Assembly: GCA_020137815.1 (NCBI GenBank) | Contig: CM035359.1 | Location: forward strand, 6,200,001-6,264,000 | Direction: 5' to 3' | Origin: Hormiphora californensis | Lineage: Eukaryota; Animalia; Ctenophora | DNA length: 64,000 nucleotides | Shown: piece after piece, positions 1 through 64,000 of the stretch | How positions within the stretch are numbered: the stretch's first letter is position 1 | Layout of the letters: each line of letters begins with the position of its first letter | Translations under genes and position numbers: made by a program | Notes under the pieces: model-generated | What the model was told of the DNA's origin: nothing | Databases searched by the model: none | Seen by the model: the letters and a program-made list of their open reading frames with translations, nothing else

Positions 1-1207
1 ATTTTTTTTTTTTTTTTCCCTTTTCCCAAAAAACCCCCAAACCCGGGGAAAATTTAAACCATTTTAAAAATTTTTTTTTTGGGGGGGGTTTTTTCCCCTT
101 TTTTCCCCTTTTAGGGGGGGTTTTTTTTTTTATTTTTTTTTCCCCCCCCCCCCTTTTTTTTTAACCCCCCCCGGGGGGCCCCCCAAAAACCCCCCCAAAA
201 AAAAAAAAAAAAAAACCCCTTTTTGGGGGTTTTTTTTAACAACGGACGCGGCATTCCCTTCAGTCCCCTCGTTGCGGGGGTGCGCGCATGAGGGGGCTGC
301 AGCGCATTCCAAACTCGGCCCGCGAGTTTAAAATTTATTTTCTTAATTGGCGAAGATTTGAAATTCATGTAACGCGCAAAATATGAATTCATGCGCCGCT
401 AACCATTCTTGGTGCGCGCTAGTTTTGGTTTTTTTTGTAAAAATTCGACAAATTTTAAATTTTATTTTTTTTCCAAATTTATAAATTTCTGACAAAACGA
501 CAAATTTCGATAATTATCATGTTGTGACTTCTCTGGACACGTGCTTTCATGTCTCGGGCGGGCGTTATGGTGTTACTTATGACTATTAGTGGTGCTCTAC
601 TCTCGTAGTCCCATGACTTCATTTTTTCCCCGCCCGGGTGAATGCCGAAGGCATTCACCCGGATGCCTTTTGTAAAAAGGCATAGGGGTTTAGAATTCGA
701 CAAGTTTACATACTAGTGAGGTGTCACGGTCACAAAACTGGCTGTAACTTTTCCATAGCAACGCATCCAGTGCGGAGGTATCACTTCACACACGATCTCG
801 GAAGAGATCGCGCGCGCAAGCAGGCGCGCGCGAATGAGCGCCTGCTTGTCATCGCGTCATCGCGTGTTACGTCATCGTAATGGTAATGACATAACAGAGT
901 ACTGCATTTGAAATTGTAAACGAGTTGTAATCTGAACTGCGCCTATTAGTGTTACTAGGATATCATATAGCACTGCAAATGAAGTCTAATTAGAAAACCC
1001 ATCAGCTCTGTACCGACTCACGTATCAGTACCAAACCCAATTAGCTTAGAAGCAGTACATGCCAGGTCACATACTATTGCTATAACTATATCAGGCGGGG
1101 AAACCAGGCGATATGACACCATATCGCAATTATTCTTGTTATTATTTTCTTATCGTGGCATCGAGATATGCTTTTACGCACCTATTGACATGACTCTCTT
1201 ATCTAGC

Positions 1208-4200
1208 ATGCGGTTATGGGGGATATTTAGTGTGTTATTTTTAACTGTACGTTGCCAAGTTCAACCCGGAATTTTTTATTATCCCACGTCAGCATCGGTA
1301 AGTTAGCGGCATATCACCCCAAATCATCAAATAAGAGATTAATAAATAACATCTCAAATTTTAGGGCAGTATTTGATTTTGTCAATTGTCTAAAATCAGA
1401 TTTAATGATAATGTTTTCCCAGGAAGAACCAGCCTCGCAAGTCAGTGAACAACGAACATTCTTTAGGGGGTCTACACTAAAAGGATCAGGTAAGAAATCT
1501 GCACATTATGTACATTTTTGTAACGAAATTTGGTTTATGTGTACAATTAATATTTATGGTATTGCTTTTGAGTAATGACAAAGTTACGAATATCCCTCTA
1601 ACACACCTCTTTGTTTCAGTAAAATGCCTCGGTGACGCACTAAAGACAAAATCTAACTACACCCTGCATGTGTGGTCATTTAAGACGAAATGCTATTCCA
1701 CTGTATTAGACAGTACCACCCAACAGCGAGTATCAAGATACGTGAACTTCTTTCTTGGGCAATCCGGTGAACCTGTTGAAGATTATACCAATGATTGCCG
1801 GTCTACTCGGTGCTTTTCCATGGATATAACGTGTGACTCAGCGAGGCCCACTATACCAGAGATCGGGAACGAAGGTGCAAGGTAATGACGTCATTGCATA
1901 CTAGAAACTGTCTTTGTGTCGTGTAATAGAGTTATCACTACACTATCAACCTAATTTATCACTTAGTTTCCACAGTTTGTAACCCCCTCCTCCCTCCAGG
2001 TTGTGCCCTGGGTATAGTTCTATACAGGCCCAGTGTGTTAAATCTGCTGAAGATAAATCCACTGAAGACAAAGCTGCCGAAGACAAAGCTGCTGAAGATA
2101 CTGTCCCAGCTGGTGGTGACGCTGAGAAGGAGGTCCCGGCTGCAGGAGAGACAGAAGATAACCCATCAGGTGATGGAGGTACGTGTTTTGAGTCGATCAT
2201 GAATCTTTTGTGGACTAAATTTTCTGTTTTTTAGATCAATTTGTATGTGTATGAGATAAAATCCCAGTGGCTTTTTATAGCGAATGGGCGAATCCCATTC
2301 GCAGCGAGAAATTTGACTGACAGCAGAAAAATAGAGAGAAAAATCCCTGTTTTGCTTGCTAATGCTGCTTTCACACCTCATTAGTGATCGTTACATGTTT
2401 AGAGAGCCACAATTGCTAGAAACGGGCGCGGATTTCGATTAGAGAGCCCAATTGTTAGCAGTTATTCCCGCCGCGCCAGCGGAATTACAGCAGAATGGGA
2501 GAAGAATGAGAGCAGAACGACTGCTGCCACAGCAGCAGCGACAGCGGAATGGGATCTAATCAGGTTCTGTGACATGCGATTCGCAGCGAGATTTTTCTAA
2601 AAAGCCACTGGGGATAAAATATATAACATTTGTCCAATACACCACTTGTTTCAGGTACCAGGAGAAAGCGTGACACCTTTGACACAGTTAAGGAGACAGC
2701 GAAGGAGATGACCAAAGGTTCAGATTCTCTTTCCAGTATTCCCTTTACCAAACTGGTCGATGTAAGATAATCTTGTTGTAATTATTCCGCCAATTATACA
2801 GGGAGGTAGATAGTAGATTGCTTGCATCGATCCCTCTCTCACCGCACACCCCGAGATAAACCTTCTTTTGCAATTTGATATTGTCTTCATACTAAATATA
2901 TTTGACATCCAATTCTCCCTTTTTCAGATTACTAAAACTGGTTCATACTACATTGGGTGGAGCATAGAACCAAGGACCACCGATTCAATTGTTGACCGAG
3001 AAAATGTATGTCTTCACATACTCATTTGTATTAAACTTTTCAATTATATTAGCAACTTAGTTTTGATAAGGGTCATGTTGTATCTGATTGGGACGTCTAA
3101 AAAAGGGGGTTAAATGTTGTTGAGAGCTCACCTGGTCCCGGAACAATTTCCAATTTATTTCTGGCTAACTACCCCAATCTCAGATCCAATTGATAGTAAA
3201 AGCACGTGATGAGAACCTGGGCTCATACCTAGAGGCTAAAGACTATCCTCTACTGATTTTCTATGGAGTGAGCAGTGGTGTCTATGCTCTTTTAGGTAAA
3301 GTGACTTCGTGGAATTATTATGTGAGATACAGTTGCAAACTTGTTTCCCCCTTTTTGATTTCTCCCCTGGCCCTCTTTTATTTTGTCTACAGAAGTACTG
3401 ATAAAATATTGGCTGATTGCCCACATTTTCTTTCTGTGTTGCCTTTGTGTCACGGTTTCAGGACATAAATTGATTAATAAATTAACATTAATCAATTTTC
3501 CTCTCCACAGCATTGGTATGGCTGATAATTTGTGGTGTTCACTGGAGAGATATCCTTCAAATACAGCTCTGGATCGGTGGAATGATTGCCCTCACTATGA
3601 TTGAGATGAGTGTCTTCTGCTCCAAATACCAGGTAAATACTACATGTTTTCACCAGGAACCGACCGAATTAGGAAATACTGGTCCCTGATTGGCTGATAA
3701 CCAGTCACGTGACCTAAATAACGAGTTTTGATTGGTTGTTTACTTGTTTCGGTCGGTTCCTGGTTTTCACGTACCGAGTTTTATGATTTGATACAGCTGT
3801 ATCATCCAAAACTATCCTAATCATCTTACCCTTTCTCTAGTCGGTGAACAATGGGAAGGTAGTCCCCGACTCTCTGGTAATATTTGCTGAGCTACTCCAA
3901 ACTTTCAAGCACGCTCTTTCTCGAGTCTTGATCCTTATCATTTGTATGGGATATGGTATTGTAAAGCCCAGGTTAGTCAAACTGAAACATTTATAATGCA
4001 ACAGGGCCTTGCTAATTATCATCCTCTCTGAATTCTGATATCATTTTACATCCTCATTCTTATTTCCCCAATTTAGTGATATTTCCCCCAGGCTCGGGTC
4101 AACTAAACACCTTGTTTTTGCTCTCGGTTTGGCGTACTGTCTCTTTGTTTCCATCGATGGAATCTACACTCAACTCTATGTAAGTACCTCCCTGTCTTTG

Positions 4201-5423
4201 TTTTGTTCAAACCGTTTTGTTCAAACTGCGAAAGACAGTCTAGCTAGGCAACCCTTTCTTTAGTCTTTTGTTTCTTTTTCTACTGCTTTGTAAGGGACCA
4301 AGTACAGTTCAATTAATTCCCTGTAGTAGTGTATGTAATTAATTCCCCTTTTCTAACACACACCCTTCCGAACAGTCCCAGAAGAACCCACTGACCAGCA
4401 GACAGCGCCTGTACGCCCACATCCCCCGGGCCGTTATCAACGCCATCCTGATATGGTGGATTATTGCTAGCCTGGTAGCCACTATTCGGACACTACGAAT
4501 GAGGTGAGAACTGAGTGTTACTATTTTTCTACCTGCATCAACTTAGCTATAATTGTGTATCCCATCCCCTCAGAATATTTTGAGTAATATTGAAGGAGGT
4601 ACTAATTATACTCGCCACAAAATTGATCAAAACATTGGTCAGTAGAAGTGCCAGCTGCTAAACAATGTTCCCTCTCAGGCGGAATGTTATCAAGCTAAAT
4701 CTGTATCGACACTTCAGTAACGCCCTCGCCTTTGCCATTGTATCCCTGATCGCTTTCCAAATCTGGTGGATAAACCTGACTAGGGACGGGTGTATCCAGG
4801 TAAGAATAGGGCAGAGCTGAGGGTGTGTACAGCTGTATTCAGGTATTAGGGACAGAGAGACTAAGAATGCAAATGGGTTCGTAACATTCCATGTTAACAC
4901 ACTTCTAGCACACTGTGTTAACATCTTCCTAACACCCATATTCCTTAGAACTGGAGGGAGTATTGGTTATCAGAGGATATCTTTTGGAATATTCTCTTCA
5001 CTATGATCCTTATCATGATCATGTTCCTTTGGAGACCAACCATCAACAACTCACGGTATGTTTTATCACTTATCAGTTTGTGTGTGTACTCAGTATGTGT
5101 GTGTACTCAGTAGTCAGTATGACAGTACACTGTACTGTCCTCACGGTATGTGTGTGTTCCTCATTGCTTTATACTCGTGAACGCTTTGGACACAACTCTC
5201 TTCCTTTCTGTCTATTTGAACATATTATATCTCGAAGACGTCATATATTATATCTAAGGGACGTTATCTCTTCCTTTCTGCTTGAAAGGAAGAGTCCTTT
5301 ACCGGGCAGATTCCACTGAACATATTATACAGGGTCTGGAATAAGACTAGCATGTAAACTGTATGTAAACTGAGAACTAATGTTTTATCCACTCTAGAGA
5401 GGATTGTGTAAACTCTCCCGCTG

Positions 5424-5491
<68 letters not shown>

Positions 5492-6703
5492 ACACACACA
5501 TTCAAAAGCACACTGCACACATCTTCATGAGCTACAACCCCGCTACAACGCAATATATTTTAGCATTGTAGCCTGACGCGGTTATAGAACACACGTATAA
5601 TTATATCCCTCGGTACCCCCCCCCCTTTCTTCACTGCTACACATTGTGCTTGAAAAATGAACCAAATTATTTAAATTATATTAATCTGATCAGCCACCTT
5701 CTTACTCTGTCAGTAATCAGAATTCAGTACCCTCTTTCTCTTTAGTCCCTGTTCAATGAGATGATCCTCATGCTTACCTTCTCTGTGTACCTGTCCACAA
5801 CTTCTGGGAAGGTTTCAGCCAAATCGAAAATTTTTTGCAAAATGACACACCCTACTCCACATTTCCCAGGTACGCCCTCTCTCCCCTCCTAACTCCCCAT
5901 TTCCCAGGTACGCCTTCTCTCCCCTCCTAACTCCACATTTCCCAGGTACGCCCTCTCTCCCCTCCTAACTCCCCATTTCCCAGGTACGCCTTCTCTCCCC
6001 TTCTTATAACCCCCATTTCCCAGGTACGCCCTCTCTCCCCTCCTAACTCCCCATTTCCCAGGTACGCCTTCTCTACCCATCTTATAACCCCCATTTCCCA
6101 GGTACGCCTTCTCTCCCCTCCTAACTCCCCATTTCCCAGGTACGCCTTCTCTCCTCTCCTCGATACAGATGAAGATGAAGACGAGGAAGAGACTATACAT
6201 GAAGCATTCGGTGAGTTTTGAGTAGTATTAAAATGTATCTAGTCATGTGTGACCTGTGTGTGTGTGAAATGTCACAGTGTGCTTTAAATGCTCCAGTGAT
6301 GTATAAACAAGGAAAGTGTTAGACTAAATGGTACACACTAGTATAGTATAACCCATTTGGGTCCTAGAAAGGCCCCACTGTTAACCCCACTGTTAACCCC
6401 ACTGTTAACCCCACTGTTAACCCCACTGTTAACCCCACTGTTAACCCCAAGATATTTCAGAGGGTAAAAACCGAGCTAAGATCAAAACTCGTAATCTCTC
6501 TAGCTGTGTCCGTTATTAATAGCTCAATTTACACAAAGCATGCTCTTGATTTGGGTTTCATAGTATTTCCTGAATAATCTGTGATCTGTAATGATAAACT
6601 GTGATTTTATTGTGTTTGTGTGTGTTCCGTGTTGCAAGACCAGGTGTTTCGTAAAGATTCTCCATTATGCAAAGATTCTCCATTATGCAAATTTGACGCA
6701 ACA

Positions 6704-6788
<85 letters not shown>

Positions 6789-7202
6789 CCCATCTCCCAC
6801 TCTCTCACTCCCTGTAACACTCATTTTCCTTCAGAGGGCATGAAGCTCAGGAACATCAAGAAGAACGGTGGTGAGAGAAGTAGCAGGGGAGATAGAAATG
6901 TTGAAGATGATTTGAAATGGGTGGAGGAGAATATTCCATCTGCTATGGGAGATACGTAAGTAGTAAAACAGTTTTATTACTTGACTTACAGCCCCTTCCA
7001 TGTATTCGTTCAGACATTTATTGGAGTATCGGATGCGTTGGAATTCCATATCCTACGATCTCTCCGTTTCTTTACATCCCTTCTACTCACGCACGTTTCT
7101 TTACCAATTACCTTTACTCTCTCCCCCAGTGTGTTTGAAAGGTTAATGGACTCAGATGAAGAGGTCGAACACAAACGATACGAAATGTCAAAGATGCAGT
7201 AA
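1208..7202 (+). CDS. TMEM87: Transmembrane protein 87A/B (lung seven-TM / GOST family), about 16 exons
   Basis: Spliced by hand from GT-AG exons. Signal peptide [12 protein letters not shown] (ATG 1208). Core segments include [82 protein letters not shown] and [18 protein letters not shown]. The C-terminus FEGMKLR...[13 protein letters not shown]...LMDSDEE...EMSKMQ* closely matches my recollection of TMEM87A. Internal exon edges are approximate. Confidence 0.93.
3654..3762. mobile_element. 109-bp hAT-type MITE (family A)
   Basis: TIR CAGGAACCGACCGAA; 8-bp TSD GTTTTCAC; lies in a TMEM87 intron. Confidence 0.9.
5851..6160 (+). repeat. About 38-bp tandem repeat spanning a TMEM87 splice acceptor (8 copies)
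   Basis: CCATTTCCCAG|GTACGCCYTCTCTCCCCTCCTAACTC repeated; the real exon starts at 6140. Confidence 0.9.
6372..6448. repeat. 12-bp tandem repeat (CCCCACTGTTAA)n
   Basis: About 6 perfect copies. Confidence 0.9.
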
Positions 7203-8783
7203 TCTCACACAACAGACCAACTAAATATACAGTTTTGGAGTGAAATCATTCGGTCAAAACACTATACTAGGGAGAGGGAGAGAAAGAGAGAGAGAAAGAT
7301 CAGGGACACAGTTGATTGTTTGATGTTGTAAATGTGCATGCATATCTGTGGGCGTCTGTGTGTGTTTGTCTGTCTGTGTGTTTGTCCGTCTGTGTGTGTG
7401 CCACAAAATTAATATATCCGCTTTTGCTCCAATTTGCACAGTGTGCTATTTATGGTTTCTTGAACCTTCATCACACCGCTCTCTCACACACTAATATGAA
7501 AACACGGCACATTTTATTTATTTTTGCTACATATAGAAAATATCTTGTCAGTGTTATATATCTAGGGGCAGTGTGTTACAAAATGTTAGATAGTGTGTTG
7601 CATGTTCTCTTTTGGTTTTATTTAAACATAATTTGTTGCCCCAGCCCCAAAAAAGAACTTGAGTTATTCATGTTTCCCGTGTTCGTATCGCAATATGAAG
7701 AGTACAGGCACTTTTTATTAAATTTTGAACATAAATGTGAATGAGATGCTATAATCCTCCACAAGGGCGTGGGGAGAGAGAGAGAGAGGGTCGAGCCTAT
7801 CAATGGCCCTCAAGTCAAAAAAGGGACAGTTTTCTGTTCATCCTTTTAGAAGGAATAAGTAAGGGAAGCCATGATGTAACGGCACCACAGTCGGTACTAA
7901 TTAGGAATCCAGATATACACACTCACATGACCACGTAGCCACTCCAGCCGATATTTTACACGCACGCATTACGGGAATATTGATGGAGGGCGCGGAACTG
8001 TTCTTGTGAGGGGAGGAGAAAGTGTGCGCGTAGTGCAGGCCATGTAGCAGTGTGCGCGCAGCAATGACGTCACAAGGTGAGATGAGCAATTACAGTTGCA
8101 CTTGCAGCAACACTGAACTGCAGCGGCGGAATATTGCTGCTGCATCGGCTGCATACACCAGGTTGTTAGGCCTCGATGTATAATACACATTTGCATGACC
8201 TGGAATTCAACCTCAATTTTGCAGCTAGATTCCGCTGTGTTATATGAACCATGGCCATGATAGCTGTCTGGCGCCGCCAAACAGTACCTGGGTTAGCCTT
8301 GCCGTTATAGCCCTACTTTACCTTCTCATTACAGAGATTACAGAGAATAAAAACCAGTTGTGTCGTTGATCGGGCCATTAAAATTGGCAATAAATAGAAA
8401 CAAACAAACAATACAACAAAACGCATTTACACGCGATTTCCTACTACACACTACCATCAACTATCTCTCTCACACACACACACTCTTACTCTCTGTCTCT
8501 CTCTCTACACTCTCCTCTCTCACAGTATCTATCATACATACCGAAAATCGTACCCACACGGAAAGCAATAATTCTCCCGTAAAATAAACCCGGGTATCCG
8601 GATATAGAAACATATCAAAATATTGTTCAATTTCTCCTTTCACTCATCACCTCGCCTTAACCCGCCTGGCGCTTAACAATCTTCCCGCCCTGAATCTCTG
8701 AATATCAAATTAAAAACAACTAAATGTGTCTATTCAGGCGAAATACCTCCCCCGTCTCTCCATTAGCATTAACAGTTAAAGGA

Positions 8784-11700
8784 TCATACGTGACGCTCTT
8801 TGCCTTCTTCGGGTCCCCGGTAAGAACGGGCAAAATGCCAAGTTTCCAGTCCCATTTTGTTGTCGTGGCCTTCGTCAACCTTGTATAACCTGGTGAGGAG
8901 GATGGGGTTACTAATAATCGGCACTGTCTTATTGCATTCAAACTGTCTGGTGCGACCTGAGTCCTGAGAAAAACCATTTGACCAAGTATTTGAAAACCCA
9001 ATTGTCTCAACTTAGTTGTCCCTAAAACATCCCTAAAACTGGACTTACCCCCTTGTCTTTGTTGCGTCGTTTGAAGACAAAGCAGGCAATTAGTAGGATA
9101 ATTAGTAGGATAACAACGACAATTATAACGATAATTATAGGCAGGTTCTTGTTCTTGTTAACTACCACTGGTTCCTGGAGTAAAGAGGGGGATTGATTAA
9201 ACTTCACAGAACAATAACAAGTAATGGAAGTTATAGTAGAATCGCCCATCTGTGGTGTAATATCCCACTTATCCAATTCTTAGATTTAAGCCCATCTGTG
9301 GTGTAATCGTAACTATTGGGATGTGGAATTTCCACTTTACTTATCCATTTCTTTGTCTTATTACCGTGATAGGTGGTTGGGTGGTTTTGGGTGGTGTAGT
9401 GGGTGGTTTGGTAGTCACAATATCAACTCCGCTCCAATCGAAAGATTCCACGGATAGGCAGCCATCGTCAGATATTCCCTCCATTATAATGGTACCACGG
9501 CGCGGTGCTGCATTGGTTGCCACCCCAACAATATCGTCCAGATTAAATGTTACATCTGAGGGAGGGGGAATTAGATTTGGGTCAACAACACACTTTCATT
9601 TTAGAGAAACTCGAAGTAAACAGTGAAATGTGAGAAATATCTAAAACTTGATACAGTCGGACCCCGATTTAGTGGCCCCCGATTTAGTGGCACCCCGATT
9701 TAGTGGCAGGATATTTTCCCCCGATACCTATATGAAATTAACATTATTTGACCCCGATTTAGTGGCACCCCGATTTAGTGGCAGGATTTTTTTCCCGAGG
9801 ATGCCACTAAATCGGGGTCCGACTGTATAATATATTAACGGGATATTTACCTGCCATACATCCTGAGAAGACATCGTCTACGGAGATGTAGACACCCATT
9901 ATGTACTTCTGAGGGGAATCAAACCACAGCTCCTCTCCTGAAAATGAAGATTGGTTTGTGACAATCTCGGAGGAACAAAAGGAGTTGTTCTCATGGTACT
10001 GACCCCATTATTCAACAATAAAGAAGGATGGGGTTGTAACCGGGAGTTAGTGATGAGTTGTTAGTGAGAAAGAGAGAAAAGTAGATAAAATTTGAATCAC
10101 ATTAGAATGCCAAAAGAAGAATACCAGACTGATTAAAGAAAGCCAAATGCTCACCAATGGTAGAATTGATCTTGTGGAAGTAGTGTGGTTGTTCGACTCC
10201 GTTAATTATCACCAGGACTCTCCTGTTCTTTCGTAGTACGTTTATAGAGTTGCTCTTACCAATCTGTAAAGGGGGATGCAGGTTAGTAATGAGGGGGGGG
10301 GGGCACATTTAAACAGGGGGATGTTGTTGAGTAAGGGGGATGAGGGCTAGGGGTACATATTTATTTTCATTTAGTCAAATAAGTACCCAACAAATTCCGT
10401 CATTCCAGATATATCATTCAGTAAACACAATAATATTCCAATAACCCTTCTCTACCTGCATCACACACACCATCAATGACGTCACATATTTTACCTCGAT
10501 AGGAGTATCTGGAAAAGTGAGATGGATCTTCTCAAGGGTATCAACTCCAAGGGTCAGCTGCATAGTTAGGGATACAATTCCATTCACTAATTTCAGATCC
10601 CAATAGTTTTCCATCTCAGTGGTTTTACCGCCTGATACCCGGAGTAACCTGAAGAGAAAGGGGGATTAGAAGACATTTGTTAGGGGATTCAGTGCTAGAA
10701 ATAACTTGGATTAATTGGATTGGATTAATTTGGATTCTTTGTTAGAAATTGTAGCAACATTTAAAGTATTAACGATGATAACATAACTAATGAATGTTTG
10801 GTTTGGTTTGGGCCGCCAACCAACCAAACCAAACCAAACCCAAACCCAAACTAATGAATGTTAACTTACTTGGCAGACAATGTATCAGGTTTGAAGGTCA
10901 TCGTCAGCTTGTCTGCCAGGGACGGTCTGGATCTGCTCAGCTCGTATTGGAGTCCAGAGGATGTTCCAAACGAGGCCGAGGGAGCTGAGATGAGAGGACA
11001 GTGTTAGAGAGAGGGATGGAGGGAGTGGGTAACATTTAAATTGGAATATTATTGATTGGTAGAACATTTAGAGATCAAAACATGTAAATTTGATTAGCAA
11101 TTGGATGTCCTAAAAACATGAAAATTTAAAATGCTGAATCTTCAAGCGAGAGTGATTGGAACATAATAACAGGAACAGAATCCATCAGATTGAGAACAGA
11201 GGTTGGATCAATTGGGGGACATGGAAATTATTATTGGTTAGAACGGATATTGGGTGTCTTACGGCAGTATGGGACATAACAAGGGGACCGATGGTAAGTG
11301 CAGCCATACGGAGGCTTTTCCATACAATACGAGCCAGCTGGGTGTGGGGGCTGGGTTAGGGTAACCATGGTAACCATAGTAGGTGTGGGGCTGGGTTAGA
11401 GTAACCATAGGAGGTGTGGGGCGGGGTTAGGGTAACCATGGTAACCATGGTATGTGGCTTGGTAATGAAATTACCTCTCCGCAATATAATAACAGGGGTG
11501 ACTTCGTAACCAAGGTGTGAGGCTGGTTTAGGGTAACAATGGTAACAATGGTAACCATGGTAACCATAGAACAAGAAATAGTAACGCAAGAATATAAAGG
11601 ATTGTTTGAGACTGGTGAAGTTCAAAAGTAGGAAGGAGCAGATACAGAAAGTATAACAGCTGAAGCTGTGACAAAACAAAAACAGAAGTGTTTCGAGCAA

Positions 11701-14700
11701 AAGGAGCACTTACCACATTGAGGAATTTCGCAGGTATCCTGCCCATCTGAGCAATCTGAGTCGGTAATACACCAGGGTCCACTCTCACTCATGTCCGGGT
11801 TCCGGCAGTAATTCTCCCTGAGATCTGCGTACGAGTATACCTGTACGAGAGAGAGGGCAATTAATATAGGAGTCTATCTAGGGAGTAGGAGTGCCGGGTA
11901 GTTAGCACAGACGTTGGGAAATGGTTCATGTTGGGGGTTAGATAAGTAGTAGTACACCTGTTTGTAGAAGATGGGGTGGTTGGCAGATGAGGACATTGGG
12001 GACATTGGGGGTGTATTGCAGTGGTAGGGGGTAAAGTGATCTGTTGTAAGGTGGTTTTAGTAGAAATATATCACATACATACCTCTGGGTAAAAGTGGTG
12101 TTGAACTTTATCTTGGTCAGACCAGGGCAGACATGCACATCCAGATGCAGAGGTGGACTGACTACCCTCGTAGTTCAACCAGCTGCTGTACGTGGGCTTG
12201 TGTCGGCAAACAACCGCTGTGAGGGAGAGAGTGGTTAGGCGATAGTGATTAAGATAGGGTGGTTAAGAGAGAGAGAGAGTGGTTAGGCGAGGGTGGTTAG
12301 GAGAGGGTGGTTAGGATAGAAGAGAGGTAGACTAGATTAAGGAGCGACAAATATAAAACTAAGGCGAATATTTTACTTTTGATAGCTCCAAAATGAACTA
12401 TATTTAGTTGACACACTCACCAGGTGCTCTGTTATCCTCAGGAACAGATTGTGGTTCACAATACTTATTAGAATGGTCAGGTCGGTCTACCCGCATGTTC
12501 CAGTTGCGTACCTTCTGACAGAAAGACTGTTCCTCGATATTAGGGCACTTGTTCATGAAGCAGAAGTTGGGGTCCATTCTGGAGGATATTAATGATAGAA
12601 ATTAGAGTGTGAAATAATGGGTGGTGACATTGTATTGTTCATACTATTATAGGTGCAACAGCACAATGGTGACACTAATTTCTTAAAATAGCACACCCTA
12701 GACCTTAGTTACCCGGTCGACCTTAGCGCGTGCTGGCTAGGGGTAACTTCGTAACCAACCCTAGACCCTTGTGCTGTTGCACCTCCCCCACGCCCCATAA
12801 AAAATAATAGTATGAACAATACAACTTGACCCTAGTGGTGGCTGTGGACAGCTTGTAGTTGGGGGTAACACAGTTATTGGGCAACAGCATCAATATATTG
12901 AATATATTCTTATCAGGAACCGACCGAAACAAGTAAACAACCAAACAGAACTCGTTATTTAGGTCACGTGACTGGTTATCAGCCAATCAGGGACCGGTAT
13001 TTCCTAATTCTTACATTTTCATTTTCTGCGCCTCAGCGATGAGTTTAAAGAGGGTATCGGTAGCGACATCCTCCTTCATTGAGTCAAGTCCAAGGAAACA
13101 GATACCCTGTGTCTGTCTGATGTTCTCCATGTAGCCACCCTGGAGGATTGAGTAGGGGTTAGGGGTTGAGTTGCCTTGCTGGACTCCCTCTCAACAGACC
13201 CCCATTGTTGTAAAGGAGGGTTAACATTTCTTATAGCTTTTCAGTTAAAACATGATCACATTCAATTACCTTGATGCCCCAGTTAAAACATGATCACATT
13301 CAATTACCTTGATGCCCCAGTTAAAACATGTGATCACATTCAATTACCTTGATGCCCCAGTTAAAACATGTGATCACATTCAATTACCTTGATGCCCCAA
13401 CCCCTTCCTTCGTACACAATCCCAGTTTTAGCAATGTAAAAGTTACACAGGACATCACTCTCTCCAGCAGCACTGGCAGTCGCCTTCAGCTCCTTCAATT
13501 TATCCCTGGGAAAATGATGATGTGTTAGTTTCGCACGATCATCGTGAACTGATCAATGCAGCTAATAATCTAAAAACACACAACGAACAAAGTGACGTCA
13601 TGTGTAACAACGTGTAAACTGCCACACAAAGAACCTACCGGCAGTCTTTGTCGTTGACACAGTACCCTACAAACCACAAAACTAACAATGTGACGTCAAT
13701 ATAACGTCACAAGTAACCATGTGAAATTGTCAGAACTTACCGGCAGTCCTTGTCGTTGACACAGTACCCATCAGGAACATAATCAACAAAGAAAGTAGCA
13801 ACAGGGAACCCTCCCTCAATAAACTCCTTCTTGTTTAGAGGCACCACCGTGTCCCATTTCTTCTTGGGCACTATTATCAGACCTTGTCGTGGATCTGTAT
13901 AGGGAGGAGTTAGGGTATTAGTTGGGCACTATTATCAGACCTTGTCGCGGATCTGTAGCAAGGAGTTAGGTTTGGGGAAATGGATTATGTTCCAAACAAC
14001 CCTTACCGATAATCTTTGTAATGGATCTACCATCCCCATTCCCCACCCACTAGAATCCCCAACCCCCCCAATCAAATGTAAACCACTTACCAACACACTG
14101 GGGAGGGTTAAAAGTGACATCAGACCACAGCCCACTGGCCTCACAAGTCCTGGTACTTTCTCCAATCAGTTCATAACCATTGGTACACGCATACGACGCC
14201 TGGCGATAGAGAGGGGTGGTGGGGAGTTAGATATAAAGCATGAAACACAAATAAAATGTCTGATCTCGGCGTCACGAAATCACGCTACCTAGGTGCAAGT
14301 AGTGTAATAGTAGTTGATTACTTACCGTGGTTCCAAAGTCGTATGTTGTGTAGGAAACCTCCCCGTTGCTGGGACCATCCAGTTTCCCGCACCCACAGGT
14401 CCGGTACACAAACTTGGGCTTAACTTCAGCTGTGGGGGATATATTGTGTTAGTTAGCCGCTAAATGTGGGGGAGATATCGTGTTAGTTAGCCGCTAAATT
14501 ACATTGCTAGAGCATCTCTCTCCATGCCCCGGTTTGAACAAACGACCGTTAAATATCACACCACACGTAGTCAACAATCACTAGTTTTAGCGGCTAATAC
14601 TACTCGACAACTACTACTACTACTACTGGGCTCCCTTCTAAAGAGAGAAATATAACTCACGGAGTGGTTCCCAGGTAGCTAGTCGAGTGTACCCCCCAGG

Positions 14701-15636
14701 ACACCCTGGACCTTGTAGCGCATCTTGCTGGTTAGAGTTCAGATCACAGGTGAAAAGGAGACAGAAATCAGAGACTATCTCACCGTTCTGGTAACCCTGT
14801 GGAGAGGTGTGTGGTTAGAGAGGTGTGGTTAGAGAGATGTGGTTAGAGAGAAGTGGTTATGTAACTTGGGAGGGGAGAGATGTTTGGGTGGTTGCAACAT
14901 TTGACGCCCCCTGGCATGACCCTACTAAAATAGCTTCACACTTACTGATTTGATAAGATCCCTAATCGCATCCTCAGCACCAGTAGACATTCCATCAGCA
15001 TAGTTACCTAGGTAACCAACTCCAAGGGAAAACTCGCCGAATCTGTCAGAGAAGTCACCCTGAAAACAAGAGTTGTTAGTGGTGATGAAGAAGAAGATGA
15101 TTGGTAGCAACCAAATTATCCCTAGTATTTCACGCGGCCTACCATCTTCATATAGATCCAAGAGTAAAAGTCATTTATCCACATACCTGTAGGGACCAGC
15201 CACGTCCCTCGAATATAGTTCCCTCGGCAGAAACATAGAAATTGTAGATCAGATCGGAGTAGCCAGACTTCTGATTCTCGGTTTGGATTTGCCGTAACAT
15301 CAGTTTACATGATTCGTCAGCCGAACACGTTCCCCCTCCATCCCCGATTACTACATCTGTTATTCGTGTCATGGTGGGGATGGCACCTTTACTGGATTCG
15401 GAACCCCAGTCATATCTGCAAGAGGAGGGAGAGGTTCGTGGTGTGGAATGTAATTCTTGTCAGTTTTCTAGCAGCCAAACTCTCCGATCACATTCTGTTT
15501 CTAAATGCATCTGAATCATCTATCAAGTCTCTAAAATGTATGAGTTCCCTCTCTTTTTACTGTACCTGTCTATGATGGTCAGGGATGAGGCAATACCGAG
15601 TAGCAATACCAGGCTCTGTAGACTTCTGAGAATCAT
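8784..15636 (-). CDS. Type I membrane receptor: SP-PGRP-Sushi-PGRP-Kringle-LamG-stalk-TM-neurexin-like tail (about 20 exons)
   Basis: Exons are phase-compatible. SP MILRSLQSLVLLLGIASS (15636-15566). PGRP1: IIDRYDWG...SDLIYNFYVSAEGTIFEGRGW...SLGVGYLGNY...GCPG...TWEP (15415-14661). Sushi: CGKLDGPSNGEVSY...ASYACTNGYELIGESTRTCEASGLWS (14430-14090). PGRP2: IVPKKKW...DVLCNFYIAKTGIVYEGRGW...GICFLG (13895-12420). Kringle: YEGSQSTSASGCACLPW...ENYCRNPDMSESGPWC (12215-11714). LamG-like: ASFG...KLTMTFKP...WDLKLVNG...FSGCMADVTFN (10985-9460). Then TTKPPTTPPKTT stalk, TM LPIIIVIIVVVILLIILLIACFVF, and a tail ending KERHV*. Confidence 0.85.
9654..9825. mobile_element. Tc1/mariner-type MITE (family B)
   Basis: TIR CAGTCGGACCCCGATTTAGTGGC, flanked by TA on both sides, with internal CCCGATTTAGTGG repeats. 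Second copy at 59786-59955. Confidence 0.85.
12914..13010. mobile_element. MITE family A, truncated copy
   Basis: Same sequence in reverse orientation, cut off next to a splice donor of the PGRP gene. Confidence 0.8.
13242..13398 (-). repeat. 38-40-bp tandem repeat spanning a splice donor (4 copies)
   Basis: GGGGCATCAAG|GTAATTGAATGTGATCA...TTTTAACT repeated. Confidence 0.9.
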
Positions 15637-17477
15637 GCTATTGGATGAATTCCAAGGGTTAATTAACAATGTTAAACTCGGGGTGATTTTGATGACATTG
15701 GTATTGGCAGGAAAACAAACATCAACCTGTACAAAAGGGGAAAAAGAACGAGATCACAACATCTGAACGGGCATCTCAACCAAGGGGAGAACATCTGAAC
15801 CGAATGATCATCCAAAATCAAGATCATGCAAATCAGGTAATTAACAACTGGTGTGCAACAGATGTTCCGCTTTTTTTCTGAACTTAGTCCGCGTTCCTAA
15901 TTATCACCCACAGGGGCCAACGTGGACAAAGTGAGGAGAGGGAAAGAGAGAGGGAAAAGAGAGAGGAGAGAGAGAGAGAGAGAGAGGGGAGAGGAGAGAA
16001 CTGAATAGGCCCATAGAATGCTCCAAAGGAATTACACACAAAACCTCCACACAAAAGAACAAAGATATTATATTCTGGACGAGTCTCGACTGAAGTTTGT
16101 AATTCAAATCCAGATCCAACATTTACCGGGATCTTCTTTCGCCCCTAATCTCACCCAACCTCCAGTCAGACTCCCCCAACTATTCTCTTCTGTCTCCCCG
16201 CACCTTATCATCGTTTACCCCACATTGTGTTACAATTGAAATGTGAGATCATTGACACGACGGAGCCTGGCTCAGACAGTCCTCGTTTTGGTTATCAGTG
16301 CACTCAGATCGAGTCGGTGCTGCTACTTGCTAGACAAGACGTGACTCGGAACTGGAGCCTGGCTCCATACAACACCAATGTGAACAACCCGACACAATGA
16401 AATGCATTGAGGGATAGCAAGAGGATCTTACAAATGCAATAATGCTGTGTAAGGCCAAATGTAAAGTTAGGATCGGCAGGAGGCTTTGGAGGGTGGATTA
16501 ACCCAGGGTTGGGTTAACCGCAATTACCCCTAATTACACACAGAGAGAGAGAAGAAAAAGAGAGAGAGAGAAAAGAGAGAGCTTGTTCCAAGGGAGAGAG
16601 CATTGAATCACCGCCCTCTTGAAAACCGTAAAGTGTACCAATTGTGCACTATACGGTGCTTCAAATTGTACAAGGGCTTCAATGGGCGTGCGAGCAGGTC
16701 TCTAGTAGAGATTCAAAGGCGTGCGTTGCCTGAAGGGCTTCATGGGACACTGAAACACAATACCTGACAACCCTGGACGCATACAACACGCCTGTATGAG
16801 AGAGAGAGAAAGGGAGAGAGAGAGAAAGGGAGAGAGAGAGAAAGGGAGAGAGAGAGAAAGGGAGAGAGGGGAGCTGATAGATAGTAGAGACGAGAGAGTT
16901 CTAGTCTCTCTCTCGCTCGTGATTCTCAGGCGCGCGCGCTCTCTCTCGCTCTATCTCTCTCTCTCTAGCTCTCCCTCCTCTCTCTGCTCTCCTCTCTCTC
17001 GCCTCTCGCTCTCTTCTCTCTCTTTCTGCGTCGTTCCCGCTAACGTACAGGCTCTAAGCGTGCTTGAGGGGCACTTCTGTTGTGTTGTAACCCGAGATTT
17101 ATAATACGGAACGTTGTTTCCTGACAATAACAACCCAGAGGCTCAGTAAGACTAGGGAAGTATGTACTACTGAACAGGCAAACAAGCAATGCAATACGAT
17201 TATGACTCCCTCACAAACAAGAGATGAGTACTTGAACAACGAGCAGTTCGAGTGGGGAGGAGCTTGTAGGACAAGGAGCAGCAGTGCCAGGGGGTATCTG
17301 AGGATCTGGACCAATCACAATAGAGGTCTAACATCACGTGATCAGCTGACAGCCAATCAGAATGCAGTATTACAGTCACGTGACATGTGTGTGGTAGGTG
17401 ATTAATAGATCTGGTATCCATGCTGGAGGTCGCAGATAAGATGTGTTTGTCACACTGGTGGAAGAGTTAGGGTGGGG

Positions 17478-17534
<57 letters not shown>

Positions 17535-18031
17535 GGGGGGGAGCTAGTTAATTAGAAGGATGGCGTCATGATTGTTCCCTACAGAACCATTCTGTCACCG
17601 GGTGGTACAACCCTGCCACCACCCTACCCTGGCTCTCTCTCCAGCCTCTCTCTCTCTCTCTCTCTTTCTATCCACCCCTCAGTCCTGACTCTCCCCTACC
17701 CTGGCTCTCCCTCCAGCCCCTCTCTCTCTTCTTCTATCCACCCCTCAGTCCTGACTCTCCCCTACCCTGGCTCTCCCTCCAGCCCCTCTCTCTTCTTCTA
17801 TCCACCCCTCAGTCCTGACTCTCCTCCCACGCTGGTGACAGCTAAACAAGCATGAGGGAGACACTGCAGGACACACCCAGTCAGTATAATAGTAGTACGA
17901 TGGGGTCATTGAAATTAGTCAGAATAGCCTGTCAGGGTGGACCAAGCACTTGCGGGTTTGGCAGACAAGACACAACGATGTATCGAGGGATGGGGGCTAG
18001 AGAATCGTTTGGCAATCACCATGGGTTAAAA

Positions 18032-19359
18032 CGGGAAACACCGAATTTCGGTTTGGTTCGGTTCGGTTCGGAAAATTTGGTGTTTTTTGGGGGTTTGGTT
18101 TCGGTTCGGTTTGGTAGGGAAATTTTTGGGGCCCAACCACCCAAATTTTTTTTGGGCAAAAAAATGGGCCCGAAATCCCGGGGGGGTTTTTCACAAAATT
18201 TTTCAATTATTTTACGAAAATTGTTGGATTTTAAATTTAATTTCGCCGTATTAAACCCTTTCGAATCGGGGGTGCTATGTGGGAAAAGTTTTTCCCATTA
18301 CGGTTCGATATGGATTGATTTTTATACCTGACTTCCCTCGAATCGTGTCCCATGAGGGGTTAACAAATTCGAAAATTTTTTTTTTCAAAAATTTATGGGG
18401 AGCACCGATCAAGGTGTTTTTGAATCTTTTCTCTGAAATTTTGTAAAAAAATTTTTGGAAAAAATTTCAAATCAATTTTGGGAAAAATTTTCATTCAATT
18501 TTTCTCAACGTGTTTTGAACGGGATTTCTAAGCGGGAGTGATGTTGCTTTATTGTGGGGCCGGATGTTTTGCTGAACGTGATCCCCCCCTCAAACTAATT
18601 GGAAGTTTGGGGGAAAAATTCATGTTTCAATAAATCCTCTAATTAGCGGAACACTGCCGCAAGCATCACCCTTCGCAACACACGTACGGCAAAAATTTAC
18701 ATAAATTTTTTTTTCCGAAATTGCTTTGAAAAATTTTACAAAGTTTTTTCACAAAATTAAATTTTCTCTAAAAATTTATGGAGAGCATCGTCAAGGTTTG
18801 AGAATCTTACCTGAAAATTTTTTGGAAATTTTTTTTTTTGAAAAAAAAAATTTTTGGTAAAACGATTCTGTTTTTAAATCGACAATGCTAAACGGATATG
18901 TTGGTAATTCGTGGTCCGAGATGGATTGTGCTGATACGTGATCCCCCATCAAATCTAATTAGGAAATTTAGAGAGACACGATTCATGGTTCGTTTAATCC
19001 TGCTAATTAGCAATACCATTCCCGTATAGCATTGCCGATTCGCAACACGATTCGTACCGCAAAAATTGACATAGAAAAATTTACGATAAAATTGACTTTG
19101 AAAATTTTTTCACAAAATTGACTTTGAAATTTTTTCAAACATTTTTTAACAAAATTTCAGAGAATGATTCTCAATACCTTGATCGGTGCTCTCCATGACT
19201 TTTTAGAGAAACATTTATATAGAAAAAGTTTTGTATGGTTCGGTTCGGTTCGGTTACCGAAATTCGGTTCGGTTCGGTTCGGTTCGGTTCGGTAAAAAAG
19301 TTTTTCAAATTCGGTTCGGTTCGGTTCGGTGGAAAAAAACCCGGTTCGGTCGTTTCCTG
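18032..19359. mobile_element. Non-autonomous hAT-like element with (TTCGG)n subterminal arrays
   Basis: Right TIR TTCGGTCGTTTCCTG is related to MITE A. The left end is noisy. Both flanks read GTTAAAA(A)C. Internal duplicated block of about 360 bp. Confidence 0.65.
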
Positions 19360-20389
19360 GTTAAAAACAAGGACCAACAATTCGTGAGCCCTGGATTGAA
19401 AAGGTAGAATTCTAACTCATACTGTGTTCTAATACTAACATCAAATTTAATTAAAAGAGGACATGTTCTAGATCTCACGTGACTACTTGATTAAGATTGG
19501 GTAGACTTGTGTGAAAACAGGGGGAATTAAATAGGGGCCCCGGGTCAGATGTACAGTGTGGATTGCCATGGGGGCTGCTGCTGTTAGACACTAATTGAAA
19601 CGGTAGTAGGCGACCTGCTGCACACAGGTGGCTCACGCATCCAAACTACTAAATCTGATCGCAAGAAAATGATCCTATCTGACCAAGAAACAGTAAACTT
19701 TTCCGAAATGAAACAGGTTATTTAAGAGGGCTCCTGGGCTGTGGAGTATAACAAGTTCTGAACTGGAATAAAAGCGTTACAGTTGGAAGTAGAGAGGTGG
19801 AACAAGAATCGGATCAGCATTTCCGGAAGCTATCAACTGAGAGATAGAAAGATAGAGGGAGGGAGAGATGGAGAGAGAGAAAGTGAGGCTGAGAGATCTA
19901 AGGCGGAAGGTAATAAACCGTTTGACCACTGACTGATCGTTGGCCACAACAATGAGTAGCGACACAAAAAGAAAAAAGGAAAAACAAAAAAGGGAGAGGG
20001 AGAGAACGAGGAGAAAAAATGGAGAGAGAGAGGGAGAGAGAGAGCGAGAGGGCCGAGCGAGATAGAGAGATGAGAGAGAGCGAGAGATAGAGAGAGAGCG
20101 GAAGAGAGAGAGCTATCGTGCAGCGTCATAGATCTTATATCATCTCTCTCTATATACTATAGAGATTATATCCTATATATATCTCTCTATCTCTCTCTCT
20201 ATAGCTCCTATCTCTCTCTCTCTTCTCTTCTCTCTCTCTCTCTCTCTCTCCTCTCTCTCCTCGCATACCACAGTTCACACTGATCACGTGACAAGCTTAC
20301 TGTAAACCGCACCGTTACTACTTGGTCACGTGACTGATTGGGGGACGTGCAAGGCATTAGCACGCTGCTGGCACACGATTCACACAGAA

Positions 20390-20432
<43 letters not shown>

Positions 20433-20479
20433 AAGGAGAGCGAAGGTGAGTGAGGAGAGAGAAAAGAGAGAGAGACCTA

Positions 20480-22659
20480 TGGTCATTCTTTTTTAAAGGG
20501 CAAAAATTTTTCCGGAAAATGACCCATAAGTTCAGTTTTTCGACTTTTACATAGTTTGTTCAAAAAAATATTTGTTCAACGAACATTATGGGTAAAAGTG
20601 TATAGGGAATAGAGTTACAGGCCAAAAAAAAATAATAAATTAAAAACTCATCTCGTGAGTGCGTTTGACCATGTTTGCAAAAGCGTGTGCCATCGTTCAA
20701 ATTTAATATTTTTCCTAAAATTTCGAAAATATGCTGAAAAAGTCAATATAAACACCTTTAAAATATGAAGCAAACTTACTCAATCTTGAGTGCAACCGGT
20801 TTTTTTGTTAAAAGTTACACTGTATACTTTACAGTACTTTTAAGCCCGCCGTTAGCACCTCAGTTTTCACGACTTTTGTCCCATAGCTAGATACTTGCAG
20901 TTAGACTCAAAAACAATTCATTTGTACCAAAAAGTTACAAAAATTTGCTCAGGAGTGAGGTGCACCAAAAAACTGTATTTTCTTCAAACGGGGGGGGGCT
21001 AATTGCACCCTCAATCAGTGAGTATATGTTCTAAAAAGTGGCCTAATTTGCTCATATGACATCCCCAAAACTACCTAAATCGATCAACGGTCATTGCTCA
21101 ACCTGTGAGGTGCCCCACGGAGAAGTAGGGTAAAAATGTCATTTTTTGAGGGTCTGCACCTCACTAGTAGTAATTTTTAGGGCCAATTTTAGGTTTAAAT
21201 CAGGAGGGGGACTGTCAACTTGCTTATGGCAAGTTTCATATTCTTTATTTACTTCATTTGACCCCTAGTGAGTAAACTTTTAGCTCTAAAAAAAAAAACC
21301 AATTTTTTTTCCCGGGGGGCCTTGCACCTCACCAAATGAGTAACTTTCAGGTTTTCACCTCATTGATGAGTGAGAAATATCCCCACCATTTCCCTGGAAA
21401 GTTCTGGAGATTTTTGATCAACGGTATTTCTAAAATCGGGGGGCACCCTACGATAGCAACTCACGGCGTTAGAAAATGTCTATGACCTCACTGGCGAAGC
21501 TAGAGACTTCGTTCTTTCAAAATAGTAAACCCGTTCGCCATAACGGCGCGAGGCGACTTCTCGGGGAAAGGAAATGGTATGTTTTGGTCGCTGGAAAGGG
21601 AACCACTGAATCATCAGTCTAACTAATGACATGCACTATCCCATCTTAAGTAACGGTACCTTAGAAGGAGCTCAGGCGGGATCGCTGCGAGTTTTCTGGT
21701 TTCAGAACGTCCAATGATGATCCGGCGATCAAAGTTTATAAAAGAACTTACTATTTCGTCTGCTGCAGTATTCATCTGCCTTAATCTCTGAGATTGATCA
21801 TCGGTTCTGTTTAACCTCTAACGTCTTGTTCGTTCTCTCTGCACTTCTTTTGGTGATGCTGCATTTGAACCCCTCAGTGTATGGAAAAGTAGAGAATAGC
21901 GGTGAGATCTTGCGTGAATAACTCCAATTGTCGCTGTCGTATATCAAGAGTTGTTGAAGAGAGCATATAATTAGCTGGAACAGTGAAACAGACTAAAGCA
22001 AGATCAAATGCACGTGCACGTGCAGTATAACAGTAGCAACCATGCCATTGGCAACGGCTCCGACTCCTGGCCCCACTCCAATAGTACTCCACAGTTCACC
22101 TCTAGGCTCTTAAATGGTGTGAAAAAAACTAATTCTTCTGCAACCATTAAAAACGGATAGAAGGCTCAGGCATGCTTGCTTTCAAACTCCAATGTGACGG
22201 CATCATGTAAAAGAAATATTTATACATTGCCAATTTTTGAGGGATTGACCTCATCGCGGGAAATTAGCTTTTGTTCCAAGGTTTTAATCTGTTTTTAACC
22301 CCAAGTTTAAATAATTATCTTAAACCCTGTAAAGGGAAACTTTACTAAAAATGGGCTTGCAACTCAAAGGGTTAAAAGGTTTTAACTATGTGAAGTGAAA
22401 AACCCCAAACCATTTCTGAAGTTTGGAGTTTTTTATCAAACGGATATTCAACGGGGCCCTCCACAATAGCCCCCACCGCTTAAAGGCTTAACCCTCAGCC
22501 TAGAAAAGGTAAACCGTTCTATTTCCAAAATTGCTTTTAAATATTTTAAATTTTTAATTTCTGATTTTTAGGGGGCTAGAAATTTCCAGTGGCCACAGCT
22601 ATTTTGCTATGATCATTTGAAAAAATTTGGTAGTTGCACAAGTTAAAAAAAAATGACCA
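20480..22659. mobile_element. Putative TA-flanked DNA transposon remnant
   Basis: Ends TA|TGGTCATT(C)TTTTTTAA and TTAAAAAAAAATGACCA|TA. The interior is noisy and has no recognisable transposase. Confidence 0.45.
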
Positions 22660-24702
22660 TATGAGAGATTGGGCCTGGATTGGCATGAAACCGTTAGAGA
22701 AAACAAGAGAATACGATGAACAAACATGTCAAGTACCGATTACAGACCTAATATAAACACTCTCCAGCTAACAAGTACGAGGTCCAATTGCAATTGTGAA
22801 GGACAAGAACTCGGATTAAAAAAGTAAACAAGACGGGACCACAAGCATCTCCATTACAGTTTAGAACACAGATCACAACTAAAAACATTTTAGGAAGCAT
22901 CATAAGAAGAGAATCTAGAGTTTTTAGTTTAGTACACAGGATTAGTGTGGGGAGAAGAACATAACAAGTACACAGGAGAGCATGTCATGCTTGATGAACA
23001 TTGGAGTAAAACACACCCTTGTACTATAGAGCTGAGTCAGAATGTCTTTCTTAAACCTCTTCAAAAAAGGTTAAAACGCAGATAAAATGGAGCACAAACA
23101 GACATTGTCTAATTCAGAAATCAGAAGGTATTTCTGAAAACCCTTCTAAAACGAAGATAAAAACATCGCACAAGCACGAATATTTCCATCAATTGAATCA
23201 CGGGGGTACCCAGCAGTTGTAACACGAGATGGGCAGATATATACCAGGCTGAACTGGACAAAGTCACGCAAACTTGACATTGAAACCATATACAAAATGA
23301 CACCCCGATCAGACACACAAGACGTGAAGTTGTAGAATTACGGACGCCAAGATCTAGTAATCCAATTAATATCAGGGGAGATATATATAAGCTACTCGAG
23401 CCGTGATAAAGGTGGTGTTAGATGTTAGAGAGGGGCTCTAGATCACAACCAATTAACGAGAAGAAGGGGTCTCTTGGAAATCAATTAACAAAACCCGGAA
23501 AGTCAATCAACAAACTTGATTAGATATCGCGGTCTCAAGATATAGTGTGAGAGATAGTGTGAGAGATATATTGTCACGTGATCAGATCTTCAAAACACCT
23601 AGCTAACAAGTAGTCACGTGATCAGCTTAAAATGTGAACCTCGTCACAACAAAGCTACTGGTGTTTTGACAACAAAAACAACAATTTTCAGATTTCGGGA
23701 AGTGAAGCTGCAGGTAGTGAAACTGAAGAAATTGGGCCCCCACAACCGCATTGCACTCTCATGGTGTCTCTCACTGCAGCTCACTCAAACTAACGTGGTC
23801 ACACAAACAGTACACACAAGGTACCCTGGATTAATTTGTTGACTGTATAGGGGTTCAAAATTCAATTTACAGATGTCTAGACATAGCCGGAATTGAACAC
23901 ACGCCGACCCAATTTTCTCTCACCCTCTCCCCTGTCCATTTAGTTTCTCCCTCTCTATCTCTATGTTTCTCTCTCTTTTTTTCTCGCTCTCTCTCCCTCT
24001 CATCCCATTTCAAAGTTACTACCGTCAGGCTTCACTACCGACTACTCCTTCCGAGAGGGTTCCACAGCTCTAAAAGGGTGCCCTCTCTCTGGACTGTTTT
24101 TCCGTGATGAAGTAAGAAGCCCTAGTCGGATTCACAACCCTCCTACCACGGATTCACCCCCCCCCTCTATCATAGCGGTACCGCGGCTGAGCCCTGAGGT
24201 GGTGCTAATGGATATATTTTGTCAAAAAACACATGATATTATAGTGGTTGGGGACAGTTAGAGTGCTAAAACTTAGTTGCGGTAGCTTTGTAGCTTAGAT
24301 ATAGACAGTGGTGAAAATTCATTGCAGCTCTTTGGACAGGTAAAAGGGTTTCAAGGAGCACTGATTGACCCTGAACGTGCACTCCTGAAGATGCTATAAT
24401 CACTTTATTAGGGTGGTAGACTCAGTGGTGTGACTACAGCTGTCCTCAAAGAGAGAGGGAGAGAGGGAGCAAGAGTCCGTGTTACTATAGAAACGCGTCA
24501 TGTGGTACTGTGTTTAGGAGGTGGTTTGGGTGACTCCTAACTCACTCAGTCACTCTCTCTTTCTCCCTCTTCCCTCTCTCTCAAATCTCACGTGGTTTAG
24601 TGCTTGAATCGTGAGTGATGGACCGTTACCCACTCAGCCCTCAAAATAGTATGCCCCGGCCGACGATGTATGCAATTATGGGAATTAAACGAAGAGGCAC
24701 GC

Positions 24703-24839
<137 letters not shown>

Positions 24840-26846
24840 CTCAGCATTATATCAGTACTATAGAATCATTCGATCAAAGTATACACACCACTCTCAAGCA
24901 TACTAATAATATCAGTATCTTAAATTTGAATCTAGACGCACTAGTAAAAACACGGAGCAGTAGTCAGAACAATGAGTTTTCTGACCGTGACAATGTCGAT
25001 CTGATCACAATCTCGCGAGACTAAACAGGGGTGCAGACAACGAATAAGGGCGAGGGTATAATGGCCAAACAATAAACTGTCTCATACTGCAGCAGTACGT
25101 CACAATGGAGTTACAATATCATTCTTATCTAAGACAAATTGATAACACAGGGTGCCCCCCTGTACCAAGAAAGGGGAGGGGTGTGATGATGTAATTCTGG
25201 GTGCTATGACGTCACCCTGGGTGCTATTACGTCACCAAGTGTATCACCATGGTGATATCATCAGAATTCAGAGCATCAAAGTAGTCAGCAAGGATACTGA
25301 TTGGCAACCCAAAAGGTCGATGATAATCAATACTGCAATGCTACAAGTGACTGCAAAATATTTCTTCAAAAAGCACGCCAACACACATCTGCTGCTACAG
25401 ATCAATAGATCGTCCAGTGTTTCCTTCACACAAAGCTACACACAGATCACGATCCATGTTCCCTACATGTGTGTTATTTGATAGGCCCGCCACCTGTGCC
25501 ATGAGTTAACCCAGTTAGTGAGGGAGAGAGAGACGTTGTAACCTGATCCAAACACCACCAATCAGAACTTCTCGTTGAGATCACGTGATAAAATGCAGCC
25601 CTCTGATTGGCTGGTCAAAGCTCACTGGCAGCTAATCAGGAACCTGGATTTGGAGCACTTGACAACAACAGCCAATAAGAAGACTTGAATCTGATCACGT
25701 GACGGTGGTTAGCCAATGGGAAGGCTGCATTTTGGCCACATGAAAGATAGCGGGTTTGAATGCTGAGAATGGGATGGGTAATTGGGTGTGAAGGATTCAG
25801 GGGGGACCGCACTGGACCAGGAATAGAAATGATGGACCCGAGTTATTTTACCAGCACTGTAAAATGACTCCAGACTCATTTATTTACCGCGTTGGATATG
25901 ATACTACTGGTAAAAACAGGACTGAGGAGTGAGGACGCAATATGGCTTTAGGAAAGTAAATGAGAGTTTGAAATCTCTACCACTCATTCCGGAATGAACC
26001 AAAAATTAAGGAGTTTAATCGATTTGGAATCATTCTGCCAACGGAATTATAGAATCGGGGTAAATAAATTATAGAATCGGGGTCTTAAATCGTAGAGGGA
26101 AAGACTATGGTAGATCTCGAATGACAAATGAATAACGGTATTTCTAAAAAATTTTAAAAAACCCCCCTTAAAAGGAAAAGGGGGTTTTCTGTTGAAAATT
26201 TTTAAAATAAAAAAAATTAAAAAAGAAAAAAATTTTTAAGTTTGAAAAAAGAAAAAATTTATAAGCTTAAAAGGAAGTTTTTTTGAAAACGGAAAGGGGA
26301 CGGTGGGTAAAAAAAAAAGAAACAAAAAATTAAAAAGGCGGCCGGGGGAAAAGGGGTTTGGCCCAATTGCGGAATCCCCCCCCCCCGGAAAAACATTTCG
26401 GGGGTTTAAACCCTGGAAATGGTGGGTCTGACATGACTTTCTTTCTCCCCCCTAGGATCCACGGGGGGTTTTTTGGGGGTTTTTAAAAAGAAAAAATATT
26501 ACCCCACATAAGTTTCCCCTTTTCAAGAAAATGATTTTAAGCAGTTTTTAAAAAAAAAAGGGGGGGGGGAAAAAAACGGGGAAAAACCCTTCTTTTTTTT
26601 TCTTCTTTTCAATCCCCTTTTTTTCCCCCCCCCTTTTTAATAAAAAATTTCCGGGGGCCCCGGGAAATTATTTTTTCCCCCAAAAAAGGGGGTGGGGGGG
26701 GAGAAAAAGGGGGGGAAAAAAACCCCAGAATTTTGGAAAAAAAGGGGTAATTTTTTGGGGGGCCCTGCCCCCTTTGGGTCCCCGGGGGGGGGTCTTAAAA
26801 TTTAAAAGGGGGATGGTTCTCCTGGGGGTTCCCCCATAAAATACCT

Positions 26847-26903
<57 letters not shown>

Positions 26904-26906
26904 AAA

Positions 26907-26976
<70 letters not shown>

Positions 26977-28364
26977 TTTTTTTTTTTTTTTTTTCCCCCC
27001 CCCCCCCCCCCCGGGGGCGGGATTGTAAAAAACCCCCTCCCGTTTTAAGGCCCCCCCCAAAATTTTTAAAGGGGGGGGGGGGGGGGGGGGGAGAGGGGGG
27101 AAAGGGGGGAGAGAGGGAACCCCTGGTATGAAATAACGTGAAAAAGGGCTCAACCATTTAATGGGTTCGGGCATGGTAAATTCAAGCTTGGAAGAAAACA
27201 ATTAGAATTTTGCAAAGAGCGAAAACTCCAAAACCCCATCTCTTATCTCTTTACTCCTTACTCCCCCTTTTATCTCTATCTCTCTCCTCTTCCTTTACTT
27301 TCTTTTCTCTAAACCCTTCCTCCCTTCCCAAAACTTGTACAATCCCTATTTTTTTCATTTTAAAAAAAAAATTTAAAAAAAAATGCATAAAAATTTTTTG
27401 GGGGGGGGGGCCCCCCCGGGGGGGGGGGGGGGGGGGAGGAGAAAGGGGAGGGGGGGAAATTTTTCCTCCTTTTTTCAGTATAGGTTCCCATAATCCCCGG
27501 GGGGGGCCAGTCCAGCAGTAAGAGAACCCATAATGACCAAGTTCAAAGTTCAAACCCGGGACGCAGTGAGAGAAAGTCAAACACGAACTTTAATAAAAAG
27601 GGAAACAAGACAAAATTTAAAAGTTTCAAACATGAAGTTGACAGAATACAGAACTAAATCTAACAGGGATCTCACTAAGAGGACCATTTTTGACACACAA
27701 AGTGTCACCGATCGCGAGTGTGCTGCTGAGTGTGGGACAGTTAAAAAACTTTTAACTTCCATTAGGGGGCAGAGGGGGCTCACAAGAGAGAGGAGAGAGA
27801 GAGAGGAGGGAAAACGGGAAGAAAGACAGGGGTAAAAAGAGAGGGGGAGAGAGGGGAAATGAAAAAGAAATATCAAAAAAGGGGGCAAAAGGTAGACCGC
27901 TGGGTGCCAAAATGATAATCTACTGCACTAATCACACTAAACCCCCCGGTACCAGTGTGACACTGGTTCATTGCCCTCAGTAACATCCACCAAATCGAGA
28001 GAGAACTGTCTGGCGCCGCAAGACAGACACAAAAAAGGTTCAGAGAACAGAGAATTTAAAATAAACTAGGATGAGAGTAATTGTTGGAGCGCTAACACAG
28101 TCCAAGGTAAACATCTCATTGTGCGTACATTGACGCCCCTCTCTGAATACATCGGTTTTATAAACTTGATTGGTCACCACCCACCCTCTCTCTATTTATG
28201 TCTCTCTCTCTCTCTCTCTCTCTTCAACTCTCTCACTAACTATTTCTCAGTGAGTCTCTCTAAGATGGCTTCTCCCTCTTTATCTCTCATAGACCATTTT
28301 AATAGTGTTTATGTTGGACCTGCTAAACATCATAAACAGCTTCACCTTAGCAAAATTTATTGAG

Positions 28365-28815
28365 CCACTTTCCATCTCAAACCACTCTCCATCTCAAACC
28401 ACTCTCCATCTCAAACCACTCTCCATCTCAAACCACTCTCCATCTCAAACCACTCTCCATCACAAACCACTGTCCATCTCAAACCACGCTCCATCTCAAA
28501 CCACTCTCCATCTCAAACCACTCTCCATCTCAAACCACGATCCATCTCAAACCACTCTCCATCTCAAACCACTGTCCATCTCAAACCACTCTCCATCTCA
28601 AACCACTCTCCATCTCAAACCACTCTCCGTCTCAAACCACTCTCCATCTCAAACCACTCTCCATCTCAAATCACTCTCCATCTCAAACCACTTTCCATCT
28701 CAAACCACTTTCCATCTCAAACCACTCCCAATCCCAAACCACTTTCCATCTAAAACCACTCTCCATCTAAAACCACACTCCATCTCAAACCACTCTCCAT
28801 CTCAAACCACTCTCC
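28365..28815. repeat. 17-bp minisatellite (CCACTCTCCATCTCAAA)n
   Basis: About 26 copies; explains the HLKPLSISNHSPSQTT ORFs. Confidence 0.95.
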
Positions 28816-29016
28816 TCTTCTTCTCGAGATCTCAACAATTCAGAATATGGGTGTTGTCTTTTCCTTTTTCCCCAAATTGGGGGTATTGTAAATTAAAAGA
28901 AAAATGAAAAATTTGGGCCCCCCCAACAGAGAGAGAGAGAGCGAGCAAAAGGAGAGAGAGAGATGACGGATGGACAAAGGTAAAAGTAAAACATGGTTCC
29001 AATCATTGCTGAGACA

Positions 29017-29052
<36 letters not shown>

Positions 29053-29415
29053 CTCTGAGTGAGTGTGAACTTTGGAGTAATCAAGAGAATGAGTCTGGGA
29101 GAGAAGAAAAGAAAAGAGAGTGCACAAAGTCCAGAAAGAGATTGAGAGATAGAAAATAGACTCTGAGGAGAGTTACCCACCCTGTATGAGAGCTCTAAAG
29201 ATGATTGAGTTTGAATATTCAAACCCATTTTCAGAACCACATTATCAAGCTCATCATCAAAGAGTGGGTCCTGCTAAAGAGGGAGGGGACTGGAGAGGGA
29301 ACGGGCTTGGTGGATGAGAGAGAGAAGTGGAGGGAGAGATAGAAGAGAGAGAGAAGAGAAGGAGAGAGAGGAGAGAGAGAGCGAGAGAGAGGAGAGAGAG
29401 AGCGAGGAGAGGCGA

Positions 29416-29461
<46 letters not shown>

Positions 29462-30426
29462 AGAGAGAGAGAGTGAGAGAGGAGGATACTTTTCAAAACA
29501 TATAATCATGATCATTCCCCCACATATATTTTGTACAAGAAGTGATGATATCACTTCTCAAGCAGAGAACGGTTACAAAGTCCCGGTCTATGTTTGCAAA
29601 AAGGGGACCCCTCCCTAGATGACTCATCGCCCAGATCATGGCCATTAAAAACTAGACTAACCACATGTAATTTTAGACTAACCACATGGGCCAAAATAGG
29701 TGAAGTTCTGTAACATTAGAAAACGTTGGGTGGTAAATTCAGAGGATAAACAGACCACAGCAGCTACTACTAGTGGTACATTAAAAAGATGGAAAGAACT
29801 CTCGATAGGACGACATACTCCTCCCTCCGTAATACGTTTCCGCTCCGCAGGAACGCACAAAAAACCGTGTCTACAGTTTTGCAGTCACGTGAACTTCATA
29901 GCGGCCTCTCATTGGTCTGTTCTGATCATATGATATCAATGCTGCGTTGTGATTGGTGGAGGAATTGTAACAAGGATGTAAGCGATTACCCTATCAACTC
30001 AAAGGGGCGATCATTAGCAATAGATCTTAGTTCTTAGAGAGAGTAGTAAACAGACCTGTTACTACGTCTCGTTCCAGCAGAACATTAATACATATCATGG
30101 TAGTATTAGGATATCATCTTGGACTGATTTCACCGTGGACACCATGAGGCCTCTTGCAACAGGAATAACAAATAAAATTAGAGAAATTCACCAATAATGG
30201 AGATGATTCTTGACATAGCACGAAGCACTGAACAGTGGGCACTAAAGTTCCACTAGAACTGAAAACTGAGAGACAATTGTCATGAACACTGTGCCACAAT
30301 TCACGAAAACCACACACTACTGAATGAGTGAACTGCAGAGTGCAGACTACACGTACACGTGGGTGGCTGAGGGAACAACCCGAAAATGGCACGGAACAAG
30401 TGTCTATACACGTGGGGTTTCTCTCT

Positions 30427-30519
<93 letters not shown>

Positions 30520-30599
30520 GCTGATGATGATTAGTGTCACAGAAAGACCATATCCTGGTGGAGAGAGAGAGAGAGAGAGACATGGTAGTTATGAGAGAA

Positions 30600-30667
<68 letters not shown>

Positions 30668-31868
30668 GAGAGAGAGAGTGAGAGAGTAAGAGAGAGTAAG
30701 AGAGAGCGAAAGAGATGGAGATTACTTTCTGAAGATAGAAGACACTAGACAGGCTCTCATGGGAGCGAGACAAATGGCTCCAATCATGCTGCGAACGCGG
30801 TAGTCGACAGAGGAAGATCGTTCAATTAACAGAGAGTATAAAATCCTAACCGTAGACCTCACTATGAAAAGTAATAGGAATATTATTCAGGGATGAAGAA
30901 TACAAGAACAAATGTTAACTAAATACTTGTAAAGCATGCTGCTTGGATTCCTTGAAGTTAAAGTCTATATGAGGTCCCTATTCCTTTGTAAATTCTAAGG
31001 AAAGCCTAGACTTTTGACATCCATAACGGATAACCAGCATAAGTATGCACAATGCACATATTTTAAATATAACAGGGTGTGTAGTACACTGCACACTGTG
31101 TACACTGTTCAGAATGTACACACAGAGATAACGAGGAACCAAACTGAGTGTGAAAACGAGAATGATCGACGCGCGAGAAAGAGGGAGGGGCACCCCCATT
31201 TCCCGCCGTTTCTGCTGTCCATGGCTTGACTGCGCGCACGCGCATACTCTCTCAGTCCAATGTCATCGCGCGTTACAGCACACCAGAATCTGCTGGAACA
31301 CTGCTGTAGCTTCCATCTGCCAGTAGATGCAAATTTGGTGCGTAACTTAGTGAGGGAGAGAGATAATTTGGTGCGTACGCAGCTGCTACTGGGAGATAAT
31401 TAAGGGCACAAAAGAAGCACACGTCTCTCTTCCGGGCTACAAGAAATTGTGAGAATAATACATGGGGGAATTAAACGAATCGATATCGTGCACGTCAGCT
31501 TTCTCTTGCACAAAACAGACACTTTTCTCTATATCTCTCTTTTCTCTCAATCAACAATACCCCTCTTTTCAATTCGTTCTGTTTCCCGGAGTTGGTCATA
31601 TCTTATCTCTAATTATAGTAACATCTAATCTCTAACCGTAAAATAAACTTATAATCTGATGCAACAGGCACAAAAGGATACAAATGAATCATGATAGTCT
31701 TCACAAGTAATAACATTTAGTTCCTTACAACCTTTCCTTGCTCGACCCTCTTATACAAAATACATATTATAAATTTTATTAAAAATAAAAAGGGGTTGAA
31801 CAACAAAAACTGTCCCTGGGCACAAGAACACAACTAAGATCCCAACAGCAGCTCCATCCAAAGTCACC

Positions 31869-32625
31869 TCAGCCGGTTGGGTCCAATTCAGGCATCTCCT
31901 CTCCAGGTGTCGGTGTCTTGGTGCAGCCCTTTACAACCCTAGTGATAATGGCCGCAATAAATGGGAATGAAGAGACTCCAGCAATACCAAACGTTTCCAA
32001 GTCCACATCAGCATACTCAAGTCCGATCACTGAAAATGGAACAATTTTCACATTGAATTCAGACATATAATCAGTGTTCAGATATGTATAATCAGTGTTA
32101 TATTATTTAGCCCATGGAAACTGTGTTTTCATCACCATACGAAATTTATAGATCTTTTGGGATTCCAGTGACTTACATAATGCTATACTGAAAATTAGAG
32201 CCCCAGCGAGGATAGCAAAATCTACTCCATTCTTCTTCCAAAAGTTATCCCATCTTGTGTAGGTGTAGTCCACTTTCACACCTTAAAAAAGGATCCGAAT
32301 TGGAAATATTTCAATCATTAAATATTAGGGTGTACCGACAAAATCGATCAGCTATTCTACCTTATTGGGTAAGGCAAATAATTTTCATGCCTGATCCGAA
32401 TTAATATGTTCTGTGACATCTGAGTGACATTATCTCACTCAGAAATGGACTGCCCCTATACTATAATTCTTACCTATCTGATAGCAGATTGCAGACCTCT
32501 CTTCATCGCTAAACTTGCCCTCGTAAAGAAATTCAGAAAGGGTCAATTCAGGGCGATTTAGACAAATTCGGTACAACCTCTGTTCAGTGTCTGCCTTACA
32601 GATGTCCGTATTGTCTTGAAAAAAC
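31869..32625 (-). CDS. Three terminal coding exons of an unknown protein with two C-terminal hydrophobic segments; possibly the 3' end of the ankyrin gene
   Basis: Phase-compatible exons FFQDNTDICK...AICYQI / GVKVDYTYTRWDNFWKKNGVDFAILAGALIFSIAL / LIGLEYADVDLETFGIAGVSSFPFIAAIITRVVKG...DPTG*. No in-frame start nearby, so upstream exons are required. Confidence 0.55.
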
Positions 32626-32777
32626 CTGAAAACGAGTTAAATACCCGTTAAATATAATTTAAAATGACAAACTTACTAGGGTGTTTGTGTGTGTAGATTG
32701 GTAGATTGCCGGGTCCGGCAGTTAATAAGATGCAAGCCCTAATTAATCGTTCCTCTACTCTGCCTTACCAGCTATAC

Positions 32778-32830
<53 letters not shown>

Positions 32831-33873
32831 GTTCCAATTTGACCCAGTTTAACACTCATCAACAGGTAATCATACACACTCTCTCTTGTTAACGTCGTGC
32901 AACTCTCTACTAATCGATTACTAAAGTACTTATTACATCCGGTGTTGCAGGTGGAGTGTGTGTTAAATAGCAGACTTTAGAACCGTTTAGAATAGGGTGC
33001 GACATACGTGAAATATGTTCCTTATCTATACTTCATGTCAAACCGTACCTATTGAGTTTAACATCACACTCCGAATTGAACCCGTGACGGAGTAATAGAG
33101 TGTTGAACCCCCGGAAATAGTTGTCACCGGTTTTCTCTTGGTAACTTGGGAGCAACGGACTCACATCTGGGGGAGGTATATTGTTAGATGATGTTCATTG
33201 TTCACAAAGGGCTTATAAAATCAAGATCAGGTATAATCAGTACCACCACCTAGAAGGATGGTAAAGTCCGAAAAACGTTGAATGTTGATGAGTAGTTGTC
33301 ACGAAGGCACGGCTACCCATTTTACCCAAAGTTACTATTGCACTATATTTTACAATCTCCATCCGTCTCTTGGTCTTTGGTCTATTGGATACAATAGACC
33401 AATTGGAACACCCTAGGACATTTATTGGAGAAATTTGCCTCGCGACCGGTGACAGAGAGGCCATATTGACATAGTAACTTTTTTAGTAAAATCGATCAAG
33501 TGCCTGAAAAATAGCACCCTATGTTTGACCCCTAAAACTCAATTTATCGACTATCCACAGTTGTAGGGAGTAACTTTGGACCAATTGGAGCAAGCTAGAC
33601 TGAAAAAGTGAAAGAAATTGATTGGAAAAAGTGCTAGCAATGAGATTGCTGCATTGTCAAACTTTTCGACCTGGGAGTTACACTTAGTGGCACTTGCAGG
33701 CTCGTGCACTAAAGTACAAGAATCTGCCTCGACCTGTGGTCTCGGATCATTATTGTTGCACTTATAACACTCGACCTTCGGTCTGGTGTTATAAGTTTTC
33801 AGGTACAACTTATAGGCATAATATAATCCTACAATACAGAACCGGGAGAGTGCATCATTATTGGTGATGTACG

Positions 33874-40005
<6,132 letters not shown>

Positions 40006-40915
40006 CTGGAAATGAGAACATTGGTTTTAAAACATTTTGTGAGCGACTCTGGTGAGTTTTACTATAAATCGGACTTGTTGAGTGAGGGTTTTAGTATCGT
40101 TCGTCTGCCAACACTACAATATGCGTGTCTAAAGATTTAAAAGAAGAAGTTTCAGTTTGAAAGTAAACGTAAAATTTGAACAACAAAATAATAAAAGCAT
40201 CTTCAGGAAGGACACAATGTAACTTCAAACTAGGAAAGCAATTTTGTCTCATTACTCGTTCGTTACTTTCGTTTCAATTTTGCTTGTCTTAGACACCAAA
40301 AATGGCTATTTTCCTCAATAAAATGCAACTCAAATCTGTTTCTAGTTCTCATTTCCATCACACATGACCTCCCAGTTACCACTGAACTGTCTCTCGAGCC
40401 TGGCCTGGTCTCATTACTAAATTACAGCTACATTTTTGTCCAATATAACCCCCCGCCCCACCCCCGCCCACCCTCCCCCACCCACCTCTCCCAATATAGC
40501 GGACATTGCAAAACACCACACTACAGAGACAATCCTTGTGTTTTGGTGCACTAAGTCGCTTATCGCGTGTAACAACTAACAAATGTTCTTATCTATCTCA
40601 TCCGAATTGTCTTCTAGAACATTTTACACTCTACACTGCTACAATCTGCCCAACCCCTTGTTTGTGTTTGATCGTCTTCGTTTTCGTTTATCTTTATCAC
40701 AATTGGAAATGTTTACACCTCTCATATCATCACCAACAACATCACGGTACCAATCATCCATCGAGGTTGTAAGTTCACCTGTCCGTATTGTTTGTTAATT
40801 TATTGTGTACAGTTGATATTGTAAATGTAATTGATTATTCAATAATTAAGAGTAAGACAAGACATAGCTTGAGATTGTGCCCCAGACAGACCAACATACG
40901 ATAAATGTCAAACCA

Positions 40916-41125
40916 GACCAAGACCCTCTCAAAGGCAAAACGTTACCTACTCGACCAAGACCCTCTCAAAGGCAAAACGTTACCTATTTTCAAGACCAAG
41001 AACCTCTCAAAGGCAAAATGTTACCTACCCGACCAAGACCCTCTCAAAGGCAAAACGTTACCTATTTTAAAGACCAAGACCCTCTCAAAGGCAAAACGTT
41101 ACCTAACGGACCAATATCCTCTCAA
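40916..41125. repeat. About 39-41-bp tandem repeat
   Basis: GACCAAGACCCTCTCAAAGGCAAAACGTTACCTA, 5 copies, downstream of the GPCR stop codon. Confidence 0.9.
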
Positions 41126-41336
41126 ATGTTCCAGAAATTTAAACCATGAGTCTCTTTCTCTCCCAGGGGAGAGAAAGGGACTCAGCGCCATAGTTACCAC
41201 ATACCCGGGTTGGTATGGAGGTTTGCTGAGCGTATCCCATGGTTTAGTGACAAACAAACAAACAAACAAGCAATTTTGTCTCTTAGAACATGAAGAAAGA
41301 AAAAAAACATACCATTGAGCTTACATAGCTTAGAGT

Positions 41337-44300
41337 CTAATCTTCAATTTTATATATTACAGGGGTGACATCAGCAGCATCTTCAGGAGGGACATCAGCA
41401 GCATCTTCAGCAGGGACATCAGGAGGGAGATCGGGAAAATCTTCAGCAGCATCTTCAGGGGGGAGATCGGGAAAATCTTCAGGAGCGAAATCAGGAGCAT
41501 CTTCATAAGCATCATTAGAAACATCTTCAGGAGGATCTTCAGGAGCGATATTAGGCGCAACATCACGAGCGCCATCAGCATTTTGGACACGTTTAAAGTA
41601 GTTCCAAATCGTTGTTACTACACCACTGTACAAAACGGGATTCAGTACAGAATTGAGGGGGAGAATGTTAAGGGAGAAGATCTGGTACCACGGTGACATA
41701 TCCACAACCTCAGCTGTGTGGAGGACGCAGCAGATCAGGAAGGGCATCCAGCAGCAAAAGTCAGTTAGGCAGATCAAAGAGACATTGCAATTGAGCGAGT
41801 TGTCGGACGTCCTGGTACTTTGGATATGCGATCTTCTAACGAGTACTGCAATCATCCCATGGCATATCGCTACACATAAAAAACAGAGAAAATGGAAGGT
41901 GAGGTATGCCCATACGAAAAGAACTTGTGGGTCATCTGAAAGGACAAATGCCTTAAACATACACACTGGGTCGTTACCGTAGAAAGACAGCCTTTTGCCC
42001 ATTACCGGATCATAATCCTGGGAAAACATCTCAGAAATCATTACTTGATATGTGTTCCAAGACACAGTGTTGCCGGACCGACTTCGTCTGGTTTCGTGGC
42101 TTCCATGGTAACCCCGAACAATCTTCAGCAGTTGACTTTTATCCATCACTCCAAGAAATAGTGTAAAGCCTCTTTCAAAAACTAGTCCATTGACAAACCA
42201 TTCATTGAAAGTATCGAACAATGGAAAAGTAGATACTGCTAGAGATATCAATGTGACTACTGCAAGAAGTACACCTAATTGTTTCTTTAGCTTCAGAGTA
42301 ACCTTCTTTGAACGGCGGTATCGAAGGGCCATTACTGTACCATGGAGTCGGAAGCAGCTTACGAAAGCCATCACAAGGGAAGAAATAGATGACCCAACGC
42401 TATTCAAAATCCCAATAATGGTACAAGGGGCTCCACTAATCCATTCAATTTGATACTCACAGAACCCGGAACCGTGGATCCAGTGGATTGTAGTTAGGGT
42501 AAGGAGATAAACAGATGTCAGTAGATCTCCCAACGAAATCATCAGGACCATGGCTTGATTGATTAATTCGCCACTCTTTTCCGACTTCTGTTTGATGTTC
42601 CGAATAAGTCCCCCAACTCCAAAAACGAATCCTGTAGTTCCCATGACAAAGGCAACTCCCAAAATTGCATCAGCGCTAACGGCTTTCCTCCTACAACTCT
42701 CATTACATTCATCAGAGAAGTCTTTGCAGTCAATCTTTCCATCACACTTCTGACTCAAAGCCAAGAACCCAGACTTATCAGAACACTGGAAGTTGTTCAT
42801 ACATTCCTCCTCATCGGACCCGTCTCCACAGTCATCGACAAGATCACACACCTTCTCAAACAGGACGCAGTATGTGTTTTTACAAACAAAAAAGTTGTTT
42901 TGGAACCGTTCGCGAGACTTTTGTACAATGGTAATTGAGCCAAGCTCGAAGTTGAGAGAATAAAAGGTGTTTCTGAGGTTGCTACAAGTGTTATGAAGGA
43001 CCGGTCTTTTCAAGGGACACGGTATGTTGTAACAAAGACCTAAACAGCTGTAAAACACATATGCTTCACCGTACAGGTACCTACAATCACGTTCCGTAGT
43101 TGGAAATACTAACTTGGTTGTAAAGTTTTTACCAAAGAACAGATGAAAGGGATGATGGAACGTTTTAGATTGACAAGTTTGGTCTGTTAGAAAAAGGATA
43201 GACTGAAGGCCTTTTGTACAAACTGAACTCCTGAGTTTTATTCCTACTGATAGGCTGCTGCTTAGCATCTTTTTGGATATCTGTGGCCTGCTTTTAGCCA
43301 TGCGGCACACTTCTTCGTCACAGTTTGAGGGAAAGGAACATAAAAGGGTGGCTTCTAAAAATTGTCCTATGTTATTTTTGCAGAGGAAGACATTGGTACA
43401 TTTATTAGTCGAGTATCTAATTGTCCTCCTGATGCCTTTGCCGCACGTTTGCCAGTTAGCCTTTTCATCTATCCCGTCAAGGCAGTCTACCTCTCCATCC
43501 TGGACCCAGTCCACTGGAATCCTAAGAAGACCCTGATTTTGGCTAAAACTACGAACACACGATCGTTGGGTGAGCCTAAGACACGTCGCCTTCTGCTCAT
43601 CCGCACCCATAGCACAGTCATCTTGCCCATTGCATAACTGATGCTTATGAATGGTGCAATACCGGTTAATCGTTGGACACTTTTTGTGCATATCATCATC
43701 ACATAACATTGAATTCTCCCAACAGAGAACATAAATGGAAACTGTAGAGAGATATCCGCCGATAAGGCACGAACCGGCAATCTTAGCTGGATCCGAACAG
43801 TTTGTCTGGTCTAAACCGTCATAACAATAAGATACGCCACCATACAGCCCATTATCAAACACATTTTTAACTGAGCGTGTTAAAGGAATGAAGCAACGTG
43901 ATGCGTTATGAAGCGGAAAATCAGTACAAGTGTTATTCCTTGTTCTGTACAGTTCAAGTAAATCGTTGAAGGGAGTAAAGACATAAACATCTTTTTGCTT
44001 AGCCACAGCCCCATAATTATATCCGTCGCAAGAACTTTCATCGATACATTTCAACATAGATGCTTCCATGTTTCCCTCCAGCTCCACTTCATCACAACGA
44101 CCGTCACACAATCCTCCTTCTTGAATGAAGATTGTAAAAATCTCGCCCTCAACGGTGGAGATGGTTTTTCTAAGTCGAGCATCACTAAAATCATGAGCAC
44201 CGGGACATGTTTGAAATGATGTGTGAAAACCGTACATATCCTTTTCATGTTCGTAACACAACTTCCCACACACGGGGGCCGTTTGGTAGAGTGTCGGATT

Positions 44301-46777
44301 TTGAAATAATCTTTCCACTTCCATCTTTACTAGACGTATTTTTTCACGCTGATTCCGAATCTGTCATTTATTTTGATCTACGACCACGTCATCCCCTGGA
44401 GACGCCCTCCTGAATGAATTGCTTGTGCGTCGCGTTGCAGTGCTGTCACTATGCGCTCTCTCGCCAATTAGCTGCGCTCGCAAATTTACACAACTGTGCC
44501 ACCTGAGCTGAGATGGATCTCAAAGAAGCTGCTCAGCGGTCAGAAATTTTGAGTTTAAACGCCAAGACAATTAAGATCCAATCCATCATCAATTGATCAT
44601 TTGCTAATGAATTGGACCTGTTGCTTGGTTCGTAATTCCAGGTTGAGTTTCAGGAAATATCGATATTTCCTGAAACTCAACCTGGGCTGGAATCACGAAC
44701 CAAACAACAGGAAAAAAGATCTAAAAGGAGAAATACCCAGTTAGACCATCTAATATAAAATCATTAGGGTGAGTAGGAAGTGCCCAATCTCATTCACTTT
44801 TAGCCGGGGTTATGTCTTCAACACGTGACAAATCACGTGCTTCGAGAAAGAGATTCGATATTTCGATTGTAAAAATGGTAGTTATTATCCGTTTGACAAC
44901 CTCAATGACGTTTGGCACTTTAAACGATTTTATCGGTTCTGAAAAGATCGATCCGCTCCAGCCCCACATAGTGTTGACTCAGCGAAACGTCCTCTCCCAT
45001 TTTCTTGCCGTTTCGCACGTGGATCAGCTTGCCTCCGGGTCCCCCAGACGAGTTCCCGTTGACGACGCTCTTACTCTGACTGCTCGAGCTATTAATTCGG
45101 AGCTTTTTGTCAATAATGGCGTTACAACAGTTTTAGAATTTAATATTAAAAAGTAAGTGGCCCTGAGTATTATACTTGTTCTTAAGTATATTAAATGTTC
45201 TCTACTACTCGCAACAGTTCTCTACTATTTCTCAGATTAAATTATTTCTATCCTTGTTTTTGCCCAGGGCTTTGAAGAAACTGTTTGACAATACCAAGAA
45301 AGCAAGTAAACGGTCATCGAATCAAAAAGCCAAGTTTGAATCTGAGTTACTCTGCAACATATTCATGTCTACCCACCCATTATTTGGCAAGCAAAAGGTA
45401 GATTTATTGCTGATTCTGAACAATTGTCTGTTTAGCTTAGTATGTTATCATCATATTGCAGTACAGGGTGTTCTACTGTCCTTGCGTGACCTGCGATTTT
45501 GAGTCTTGACGGGGCTCCATTAAATTGATCATATTTCATCAAAAAATAGGTCAAAATGGTTCTAACAAAAACAGTGTTGTAGATAATTTTCAGGCAAACA
45601 TTTTTCCTGACAATTCTCTAATCTCTATAGAGACATATATGTAACACTGTTTTTGTTAGATTAACCATTTTGACCTATTTTTCGAAGAGATATGATTAAT
45701 TTAATGGAGCCCAGTCATGAATCGTGTAGGAAAACTACAACGTCGCATGGATCAGGCAGAGGGACTTTTATAGAACATAGAGACAATTTTAACCTATTTA
45801 TGTGTAACATGCGTGACAACATGTATAATTTACAACCTGTTTTATTAAACAGATTACAGTTTTTAAAGGTCCCCCCAAACTACTATGTCCCTTGCTGCGC
45901 GCGACCGGATTTTAGACGGTCATAGCTCCACCCCCTGATAAGATAGAGACTTGAAATTTGTTTTGTGAGGAGATCATGTCGAGTTCTTCCTACAAAACAA
46001 ATTTCAAGTCTCTATCTCATCAGGGAGTGGAGTTATGACCGTGGGAAATTTTACAAAACCCGAGTGAGGGACATAGTAGTTTGGGGTGTACTTTAGCTTC
46101 TGTGAAGTTTGCTTGAGAGATGAGATTGAGATATTACTTTATTTTATGCCACCAAGTTACAAGTGTTTGTCCAGAGTTCTCGAAATTACCGAACTGAGAA
46201 GACAGCAACTCCGTTGAGATCCATCTCAGGTGACACAGCTGTGTGTAAATTTGCGAGCGCAGCTAATTGGCGAGAGAGAGCGCATAGTGACAGCACTGCA
46301 ACGCGACGCACAAGCAATTCATTCAGGAGGGCGTCTCCAGGGGAAGACGTGGTCGTAGATCAAAATAAATGACAGATTCGGAATCAGCGTGAAAAAATAC
46401 GTCTAGTAAAGATGGAAGTGGAAAGATTATTTCAAAATCCGACACTCTACCGTTTGGAAGAGGTTTTTAGCGGGATCGTACAAGGGCATATTACTGTCAC
46501 TTCCGCAAGCCTGATACTGGATAGAATCGTTAGGGCACAAATTCGTTACATAGAGTTTTATTCTTCTCGTGACGGTATCAATACTAAACTTTTTGTAGTA
46601 CACGGCGGAAGAGTTAAGACATTTCATCAAAAAGCCATCGTAGGAGATAAATGCTTTGTCTTGGCATGACCTCACCAAAAACCCATTGTCGACTGCTATC
46701 GGACACCCACCATCGTTATCACCGGAAATTCCACTAGTGACCTCAACTAGGTAACACACGAAAACAAAGAGAGTCAT
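41337..46777 (-). pseudogene. Intronless LDLa-repeat rhodopsin-class GPCR (GRL101/RXFP-like, no LRRs), interrupted by a hAT element
   Basis: 5' part 46777-46450 (signal-like MTLFVFVCYLV...NLCPND...ACG). 3' part 44278-41337 has LDLa motifs (CDLVDDCGDGSDEEEC, CDGKIDCKDFSDEC) and a 7TM (TDFCCWMP, LPLNSVLNPVLY). Removing 44287-46449 plus one TSD copy restores ...KNLFQTAPVCG... in frame (about 1089 aa). Confidence 0.88.
44287..46449 (+). mobile_element. Internally deleted hAT (hATm-like) DNA transposon with nested MITEs
   Basis: About 230-bp TIRs starting TAGAGTGTCGG. Perfect 8-bp TSD CCGTTTGG (44279-44286 and 46450-46457). A two-exon internal fragment (44875-45152 and 45268-45398: LTQRNVLSHFL...IKKALKKLFDNTKKASKRS) resembles hATm transposase N-termini as I recall them. 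Nested inverted-repeat elements at about 45512-45711 and 45870-46090. Confidence 0.88.
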
Positions 46778-47486
46778 TTAATTTTAGCTGCTACAAAAAC
46801 TTGACAAACTTTGAAGTGGACAACTCCTTGATTTGAGAAAGTGTCACAATAGAGGTTTGCCAAGTTCACGTGAATTCAACACCTCTAGTAGGGACTTGTA
46901 GTTCAGAGGGATTATTTTAGCGATGGGGTGTTAAATAACGTCATGCAGCGGAACAAAAGATCAAGGGATGGAGAAACTAAAGGTTGCTAAACAGTATAGA
47001 ATCAAGAACATTTGCACTAAGTGTATCCATAGTGCTGTATTTCCCTGCCATTGGCCATGTGACACCCCTAATTACATCCCATCACCCATGACCTAAATGA
47101 GGCTCTGAAACGTGAGACAGAAAGGGCAGGCGATGAGCTGCCTAATTATACTCCTTTTCTAGTCTATGTGATCTCAACGCAATTCACCTCATACCTAGTA
47201 ATCAATGACATTGACTGTGGAAAGCAATTATAATGACGAAAACATGACGAACTATGAACATCAAAGTTACACGGTCCAAGCCATGGATTTCATAGCTCAT
47301 TTCAAAAGTACGTACATAGGGGGTAGGAGTATTTTTTCTCGATAATGAAAGGCGTAATTCAGCCTAAATTTAACCGAATTCTGCCCATGGAACAAGGGTG
47401 AATCGAAACCTAGCTGATATAACTACGTTATCGTTCTAGTGGCCAGTATTATGACAATATTATGTTAATCTCAGCCAGTCATTTAC

Positions 47487-49101
47487 CGTGGAGGGTTTTA
47501 AAAGGCTCAATTGATTTCTTCACTGTCGTTACTAGGATATCAGAATTCTTGATTTGCTGGACTAGCCAACAATTTGGGGCTTCCCCTCTATCTGAAATAG
47601 AAAGATGATGGAACTAGATTCTGATGGTTCTAAATGACACTGTAGTTACAATGTATAGCTGGTACATGGTGGGTATTATCCAGGAACCGACCAAATCAGG
47701 AAATACTGGTCCCTGATTGGCTGATAACCAGTCACGTGACCTAAATAACGAGTTCTGATTGGTTGTTTACTTGTTTCGGTCGGTTCCTGGTATTATCAAA
47801 TTCTAATTTCTACTGTTGAACAATGTGGTGTACGTGTGATGGTGAAGCTAGTAGTGTTCGTAATTTGATTACACACGATCCTACACAGCTACTGCAGGAG
47901 AGCTGTATAAGATTACAGGATTCTCCTTACATTACATGATCTTGCTCGGAAGAAAGGGGTGACAATGACAACTTCAGATAACAGACTAGTCGAATTAATT
48001 GTTGAACTAACTAACAGCTACCTTTAGATATAGCGGGCACACTTTTCAAAGCAGAAAATACTTCCATATCATCCAGTGCAGACTTCAAACATTTCTTAGT
48101 CACATGGTCAGTTTCAATGACATTACTCAACACCTCAATCAACCGGATAATGTGTTCAGAGTTCGTTTTGGACATTTTCATGGCCTCCTCAAGACCTCCC
48201 TGGACATCTGCCAGGTTTGTTACATTCACCAGGTATTTCAGCACTTCGAGTCTGTTGTAGTCATGGTTATGTGGATCCCGTAGGTACTGCTGTATGTTGT
48301 TGGTGAATGGTGTTTCGTTATCCTGTATAGAACGGGACTCGACTAGCTTTTCCGCTACCTGTGAAGGGACATTGTCGAAATAGCGTGTGCCTGGGACTCC
48401 AAACTCGCGTTCTATCCCTAGTAGGTATACATTTATTTTTCAAATCTATTTTCCTCCAATCTCTCACTCACTTATAACATACACACACACTAATTCACTC
48501 GTTGACAGCTCAACTGTAAGCACGCTCAGACTCACAACTGAGCACGTAGAGTGGACATCGAGCTTTTAATTGAAAATTAACAACCCAAATGCAACAAGCT
48601 TTTCAGTAACAAGTAGGGTCCATGATTAGTTTACGTACCTTAAGATTTCTGACATTATCGATTGGCCTCTTGTTACTTTCATTCAATGCGCCAGCATCAC
48701 TTTTATCGATCACTTTATCAATTTCACACTCCACACCATATACAGCAAACAGATGTAGAATTGTATTCCCACTTCCGTCTTCAGTGATCGAAAAATCAGT
48801 TGATTTCTCGATGAGAACCCTCAGGTTCTCGGATGCTCTCCCAGCACTGTTTTGAAGAAACAGCATAAGTGGTGTTTTTCCCTGAAATGGGGGGGGGGGT
48901 GTTGAAATTGATCATCTGATTAGTCTTTCAATGTTGGCCTAGAGAGAAACAGTCGTTATGTATACTTTATCAATCTTTTCTCAAACTTACATTTCTCTTC
49001 TCATTAAAGTTTATATCCTGAATGATAAGTTGGGATATTTTGGATTTGTTTTGTGTGGGGCTGGTAAGGAGCTCAAACAATTCCTCAATCTTGCTTCCCA
49101 T
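47487..49101 (-). CDS. Ankyrin-repeat protein, upstream part (probably the same gene as 33874-40005)
   Basis: ATG 49101: MGSKIEELFELL...NFNEKRN / GKTPLMLFLQN...DGSGNTILHLFAVYG...LNESNKRPID (ankyrin TPL and GNTILH motifs) / IEREFGV...SVPAISK / DRGEAPN...KTLH. It ends in a phase-1 donor at 47487 with no stop codon. Confidence 0.7.
47681..47789. mobile_element. MITE family A
   Basis: Same TIRs; 8-bp TSD GTATTATC. Confidence 0.9.
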
Positions 49102-50342
49102 TCCTGCGGCGGTCCCGGTCCCAGGCTCCTTTTTACATTCCACTCATGTCTAGCTCTGTTAAATAGACGTTAAGAATCACACGGAAAATCAGGAGTGATA
49201 CCAGATCATTCAATATAAATCCATCTTAAATAAACTATGACCTCAATTCCTCTGGGATTTTGAGCTCTAACTCACACTGGGAGGTAGCTAGAGTGGTATG
49301 GAGTGTCATAGAGGTGTTTTAGATAGAGACAAAATCCCATAAAACCTCATTTAATAAGCTTTTCTTATCACAGAATGAAAGATCGAAGCACAATAAGATA
49401 TGTTTCATATCCCCCTTGAGCCAACATCCAACATAAAACAATAATATCATCCAAATGATGGTAAGCTGAGCAATTGATTACGGTAGTGGTGGATTGAAAC
49501 TGTTTGCATTGACCTAAAGTGGTCATCATAGTAAATACAAAGGAGATATAATGTTGACTGACTAGCCGGGGCCGCGGAATGAGACCCCCTTCCGTTTTCT
49601 ATCGTATCACCTTCAGTCTGAGATGATTCAACGTAGGATTTAGATTTGATGCCCGGGAGACTGGGGGGTGACTGAAGATTATTTCGAGGACTCGAAAGCA
49701 GAGAGAAAGAAGGGCCGCACCCATTTATCAAACACATAGGGGATATATAATATACTATGTTCTATAATCGCGATAATTCAGATAGCTCGGATAGCCCGGA
49801 TAATAAATATTTTCAGGCTTCAGCAAAGTCTGGGGCACGAATCCCGAAAAGATCTGAGTTAACAGAGATTACACATACCCACTTTTGTTTAAAGGCCACC
49901 CCTTATATTTCTAACAAGCATTGCTAGACTGAGTGTACGTGTGTGTAGCGAGATTTCCTGGTGTCGAATGGGACAAGTGAGAAGAATTGAGAGACAGAAG
50001 GATTTGCAGTGCAATGTCGTTTTTAAAGATTTCGCAAATTTTAAAATTTATTTAAGTTTAAGTTTAAATTTAAGTTTACGCACAATTTATCACAAAGTCA
50101 CACAAATAAGATATAACTTCGTCCCGCTCTTACACCATAGCCCAGCAATGCTTTTAGAAGGTAGAACTCTCAACTCAGTAGCCCAGAAGAAATGAAACTG
50201 AGAAAATGAAGATATTTTACAAATGCTAACGATCGACTGCTAACTTCTGATATACTCAGGCCGGGAATGATTAGTAGTTAGTACATAGTACGAGACTGGA
50301 GAAATTCTGAGGGGACGGAGGTGTGTCCGTCTAATTCCGGGT

Positions 50343-51326
50343 CTAATCTTGTAATCTTGTAATCTTAATGTCTTCGTACAGATGCTGTACCGGTGTCAGT
50401 TCCTCAGGGGAAACTCTAACTGAATGGGATCCCATCAACAGTAAAACTCTAACTGATAATGAACCACAGTGATGGTTCTTTCTCTGTATTCTCTCTGTAG
50501 GCAGTACATCTATGTAATGCCTACAGAGAGAATACAGAGAAAGAACTATAGGGCATGCCCGGGCGGGCTCCCGGACTCATTACCGAAGGGACGGATGACC
50601 GAATGAAATTCAATCCCCCTTATCTCTTAACCCCTAACCCCTAACCACACCCTAACCCCCACCCTAACCCTAACCCTGACCCCTAACCACACCCTAACCC
50701 TAACCCTAACCCTAACCGTTACCCTAAAACGTAGCCCTAAAATTCATTCGGTCATCCGTCCCTTCGGTCATGCGTCCGGACACCTCCCGGGCGTGGGGGC
50801 GCACACAGAGAGAATACAGAGAAAGAACCATCACTGTGGTTCATTATCAGTTAGAGTTTTACTGTTGATGGGATCCCATTAATGGGATGCCATTCAGTTA
50901 GAGTTTCCCCTCACAGAGCCTCCCCCTCCCTGGATACAAGAAGTATCCAGTCCAGAATTGAGTTGTTATTTTGTCTGGTATATCCAGGTACCGAGGGTCT
51001 GTCCGGCATCCTCTTCAACCATTCCCCAAGAAGTACTTTGAACGCAGTGAGGTTTTTGGCTGAGTTCACATCACTTGGGTGAGTGTTCCATAGTTGGGTC
51101 GCTCTGGAAGCGAAGGAGTTGTGGAATTTCGTGGCCACCGACGACTGTGTGCTAGTGGGACACGTTGGCACCTCCGCTCGTAGATTTTAGGCGAGTCCCA
51201 AAGTGGACAGCAGTACTGAAGCTTACTGCGTACAAGGCTTTTGTAGATGATTAGCATTGTTCTCTTGGCTCTGGTCTTAAACGCCCGTAGAACCCACGCA
51301 CTTATCCGCCTAGCATCAGAGGTCAT
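50343..51326 (-). mobile_element. 5'-truncated LINE (CR1/L2-like) 3' fragment with microsatellite tail
   Basis: ORF2 C-terminal remnants WVLRAFKTR...YKSLVRSKLQYCCPLW and SFASRATQLWN...FKVLLGEWLKRMPDRPSVPGY. Probable (ATTACAAG)n tail at about 50343-50368. Confidence 0.75.
50566..50785. mobile_element. MITE-like element carrying telomere-type (CCCTAA)n repeats
   Basis: Inverted repeats at 50571-50607 and 50743-50779; flanking direct repeat CCCGGGCG; degenerate CCCTAA array at about 50627-50730. Confidence 0.7.
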
Positions 51327-52234
51327 TTTTCCTAGGGTTGTTCTAGGCGGTTGTCACGGTCAGGGGTCGTGACCCTTCACATATATGGTTTCGGCGTGGC
51401 ATTCCTTGTGCCTTCACCTTTCAGCATTGCACAAAATTTTCGTAATTCGTCAAAATTTTTATGAAACAGTTTTTTTTGAAACGACCGCCGACGACGCGAT
51501 TATATTGCGCGGCACCGTACCGCGCATTGATAAAAAGGGCGGAGTTGTTATAAACTCGCGCGTTACATTCGTGCCTTACTTCGTGCGCGCTTGGCGCCAA
51601 AGAGCATTCACACAATGCTCTTCCGTCATAAATTCGACGATTGGCGCCCGCGCCCTCCGTCATGCTGAATGTTGAAACCCTTGCTGAGCCAAATCGCTGC
51701 GAGGGACAGTGTTATATCAGATCAAGCTCCGCCCTGTCCTGACCGCCCACTGTCAGGTCAATGCTCTGACCACAGTTCTCGTGCCAATAGGGTCAGGCCA
51801 ATACTCTGACAGACCGCCCATTTGTTAACGTATTTTAGAAAATAAACAATTATCATTTTGGAATAAAACAAATCAGAAAGATTATAAATACATTGTGCTG
51901 CTGCAGCGGAGCTATTTTACAATAAACAAATGAATTGTTCATAAAATGTCAGGCGACTTAATTCAAATAAGCACATTGCTAAATGAAAATCGAGATCTGC
52001 TAGTTTAGCAAAATAACAAAAATATATACGCACAGCAGATATCAGCTTTTTACACGGAAGTAATTTTGATATCTCCTTCTGGTGATCAACACACACACAC
52101 GCCCTCTGTACAACAGTTTAATGGGGAATCTCACACATACACGGGCAGAACTCGGTTAAGGAGAGATTAATTAGTATTCTGAATAATGAGTTCAGAGCAA
52201 GAATTAAATAGGGAAGAAAATCGAAAAATACTGG

Positions 52235-52306
52235 GTTTGACCGGGAATTGAACCAGGGACCTCCAGAGAGACATGCTCGGAGCTATAAACCACTAAGCTA
52301 CCAAAC
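52235..52306 (-). mobile_element. tRNA-derived SINE head or pseudo-tRNA
   Basis: GTTTGGTAGCTTAGTGG (A box)...GGTTCAATTCC (B box), with paired ends GTTTGG/TCAAAC. The anticodon arm is non-canonical. Confidence 0.65.
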
Positions 52307-52474
52307 TTTTTACACGTTTTACTTTATAATGAGCCGTCCCTTTTCTAGCTTTTTTGATAAAATAAATCAATATCTACATCTCAATTACTATCTGATATAA
52401 TTGCCAATAATTGTCACTATCAAGCGCCCGTAAAATGTCCCGTCAGTTGCTGGGATTGCTAACCTCAAATCTCT

Positions 52475-55400
52475 TCATTTTAAACTGCCCCGACCGGGAT
52501 CTTTCCTGGCCCACTTCGGCTGCGGTCTTCTCTGCGTCTGTACTGAGCGTCTCACAGCACCGGGCCCTCAACTGAAAGAGAGAGTTGAGCTGTGAAGTTC
52601 GACACTGGTTGTCAATCTGACAGATATTTGTACAGTTGCAACTCCGACGAAGATCTGTCTAAGAAGACAGTATAAAAACACGAAGGCCTTGTCGAGTAAC
52701 ACACATACCTGTATAATCCTATCAGTCAGTGGTTTTAGTGCAGGTTGCCTTGCTATACAGCTAGACAGGGCATTCCAGGCAATATCAACTGCGTCAGAAT
52801 ACAGCAGGGGATTGAGGGATGAGTTGATAGGAAGGAGGATTACTGCTGCATAGGGGTACATGGCGGTGGCGTCAATTATCTCAGCAAAGTGGAGTAGGGA
52901 CGCTGTACACACTGGTACCTGTGGGAGAGGGGTAGTGGTACTGTAATGGACATAGGAAACTGGTGATACTGGTATAATGGGAATGGGTTTTAGATTGAAC
53001 ACTTTTTATTCAATTAACAAACAACATGCAGGAGCCAGGACACACAATGTACTAACCCAACAGCAGAAGTCAGCGACAATAAGTCGGGCAATCTTTTTCT
53101 GAAGGACGGCGTTCATCTTACTTTTCTTTGTTTTGCAACTCTTTCTCGCTGATTTCTGAAATGAATATGAGTAAATATTCGATTTAAAATTGTTTATGCT
53201 CATAACTGAGTCTGACAGTTGATAGATTTACTAGTTACCATGGTTACCACCATACAGTTGCCATGGTAACCATCATTTAGTTGCCACCACTAGTTACCAT
53301 GGTTACCTTGTAAGTGTAAATGTAGCTGGCGAGGATGTACACAAAGGTTAGGAAATCGAAGAGGATGATAAAAAATGGAAAACTCCAGTTAAGGTCTCGT
53401 GTTGTGGTGAACAACTTTGGAAGACACACACCGTGCTTTGAATAGTAACTCATTGGCCTGAAAAGTGGTAACTGGTAGTCATGGTTACTAAATCATCTAC
53501 ATAAACAGATGTCCTACTAGTTACCACCTGGTTACCATGGTTACCAGAGCTGGGAGGGGGAGGGATTACTTCTACATACTAATTACCACCTGGTTACCTG
53601 GGAGGTAATACAAACACTGGTTACCATAGTTACCTGGGAGGGAATACAAACACTGGTTACCATGGTTACCTGGGAGGGGATACAAACACTGGTCACCATG
53701 GTTACCTGGGAGGGGATACAAAAACTGGTTACCATGGTTACCTGGGAGGGGATACAAACACTGGTTACCATGGTTACCTGGGAGGGGATACAAACACTGG
53801 TTACCATGGTTACCTGGGAGGGAATACAAACACTGGTTACCATGGTTACCTGGGAGGGAATACAAACACTGGTTACCATGGTTACCTGGGAGGGGATACA
53901 AACACTGGTTACGATGGTTACCTGGGAGGGAATACAAACACTGGTTACCATAGTTACCTGGGAGGGAATACAAACACTGGTTACCATGGTTACCTGGGAG
54001 GGAATACAAACACTGGTTACCATGGTTACCTGGGAGGGGATACAAACACTGGTTACCATGGTTACCTGGGAGGGAATACAAACACTGGTTACCATGGTTA
54101 CCTGGGAGGGGATACAAACACTGGTTACCATGGTTACCTGGGAGGGGATACAAACACTGGTTACGATGGTTACCTGGGAGGGAATACAAACACTGGTTAC
54201 CATAGTTACCTGGGAGGGAATACAAACACTGGTTACCATGGTTACCTGGGAGGGGATACAAACACTGGTTACCATGGTTACCTGGGAGGGAATACAAACA
54301 CTGGTTACCATGGTTACCTGGGAGGGGATACAAACACTGGTTACCATGGTTACCTGGGAGGGAATACAAACACTGGTTACCATGGTTACCTGGGAGGGAA
54401 TACAAACACTGGTTATCATGGTTACCTGGGAGGGAATACAAACACTGGTTACCATGGTTACCTGGGAGGGAATACAAACACTGGTTACCATGGTTACCTG
54501 GGAGGGGTTCGTGTCTTTGGCCACACCTCCATGGTCAGTGTTATTAATTCCTCCCAGCTAGTGTGAACCGTTATGTTAGATCTGTAGTTGCTGAGAAATT
54601 CTACGTGGGCGTGTCGGGACCCATCCAATAAAATGGGGTTATCTGAGTAGTGGTACCTAGAGGAAGGAGGTACTTAGCCAATTGGTGCAGTGCTAGTGGT
54701 AAGTTAGCCAGAATATGAATAGATCTCAGATTCAATTTTAGCTACACCACCTGACATTGCACTACTTAGGATAGAAAATAAACCCCAAGATCAACAGCTG
54801 TATTATGTCAACGATGTTTTATGGAAACTGAGGTCTGAGAACAAGAATCCTTCTGACAATGAGAACTCACTCGTCAACAAAGTAGTCATGGAAACCAGGG
54901 TGAAGTGGTGTGAGGGCTAGAATTCCTGATACCAGCCAGGTGGTGAGGGCTATCAGACTACACACTCCAATAGCTCTGTACCTGCAATTATAATGATACG
55001 TTAACTAATTAATAATTAGCTATCAGCTAACATAGATCAGAATACAGTTTGGACAGTATCCGATGGATACAGTTTGATTGCAGTTTGGTTTCGCGGCCTT
55101 CGTTTGGTGCGCTTCGTGCGCCGGCAAGGGAGGGGTAACTTCGTTACCAAACAGTTTGGATAATGGCACATTTATCTGCATCTCTTGTTCAATGTGCCAC
55201 AGACTAACCTGGTAGTTTGGTTGTTCAAACCAAAACTTTGCACAACAGTTAATATCACACACATGTGTCACACATTATACTAACCTGGTAGTGTCTGTGG
55301 AGTGAGGTTTAACCACAATGATCATTCTATAGGTGGACAGCACTCCCAGGCTCATAACACTTGTCTGCACTGATAGAACTGATAGGACACCCAATAACTG

Positions 55401-58400
55401 ACACATACTGGATAGTTTCCATTCAGTCGCTTCCAGGCAATACCTACCTTTCTGTGAAGTGAGAGAGGACTTGACATTGACAACAGCGGTTTTGCCCTTC
55501 GCCCTTCGAATATTTAACGACTATTAATTAGGATTAGGCGTTTAATTTTCGAAGTACAAAGTTTGTGTGAGGGCGACCCCGCGTCAAAGAAATCTGTCTA
55601 CAAATTGTAGACAGATTTCTTTGACGCGGGGTCGCCCTCACGTCAGCACTCTAGAATATCAATTAATATGTCGTGATTACTGTTTAATAGCCCAACTGGT
55701 CATTCCGAAAAATCAGATACAAACACATTAATGTGCTGCACTGTATATGAGTTACTCCAACCCTCCAGTTTCAATGCTTGTTTAACGAAGGAAGTAACCA
55801 AGCGATCCACTGGATTCGATATATCTAGGCGCATATCATATTCCCACAGTACTGATGTATTAGCACTATCTTTATATCGGATATCTCGAACAGCAACAAT
55901 CCTTGTGTTTAAACAGGGTTCTTGCTTTCTAACCAGTTAGGCGTATTAAACAGGGCACATGTTATCTGCAGCGCTCACATATCATGATAATGAACTACAT
56001 TAACCGTAGTATTATGCACTATGCTGCAGGGACATCACACACACACATCACCCACACACATGATATTGATCAAGCCTGAACAACAGGTTATTGAATCAAT
56101 CGACCGTTCAACGGTACGAGGTGCCATCACTGATTTCGTGCAGTTGATCCGAGGATCACGAATTCAATTAATATGTCGTGATTACTGTTTAATAGCCCAA
56201 CTGGTCATTCCGAAAAATCAGATACAAACACATTAATGTGCTGCACTGTATATGAGTTACTCCAACCCTCCAGTTTCAATGCTTGTTTAACGAAGGAAGT
56301 AACCAAGCGATCCACTGGATTCGATATATCTAGGCGCATATCATATTCCCACAGTACTGATGTATTAGCACTATCTTTATATCGGATATCTTAATACACC
56401 TAACTGGTTAGAAAGCAAGAACCCTGTTTAAACACAAGGATTGTTGCTGTTCGAGATATCCGATATAAAGATAGTGCTAATACATCAGTACTGTGGGAAT
56501 ATGATATGCGCCTAGATATATCGAATCCAGTGGATCGCTTGGTTACTTCCTTCGTTAAACAAGCATTGAAACTGGAGGGTTGGAGTAACTCATATACAGT
56601 GCAGCACATTAATGTGTTTGTATCTGATTTTTCGGAATGACCAGTTGGGCTATTAAACAGTAATCACGACATATTAATTGAATTCGTGATCCTCGGATCA
56701 ACTGCACGAAATCAGTGATGGCACCTCGTACCGTTGAACGGTCGATTGATTCAATAACCTGTTGTTCAGGCTTGATCAATATCATGTGTGTGGGTGATGT
56801 GTGTGTGTGATGTCCCTGCAGCATAGTGCATAATACTACGGTTAATGTAGTTCATTATCACTCTAGAATATATGCAGATTTGTTGGGATAAAGCTATTTG
56901 CTACTTAGAGGTGGGACAATTGACGCATACCGATTTCTAGGAATCCTGCTAAAAGGACCCACCCTTTCTAGAACCTTTGAAATATGGTGAGAATATTGCA
57001 TAATGTCTTCATTTGATCATGTGAAATCATTTCAACCCTTTCACCAACATAAAACTCCCCATGATGATATAAAGGTTAAAGTGCTCCTTCATAAAACAAG
57101 TCATACCTGTAGTTCATCCATGAGTCCTAGAGAGATAAGATAGACTCCCATAAGGAAATCAGCACTGGCTAAATTCACGATCATCTGTTTGTTAACTAGA
57201 GATACGGATGTCAATTTTGTTCCACCATTTATTGCACGTAACTAGGGGGAGAAGAAATTGGTATACAAGCTGTGGATTGATGGTCGACATGGACATGGTA
57301 TAATTGATGATTGAGCCATGGCTAGCCAGTCATGTAGCAAGAAATAAAGTGGTCATGTAGCAATCATATGTGTTTTTTAATCCAACTCCGACGCTCTTGA
57401 TTATATTCCTCTTTTTTTTCTCGCTCTCTCCTTCTAACTAAAACTAAAAGATATCTTTTAATAATATTGCTACATGGCCACTTTATTTCTTGCTACATGA
57501 CTGGCTAGCCATGGCTCAATCGATAAATGGATTAAATAATGCATTACTTTTCGATCACTCACCCCTTGATGAAGAGAAATCTATTTAATATTAAATAGAT
57601 TTCTCTTCATCAAGGGGTGAGTGATCGAAAAGTAATGCATTATTTAATCCATTTATCGAGTTACTCTATGTCGAGACTCGAGACTCGAGTGACACTAAAT
57701 CTCTCTTTAATTGGCACGTTACCATGTCCTTACCGAGAAAAAGATGACAAGAACATTTCCAAACAAGCTGGCGAGGCCCATAATCCAGATGAGACCTCGC
57801 AGAATGGGGTTTGCTACAATATGCTCGTCATCAGAAAGAACATCAAGATTGCATTGTTGACACTCATCAGAGTTATCATAGCAGTTCCTGTGACCATCAC
57901 ACACTAATCGTCTACTTATCTGAGGGGGAGGTGGAATGTGTTATGTCAATATGGTGTGCCACGTGATATTAATGACCAAATATGGTGTGCCACGTGATAC
58001 TGATGCCCAAATAATGTCGAATTTTTTATTTAAGCGACAGGCCGCCGCGCACTCAATTAGTTAATTGGTCATATCTCCGGTTCCTGATAAGATAAAGACT
58101 TGATCCTGGTTGCGTTGGAAAGATAAAATTTTTATCTTTCCAATGGCACCAAGAAAAAGTCGCTAGCTTATCAGGAACCGGAAATCGATTTCAAGCGCTG
58201 CATTTTGATGCGCGGTGGCCTGTCGCTTAAATAAAAAATTCGACTTTATGGTGTGCCACGTGATATTAATGACCAAATATGGTATATATTTACATGATAT
58301 GGTGAGCCGTTGTTACAGTAAAAGTACTTTGAACAATCTCTCTCGTCTTCATTATTTGGACAGTCTTGTTTCCCATCGCATACCACACCGGGACTTAGGC

Positions 58401-58438
58401 AGCTCACGTTGGCACTCTCGTAACAATCAAATCCTACC
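52475..58438 (-). CDS. Multi-exon LDLa-repeat rhodopsin-class GPCR; 5' end not located
   Basis: Exons: CDGKQDCPNNEDERDC (58438-58296); CDGHRNCYDNSDEC...GLIWIMGLASLFGNVLV (57919-57723); NLASADFLMGVYL (57242-57107); WKLSSMCQLLGVLS (55440-55285); 54981-54871; 54656-54498; YYSKHGVCLPK (53457-53307); KIARLIVADFCCW (53155-53055); LLPINSSLNPLLYS (52918-52709); terminal exon to about 52475. Confidence 0.85.
53583..54506 (-). repeat. 36-bp minisatellite whose unit reads GT...AG (about 25 copies)
   Basis: Minus-strand unit GTAACCATGGTAACCAGTGTTTGTATTCCCTCCCAG fills most of GPCR intron 53458-54497. Confidence 0.95.
55567..55641. repeat. Perfect palindrome (37-bp arms, 1-nt spacer)
   Basis: GTGAGGGCGACCCCGCGTCAAAGAAATCTGTCTACAA-A-reverse complement. 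Confidence 0.9.
55647..56871. mobile_element. Insertion of a 505-bp tandem repeat with an inverted segment, bounded by a 13-bp direct repeat
   Basis: Unit starts at 55661 and 56166 (period 505). 56391-56860 is the reverse complement of the unit. CACTCTAGAATAT occurs at 55647-55659 and 56859-56871. Confidence 0.75.
57308..57521. mobile_element. MITE-like inverted repeat element
   Basis: About 55-bp TIRs GATTGAGCCATGGCTAGCCAGTCATGTAGC... Confidence 0.65.
57520..57659. repeat. Perfect 140-bp spacerless palindrome
   Basis: Centred on TTTAAT|ATTAAA; arms match exactly. Confidence 0.9.
58016..58245. mobile_element. MITE-like inverted repeat element
   Basis: TIR GTCGAATTTTTTATTTAAGCGACAGGCC and its complement; internal inverted repeats. 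Confidence 0.65.
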
Positions 58439-59234
58439 CTGGAAATAATGTAATGGCAATAGATGAGAAATTCAAAACAGATATATCCGCAATCCAGTTG
58501 TATCACTCTATTTTGTTTGTTTGTGTTCTGTCCCATTGGTTGTAAGCAACCAACCATAGGCAAAGAAGGGTTATAAGGGTCAGCACACACCTACACCAAA
58601 ATCAAAATTAAAAATTCTCACAGTAACAATCTTGCACACTATTTTGACGGTCGCGTTGGATGACAAAATTATTTTGTCAAAGAAAGAATTGTTGAGTTGC
58701 GTTGGGATTTATTTCCTGTTTTATTTCTACATTGTTCTGCCGGATGAGGGAAAACAGTTGAGTCGCCTGACACAGTGTCTGCGCTCCGAATAGAATAAAA
58801 ATAAAGTATGAAAAATTGAAGAAAACAGAGGCTTCACGATGGACTGTTTGGGCTGTACCAACCTAAAAACGGGGGTCATTATACCCAGCTGCTATATAAA
58901 GTTCTTGTGTCGCCACGTTCGATATATGAGTCTCAAATAGGTTGATGCAGGCGAGATAAAATCGAGTCTCACTTGACTTTAACACAAAAGATTGCTACTC
59001 CTCCGTTGCAGTCATGTGATAAAAAAAGGTCAAACTGTCAGAGCTCCTTTTAAAAGATACCATTGTTGAAGATCGTCAATCATCTACTTGTTGAACAATA
59101 ATAATATCTATGATTCGAGTTTGATTTTAACTTGCGACCCACGTTATAAATATATGCATCATATGCACCATATATATGCATCCTGAGCTCTGTGCCTCAC
59201 CAGCCCACTGTTCCATTCCTGAAGGAGAGAAGAC

Positions 59235-62200
59235 ATGGCGCTGCTAGTTATTCTCGTCTACGCAATCACAGCTGTGTCTTCTTGGAAAGACCCCCCTGAA
59301 GCTGAGTGGCATGGGCAGACTTCTCCAGGGAATACATCAAGTGGGGAAACTGGTCAATTATTCCCACCACGGCCAGTCCCACCTGTCATGCCGCCCACTG
59401 ATTGGGTATCTCATTCCCTGCCCAGATCTAGCACAACTAGTTTATCGTTTAATGGAGTGTTGGAATTATTAACAGGGCCCTGCCCCATCAAGGAAGATAG
59501 AGGTTTCCTTAAGAGGGTCTGCGAATCTTCGGATTTTGAAAGTATACTACAGTGTTACAATTCGGATGCACGTTACAAGGTATGCGTGGTTTTGAAAAGT
59601 GCCTAAAACGCGACATCAATTTACAATATACAACCCTCATATTTCTTTGTTAATTGTCATATTTCTCTGTTTGTCATATTTCTCTGTTTGTCTAGGTTTT
59701 CCATCGGTTTTATCCTGGACTATTCGGCGGATATACCATGGTGAATAGACTCTGCCCAAACGATACCCATCTTTATCAGGTATTACAGTCGGACCCCGAT
59801 TTAGTAGCCCCCGATTTAGTGGTAACCCGATTTAGTTGCAGGATTTTTTTCCCCCGATATAGGAAATTAACAATATTTGACCACGATTTAGTGGCACTCC
59901 GATTTAGTGGTAGGATTTTTCCCCCCGAGGATGCCACTAAATCGGGGTCAGACCGTATAACTTTAAAATTTACAGATCGAATTGCGCTATAGGTTTTAAA
60001 AGGCTGCACAACTCGCTGCTTATCTAACCGCTAATCCCTAGCCAAAATATATTTACCATCCAGAGTTAATTAATATTTAATTAATAATTAATTATTCCAG
60101 GCGTGTGTGACACCTATACATGGCTCTCATCGCGGCAAGATGGACAAGATCCGGGACTCCTTCCCACAGTGTGGTAAATGGTGCAATGTTTATGACAAGG
60201 CTTCTGCGGTGAAGTACCGCCCAATGGAAGACCCTGATAATTCTTGTGGTCCAGAATTAGGAACCGATCGAGATGACGTTAGAGAGGTGGTCACAGTTAG
60301 TTCAGTGTACAGATACAGAGCAGAGCACATCTGTAACGGTGTATGTGACTCACTGATTGCTTATAACTCCTTGATTATCATGGGTTGCTATGATGAGAGG
60401 TTTTGTAACTGGGCTTACATACGGACTAGTATCCAACGATATTGGACTAAGTGGTTTAATATTTCCTTTCGATTTTTCTCATATAGAGTCGATCTTCGAT
60501 GGTAAAAACAACCCAAAAAACATGTCATATTTTGAGGATAATTGTGAGTATTTCGCCAGAGGTTATAGTGCTAGATTTTCCTTATACAATGGGTCGCGCT
60601 GCTTTCCCTTTCAAAAGGGGCTGCTTACTGAAACAGTGACCGAAAGTCATCCGTACTGTGATAATGGCCATGATCAAACAAACTGCAGTGATCCGTTGAG
60701 AGTCGCTGGAACATGTCTAGTTAGTGGGCACCCCACCACTATCTCCACATATTTTCTGTGTAAGGTTGAGGTTGATGCACATGTTATTTGTGATGATGGT
60801 CTCGATTCCCAGTGTCTCGAATTTGGGCCATTTTGTAAACTCCACAAGCACTTTGTTTGTGATGGGGTTGATGATTGCTCACTCGGGGAAGATGAACGGG
60901 ACTGCATGGTATCTGACAGGAAATGTATCAGAAGGTTTAATTTTCACCGAGGACTAATGGGGGTTCCATATCGATGGATTCTGGACGGTTACTCTGATTG
61001 TCAGAATGGCGCAGACGAAATAAAATTGAACTGGGCAGTGTGTGGGGGTGGGGTAACGATAAGGTATCGTGATCACAAGGACAACTGTAGTGAGGTTTGG
61101 TGGTGTGACGAACGGAGGGAGGGATATACTGAGTTGGCAGAAGTTTGTGATACGATAGATAGTTGTGGTAATGAGGCGGTCATGTGTCGGCAGGCAAGCA
61201 ATGTGGTTGAAGTTAAGTTTAACTTGTTTGATCTAGATCCAATTGGGTTTACAAAAGTTTCTCCATTTTGTTTACCAGGACTCGAAAACTTTGCTATTAG
61301 CAATGGAGTACAATGTACTAGCGTAGCGTTCAAAACTTTGAGCGGTAATTTCTTCGGTAAGACGAAAGGTTTGGCACTGATTTTAGATACAACAGAGAAG
61401 GACTGTAGTTTTTATTTTGGTGAGCAGTATGTGCTATTGGCGTGTAGTGGCTTGTGTACTAATGCTGAGTGCCCCCTGACTGCTCGACCAGTGCTGCACA
61501 ACTCTTGCTCTAACATTCAGAAGCGAGTTCTATCTCTGTCCGATTCTGGAACTCTGACCCTCGTGGCGTCAACAAAGAATTACTATCATAACGACTTCTT
61601 TGTTTGCCAAAATGTAAAGTGTATCTCCTACTCTGCGGTATGTGATACAATAGATGATTGTGGTGATGCGTCAGACGAGAGAAATTGCTCCAACAACTTC
61701 CGGTGTGGCGCCAGGTTTTTAGTTCTCAGCCAAGTTTGTGATGGAACATTTGACTGTCAAGATTTGTCCGATGAGTGTAACGGTAGGTGCTCTAGAAAGC
61801 TAATAAAAAACACGGGCCTCACAATTATTGCAGGAGTTTATGGTAGCACAGGATTGGGCCTGAATCTTTATGTGCTGATTAAGGACCTCTTTTTCACCAA
61901 ACCAGCCAAAAGCCAGGGAGTGTTTGTGCAGCGGTCATTTGCAAGGTTCATCACCTTGGGAGACATGTTCACAAACATGTATCTGTTGTCCATGTTTGTT
62001 GTACACCTGATTTATGGCTCGGAGTATTGCAAAAAGCAGTTACAGTGGCTAACGAGCATTCCTTGTGCATTGTTCGGAGTAGTTACGGCAACTGGAAGTG
62101 GAATATCTTCTCTCTCGATGGCATTTTTAAGTTGCTTTCGGCTCCGTGGAACCTTTCGTGCGCTGGAATTCCAGAGGGCAGTTGAAGTTAGCATTGGATT

Positions 62201-63119
62201 TAAAAGAAAGATATACTCTATCCAGTGTGGGATTGTGCTCTTGTCAGGATTGATTGCCTCCATCCCACTTATTCCGTCCCTTGAGAATATGTTTGTGAAT
62301 GGGTTCGTTTACCCTGTTAACATTAATCTCTTCACTGGGATAGTAGACAAAGTGAAACACTCGGCCATTATCCAGGGGTATATGGGCAAAGAAACCAACA
62401 CTAGATCGTCCAGCCGTGGGACGCTGAGCTGGGAAGTCATCAGACGGGCAGTTAGGGCCATGTTTACCAATGATGAAACGGAAAAGGGGGTCCAGGGGGC
62501 AAAGCAGTCATTTTACGGTAATGATGCCTCGTGTATCTTCAAGTACTTTGTTCTTTGGAGTGAGCCGCAAGCAGGGTTCGTATGGGGTTTGGGTCTTGTC
62601 ATACACTGCCTGTGTTTCCTTGTCGTGGTAGTCTGTCACATTGGTATAGTTATCCTCACCAGCAGGGACAGTGATGTACCGTCAGTGGATGCTTCCAGTC
62701 GGAATCGACACCTCCAGGGTAAAATTACATCGATAATCCTCACGGATTTCTGTTGCTGGGTCCCCTTTTTGGTGTGTTGTGTGCTTCACACGGCCGAGGT
62801 GGTAGACATGACAGAATGGTACTCGACATTTTCCATTGCAATTCTGCCCCTCAACTCTGTACTGAATCCCATACTGTACACAGATCTATACAAAAAGTTT
62901 GCGGAGTGGGCTTGTGCTATGGGCCATCTGGTAACAACAGCATTTGAAAAGTTTGCTGAACTGCCCATATTAGTAAGCCGTAAAACGGGGAATACGGAAG
63001 ATAGAAGTGCTGATGGAAAAAGCGAAGAAAATCAAATTGGAGAGGGAGAACAAGAAAACCGGATTACTATTGCTCAACCAACCAGAGTTGAGCTGTCTGG
63101 CGCCGCCGACCCGATCTGA
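59235..63119 (+). CDS. LDLa-repeat rhodopsin-class GPCR, 3 exons, with a +1 frameshift near 60410
   Basis: Exons 59235-59579 (signal peptide MALLVILVYAITAVSS), 59696-59779 and 60101-63119. LDLa motifs (CDTIDDCGDASDERNC) and 7TM (TDFCCWVP, LPLNSVLNPILY). Clearly paralogous to the 41-46 kb receptor. Deleting the T at 60410 restores CNGLTYG (paralogue has CDGYNYG). Confidence 0.88.
59786..59955. mobile_element. Tc1/mariner-type MITE (family B)
   Basis: Same family as 9654-9825, TA-flanked, starting a few nt inside intron 2 of the + strand GPCR. Confidence 0.85.
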
Positions 63120-63548
63120 GCGCACTGCATCAATTGAGAATCAAATTGGGGTATGGGCGCCGCCATACAGGAGTTGAGTGATCCAAGAAGGTGAAGACAA
63201 AAAATAATTAAATAATTAATTAATATTAATTAAGCCTAATTAATATTAATTAAGGCTGATCTTGAGTAACAGAAGGGTCGAGAAGAATGAGACCTTTTAA
63301 ACTGAGATGCTTTTATGAAACAAACTGTATCATTTGTAAAGATATAATATGATGATAGTGGAACAGTTAATAAGTTCTAAGTACCTACTTGTTTAATCAA
63401 ATATGTTGGGGCTGTTTTTGTTATATATATTCCAACTGTTAATTAATATCCTATTTGTTTGAAACCGTTTCTTGTAAGGACATGGTGGGGGCCTTGGTAC
63501 CATTGCCACCTATTCTCAACCATGCCAATTATTGTCAATCACACCATT

Positions 63549-64000
63549 TCATCGTGTCTCTCTACTACTTCCATCACAATTCTTCCCGCCGCAGGAAGCA
63601 GTTGGATTTGAACATTCCCGTTCTCGTTCCGTCACACTCTCCTCGGTCTCGAAATCACAGTTGCACGCCCACTCATCCCACTCAGTCCAGCCACCATGGA
63701 TGGTCTTACAACATTCATCGTCACAGGACATGGTCTCCACCCCCTCACCCGTACCACTACTGCAGCTCTCTCCTCCACAGGCAGGGCTCGGACTGGTGCA
63801 TGTCTTATTTCGGAGCTTTGTTCCGGTTCCCGTGGTATGATCACAGGAACAGTTACCCCATGGTAACCAACCACTCCATCCTCCATGGACAATTTTACAG
63901 CAGCTGCTTGAGCAGTCGGCATAACTAGCTGTGCTACCAGAGCAGCTTGCTCCCCCACAGGAGGGCGCTGGACTGGTGCAGGATCTTGCCTTTGGGCGGT
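63549..64000 (-). CDS. 3' end of a thrombospondin type-1 repeat protein
   Basis: Open frame from the window edge: RSCTSPAPSCGGASC...VHGGWSGWLPWGNCSC...RNKTCTSPSPACGGESC...IHGGWTEWDEWAC...RERECSNPTASCGGKNC...ETR*. These are WxxW/RxC TSP1 motifs. Confidence 0.88.
   Translation of the reverse strand, partial: RPKARSCTSPAPSCGGASCSGSTASYADCSSSCCKIVHGGWSGWLPWGNCSCDHTTGTGTKLRNKTCTSPSPACGGESCSSGTGEGVETMSCDDECCKTIHGGWTEWDEWACNCDFETEESVTERERECSNPTASCGGKNCDGSSRETR

Follow-up and report, generated by a model that had tools for sequence, protein, structure and literature searches.

A conserved ctenophore gene encoding a predicted single-pass membrane protein with two PGRP domains lacking zinc histidines and a neurexin-like C-terminal half

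Does the locus at positions 8734 to 15636 of the window (the whole 64,000-nt stretch of Hormiphora californensis DNA analysed here) encode a single membrane protein with two peptidoglycan recognition protein (PGRP) domains, and if so, would these domains cut peptidoglycan, bind it, or serve another purpose? Among PGRPs, the zinc ligands His, His and Cys together with a catalytic Tyr define amidase activity (PMC8124813, PMC4610682), and the arthropod signalling PGRPs need a RHIM (PMC9835746). PGRPs are reported to be absent from Amphimedon and Nematostella; a passage in a review gives two PGRPs in Pleurobrachia bachei, reportedly counted in 2014, and PGRPs go unmentioned in the main text and one supplement of a recent paper on the Mnemiopsis immune repertoire.

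The gene lies on the minus strand (as do all features below) and consists of 20 exons, all with GT-AG ends in the window sequence, read in a stop-free frame from an ATG at 15636. Exons 1 to 19 (2436 nt) contain no frameshift, and all 18 junctions among them are collinear with an intronless 842-aa ORF on the transcript contig L001. A further contig from run X1, the RNA nature of which is a guess, joins exons 8 and 9 across a GT-AG intron and skips intron 9; it is about 80% identical to the window, and 16 of the 18 listed differences fall at third codon positions. Orthologs of the same architecture were found in Bolinopsis (LOC134821783) and Mnemiopsis (ACHWQZ_G001404), which bears out the ctenophore affinity proposed in the initial annotation. 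Because exons 1 to 19 are collinear with these full-length orthologs and with L001, the locus is one real gene; separate genes for the PGRP and LamG-transmembrane (TM) halves, named in the annotation as one outcome that would overturn it, are contradicted by the run of these exons through one transcript contig. The domain order is confirmed as signal peptide, PGRP, sushi, PGRP, kringle, LamG, stalk and TM helix, and both this order and the type I topology claimed earlier agree with the stop-free frame, the domain matches and the hydropathy. The chain of about 20 phase-compatible exons yielding one protein likewise stands, but not its last exon, nor the end placed at 8784.

Over residues 1-812 the protein is identical to the Bolinopsis ortholog at 430 of 804 aligned positions (53%) and to the Mnemiopsis ortholog at 388 of 778 (50%); all 32 ectodomain cysteines are common to the window protein and Bolinopsis (32/32), and in PGRP domain 2 the two share 98 of 159 residues. 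The gene is thus conserved across three lineages. When exon 2 alone was used as the query, none of the 22 candidates gave a longer homolog, and a search for related loci with one protein as query found none.

PGRP domain 1 starts in exon 1 (15566..15636), which also holds the start codon and a likely signal peptide (about residues 1-18; the orthologs have the same hydrophobic N-terminus in this frame), and extends through exon 2 (15187..15415, the N-terminal half), exon 3 (14946..15059, placed by ortholog alignment) and exon 4 (14661..14796, the C-terminal part). PGRP domain 2 is encoded by exon 7 (13741..13894, the N-terminal part), exon 8 (13388..13505, with its junction bridged by the X1 contig), exon 9 (13015..13139, placed by the X1 contig and ortholog alignment) and exon 10 (12421..12578, the domain end and a linker). 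Against solved PGRPs, window exon 2 gave E 3e-12 in a PDB sequence search, and domain 1 of ortholog P0024 and domain 2 of L001 gave E 3e-14 and 6e-10. An AF2 model of P0024 domain 1 reached pLDDT 81; in Foldseek its top 27 rows shown were PGRPs (E 1.5e-13 to 2e-9), with target TM 0.75-0.87 for all PGRP rows shown but one, and phage and bacterial amidases came next, from E 1e-7. Judged by this model, domain 1 has the PGRP alpha/beta fold. In the full-length orthologs Pfam Amidase_2 scored 23.8 and 24.1 bits, under the curated cut-off of 26, and a precomputed domain table gives Amidase_2 for the Mnemiopsis ortholog only. The two PGRP (Amidase_2) domains first annotated therefore hold in that both match solved PGRPs, but not by the Pfam cut-off; among the Pfam domains expected, Sushi and Kringle pass, LamG passes in Mnemiopsis and L001, and Amidase_2 does not.

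Residues were counted in nine ctenophore PGRP domains (five domain-1 and four domain-2 copies). Neither zinc His is present in any of the nine: the window protein has Gly (exon 2) and Thr (exon 4) at the first and second positions in domain 1, and in domain 2 it has Asp at the first (exon 7) and a shorter His loop without His (exon 10). The cysteine of the CP motif is retained in 9/9 domains (as CPG in exon 4). The catalytic Tyr is replaced by Cys in all four domain-2 copies (exon 8 in the window) and by Phe in three of five domain-1 copies, and is kept in 2/9 domains, namely domain 1 of the window and of P0024. Since both zinc His are missing, the protein is predicted not to be an amidase, and, the residues for cutting being absent, bacteria are likely to be held at the cell surface without being digested; zinc-ligand mutants of PGRP-LB still bind peptidoglycan (PMC4610682). 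The Arg associated with diaminopimelic acid (DAP), which lies within EGRGW, is found in six of nine domains, comprising every domain-2 copy (exon 8 in the window) and 2/5 domain-1 copies; in domain 1 of the lobate orthologs (Bolinopsis and Mnemiopsis) Val stands in its place. Gly-Tyr occurs in domain 1 of the window and of L001 (2/9 domains) and is combined with Arg only in window domain 1 (exon 2), giving a Gly-Tyr-Arg set that has been linked to DAP preference in amphioxus BbtPGRP3 (PMC8124813). The NF...EGRGW block is intact in 4/4 domain-2 copies. Further groove positions differ in 9/9 domains: in HH the second His is changed, in GAH the His has become Phe or Tyr, and neither the Asn nor the Thr preceding CP is kept. 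With the zinc His and several groove residues lost, peptidoglycan binding is plausible and not assured.

The EGRGW hallmark on which the annotation relied is not specific to animals: matches to it occur in at least 120 stretches of bacterial genomes, the 80 listed being Actinomycetota by title. In a quick IQ-TREE analysis of 56 rows, domains 1 and 2 formed separate clades (support 100 each) in an open polytomy, were not recovered as sisters and fell outside an actinobacterial group with a support of 90; their very long branches (2.4 and 3.8) would fit a changed function. A second tree of 264 rows (FastTree) was equally uninformative on PGRP origin. In best BLAST scores, a comparison hit set chosen with domain 1 ranked above 120 bacterial domains for all nine queries; with this same hit set the margin for domain 2 was narrow and the medians favoured bacteria. 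An intron sits three codons past the Trp of EGRGW in both PGRP domains, a shared position that hints at internal duplication.

The remaining ectodomain comprises a linker and the first half of a sushi/CCP domain in exon 5 (14326..14429), the second half in exon 6 (14091..14199; Pfam Sushi E 2.6e-5), a kringle in exons 11 (12083..12216; E 7e-4) and 12 (11714..11840; E 2e-10), a 25-residue four-cysteine segment in exon 13 (11263..11337), and a LamG/LNS domain that starts in exon 14 (10870..10984), continues in exons 15 (10495..10648), 16 (10155..10263) and 17 (9851..9937), and ends in exon 18 (9365..9555) together with a Thr/Pro stalk. Exon 19 (9049..9174) encodes the TM helix (about 9144-9076; hydropathy peak 4.0) and the first half of a neurexin/syndecan-type juxtamembrane motif. 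When P0172 was searched against PDB, the four best of five matches were neurexin-1 (best E 0.0014), driven by the TM and the juxtamembrane motif; the three best Atlas clusters were neurexins at 0.95 with 176-180 features shared, and the Pfam Syndecan domain scored 23.5 bits against a cut-off of 25.2. The best sequence match of LamG was neurexin LNS2 (E 0.03). By these sequence comparisons, the LamG-stalk-TM-tail half is beta-neurexin-like, having the order LNS, stalk, TM and short tail with the neurexin-type juxtamembrane motif. The alpha-neurexin ectodomain consists of six LNS and three EGF domains (PMC11294457); a single LamG and no EGF were found here by Pfam and in the orthologs. Exon 13 is a cassette present in four of seven Bolinopsis RefSeq isoforms (14/25 residues identical to Bolinopsis) and missing from L001 and from the Mnemiopsis models; it appears to be a conserved, alternatively spliced cassette directly ahead of the LamG domain.

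The last exon as first annotated (8963-8784) was rejected because its reading frame does not resemble the tail of the orthologs. Frameshift-aware alignment and nucleotide alignment with L001 place instead a conserved cytoplasmic tail of about 54 aa (revised exon 20, 8734..8889), running from an acceptor at 8889 to a stop at 8734 and containing a TKWDWK block, a YDxΦ (YxxΦ) motif that the former alignment finds in all three tails, and an EVFA-type end. EVFA is the C-terminus of both orthologs, and we take it to fit the generic class II PDZ pattern as a predicted ligand. Searched alone, the tail gave no significant match in Pfam or PDB, and no RHIM, TIR or kinase was found in it by Pfam, the RHIM core being sought by eye. 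As assembled the tail reads out of frame, with extra single bases near 8888, 8870 and 8743; in the L001 alignment each extra base lengthens a short homopolymer and the flanking codons still match the ortholog, so that the three one-base slips are probably assembly errors.

We propose, with the chances for and against about evenly balanced, that the gene encodes a non-catalytic, single-pass capture or uptake receptor. Its two PGRP domains, without zinc ligands, would bind and not cut peptidoglycan, likely of the DAP (Gram-negative) type; the sushi, kringle and LamG domains would keep the PGRP pair at a distance from the membrane, perhaps also attracting partners; once the protein clusters on the surface of a bacterium, band-4.1/FERM and PDZ scaffolds may be engaged by way of the EVFA end and the juxtamembrane motif; and internalisation may be driven by YDxΦ, which is conserved. 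In this way the neurexin-like tail would link a microbe held outside with the cortical cytoskeleton and the machinery of uptake, as expected of a capture or phagocytic receptor and not of an Imd-type signalling receptor. Counted against capture are the altered groove residues, the lobate Val, the sub-cut-off Amidase_2 scores, the long branches, the tail that is out of frame as assembled, and a neurexin-like half that points equally to adhesion. The evolutionary form of the proposal, in which a PGRP pair that binds peptidoglycan was joined to a neurexin-family membrane cassette in ctenophores, giving a microbe-capture receptor wired to FERM/PDZ scaffolds, is tentative and more doubtful than the receptor function itself.

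A neurexin-family adhesion or cell-recognition protein, whose PGRP folds now act as modules that bind a protein or glycan ligand of the host, is a possible but less probable reading. It would account for the beta-neurexin resemblance, the many lost groove residues and the cassette exon before LamG, and the identity of 50-53% with every ectodomain cysteine kept may fit an interface with a host partner no less well than an immune receptor; the DAP Arg and intact NF...EGRGW block in every domain-2 copy argue against it, the fold match of LamG is not neurexin-specific (agrin Z 9.7, neurexin Z 8.9, with SHBG level too, from a poor model of pLDDT 47), and ctenophores already have a separate alpha-neurexin, reported without a PDZ motif (PMC11294457). 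Sequence and fold searches both matched Drosophila PGRP-LF ectodomains, among others, and the tail lacks a signalling domain, as would suit a decoy or co-receptor whose two membrane-anchored, non-catalytic PGRP domains damp or tune another receptor. PGRP-LF is inhibitory. This reading is unlikely, as the best match is not PGRP-LF and no partner PGRP receptor was found, homolog searches having returned only the Bolinopsis and Mnemiopsis orthologs.

Rather improbable, too, is that the three insertions are true mutations by which the tail was lost, leaving a truncated receptor or an alternative tail from the acceptor at 8956 or 8963. Three frameshifts do fall in the last 156 nt against none in exons 1 to 19, and the in-frame acceptor at 8956, judged less likely because both conserved end motifs would be lost, would keep the TKWDWK block; the homopolymer context and matching codons speak for assembly error, and at about 18000-19500 the sequence is rich in homopolymers and looks garbled, a weak hint of such errors locally. 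Very improbable is a zinc amidase anchored in the membrane that would scavenge peptidoglycan by means of changed ligands (Asp and Cys): the retained CP cysteine, the Asp in domain 2 and the Tyr in domain 1 of the window and P0024 would allow it, but both His are gone from all nine domains, in lobate domain 1 the Tyr is replaced by Phe, a change that abolishes PGRP-LB activity (PMC4610682), and extra conserved cysteines nearby (two in exon 4) probably engage the CP cysteine in a disulfide.

If the capture reading is true, the earliest-branching animals would have in this protein a candidate microbe sensor. As a cell-surface PGRP that is spliced and conserved, it offers a concrete gene for studying bacterial detection in ctenophores; it bears on whether PGRPs go back to the last ancestor shared by all animals or were acquired by transfer, and its neurexin-like anchor bears on when neurexin-type PDZ tails arose. 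The claim that no described protein has this architecture holds in that the literature searched contains no description (the supplements of Moroz et al. 2014, outside that search, may bear on novelty), but the architecture is present in NCBI/UniRef as 'uncharacterized' or 'hypothetical' proteins.

Drosophila PGRP-LC and PGRP-LF likewise have a membrane-bound PGRP fold without zinc ligands, PGRP-LF with two PGRP ectodomains as here, where domain 2 carries the DAP Arg. PGRP-LC has a type II topology. In contrast to both, the PGRP domains here are N-terminal, following a signal peptide, and are joined by sushi, kringle and LamG domains; PGRP-LC combines a RHIM with a C-terminal PGRP ectodomain, whereas the short tail here has no RHIM. 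Amphioxus BbtPGRP3, the best PDB sequence match for both PGRP domains, is also domain-shuffled (chitin-binding domain plus PGRP) and has the same Gly-Tyr-Arg set as window domain 1, but it lacks such a membrane cassette and is an active zinc amidase (His121, His230, Cys238, Tyr156; PMC8124813). Beta-neurexin and the short cnidarian delta-neurexin share one LNS, a stalk, a TM, a similar juxtamembrane motif and a hydrophobic PDZ-type C-terminus; they differ in having no PGRP-sushi-PGRP-kringle in front, and the present protein has no EGF repeats and ends in EVFA (in both orthologs) instead of the neurexin PDZ ligand KE[W/Y]YV. The lobate orthologs themselves differ from the window protein in domain 1, where Val replaces the DAP Arg and Phe the Tyr. 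In the tardigrade Paramacrobiotus, XP_055344231 and XP_055349571 have a PGRP N-terminal to a hydrophobic stretch (by eye), type I-like as here, but they carry an intracellular kinase and lack sushi, kringle and LamG domains; the ctenophore gene is therefore not unique in encoding a type I-like PGRP.

The gene under study was read from the minus strand of the window as a chain of 20 exons (71-229 nt each) separated by GT-AG introns of 85-436 nt, and joining the exons as in the initial annotation gives an 871-aa frame without stops. A phmmer scan with exon 2 as the query produced 217 matches, 150 of them listed; among those listed was P0024, a 198-aa ortholog of the N-terminal PGRP domain (domain 1) from a JGI contig, which runs unbroken through the positions of exons 1-4. 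When P0024 was searched against longer proteins, 2 of 1881 candidates were returned, Bolinopsis microptera LOC134821783 and Mnemiopsis leidyi ACHWQZ_G001404, and a C-terminal-half query returned the same two from 3169. Both contain the full architecture (signal peptide-PGRP-sushi-PGRP-kringle-LamG-stalk-TM-tail); residues 1-812 of the window protein match Bolinopsis at 430/804 positions and Mnemiopsis at 388/778, and 32/32 ectodomain cysteines are common to the window protein and Bolinopsis. When metagenome contigs were scanned for a motif, the single match was L001 (3929 nt), whose intronless 842-aa ORF covers the whole architecture (window vs L001: pN 0.31, pS 0.77, 779 codons). A contig from X1, a sequencing run taken as RNA by guess, spans the exon 8-9 junction, also without intron 9, and third codon positions account for 16 of its 18 listed differences from the window. 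Exon 13 is a cassette exon, carried by 4 of 7 Bolinopsis isoforms. This is a real, conserved gene, assigned to ctenophores on the strength of the orthologs. Its annotation as one 20-exon gene is upheld by the GT-AG introns, the stop-free frame and the alignment with L001, in which each of the 18 junctions within exons 1-19 is collinear.

The P0024 contig (1842 nt) is spliced and its product ends 12 residues past the PGRP domain; it may be a short ctenophore PGRP that is secreted, or an isoform, or else an artefact of read-through or of a frameshift. Short tandem duplications (13253-13410, 13630-13769 and 13864-13957) copy the exon 7 and exon 8 splice sites into introns, leaving spare donors and one acceptor there, and introns 17 and 9 carry small inverted-repeat (MITE-like) inserts at 9642-9837 and 12623-12831.

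The last exon had been placed at 8963-8784; it resembles nothing in the orthologs' tail and was rejected. The orthologs' tail aligns instead from the acceptor at 8889 through a stop at 8734, so that the gene does not end at 8784. In the window this tail is interrupted at three places (near 8888, 8870 and 8743) by one surplus base that extends a short homopolymer; to judge from the sequence these are probably assembly errors, and an allele truly without a tail is improbable. Conserved in the tail are a neurexin-type juxtamembrane motif, a TKWDWK block and an EVFA end, and YDxΦ is found in all three lineages.

The anatomy is more interesting than had been seen, since the anchor is neurexin-like. 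The best three Atlas clusters for the C-terminal half are all neurexins (0.95), two of them beta forms, and four of five PDB matches of P0172, a Mnemiopsis LamG-to-end fragment, are neurexin-1 (best E 0.0014, mostly from the TM and juxtamembrane motif). The Pfam Syndecan domain scored 23.5, below the cut-off of 25.2; the tail alone had no significant match in Pfam or PDB, and the LamG model (pLDDT 47) matches LG domains in general. The C-terminal half works like a beta-neurexin anchor, a likeness and not a claim of descent from neurexin. Ctenophores have one alpha-neurexin, without a PDZ motif, according to PMC11294457.

Per-exon Pfam searches found the expected sushi (exon 6, E 2.6e-5) and kringle (exons 11 and 12), but Amidase_2 only weakly, in exons 2 and 8. 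The PGRP identity of both domains nevertheless holds: exon 2 matches solved PGRPs (E 3e-12), the P0024 model of domain 1 has a PGRP fold (pLDDT 81, Foldseek E 1.5e-13) with eukaryotic PGRPs as the closest Atlas clusters, and L001 domain 2 also has PGRP matches (E 6e-10).

According to PMC8124813 and PMC4610682, His, His, Cys and Tyr are required for amidase activity. Neither zinc His is present in any of nine ctenophore PGRP domains, the catalytic Tyr is kept in two of nine, the DAP Arg (of EGRGW) in 4/4 domain-2 and 2/5 domain-1 copies, and at four further groove columns all nine depart from the commonest residue. Because of these losses and changes, and the partly kept Arg, the protein is, on its residues, non-catalytic, and peptidoglycan binding is plausible but uncertain; the ligand is less certain than the bacterial-cell-wall receptor reading had it. 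With both zinc His gone, an amidase of atypical kind is highly improbable.

The likeliest reading, to which we give an even chance, is a receptor for capture or uptake without catalytic activity. Its two PGRP domains would together bind DAP-type peptidoglycan, and FERM/PDZ scaffolds and endocytic adaptors would be the partners of its tail, in line with what we take the tail's motifs to do. An adhesion protein with repurposed PGRP folds, set beside the altered grooves and neurexin-like anchor on one side and the DAP Arg of domain 2 on the other, is a possible but weaker candidate. A decoy of the PGRP-LF-like type is unlikely.

Pfam scanning took in 56 of the 150 listed phmmer matches, and sushi, kringle and LamG were absent from all 56. 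No description of the architecture was found by full-text search, mostly of listings and largely outside subscription journals (the scope included the accessible parts of PMC7308585, PMC11797021, PMC11294457, PMC11405698, PMC11359984, PMC4610682, PMC8124813, PMC7056985 and PMC9835746; one supplement of PMC11797021 gave 0 matches). This agrees with the claim that no such protein has been described, but databases already hold entries with the architecture, labelled only uncharacterized or hypothetical. The presence of PGRPs in ctenophores is in itself no novelty, because PMC11359984 credits Moroz et al. 2014 with two from Pleurobrachia bachei. EGRGW-type PGRP-like genes gave at least 120 matches in Actinomycetota, where they are common. 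In a tree with bacterial and animal sequences the ctenophore domains fall outside the Actinomycetota group, yet on long branches within a polytomy. The Actinomycetota PGRP-like amidases (L002-L081), up to ~44% identical to animal-type PGRP matches, bear on the origin of animal PGRPs.

Two of the 56 scanned matches were tardigrade PGRP-kinase proteins. P0027 and P0048 (Paramacrobiotus metropolitanus, uncharacterized) have two PGRP and two kinase domains, with a hydrophobic stretch after each PGRP; they are candidate peptidoglycan receptor kinases and go unmentioned in the accessible part of PMC7056985. Damselfly P0001, P0010 and P0012, annotated uncharacterized, carry 4-6 degenerate PGRP domains in tandem, and P0002-P0008 are alike. 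Elsewhere in the window, an inverted-repeat element at ~18030-19360 has 11-18 homopolymer runs per 500 nt vs 1-4 elsewhere; together with its garbled-looking left copy this suggests local low-quality assembly, and positions 26600-27600 hold a comparable poly-G/poly-T patch. Two LDLa-repeat rhodopsin-type GPCR genes, each a long single ORF, occupy 41337-44363 (minus strand, 1008 aa) and 60375-63119 (plus strand, 914 aa), with further fragments of such GPCR-like genes near 46427-46777, 52568-53005 and 58246-60505.

Follow-up and report, generated by a model that had tools for sequence, protein, structure and literature searches.

The minus strand of the Hormiphora californensis window, by which we mean the whole 64,000-nucleotide stretch of DNA analysed here, carries a gene in which two PGRP domains, a sushi domain and a kringle are followed in one open frame by a single LamG domain, a Thr/Pro stalk, a transmembrane (TM) helix and a juxtamembrane KRRNKDKG motif. 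We hold with moderate confidence that the product is a single-pass receptor that would bind peptidoglycan outside the cell and be anchored on band-4.1/PDZ scaffolds by a neurexin-like tail ending in EVFA. As judged from sequence, this is likely to be a new architecture assembled from known parts, with EVFA as a likely PDZ ligand.

Architecture of the gene

Eighteen GT-AG exons, running from 15636 to 9049, give an open frame of 787 residues without a stop (Table 1), and the domains follow one another from N to C terminus as signal peptide, PGRP, sushi, PGRP, kringle, LamG, Thr/Pro stalk, TM and KRRNKDKG. This agrees with a first-pass annotation, which had seen LamG, the stalk, the TM and FKRRNKDKG at the end of a PGRP receptor; the LamG-like domain lies at 10984 to about 9458, in one frame with the PGRP head. 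Near-identical contigs from RNA run X1 join three of the 18 introns (14091/13894, 10154/9936 and 9851/9555), and a further piece of the same run covers 8604-8726 with 0 differences to the window. None of the contigs joins the PGRP2-kringle or kringle-LamG introns, and there are no same-organism reads or contigs over 8727-9460, which leaves the last junction and three extra bases in the last exon uncovered.

Table 1 Features of the PGRP-headed receptor gene (window positions)
Feature	Position	Strand	Basis or remark
Exon 1: start codon and signal-peptide-like hydrophobic stretch	15566..15636	-	N-terminal hydropathy >1.6
PGRP domain 1, exons 2-4	15415-15187, 15059-14946, 14796-14661	-	exon 2 against PDB
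Sushi/CCP, exons 5-6	14429-14326, 14199-14091	-	Pfam Sushi 26.1 bits, cutoff 20.7
PGRP domain 2, exons 7-10	13894-13741, 13505-13388, 13139-13015, 12578-12421	-	exon 8 against PDB; aligns to PGRP1
Kringle, exons 11-12	12216-12083, 11840-11714	-	Pfam Kringle 41.2 bits, cutoff 34.3
Single LamG/LNS, exons 13-17	10984-10870, 10648-10495, 10263-10155, 9937-9851, 9555 to about 9458	-	homology to P0006 LamG
Thr/Pro stalk, end of exon 17, predicted O-glycosylated	9365..9421	-	7 S/T and 6 P per 19 residues
TM helix in exon 18 (9174-9049)	9073..9138	-	hydropathy maximum 4.0
Band-4.1-type motif, first half, KRRNKDKG; phase-0 donor at 9048	9049..9072	-	translation
Last intron, 159 nt	8890..9048	-	acceptor 8889; inner acceptors 8963 and 8956 unlikely used
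Last coding exon as homologs read it: VYKVDE, TTKW..GILPVL block, YxxPhi (8788-8777), EVFA	8734..8889	-	
EVFA stop codon in homolog-guided reading	8736-8734	-	
KERHV stop, in a frame used by no homolog	8784..8786	-	present in DNA
Likely 3' UTR	8371..8733	-	RNA run X1 contigs over 8371-8726

Homologs and a paralog with a different head

The nearest homolog, P0001, is a gene model from Pleurobrachia bachei and is 98% identical over 108 residues around the stalk. A paralog of 458 residues, P0006, has a signal peptide, a CBM14 chitin-binding domain, a kringle, LamG, a stalk, a TM and RNKDKGVYK, and its alignment with the window model spans 364 residues at 27% (E=4e-26). By sequence similarity, the chassis of kringle, LamG, stalk, TM and tail carries a second glycan-binding head, CBM14, in this paralog. 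A word-index search with PGRP exon 2 gave 0 matches among 22 candidates and no PGRP-headed homolog; the orthologous fragments do not extend far enough to reveal their heads. Scanning metagenomes with P0001 returned 167 pattern matches and 0 relatives. Among 15 representative matches, P0010, P0012, P0013 and P0014 were set aside as TM or low-complexity look-alikes; P0024 is an unrelated cluster member.

Relation of the LamG-to-tail block to neurexins

The part of the protein from the TM inward aligns with neurexin. When P0001 was searched against the PDB, neurexin-1 ranked second and third of 13 matches (E=0.025) in an alignment that spans the TM and the K-R-N-x-D-x-G-x-Y-x-V-D-E motif; the top match, a cytochrome oxidase subunit with a similar E-value, is a chance one. 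The scan for Pfam Syndecan (PF01034) that the first-pass annotation had proposed was positive, if narrowly, with 26.0 bits for P0001 and 27.3 for P0006 at a cutoff of 25.2, and covers only profile positions 4-49 of 64, mostly TM. The Pfam matches and the neurexin-1 alignment both support a juxtamembrane band-4.1 motif, with predicted binding; like neurexins, the protein also has a Ser/Thr-rich stalk and a single TM.

Comparison by eye with the trimmed neurexin alignment in supplement 14 of PMC11405698 shows a likeness to ctenophore neurexins. As far as that alignment extends, all three ctenophore neurexins (Hormiphora, Mnemiopsis and Beroe) have GVYK after the TM and a YxxPhi motif, all three end in E-aliphatic-Y-M (that is, E-aliphatic-aromatic-hydrophobic), and the Beroe TM starts with the same seven residues as the TM in the window; the window LamG is without the Trp of DGxWH, as is the last LNS of neurexins. 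YxxPhi is present in the window and in 4/4 orthologous clusters.

These tail features specific to ctenophore neurexins (GVYK, YxxPhi, an aliphatic residue at -2 and LP at the TM start), and the missing Trp, weigh against an alternative that we regard as rather unlikely, in which the receptor and its EVFA tail are the same and the likeness to neurexin is convergent or generic, the LamG of some other LNS protein being combined with a shared 4.1-plus-PDZ tail design. In favor of convergence, the Pfam Syndecan match lies barely above its cutoff, and in P0010, apparently unrelated and without any LamG, LY follows KRRNKDKG, which shows that such a motif can have an independent origin. The LamG sequence searches also favor convergence in that they did not reach neurexin: none of the three PDB searches with window LamG exons 13, 14 and 15 returned one, and the P0006 LamG gave CSPG4 as its best PDB match (E=0.48) and no neurexin. 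A word-index search with LamG exon 14 found 0 matches among 32 candidates. The window LamG is homologous to that of P0006, with an alignment score of 59 compared with 30.8 +/- 4.9 for shuffled sequences, 0/500 of which reach it; the P0006 domain passes Pfam Laminin_G_2, and the window's own LamG match has only E=0.15. In Atlas, residues 150-458 of P0006 retrieved neurexins as the top three clusters (score 0.91-0.92), though with a low overlap of 146-148 of 256 features, 170 being typical within one family. P0001 gave no usable match in Atlas, and the AlphaFold model of P0006 was too poor to use, with a mean pLDDT of 35.3. The 4.1-plus-PDZ tail design is common to syndecan, glycophorin C, Caspr and nectin-like proteins.

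Neurexins are defined by an ectodomain of LNS-EGF-LNS cassettes (alpha) or as a short form made from the alpha gene (beta); with one LNS, no EGF and its own PGRP-sushi-PGRP-kringle head, the protein falls outside that family. The beta-neurexin label of the first-pass annotation fails as a statement of membership, since the single alpha-neurexin of ctenophores is a separate protein, built of six LNS and three EGF domains and with broad, non-neural expression, according to passages of PMC11294457; in the relevant part of PMC4685580, ctenophores are given one neurexin and no neuroligin. Descent of the LamG domain from neurexin LNS6 is plausible but unproven, and the protein is likely to be a neurexin-anchored glycan receptor.

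PGRP domains without histidines

Both domains are recognizable as Amidase_2-type PGRP domains: in PDB sequence searches exon 2 matches amphioxus PGRP3 (4ZXM) at E=3.4e-12 and exon 8 matches PGRPs with a best E=5.5e-5. Exon 4 alone and exon 7 alone had no match in the PDB. Amidase PGRPs hold zinc through two His and a Cys. Neither PGRP domain contains a single histidine (domain 1 checked as aa 21-185), which places both outside the amidase subgroup, and the VVIHH of amphioxus PGRP3 aligns to VVIG in domain 1. Because the histidines are absent, the domains are likely to be binding-only, and the pair would probably bind peptidoglycan without cleaving it. The usual PGRP receptors are non-catalytic PGRPs, and recognition PGRPs are described in parts of the review PMC7308585.

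The same absence of histidines could instead reflect degeneration, with peptidoglycan binding lost and the protein acting as an adhesion or matrix receptor or binding another glycan. We consider this improbable, since exon 2 is strongly PGRP-like, the lack of catalytic residues is usual for PGRP receptors and the paralog has another microbial-glycan head. It would nevertheless fit the replacement of the conserved Tyr by Cys in PGRP domain 2, the scores of only 12-15 bits that Pfam Amidase_2 gives on single PGRP exons, and the broad, non-neural expression of ctenophore neurexin noted above.

P. bachei is credited with only two PGRPs in a passage of the review PMC11359984, which cites the genome paper, and the relevant part of PMC7308585 lists sponge and sea-anemone genomes from which PGRPs are reported to be missing. 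The words PGRP and kringle do not occur in the Mnemiopsis immune-repertoire paper, and literature searches on ctenophore PGRPs or PGRP-kringle-LamG receptors, with passages of PMC7308585, PMC11797021 and PMC11359984, turned up no description of such a protein; the P. bachei genome supplement may show the architecture.

The last splice junction and the tail frame

According to the first-pass annotation, the protein ends in a frame reading LYKVDE...KERHV, entered either through an acceptor at 8963 or directly through one at 8889 on the assumption that a G5 run is one base too long. The frame, with its stop at 8786-8784, is present in the DNA, and the acceptor at 8963 does reach it, adding 25 residues. 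We scored both acceptors with a matrix derived from the other 17 acceptors of the gene, for which leave-one-out scores range from 2.7 to 17.2. The acceptor at 8963 scores 0.4, below all 17, and would end an intron of 85 nt compared with a minimum of 126 among the gene's 17 introns, which argues against it as the last junction; that at 8889 scores 11.4 with an intron of 159 nt. Splicing at 8889 in the window as written leads to a stop after VIQG, at 8877-8875. In P0001, P0004 and the paralog P0006, the three homologs whose sequence crosses the junction, KG is followed by VYK, with V and not L, and VYK stands at the splice in 5/5 homolog clusters that include the last exon. The VYK of the homologs identifies the doubled T at 8888/8887 as the extra base, rather than the G5 run, so that the acceptor of the direct route is retained and its explanation is not.

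Two further sets of sequences bear on this junction. In the read-through proteins P0007, P0009, P0019 and P0020 a Q, which we infer to be the CAG of the acceptor, immediately precedes VYKVDEA, and in the genomic read-through homologs P0003, P0005, P0011 and P0015 similarity ends right after KG; a phase-0 intron is thus conserved at KG/VYK. We read a spliced contig from run X2 by hand, using its two 30-letter loose ends; it gives KDKG-VYKVDE, the same junction as in P0001. Downstream, it agrees with the conserved frame at 5/6 residues compared with 1/7 for the KERHV frame, and it has four synonymous codon changes in LPVL.

Past the junction, orthologs continue after VDE with A-x-T-T-K-W, as in KDKG-VYKVDE-ATTTKW of P0001, which lies in a different frame of the window from the one that had been proposed. 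The VDEA continuation occurs in four of the five last-exon clusters, GHDNK or KERHV in none, and against six orthologous tails the conserved frame scores 90-213 compared with 29-31 for the KERHV frame. The last 28 residues of the earlier reading are therefore in the wrong frame, a refutation that comes from the homologs and not from same-species cDNA, by which that frame was to have been checked. EVFA closes three of the five clusters, namely P0004, P0009 and the P0007 cluster, in the last of which it is followed by a W, perhaps from a TGA translated as Trp. P0001, from P. bachei, has no EVFA end and runs on into other sequence, and the paralog P0006 ends in EHGV, which is not class II.

The window departs from the conserved frame by three extra single bases in its last exon, at 8888/8887, within 8872-8869 and within 8744-8740. 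Summed over three homolog tails, the alignment score is -131, 83, 356 and 407 when 0, 1, 2 and 3 bases are removed, and the best reading with three removed ends in EVFA. All three additions sit in runs of like bases with few substitutions nearby, and the window has other homopolymer-rich patches with a poor-looking consensus; for these reasons assembly error is the likelier cause. We conclude that the three bases are most likely assembly errors and that the protein tail, read with the help of its orthologs, likely ends in EVFA as theirs do. That the bases are real, giving an allele with a truncated tail (VIQG) or use of an upstream acceptor, seems to us very unlikely, even though the other 2361 coding bases of the gene need no frame change, the RNA over 8604-8726 matches exactly, and the tail differs from P. 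bachei at 3/40 residues, compared with 2/108 upstream. Given the frame-clean remainder of the coding sequence, the errors would need to be confined to a very small patch.

The two ends differ as PDZ ligands. In class II ligands position -2 is hydrophobic or aromatic and position -3 is often E, as set out in a passage of PMC2133028. EVFA fits this class, its -3 residue being E and its -2 residue hydrophobic, and it is reached by the window only if the three extra bases are errors; KERHV, which had been put forward as a class II ligand, has Arg at -2 and does not fit. Although the KERHV frame exists and can be entered from 8963 or by removal of one base, a protein with that end is hardly credible, given the 0/5 clusters, the acceptor score below the 17 others and the Arg at -2. 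The general idea, in which a PGRP head stands on LamG, stalk, TM, 4.1 motif and a likely class II PDZ ligand, holds, with EVFA suiting it better than the end first cited; the specific end and junction first given for it do not hold. An EYFA end, obtained by removing one G at 8747/8746, was dropped, as homologs show EVFA; 7 of the 5109 stops in the window fit an EYFA-type pattern. We also dropped an ITIM reading of VTYDPL, in which the -2 residue varies among homologs.

A proposed glycan receptor and its relation to known systems

In the receptor that we propose, the PGRP pair would bind bacterial peptidoglycan outside the cell without cutting it, and the sushi, kringle, LamG and stalk would form a spacer or adhesion arm that holds the peptidoglycan away from the membrane. 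Inside, the juxtamembrane motif may bind a protein of the 4.1/FERM type, and EVFA may bind a class II PDZ domain, perhaps that of a ctenophore CASK-like protein or Mint, both of which ctenophores possess according to sections of PMC11405698. Binding of 4.1 and PDZ proteins would fix the receptor to a membrane domain, and the conserved YxxPhi could drive uptake of bound cargo. The block from LamG through the stalk and TM to the tail may have been copied from the 3' end of the ctenophore alpha-neurexin gene and reused under different glycan-binding heads, PGRP here and CBM14 in the paralog. Only tentatively, and with less confidence than we have in the receptor itself, we suggest a ctenophore family of pattern-recognition receptors in which the last LNS, stalk, TM and tail of neurexin carry interchangeable PGRP or CBM14 heads and place microbe sensing on a 4.1/CASK/Mint scaffold. 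The phylum has few canonical immune receptors, and in other animals 4.1/CASK/Mint serves junctions and synapses; the evidence gathered for this gene contained no pointers to a synaptic role.

Several known systems share parts of this design. By eye, the protein resembles ctenophore alpha-neurexin in its membrane-proximal LNS, short stalk, TM starting with LP, GVYK, YxxPhi and E-aliphatic-aromatic-hydrophobic end, and differs in having one LNS and no EGF rather than six and three, a PGRP-sushi-PGRP-kringle head and a separate gene. With vertebrate beta-neurexin (PDB 8G7Y, 8G7Z) it shares one LNS, a Thr-rich stalk, a TM and K-R-N-x-D-x-G-x-Y-x-V-D-E, whereas beta-neurexin arises from the alpha gene as a short product, has no folded part upstream, ends in EYYV and shows no LamG sequence match to the window. 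Like the non-catalytic PGRP receptors (Drosophila PGRP-LC, -LF and -SA, and the tandem mammalian PGLYRP3/4), it has no zinc ligands and is membrane-bound or tandem. PGRP-LC has type II membrane topology and signals via Imd; the protein described here is type I, with sushi, kringle and LamG domains and a scaffold-binding-type tail without a signalling domain. The succession of TM, 4.1-type motif and class II PDZ-type end also recalls the tails of syndecan, glycophorin C and Caspr (Pfam PF01034). Unlike syndecan, the protein has no Ser-Gly cluster (one SG after residue 680), ends in EVFA and not EFYA, and has a folded ectodomain; unlike Caspr/CNTNAP, which a passage of PMC11294457 describes as not found outside bilaterians, it has no N-terminal discoidin domain and one LNS rather than several.

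For the detection of bacteria by comb jellies, a membrane PGRP with a scaffold-binding-type tail is a concrete, testable candidate receptor, with EVFA, the 4.1 motif and YxxPhi as candidate peptides for Mint and the CASK-like protein of ctenophores. Should the chassis descend from neurexin, a synaptic-type adhesion module would have gained a second use, in immunity, in an animal lineage that branched early. The tail also illustrates that a few assembly bases can create a false PDZ ligand.

A paralog of the receptor and ctenophore neurexin tails

P0006, a homologous protein, consists of a signal peptide, a CBM14 chitin-binding domain, a kringle, LamG, a stalk, a TM segment and a 4.1-type motif, and it terminates in EHGV. 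It is a paralog of the window receptor, with which it has the chassis in common while carrying a different glycan-binding head. The KRE[LI]YM end of three ctenophore neurexins, found in supplement 14 of PMC11405698, fits the class II PDZ ligand definition (hydrophobic or aromatic at -2, often E at -3; PMC2133028). These ends conflict with the statement in PMC11294457 that ctenophore neurexins have no PDZ-binding motif.

Features of the receptor gene and its surroundings

Splice-site sequence is duplicated around receptor exons 7 and 8. The exon 8 donor is present as four repeats spaced about 40 nt apart and copies of both ends of exon 7 lie within the flanking introns, thereby providing spare splice sites.

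Features in the window
Feature	Position	Strand	Remark
Duplicated splice-site sequence, exons 7/8	13270-13388, about 13640-13670, about 13925-13955		
Long tandem array	28293-28904		
Long tandem array	53521-54563		
Perfect inverted repeat	55985-56860		407-nt arms, 62 nt between
LDL-receptor class A (LDLa) repeats, long intronless frame	41340-44363	-	1008 residues
LDLa fragment	58249-58590	-	
LDLa repeats, long intronless frame	60375-63116	+	914 residues; rhodopsin-family 7TM match
Frame rich in Cys and Trp	63552-63998	-	thrombospondin type 1 repeat-like by eye

The three LDLa-type entries probably constitute a GPCR gene cluster. The Cys- and Trp-rich frame had no Pfam match at E 0.001. Both tandem arrays, which give rise to open frames on several strands, are probably non-coding minisatellites. 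The perfect inverted repeat, overlapped by a second of 291 nt, is either an artefact of assembly or a fold-back element. Homopolymers at least 6 nt long, counted per 2 kb, are concentrated at 1-2000 (21), 18001-22000 (20 and 12) and 26001-28000 (55), with 0-7 in the rest of the window; these patches look like poor long-read consensus.
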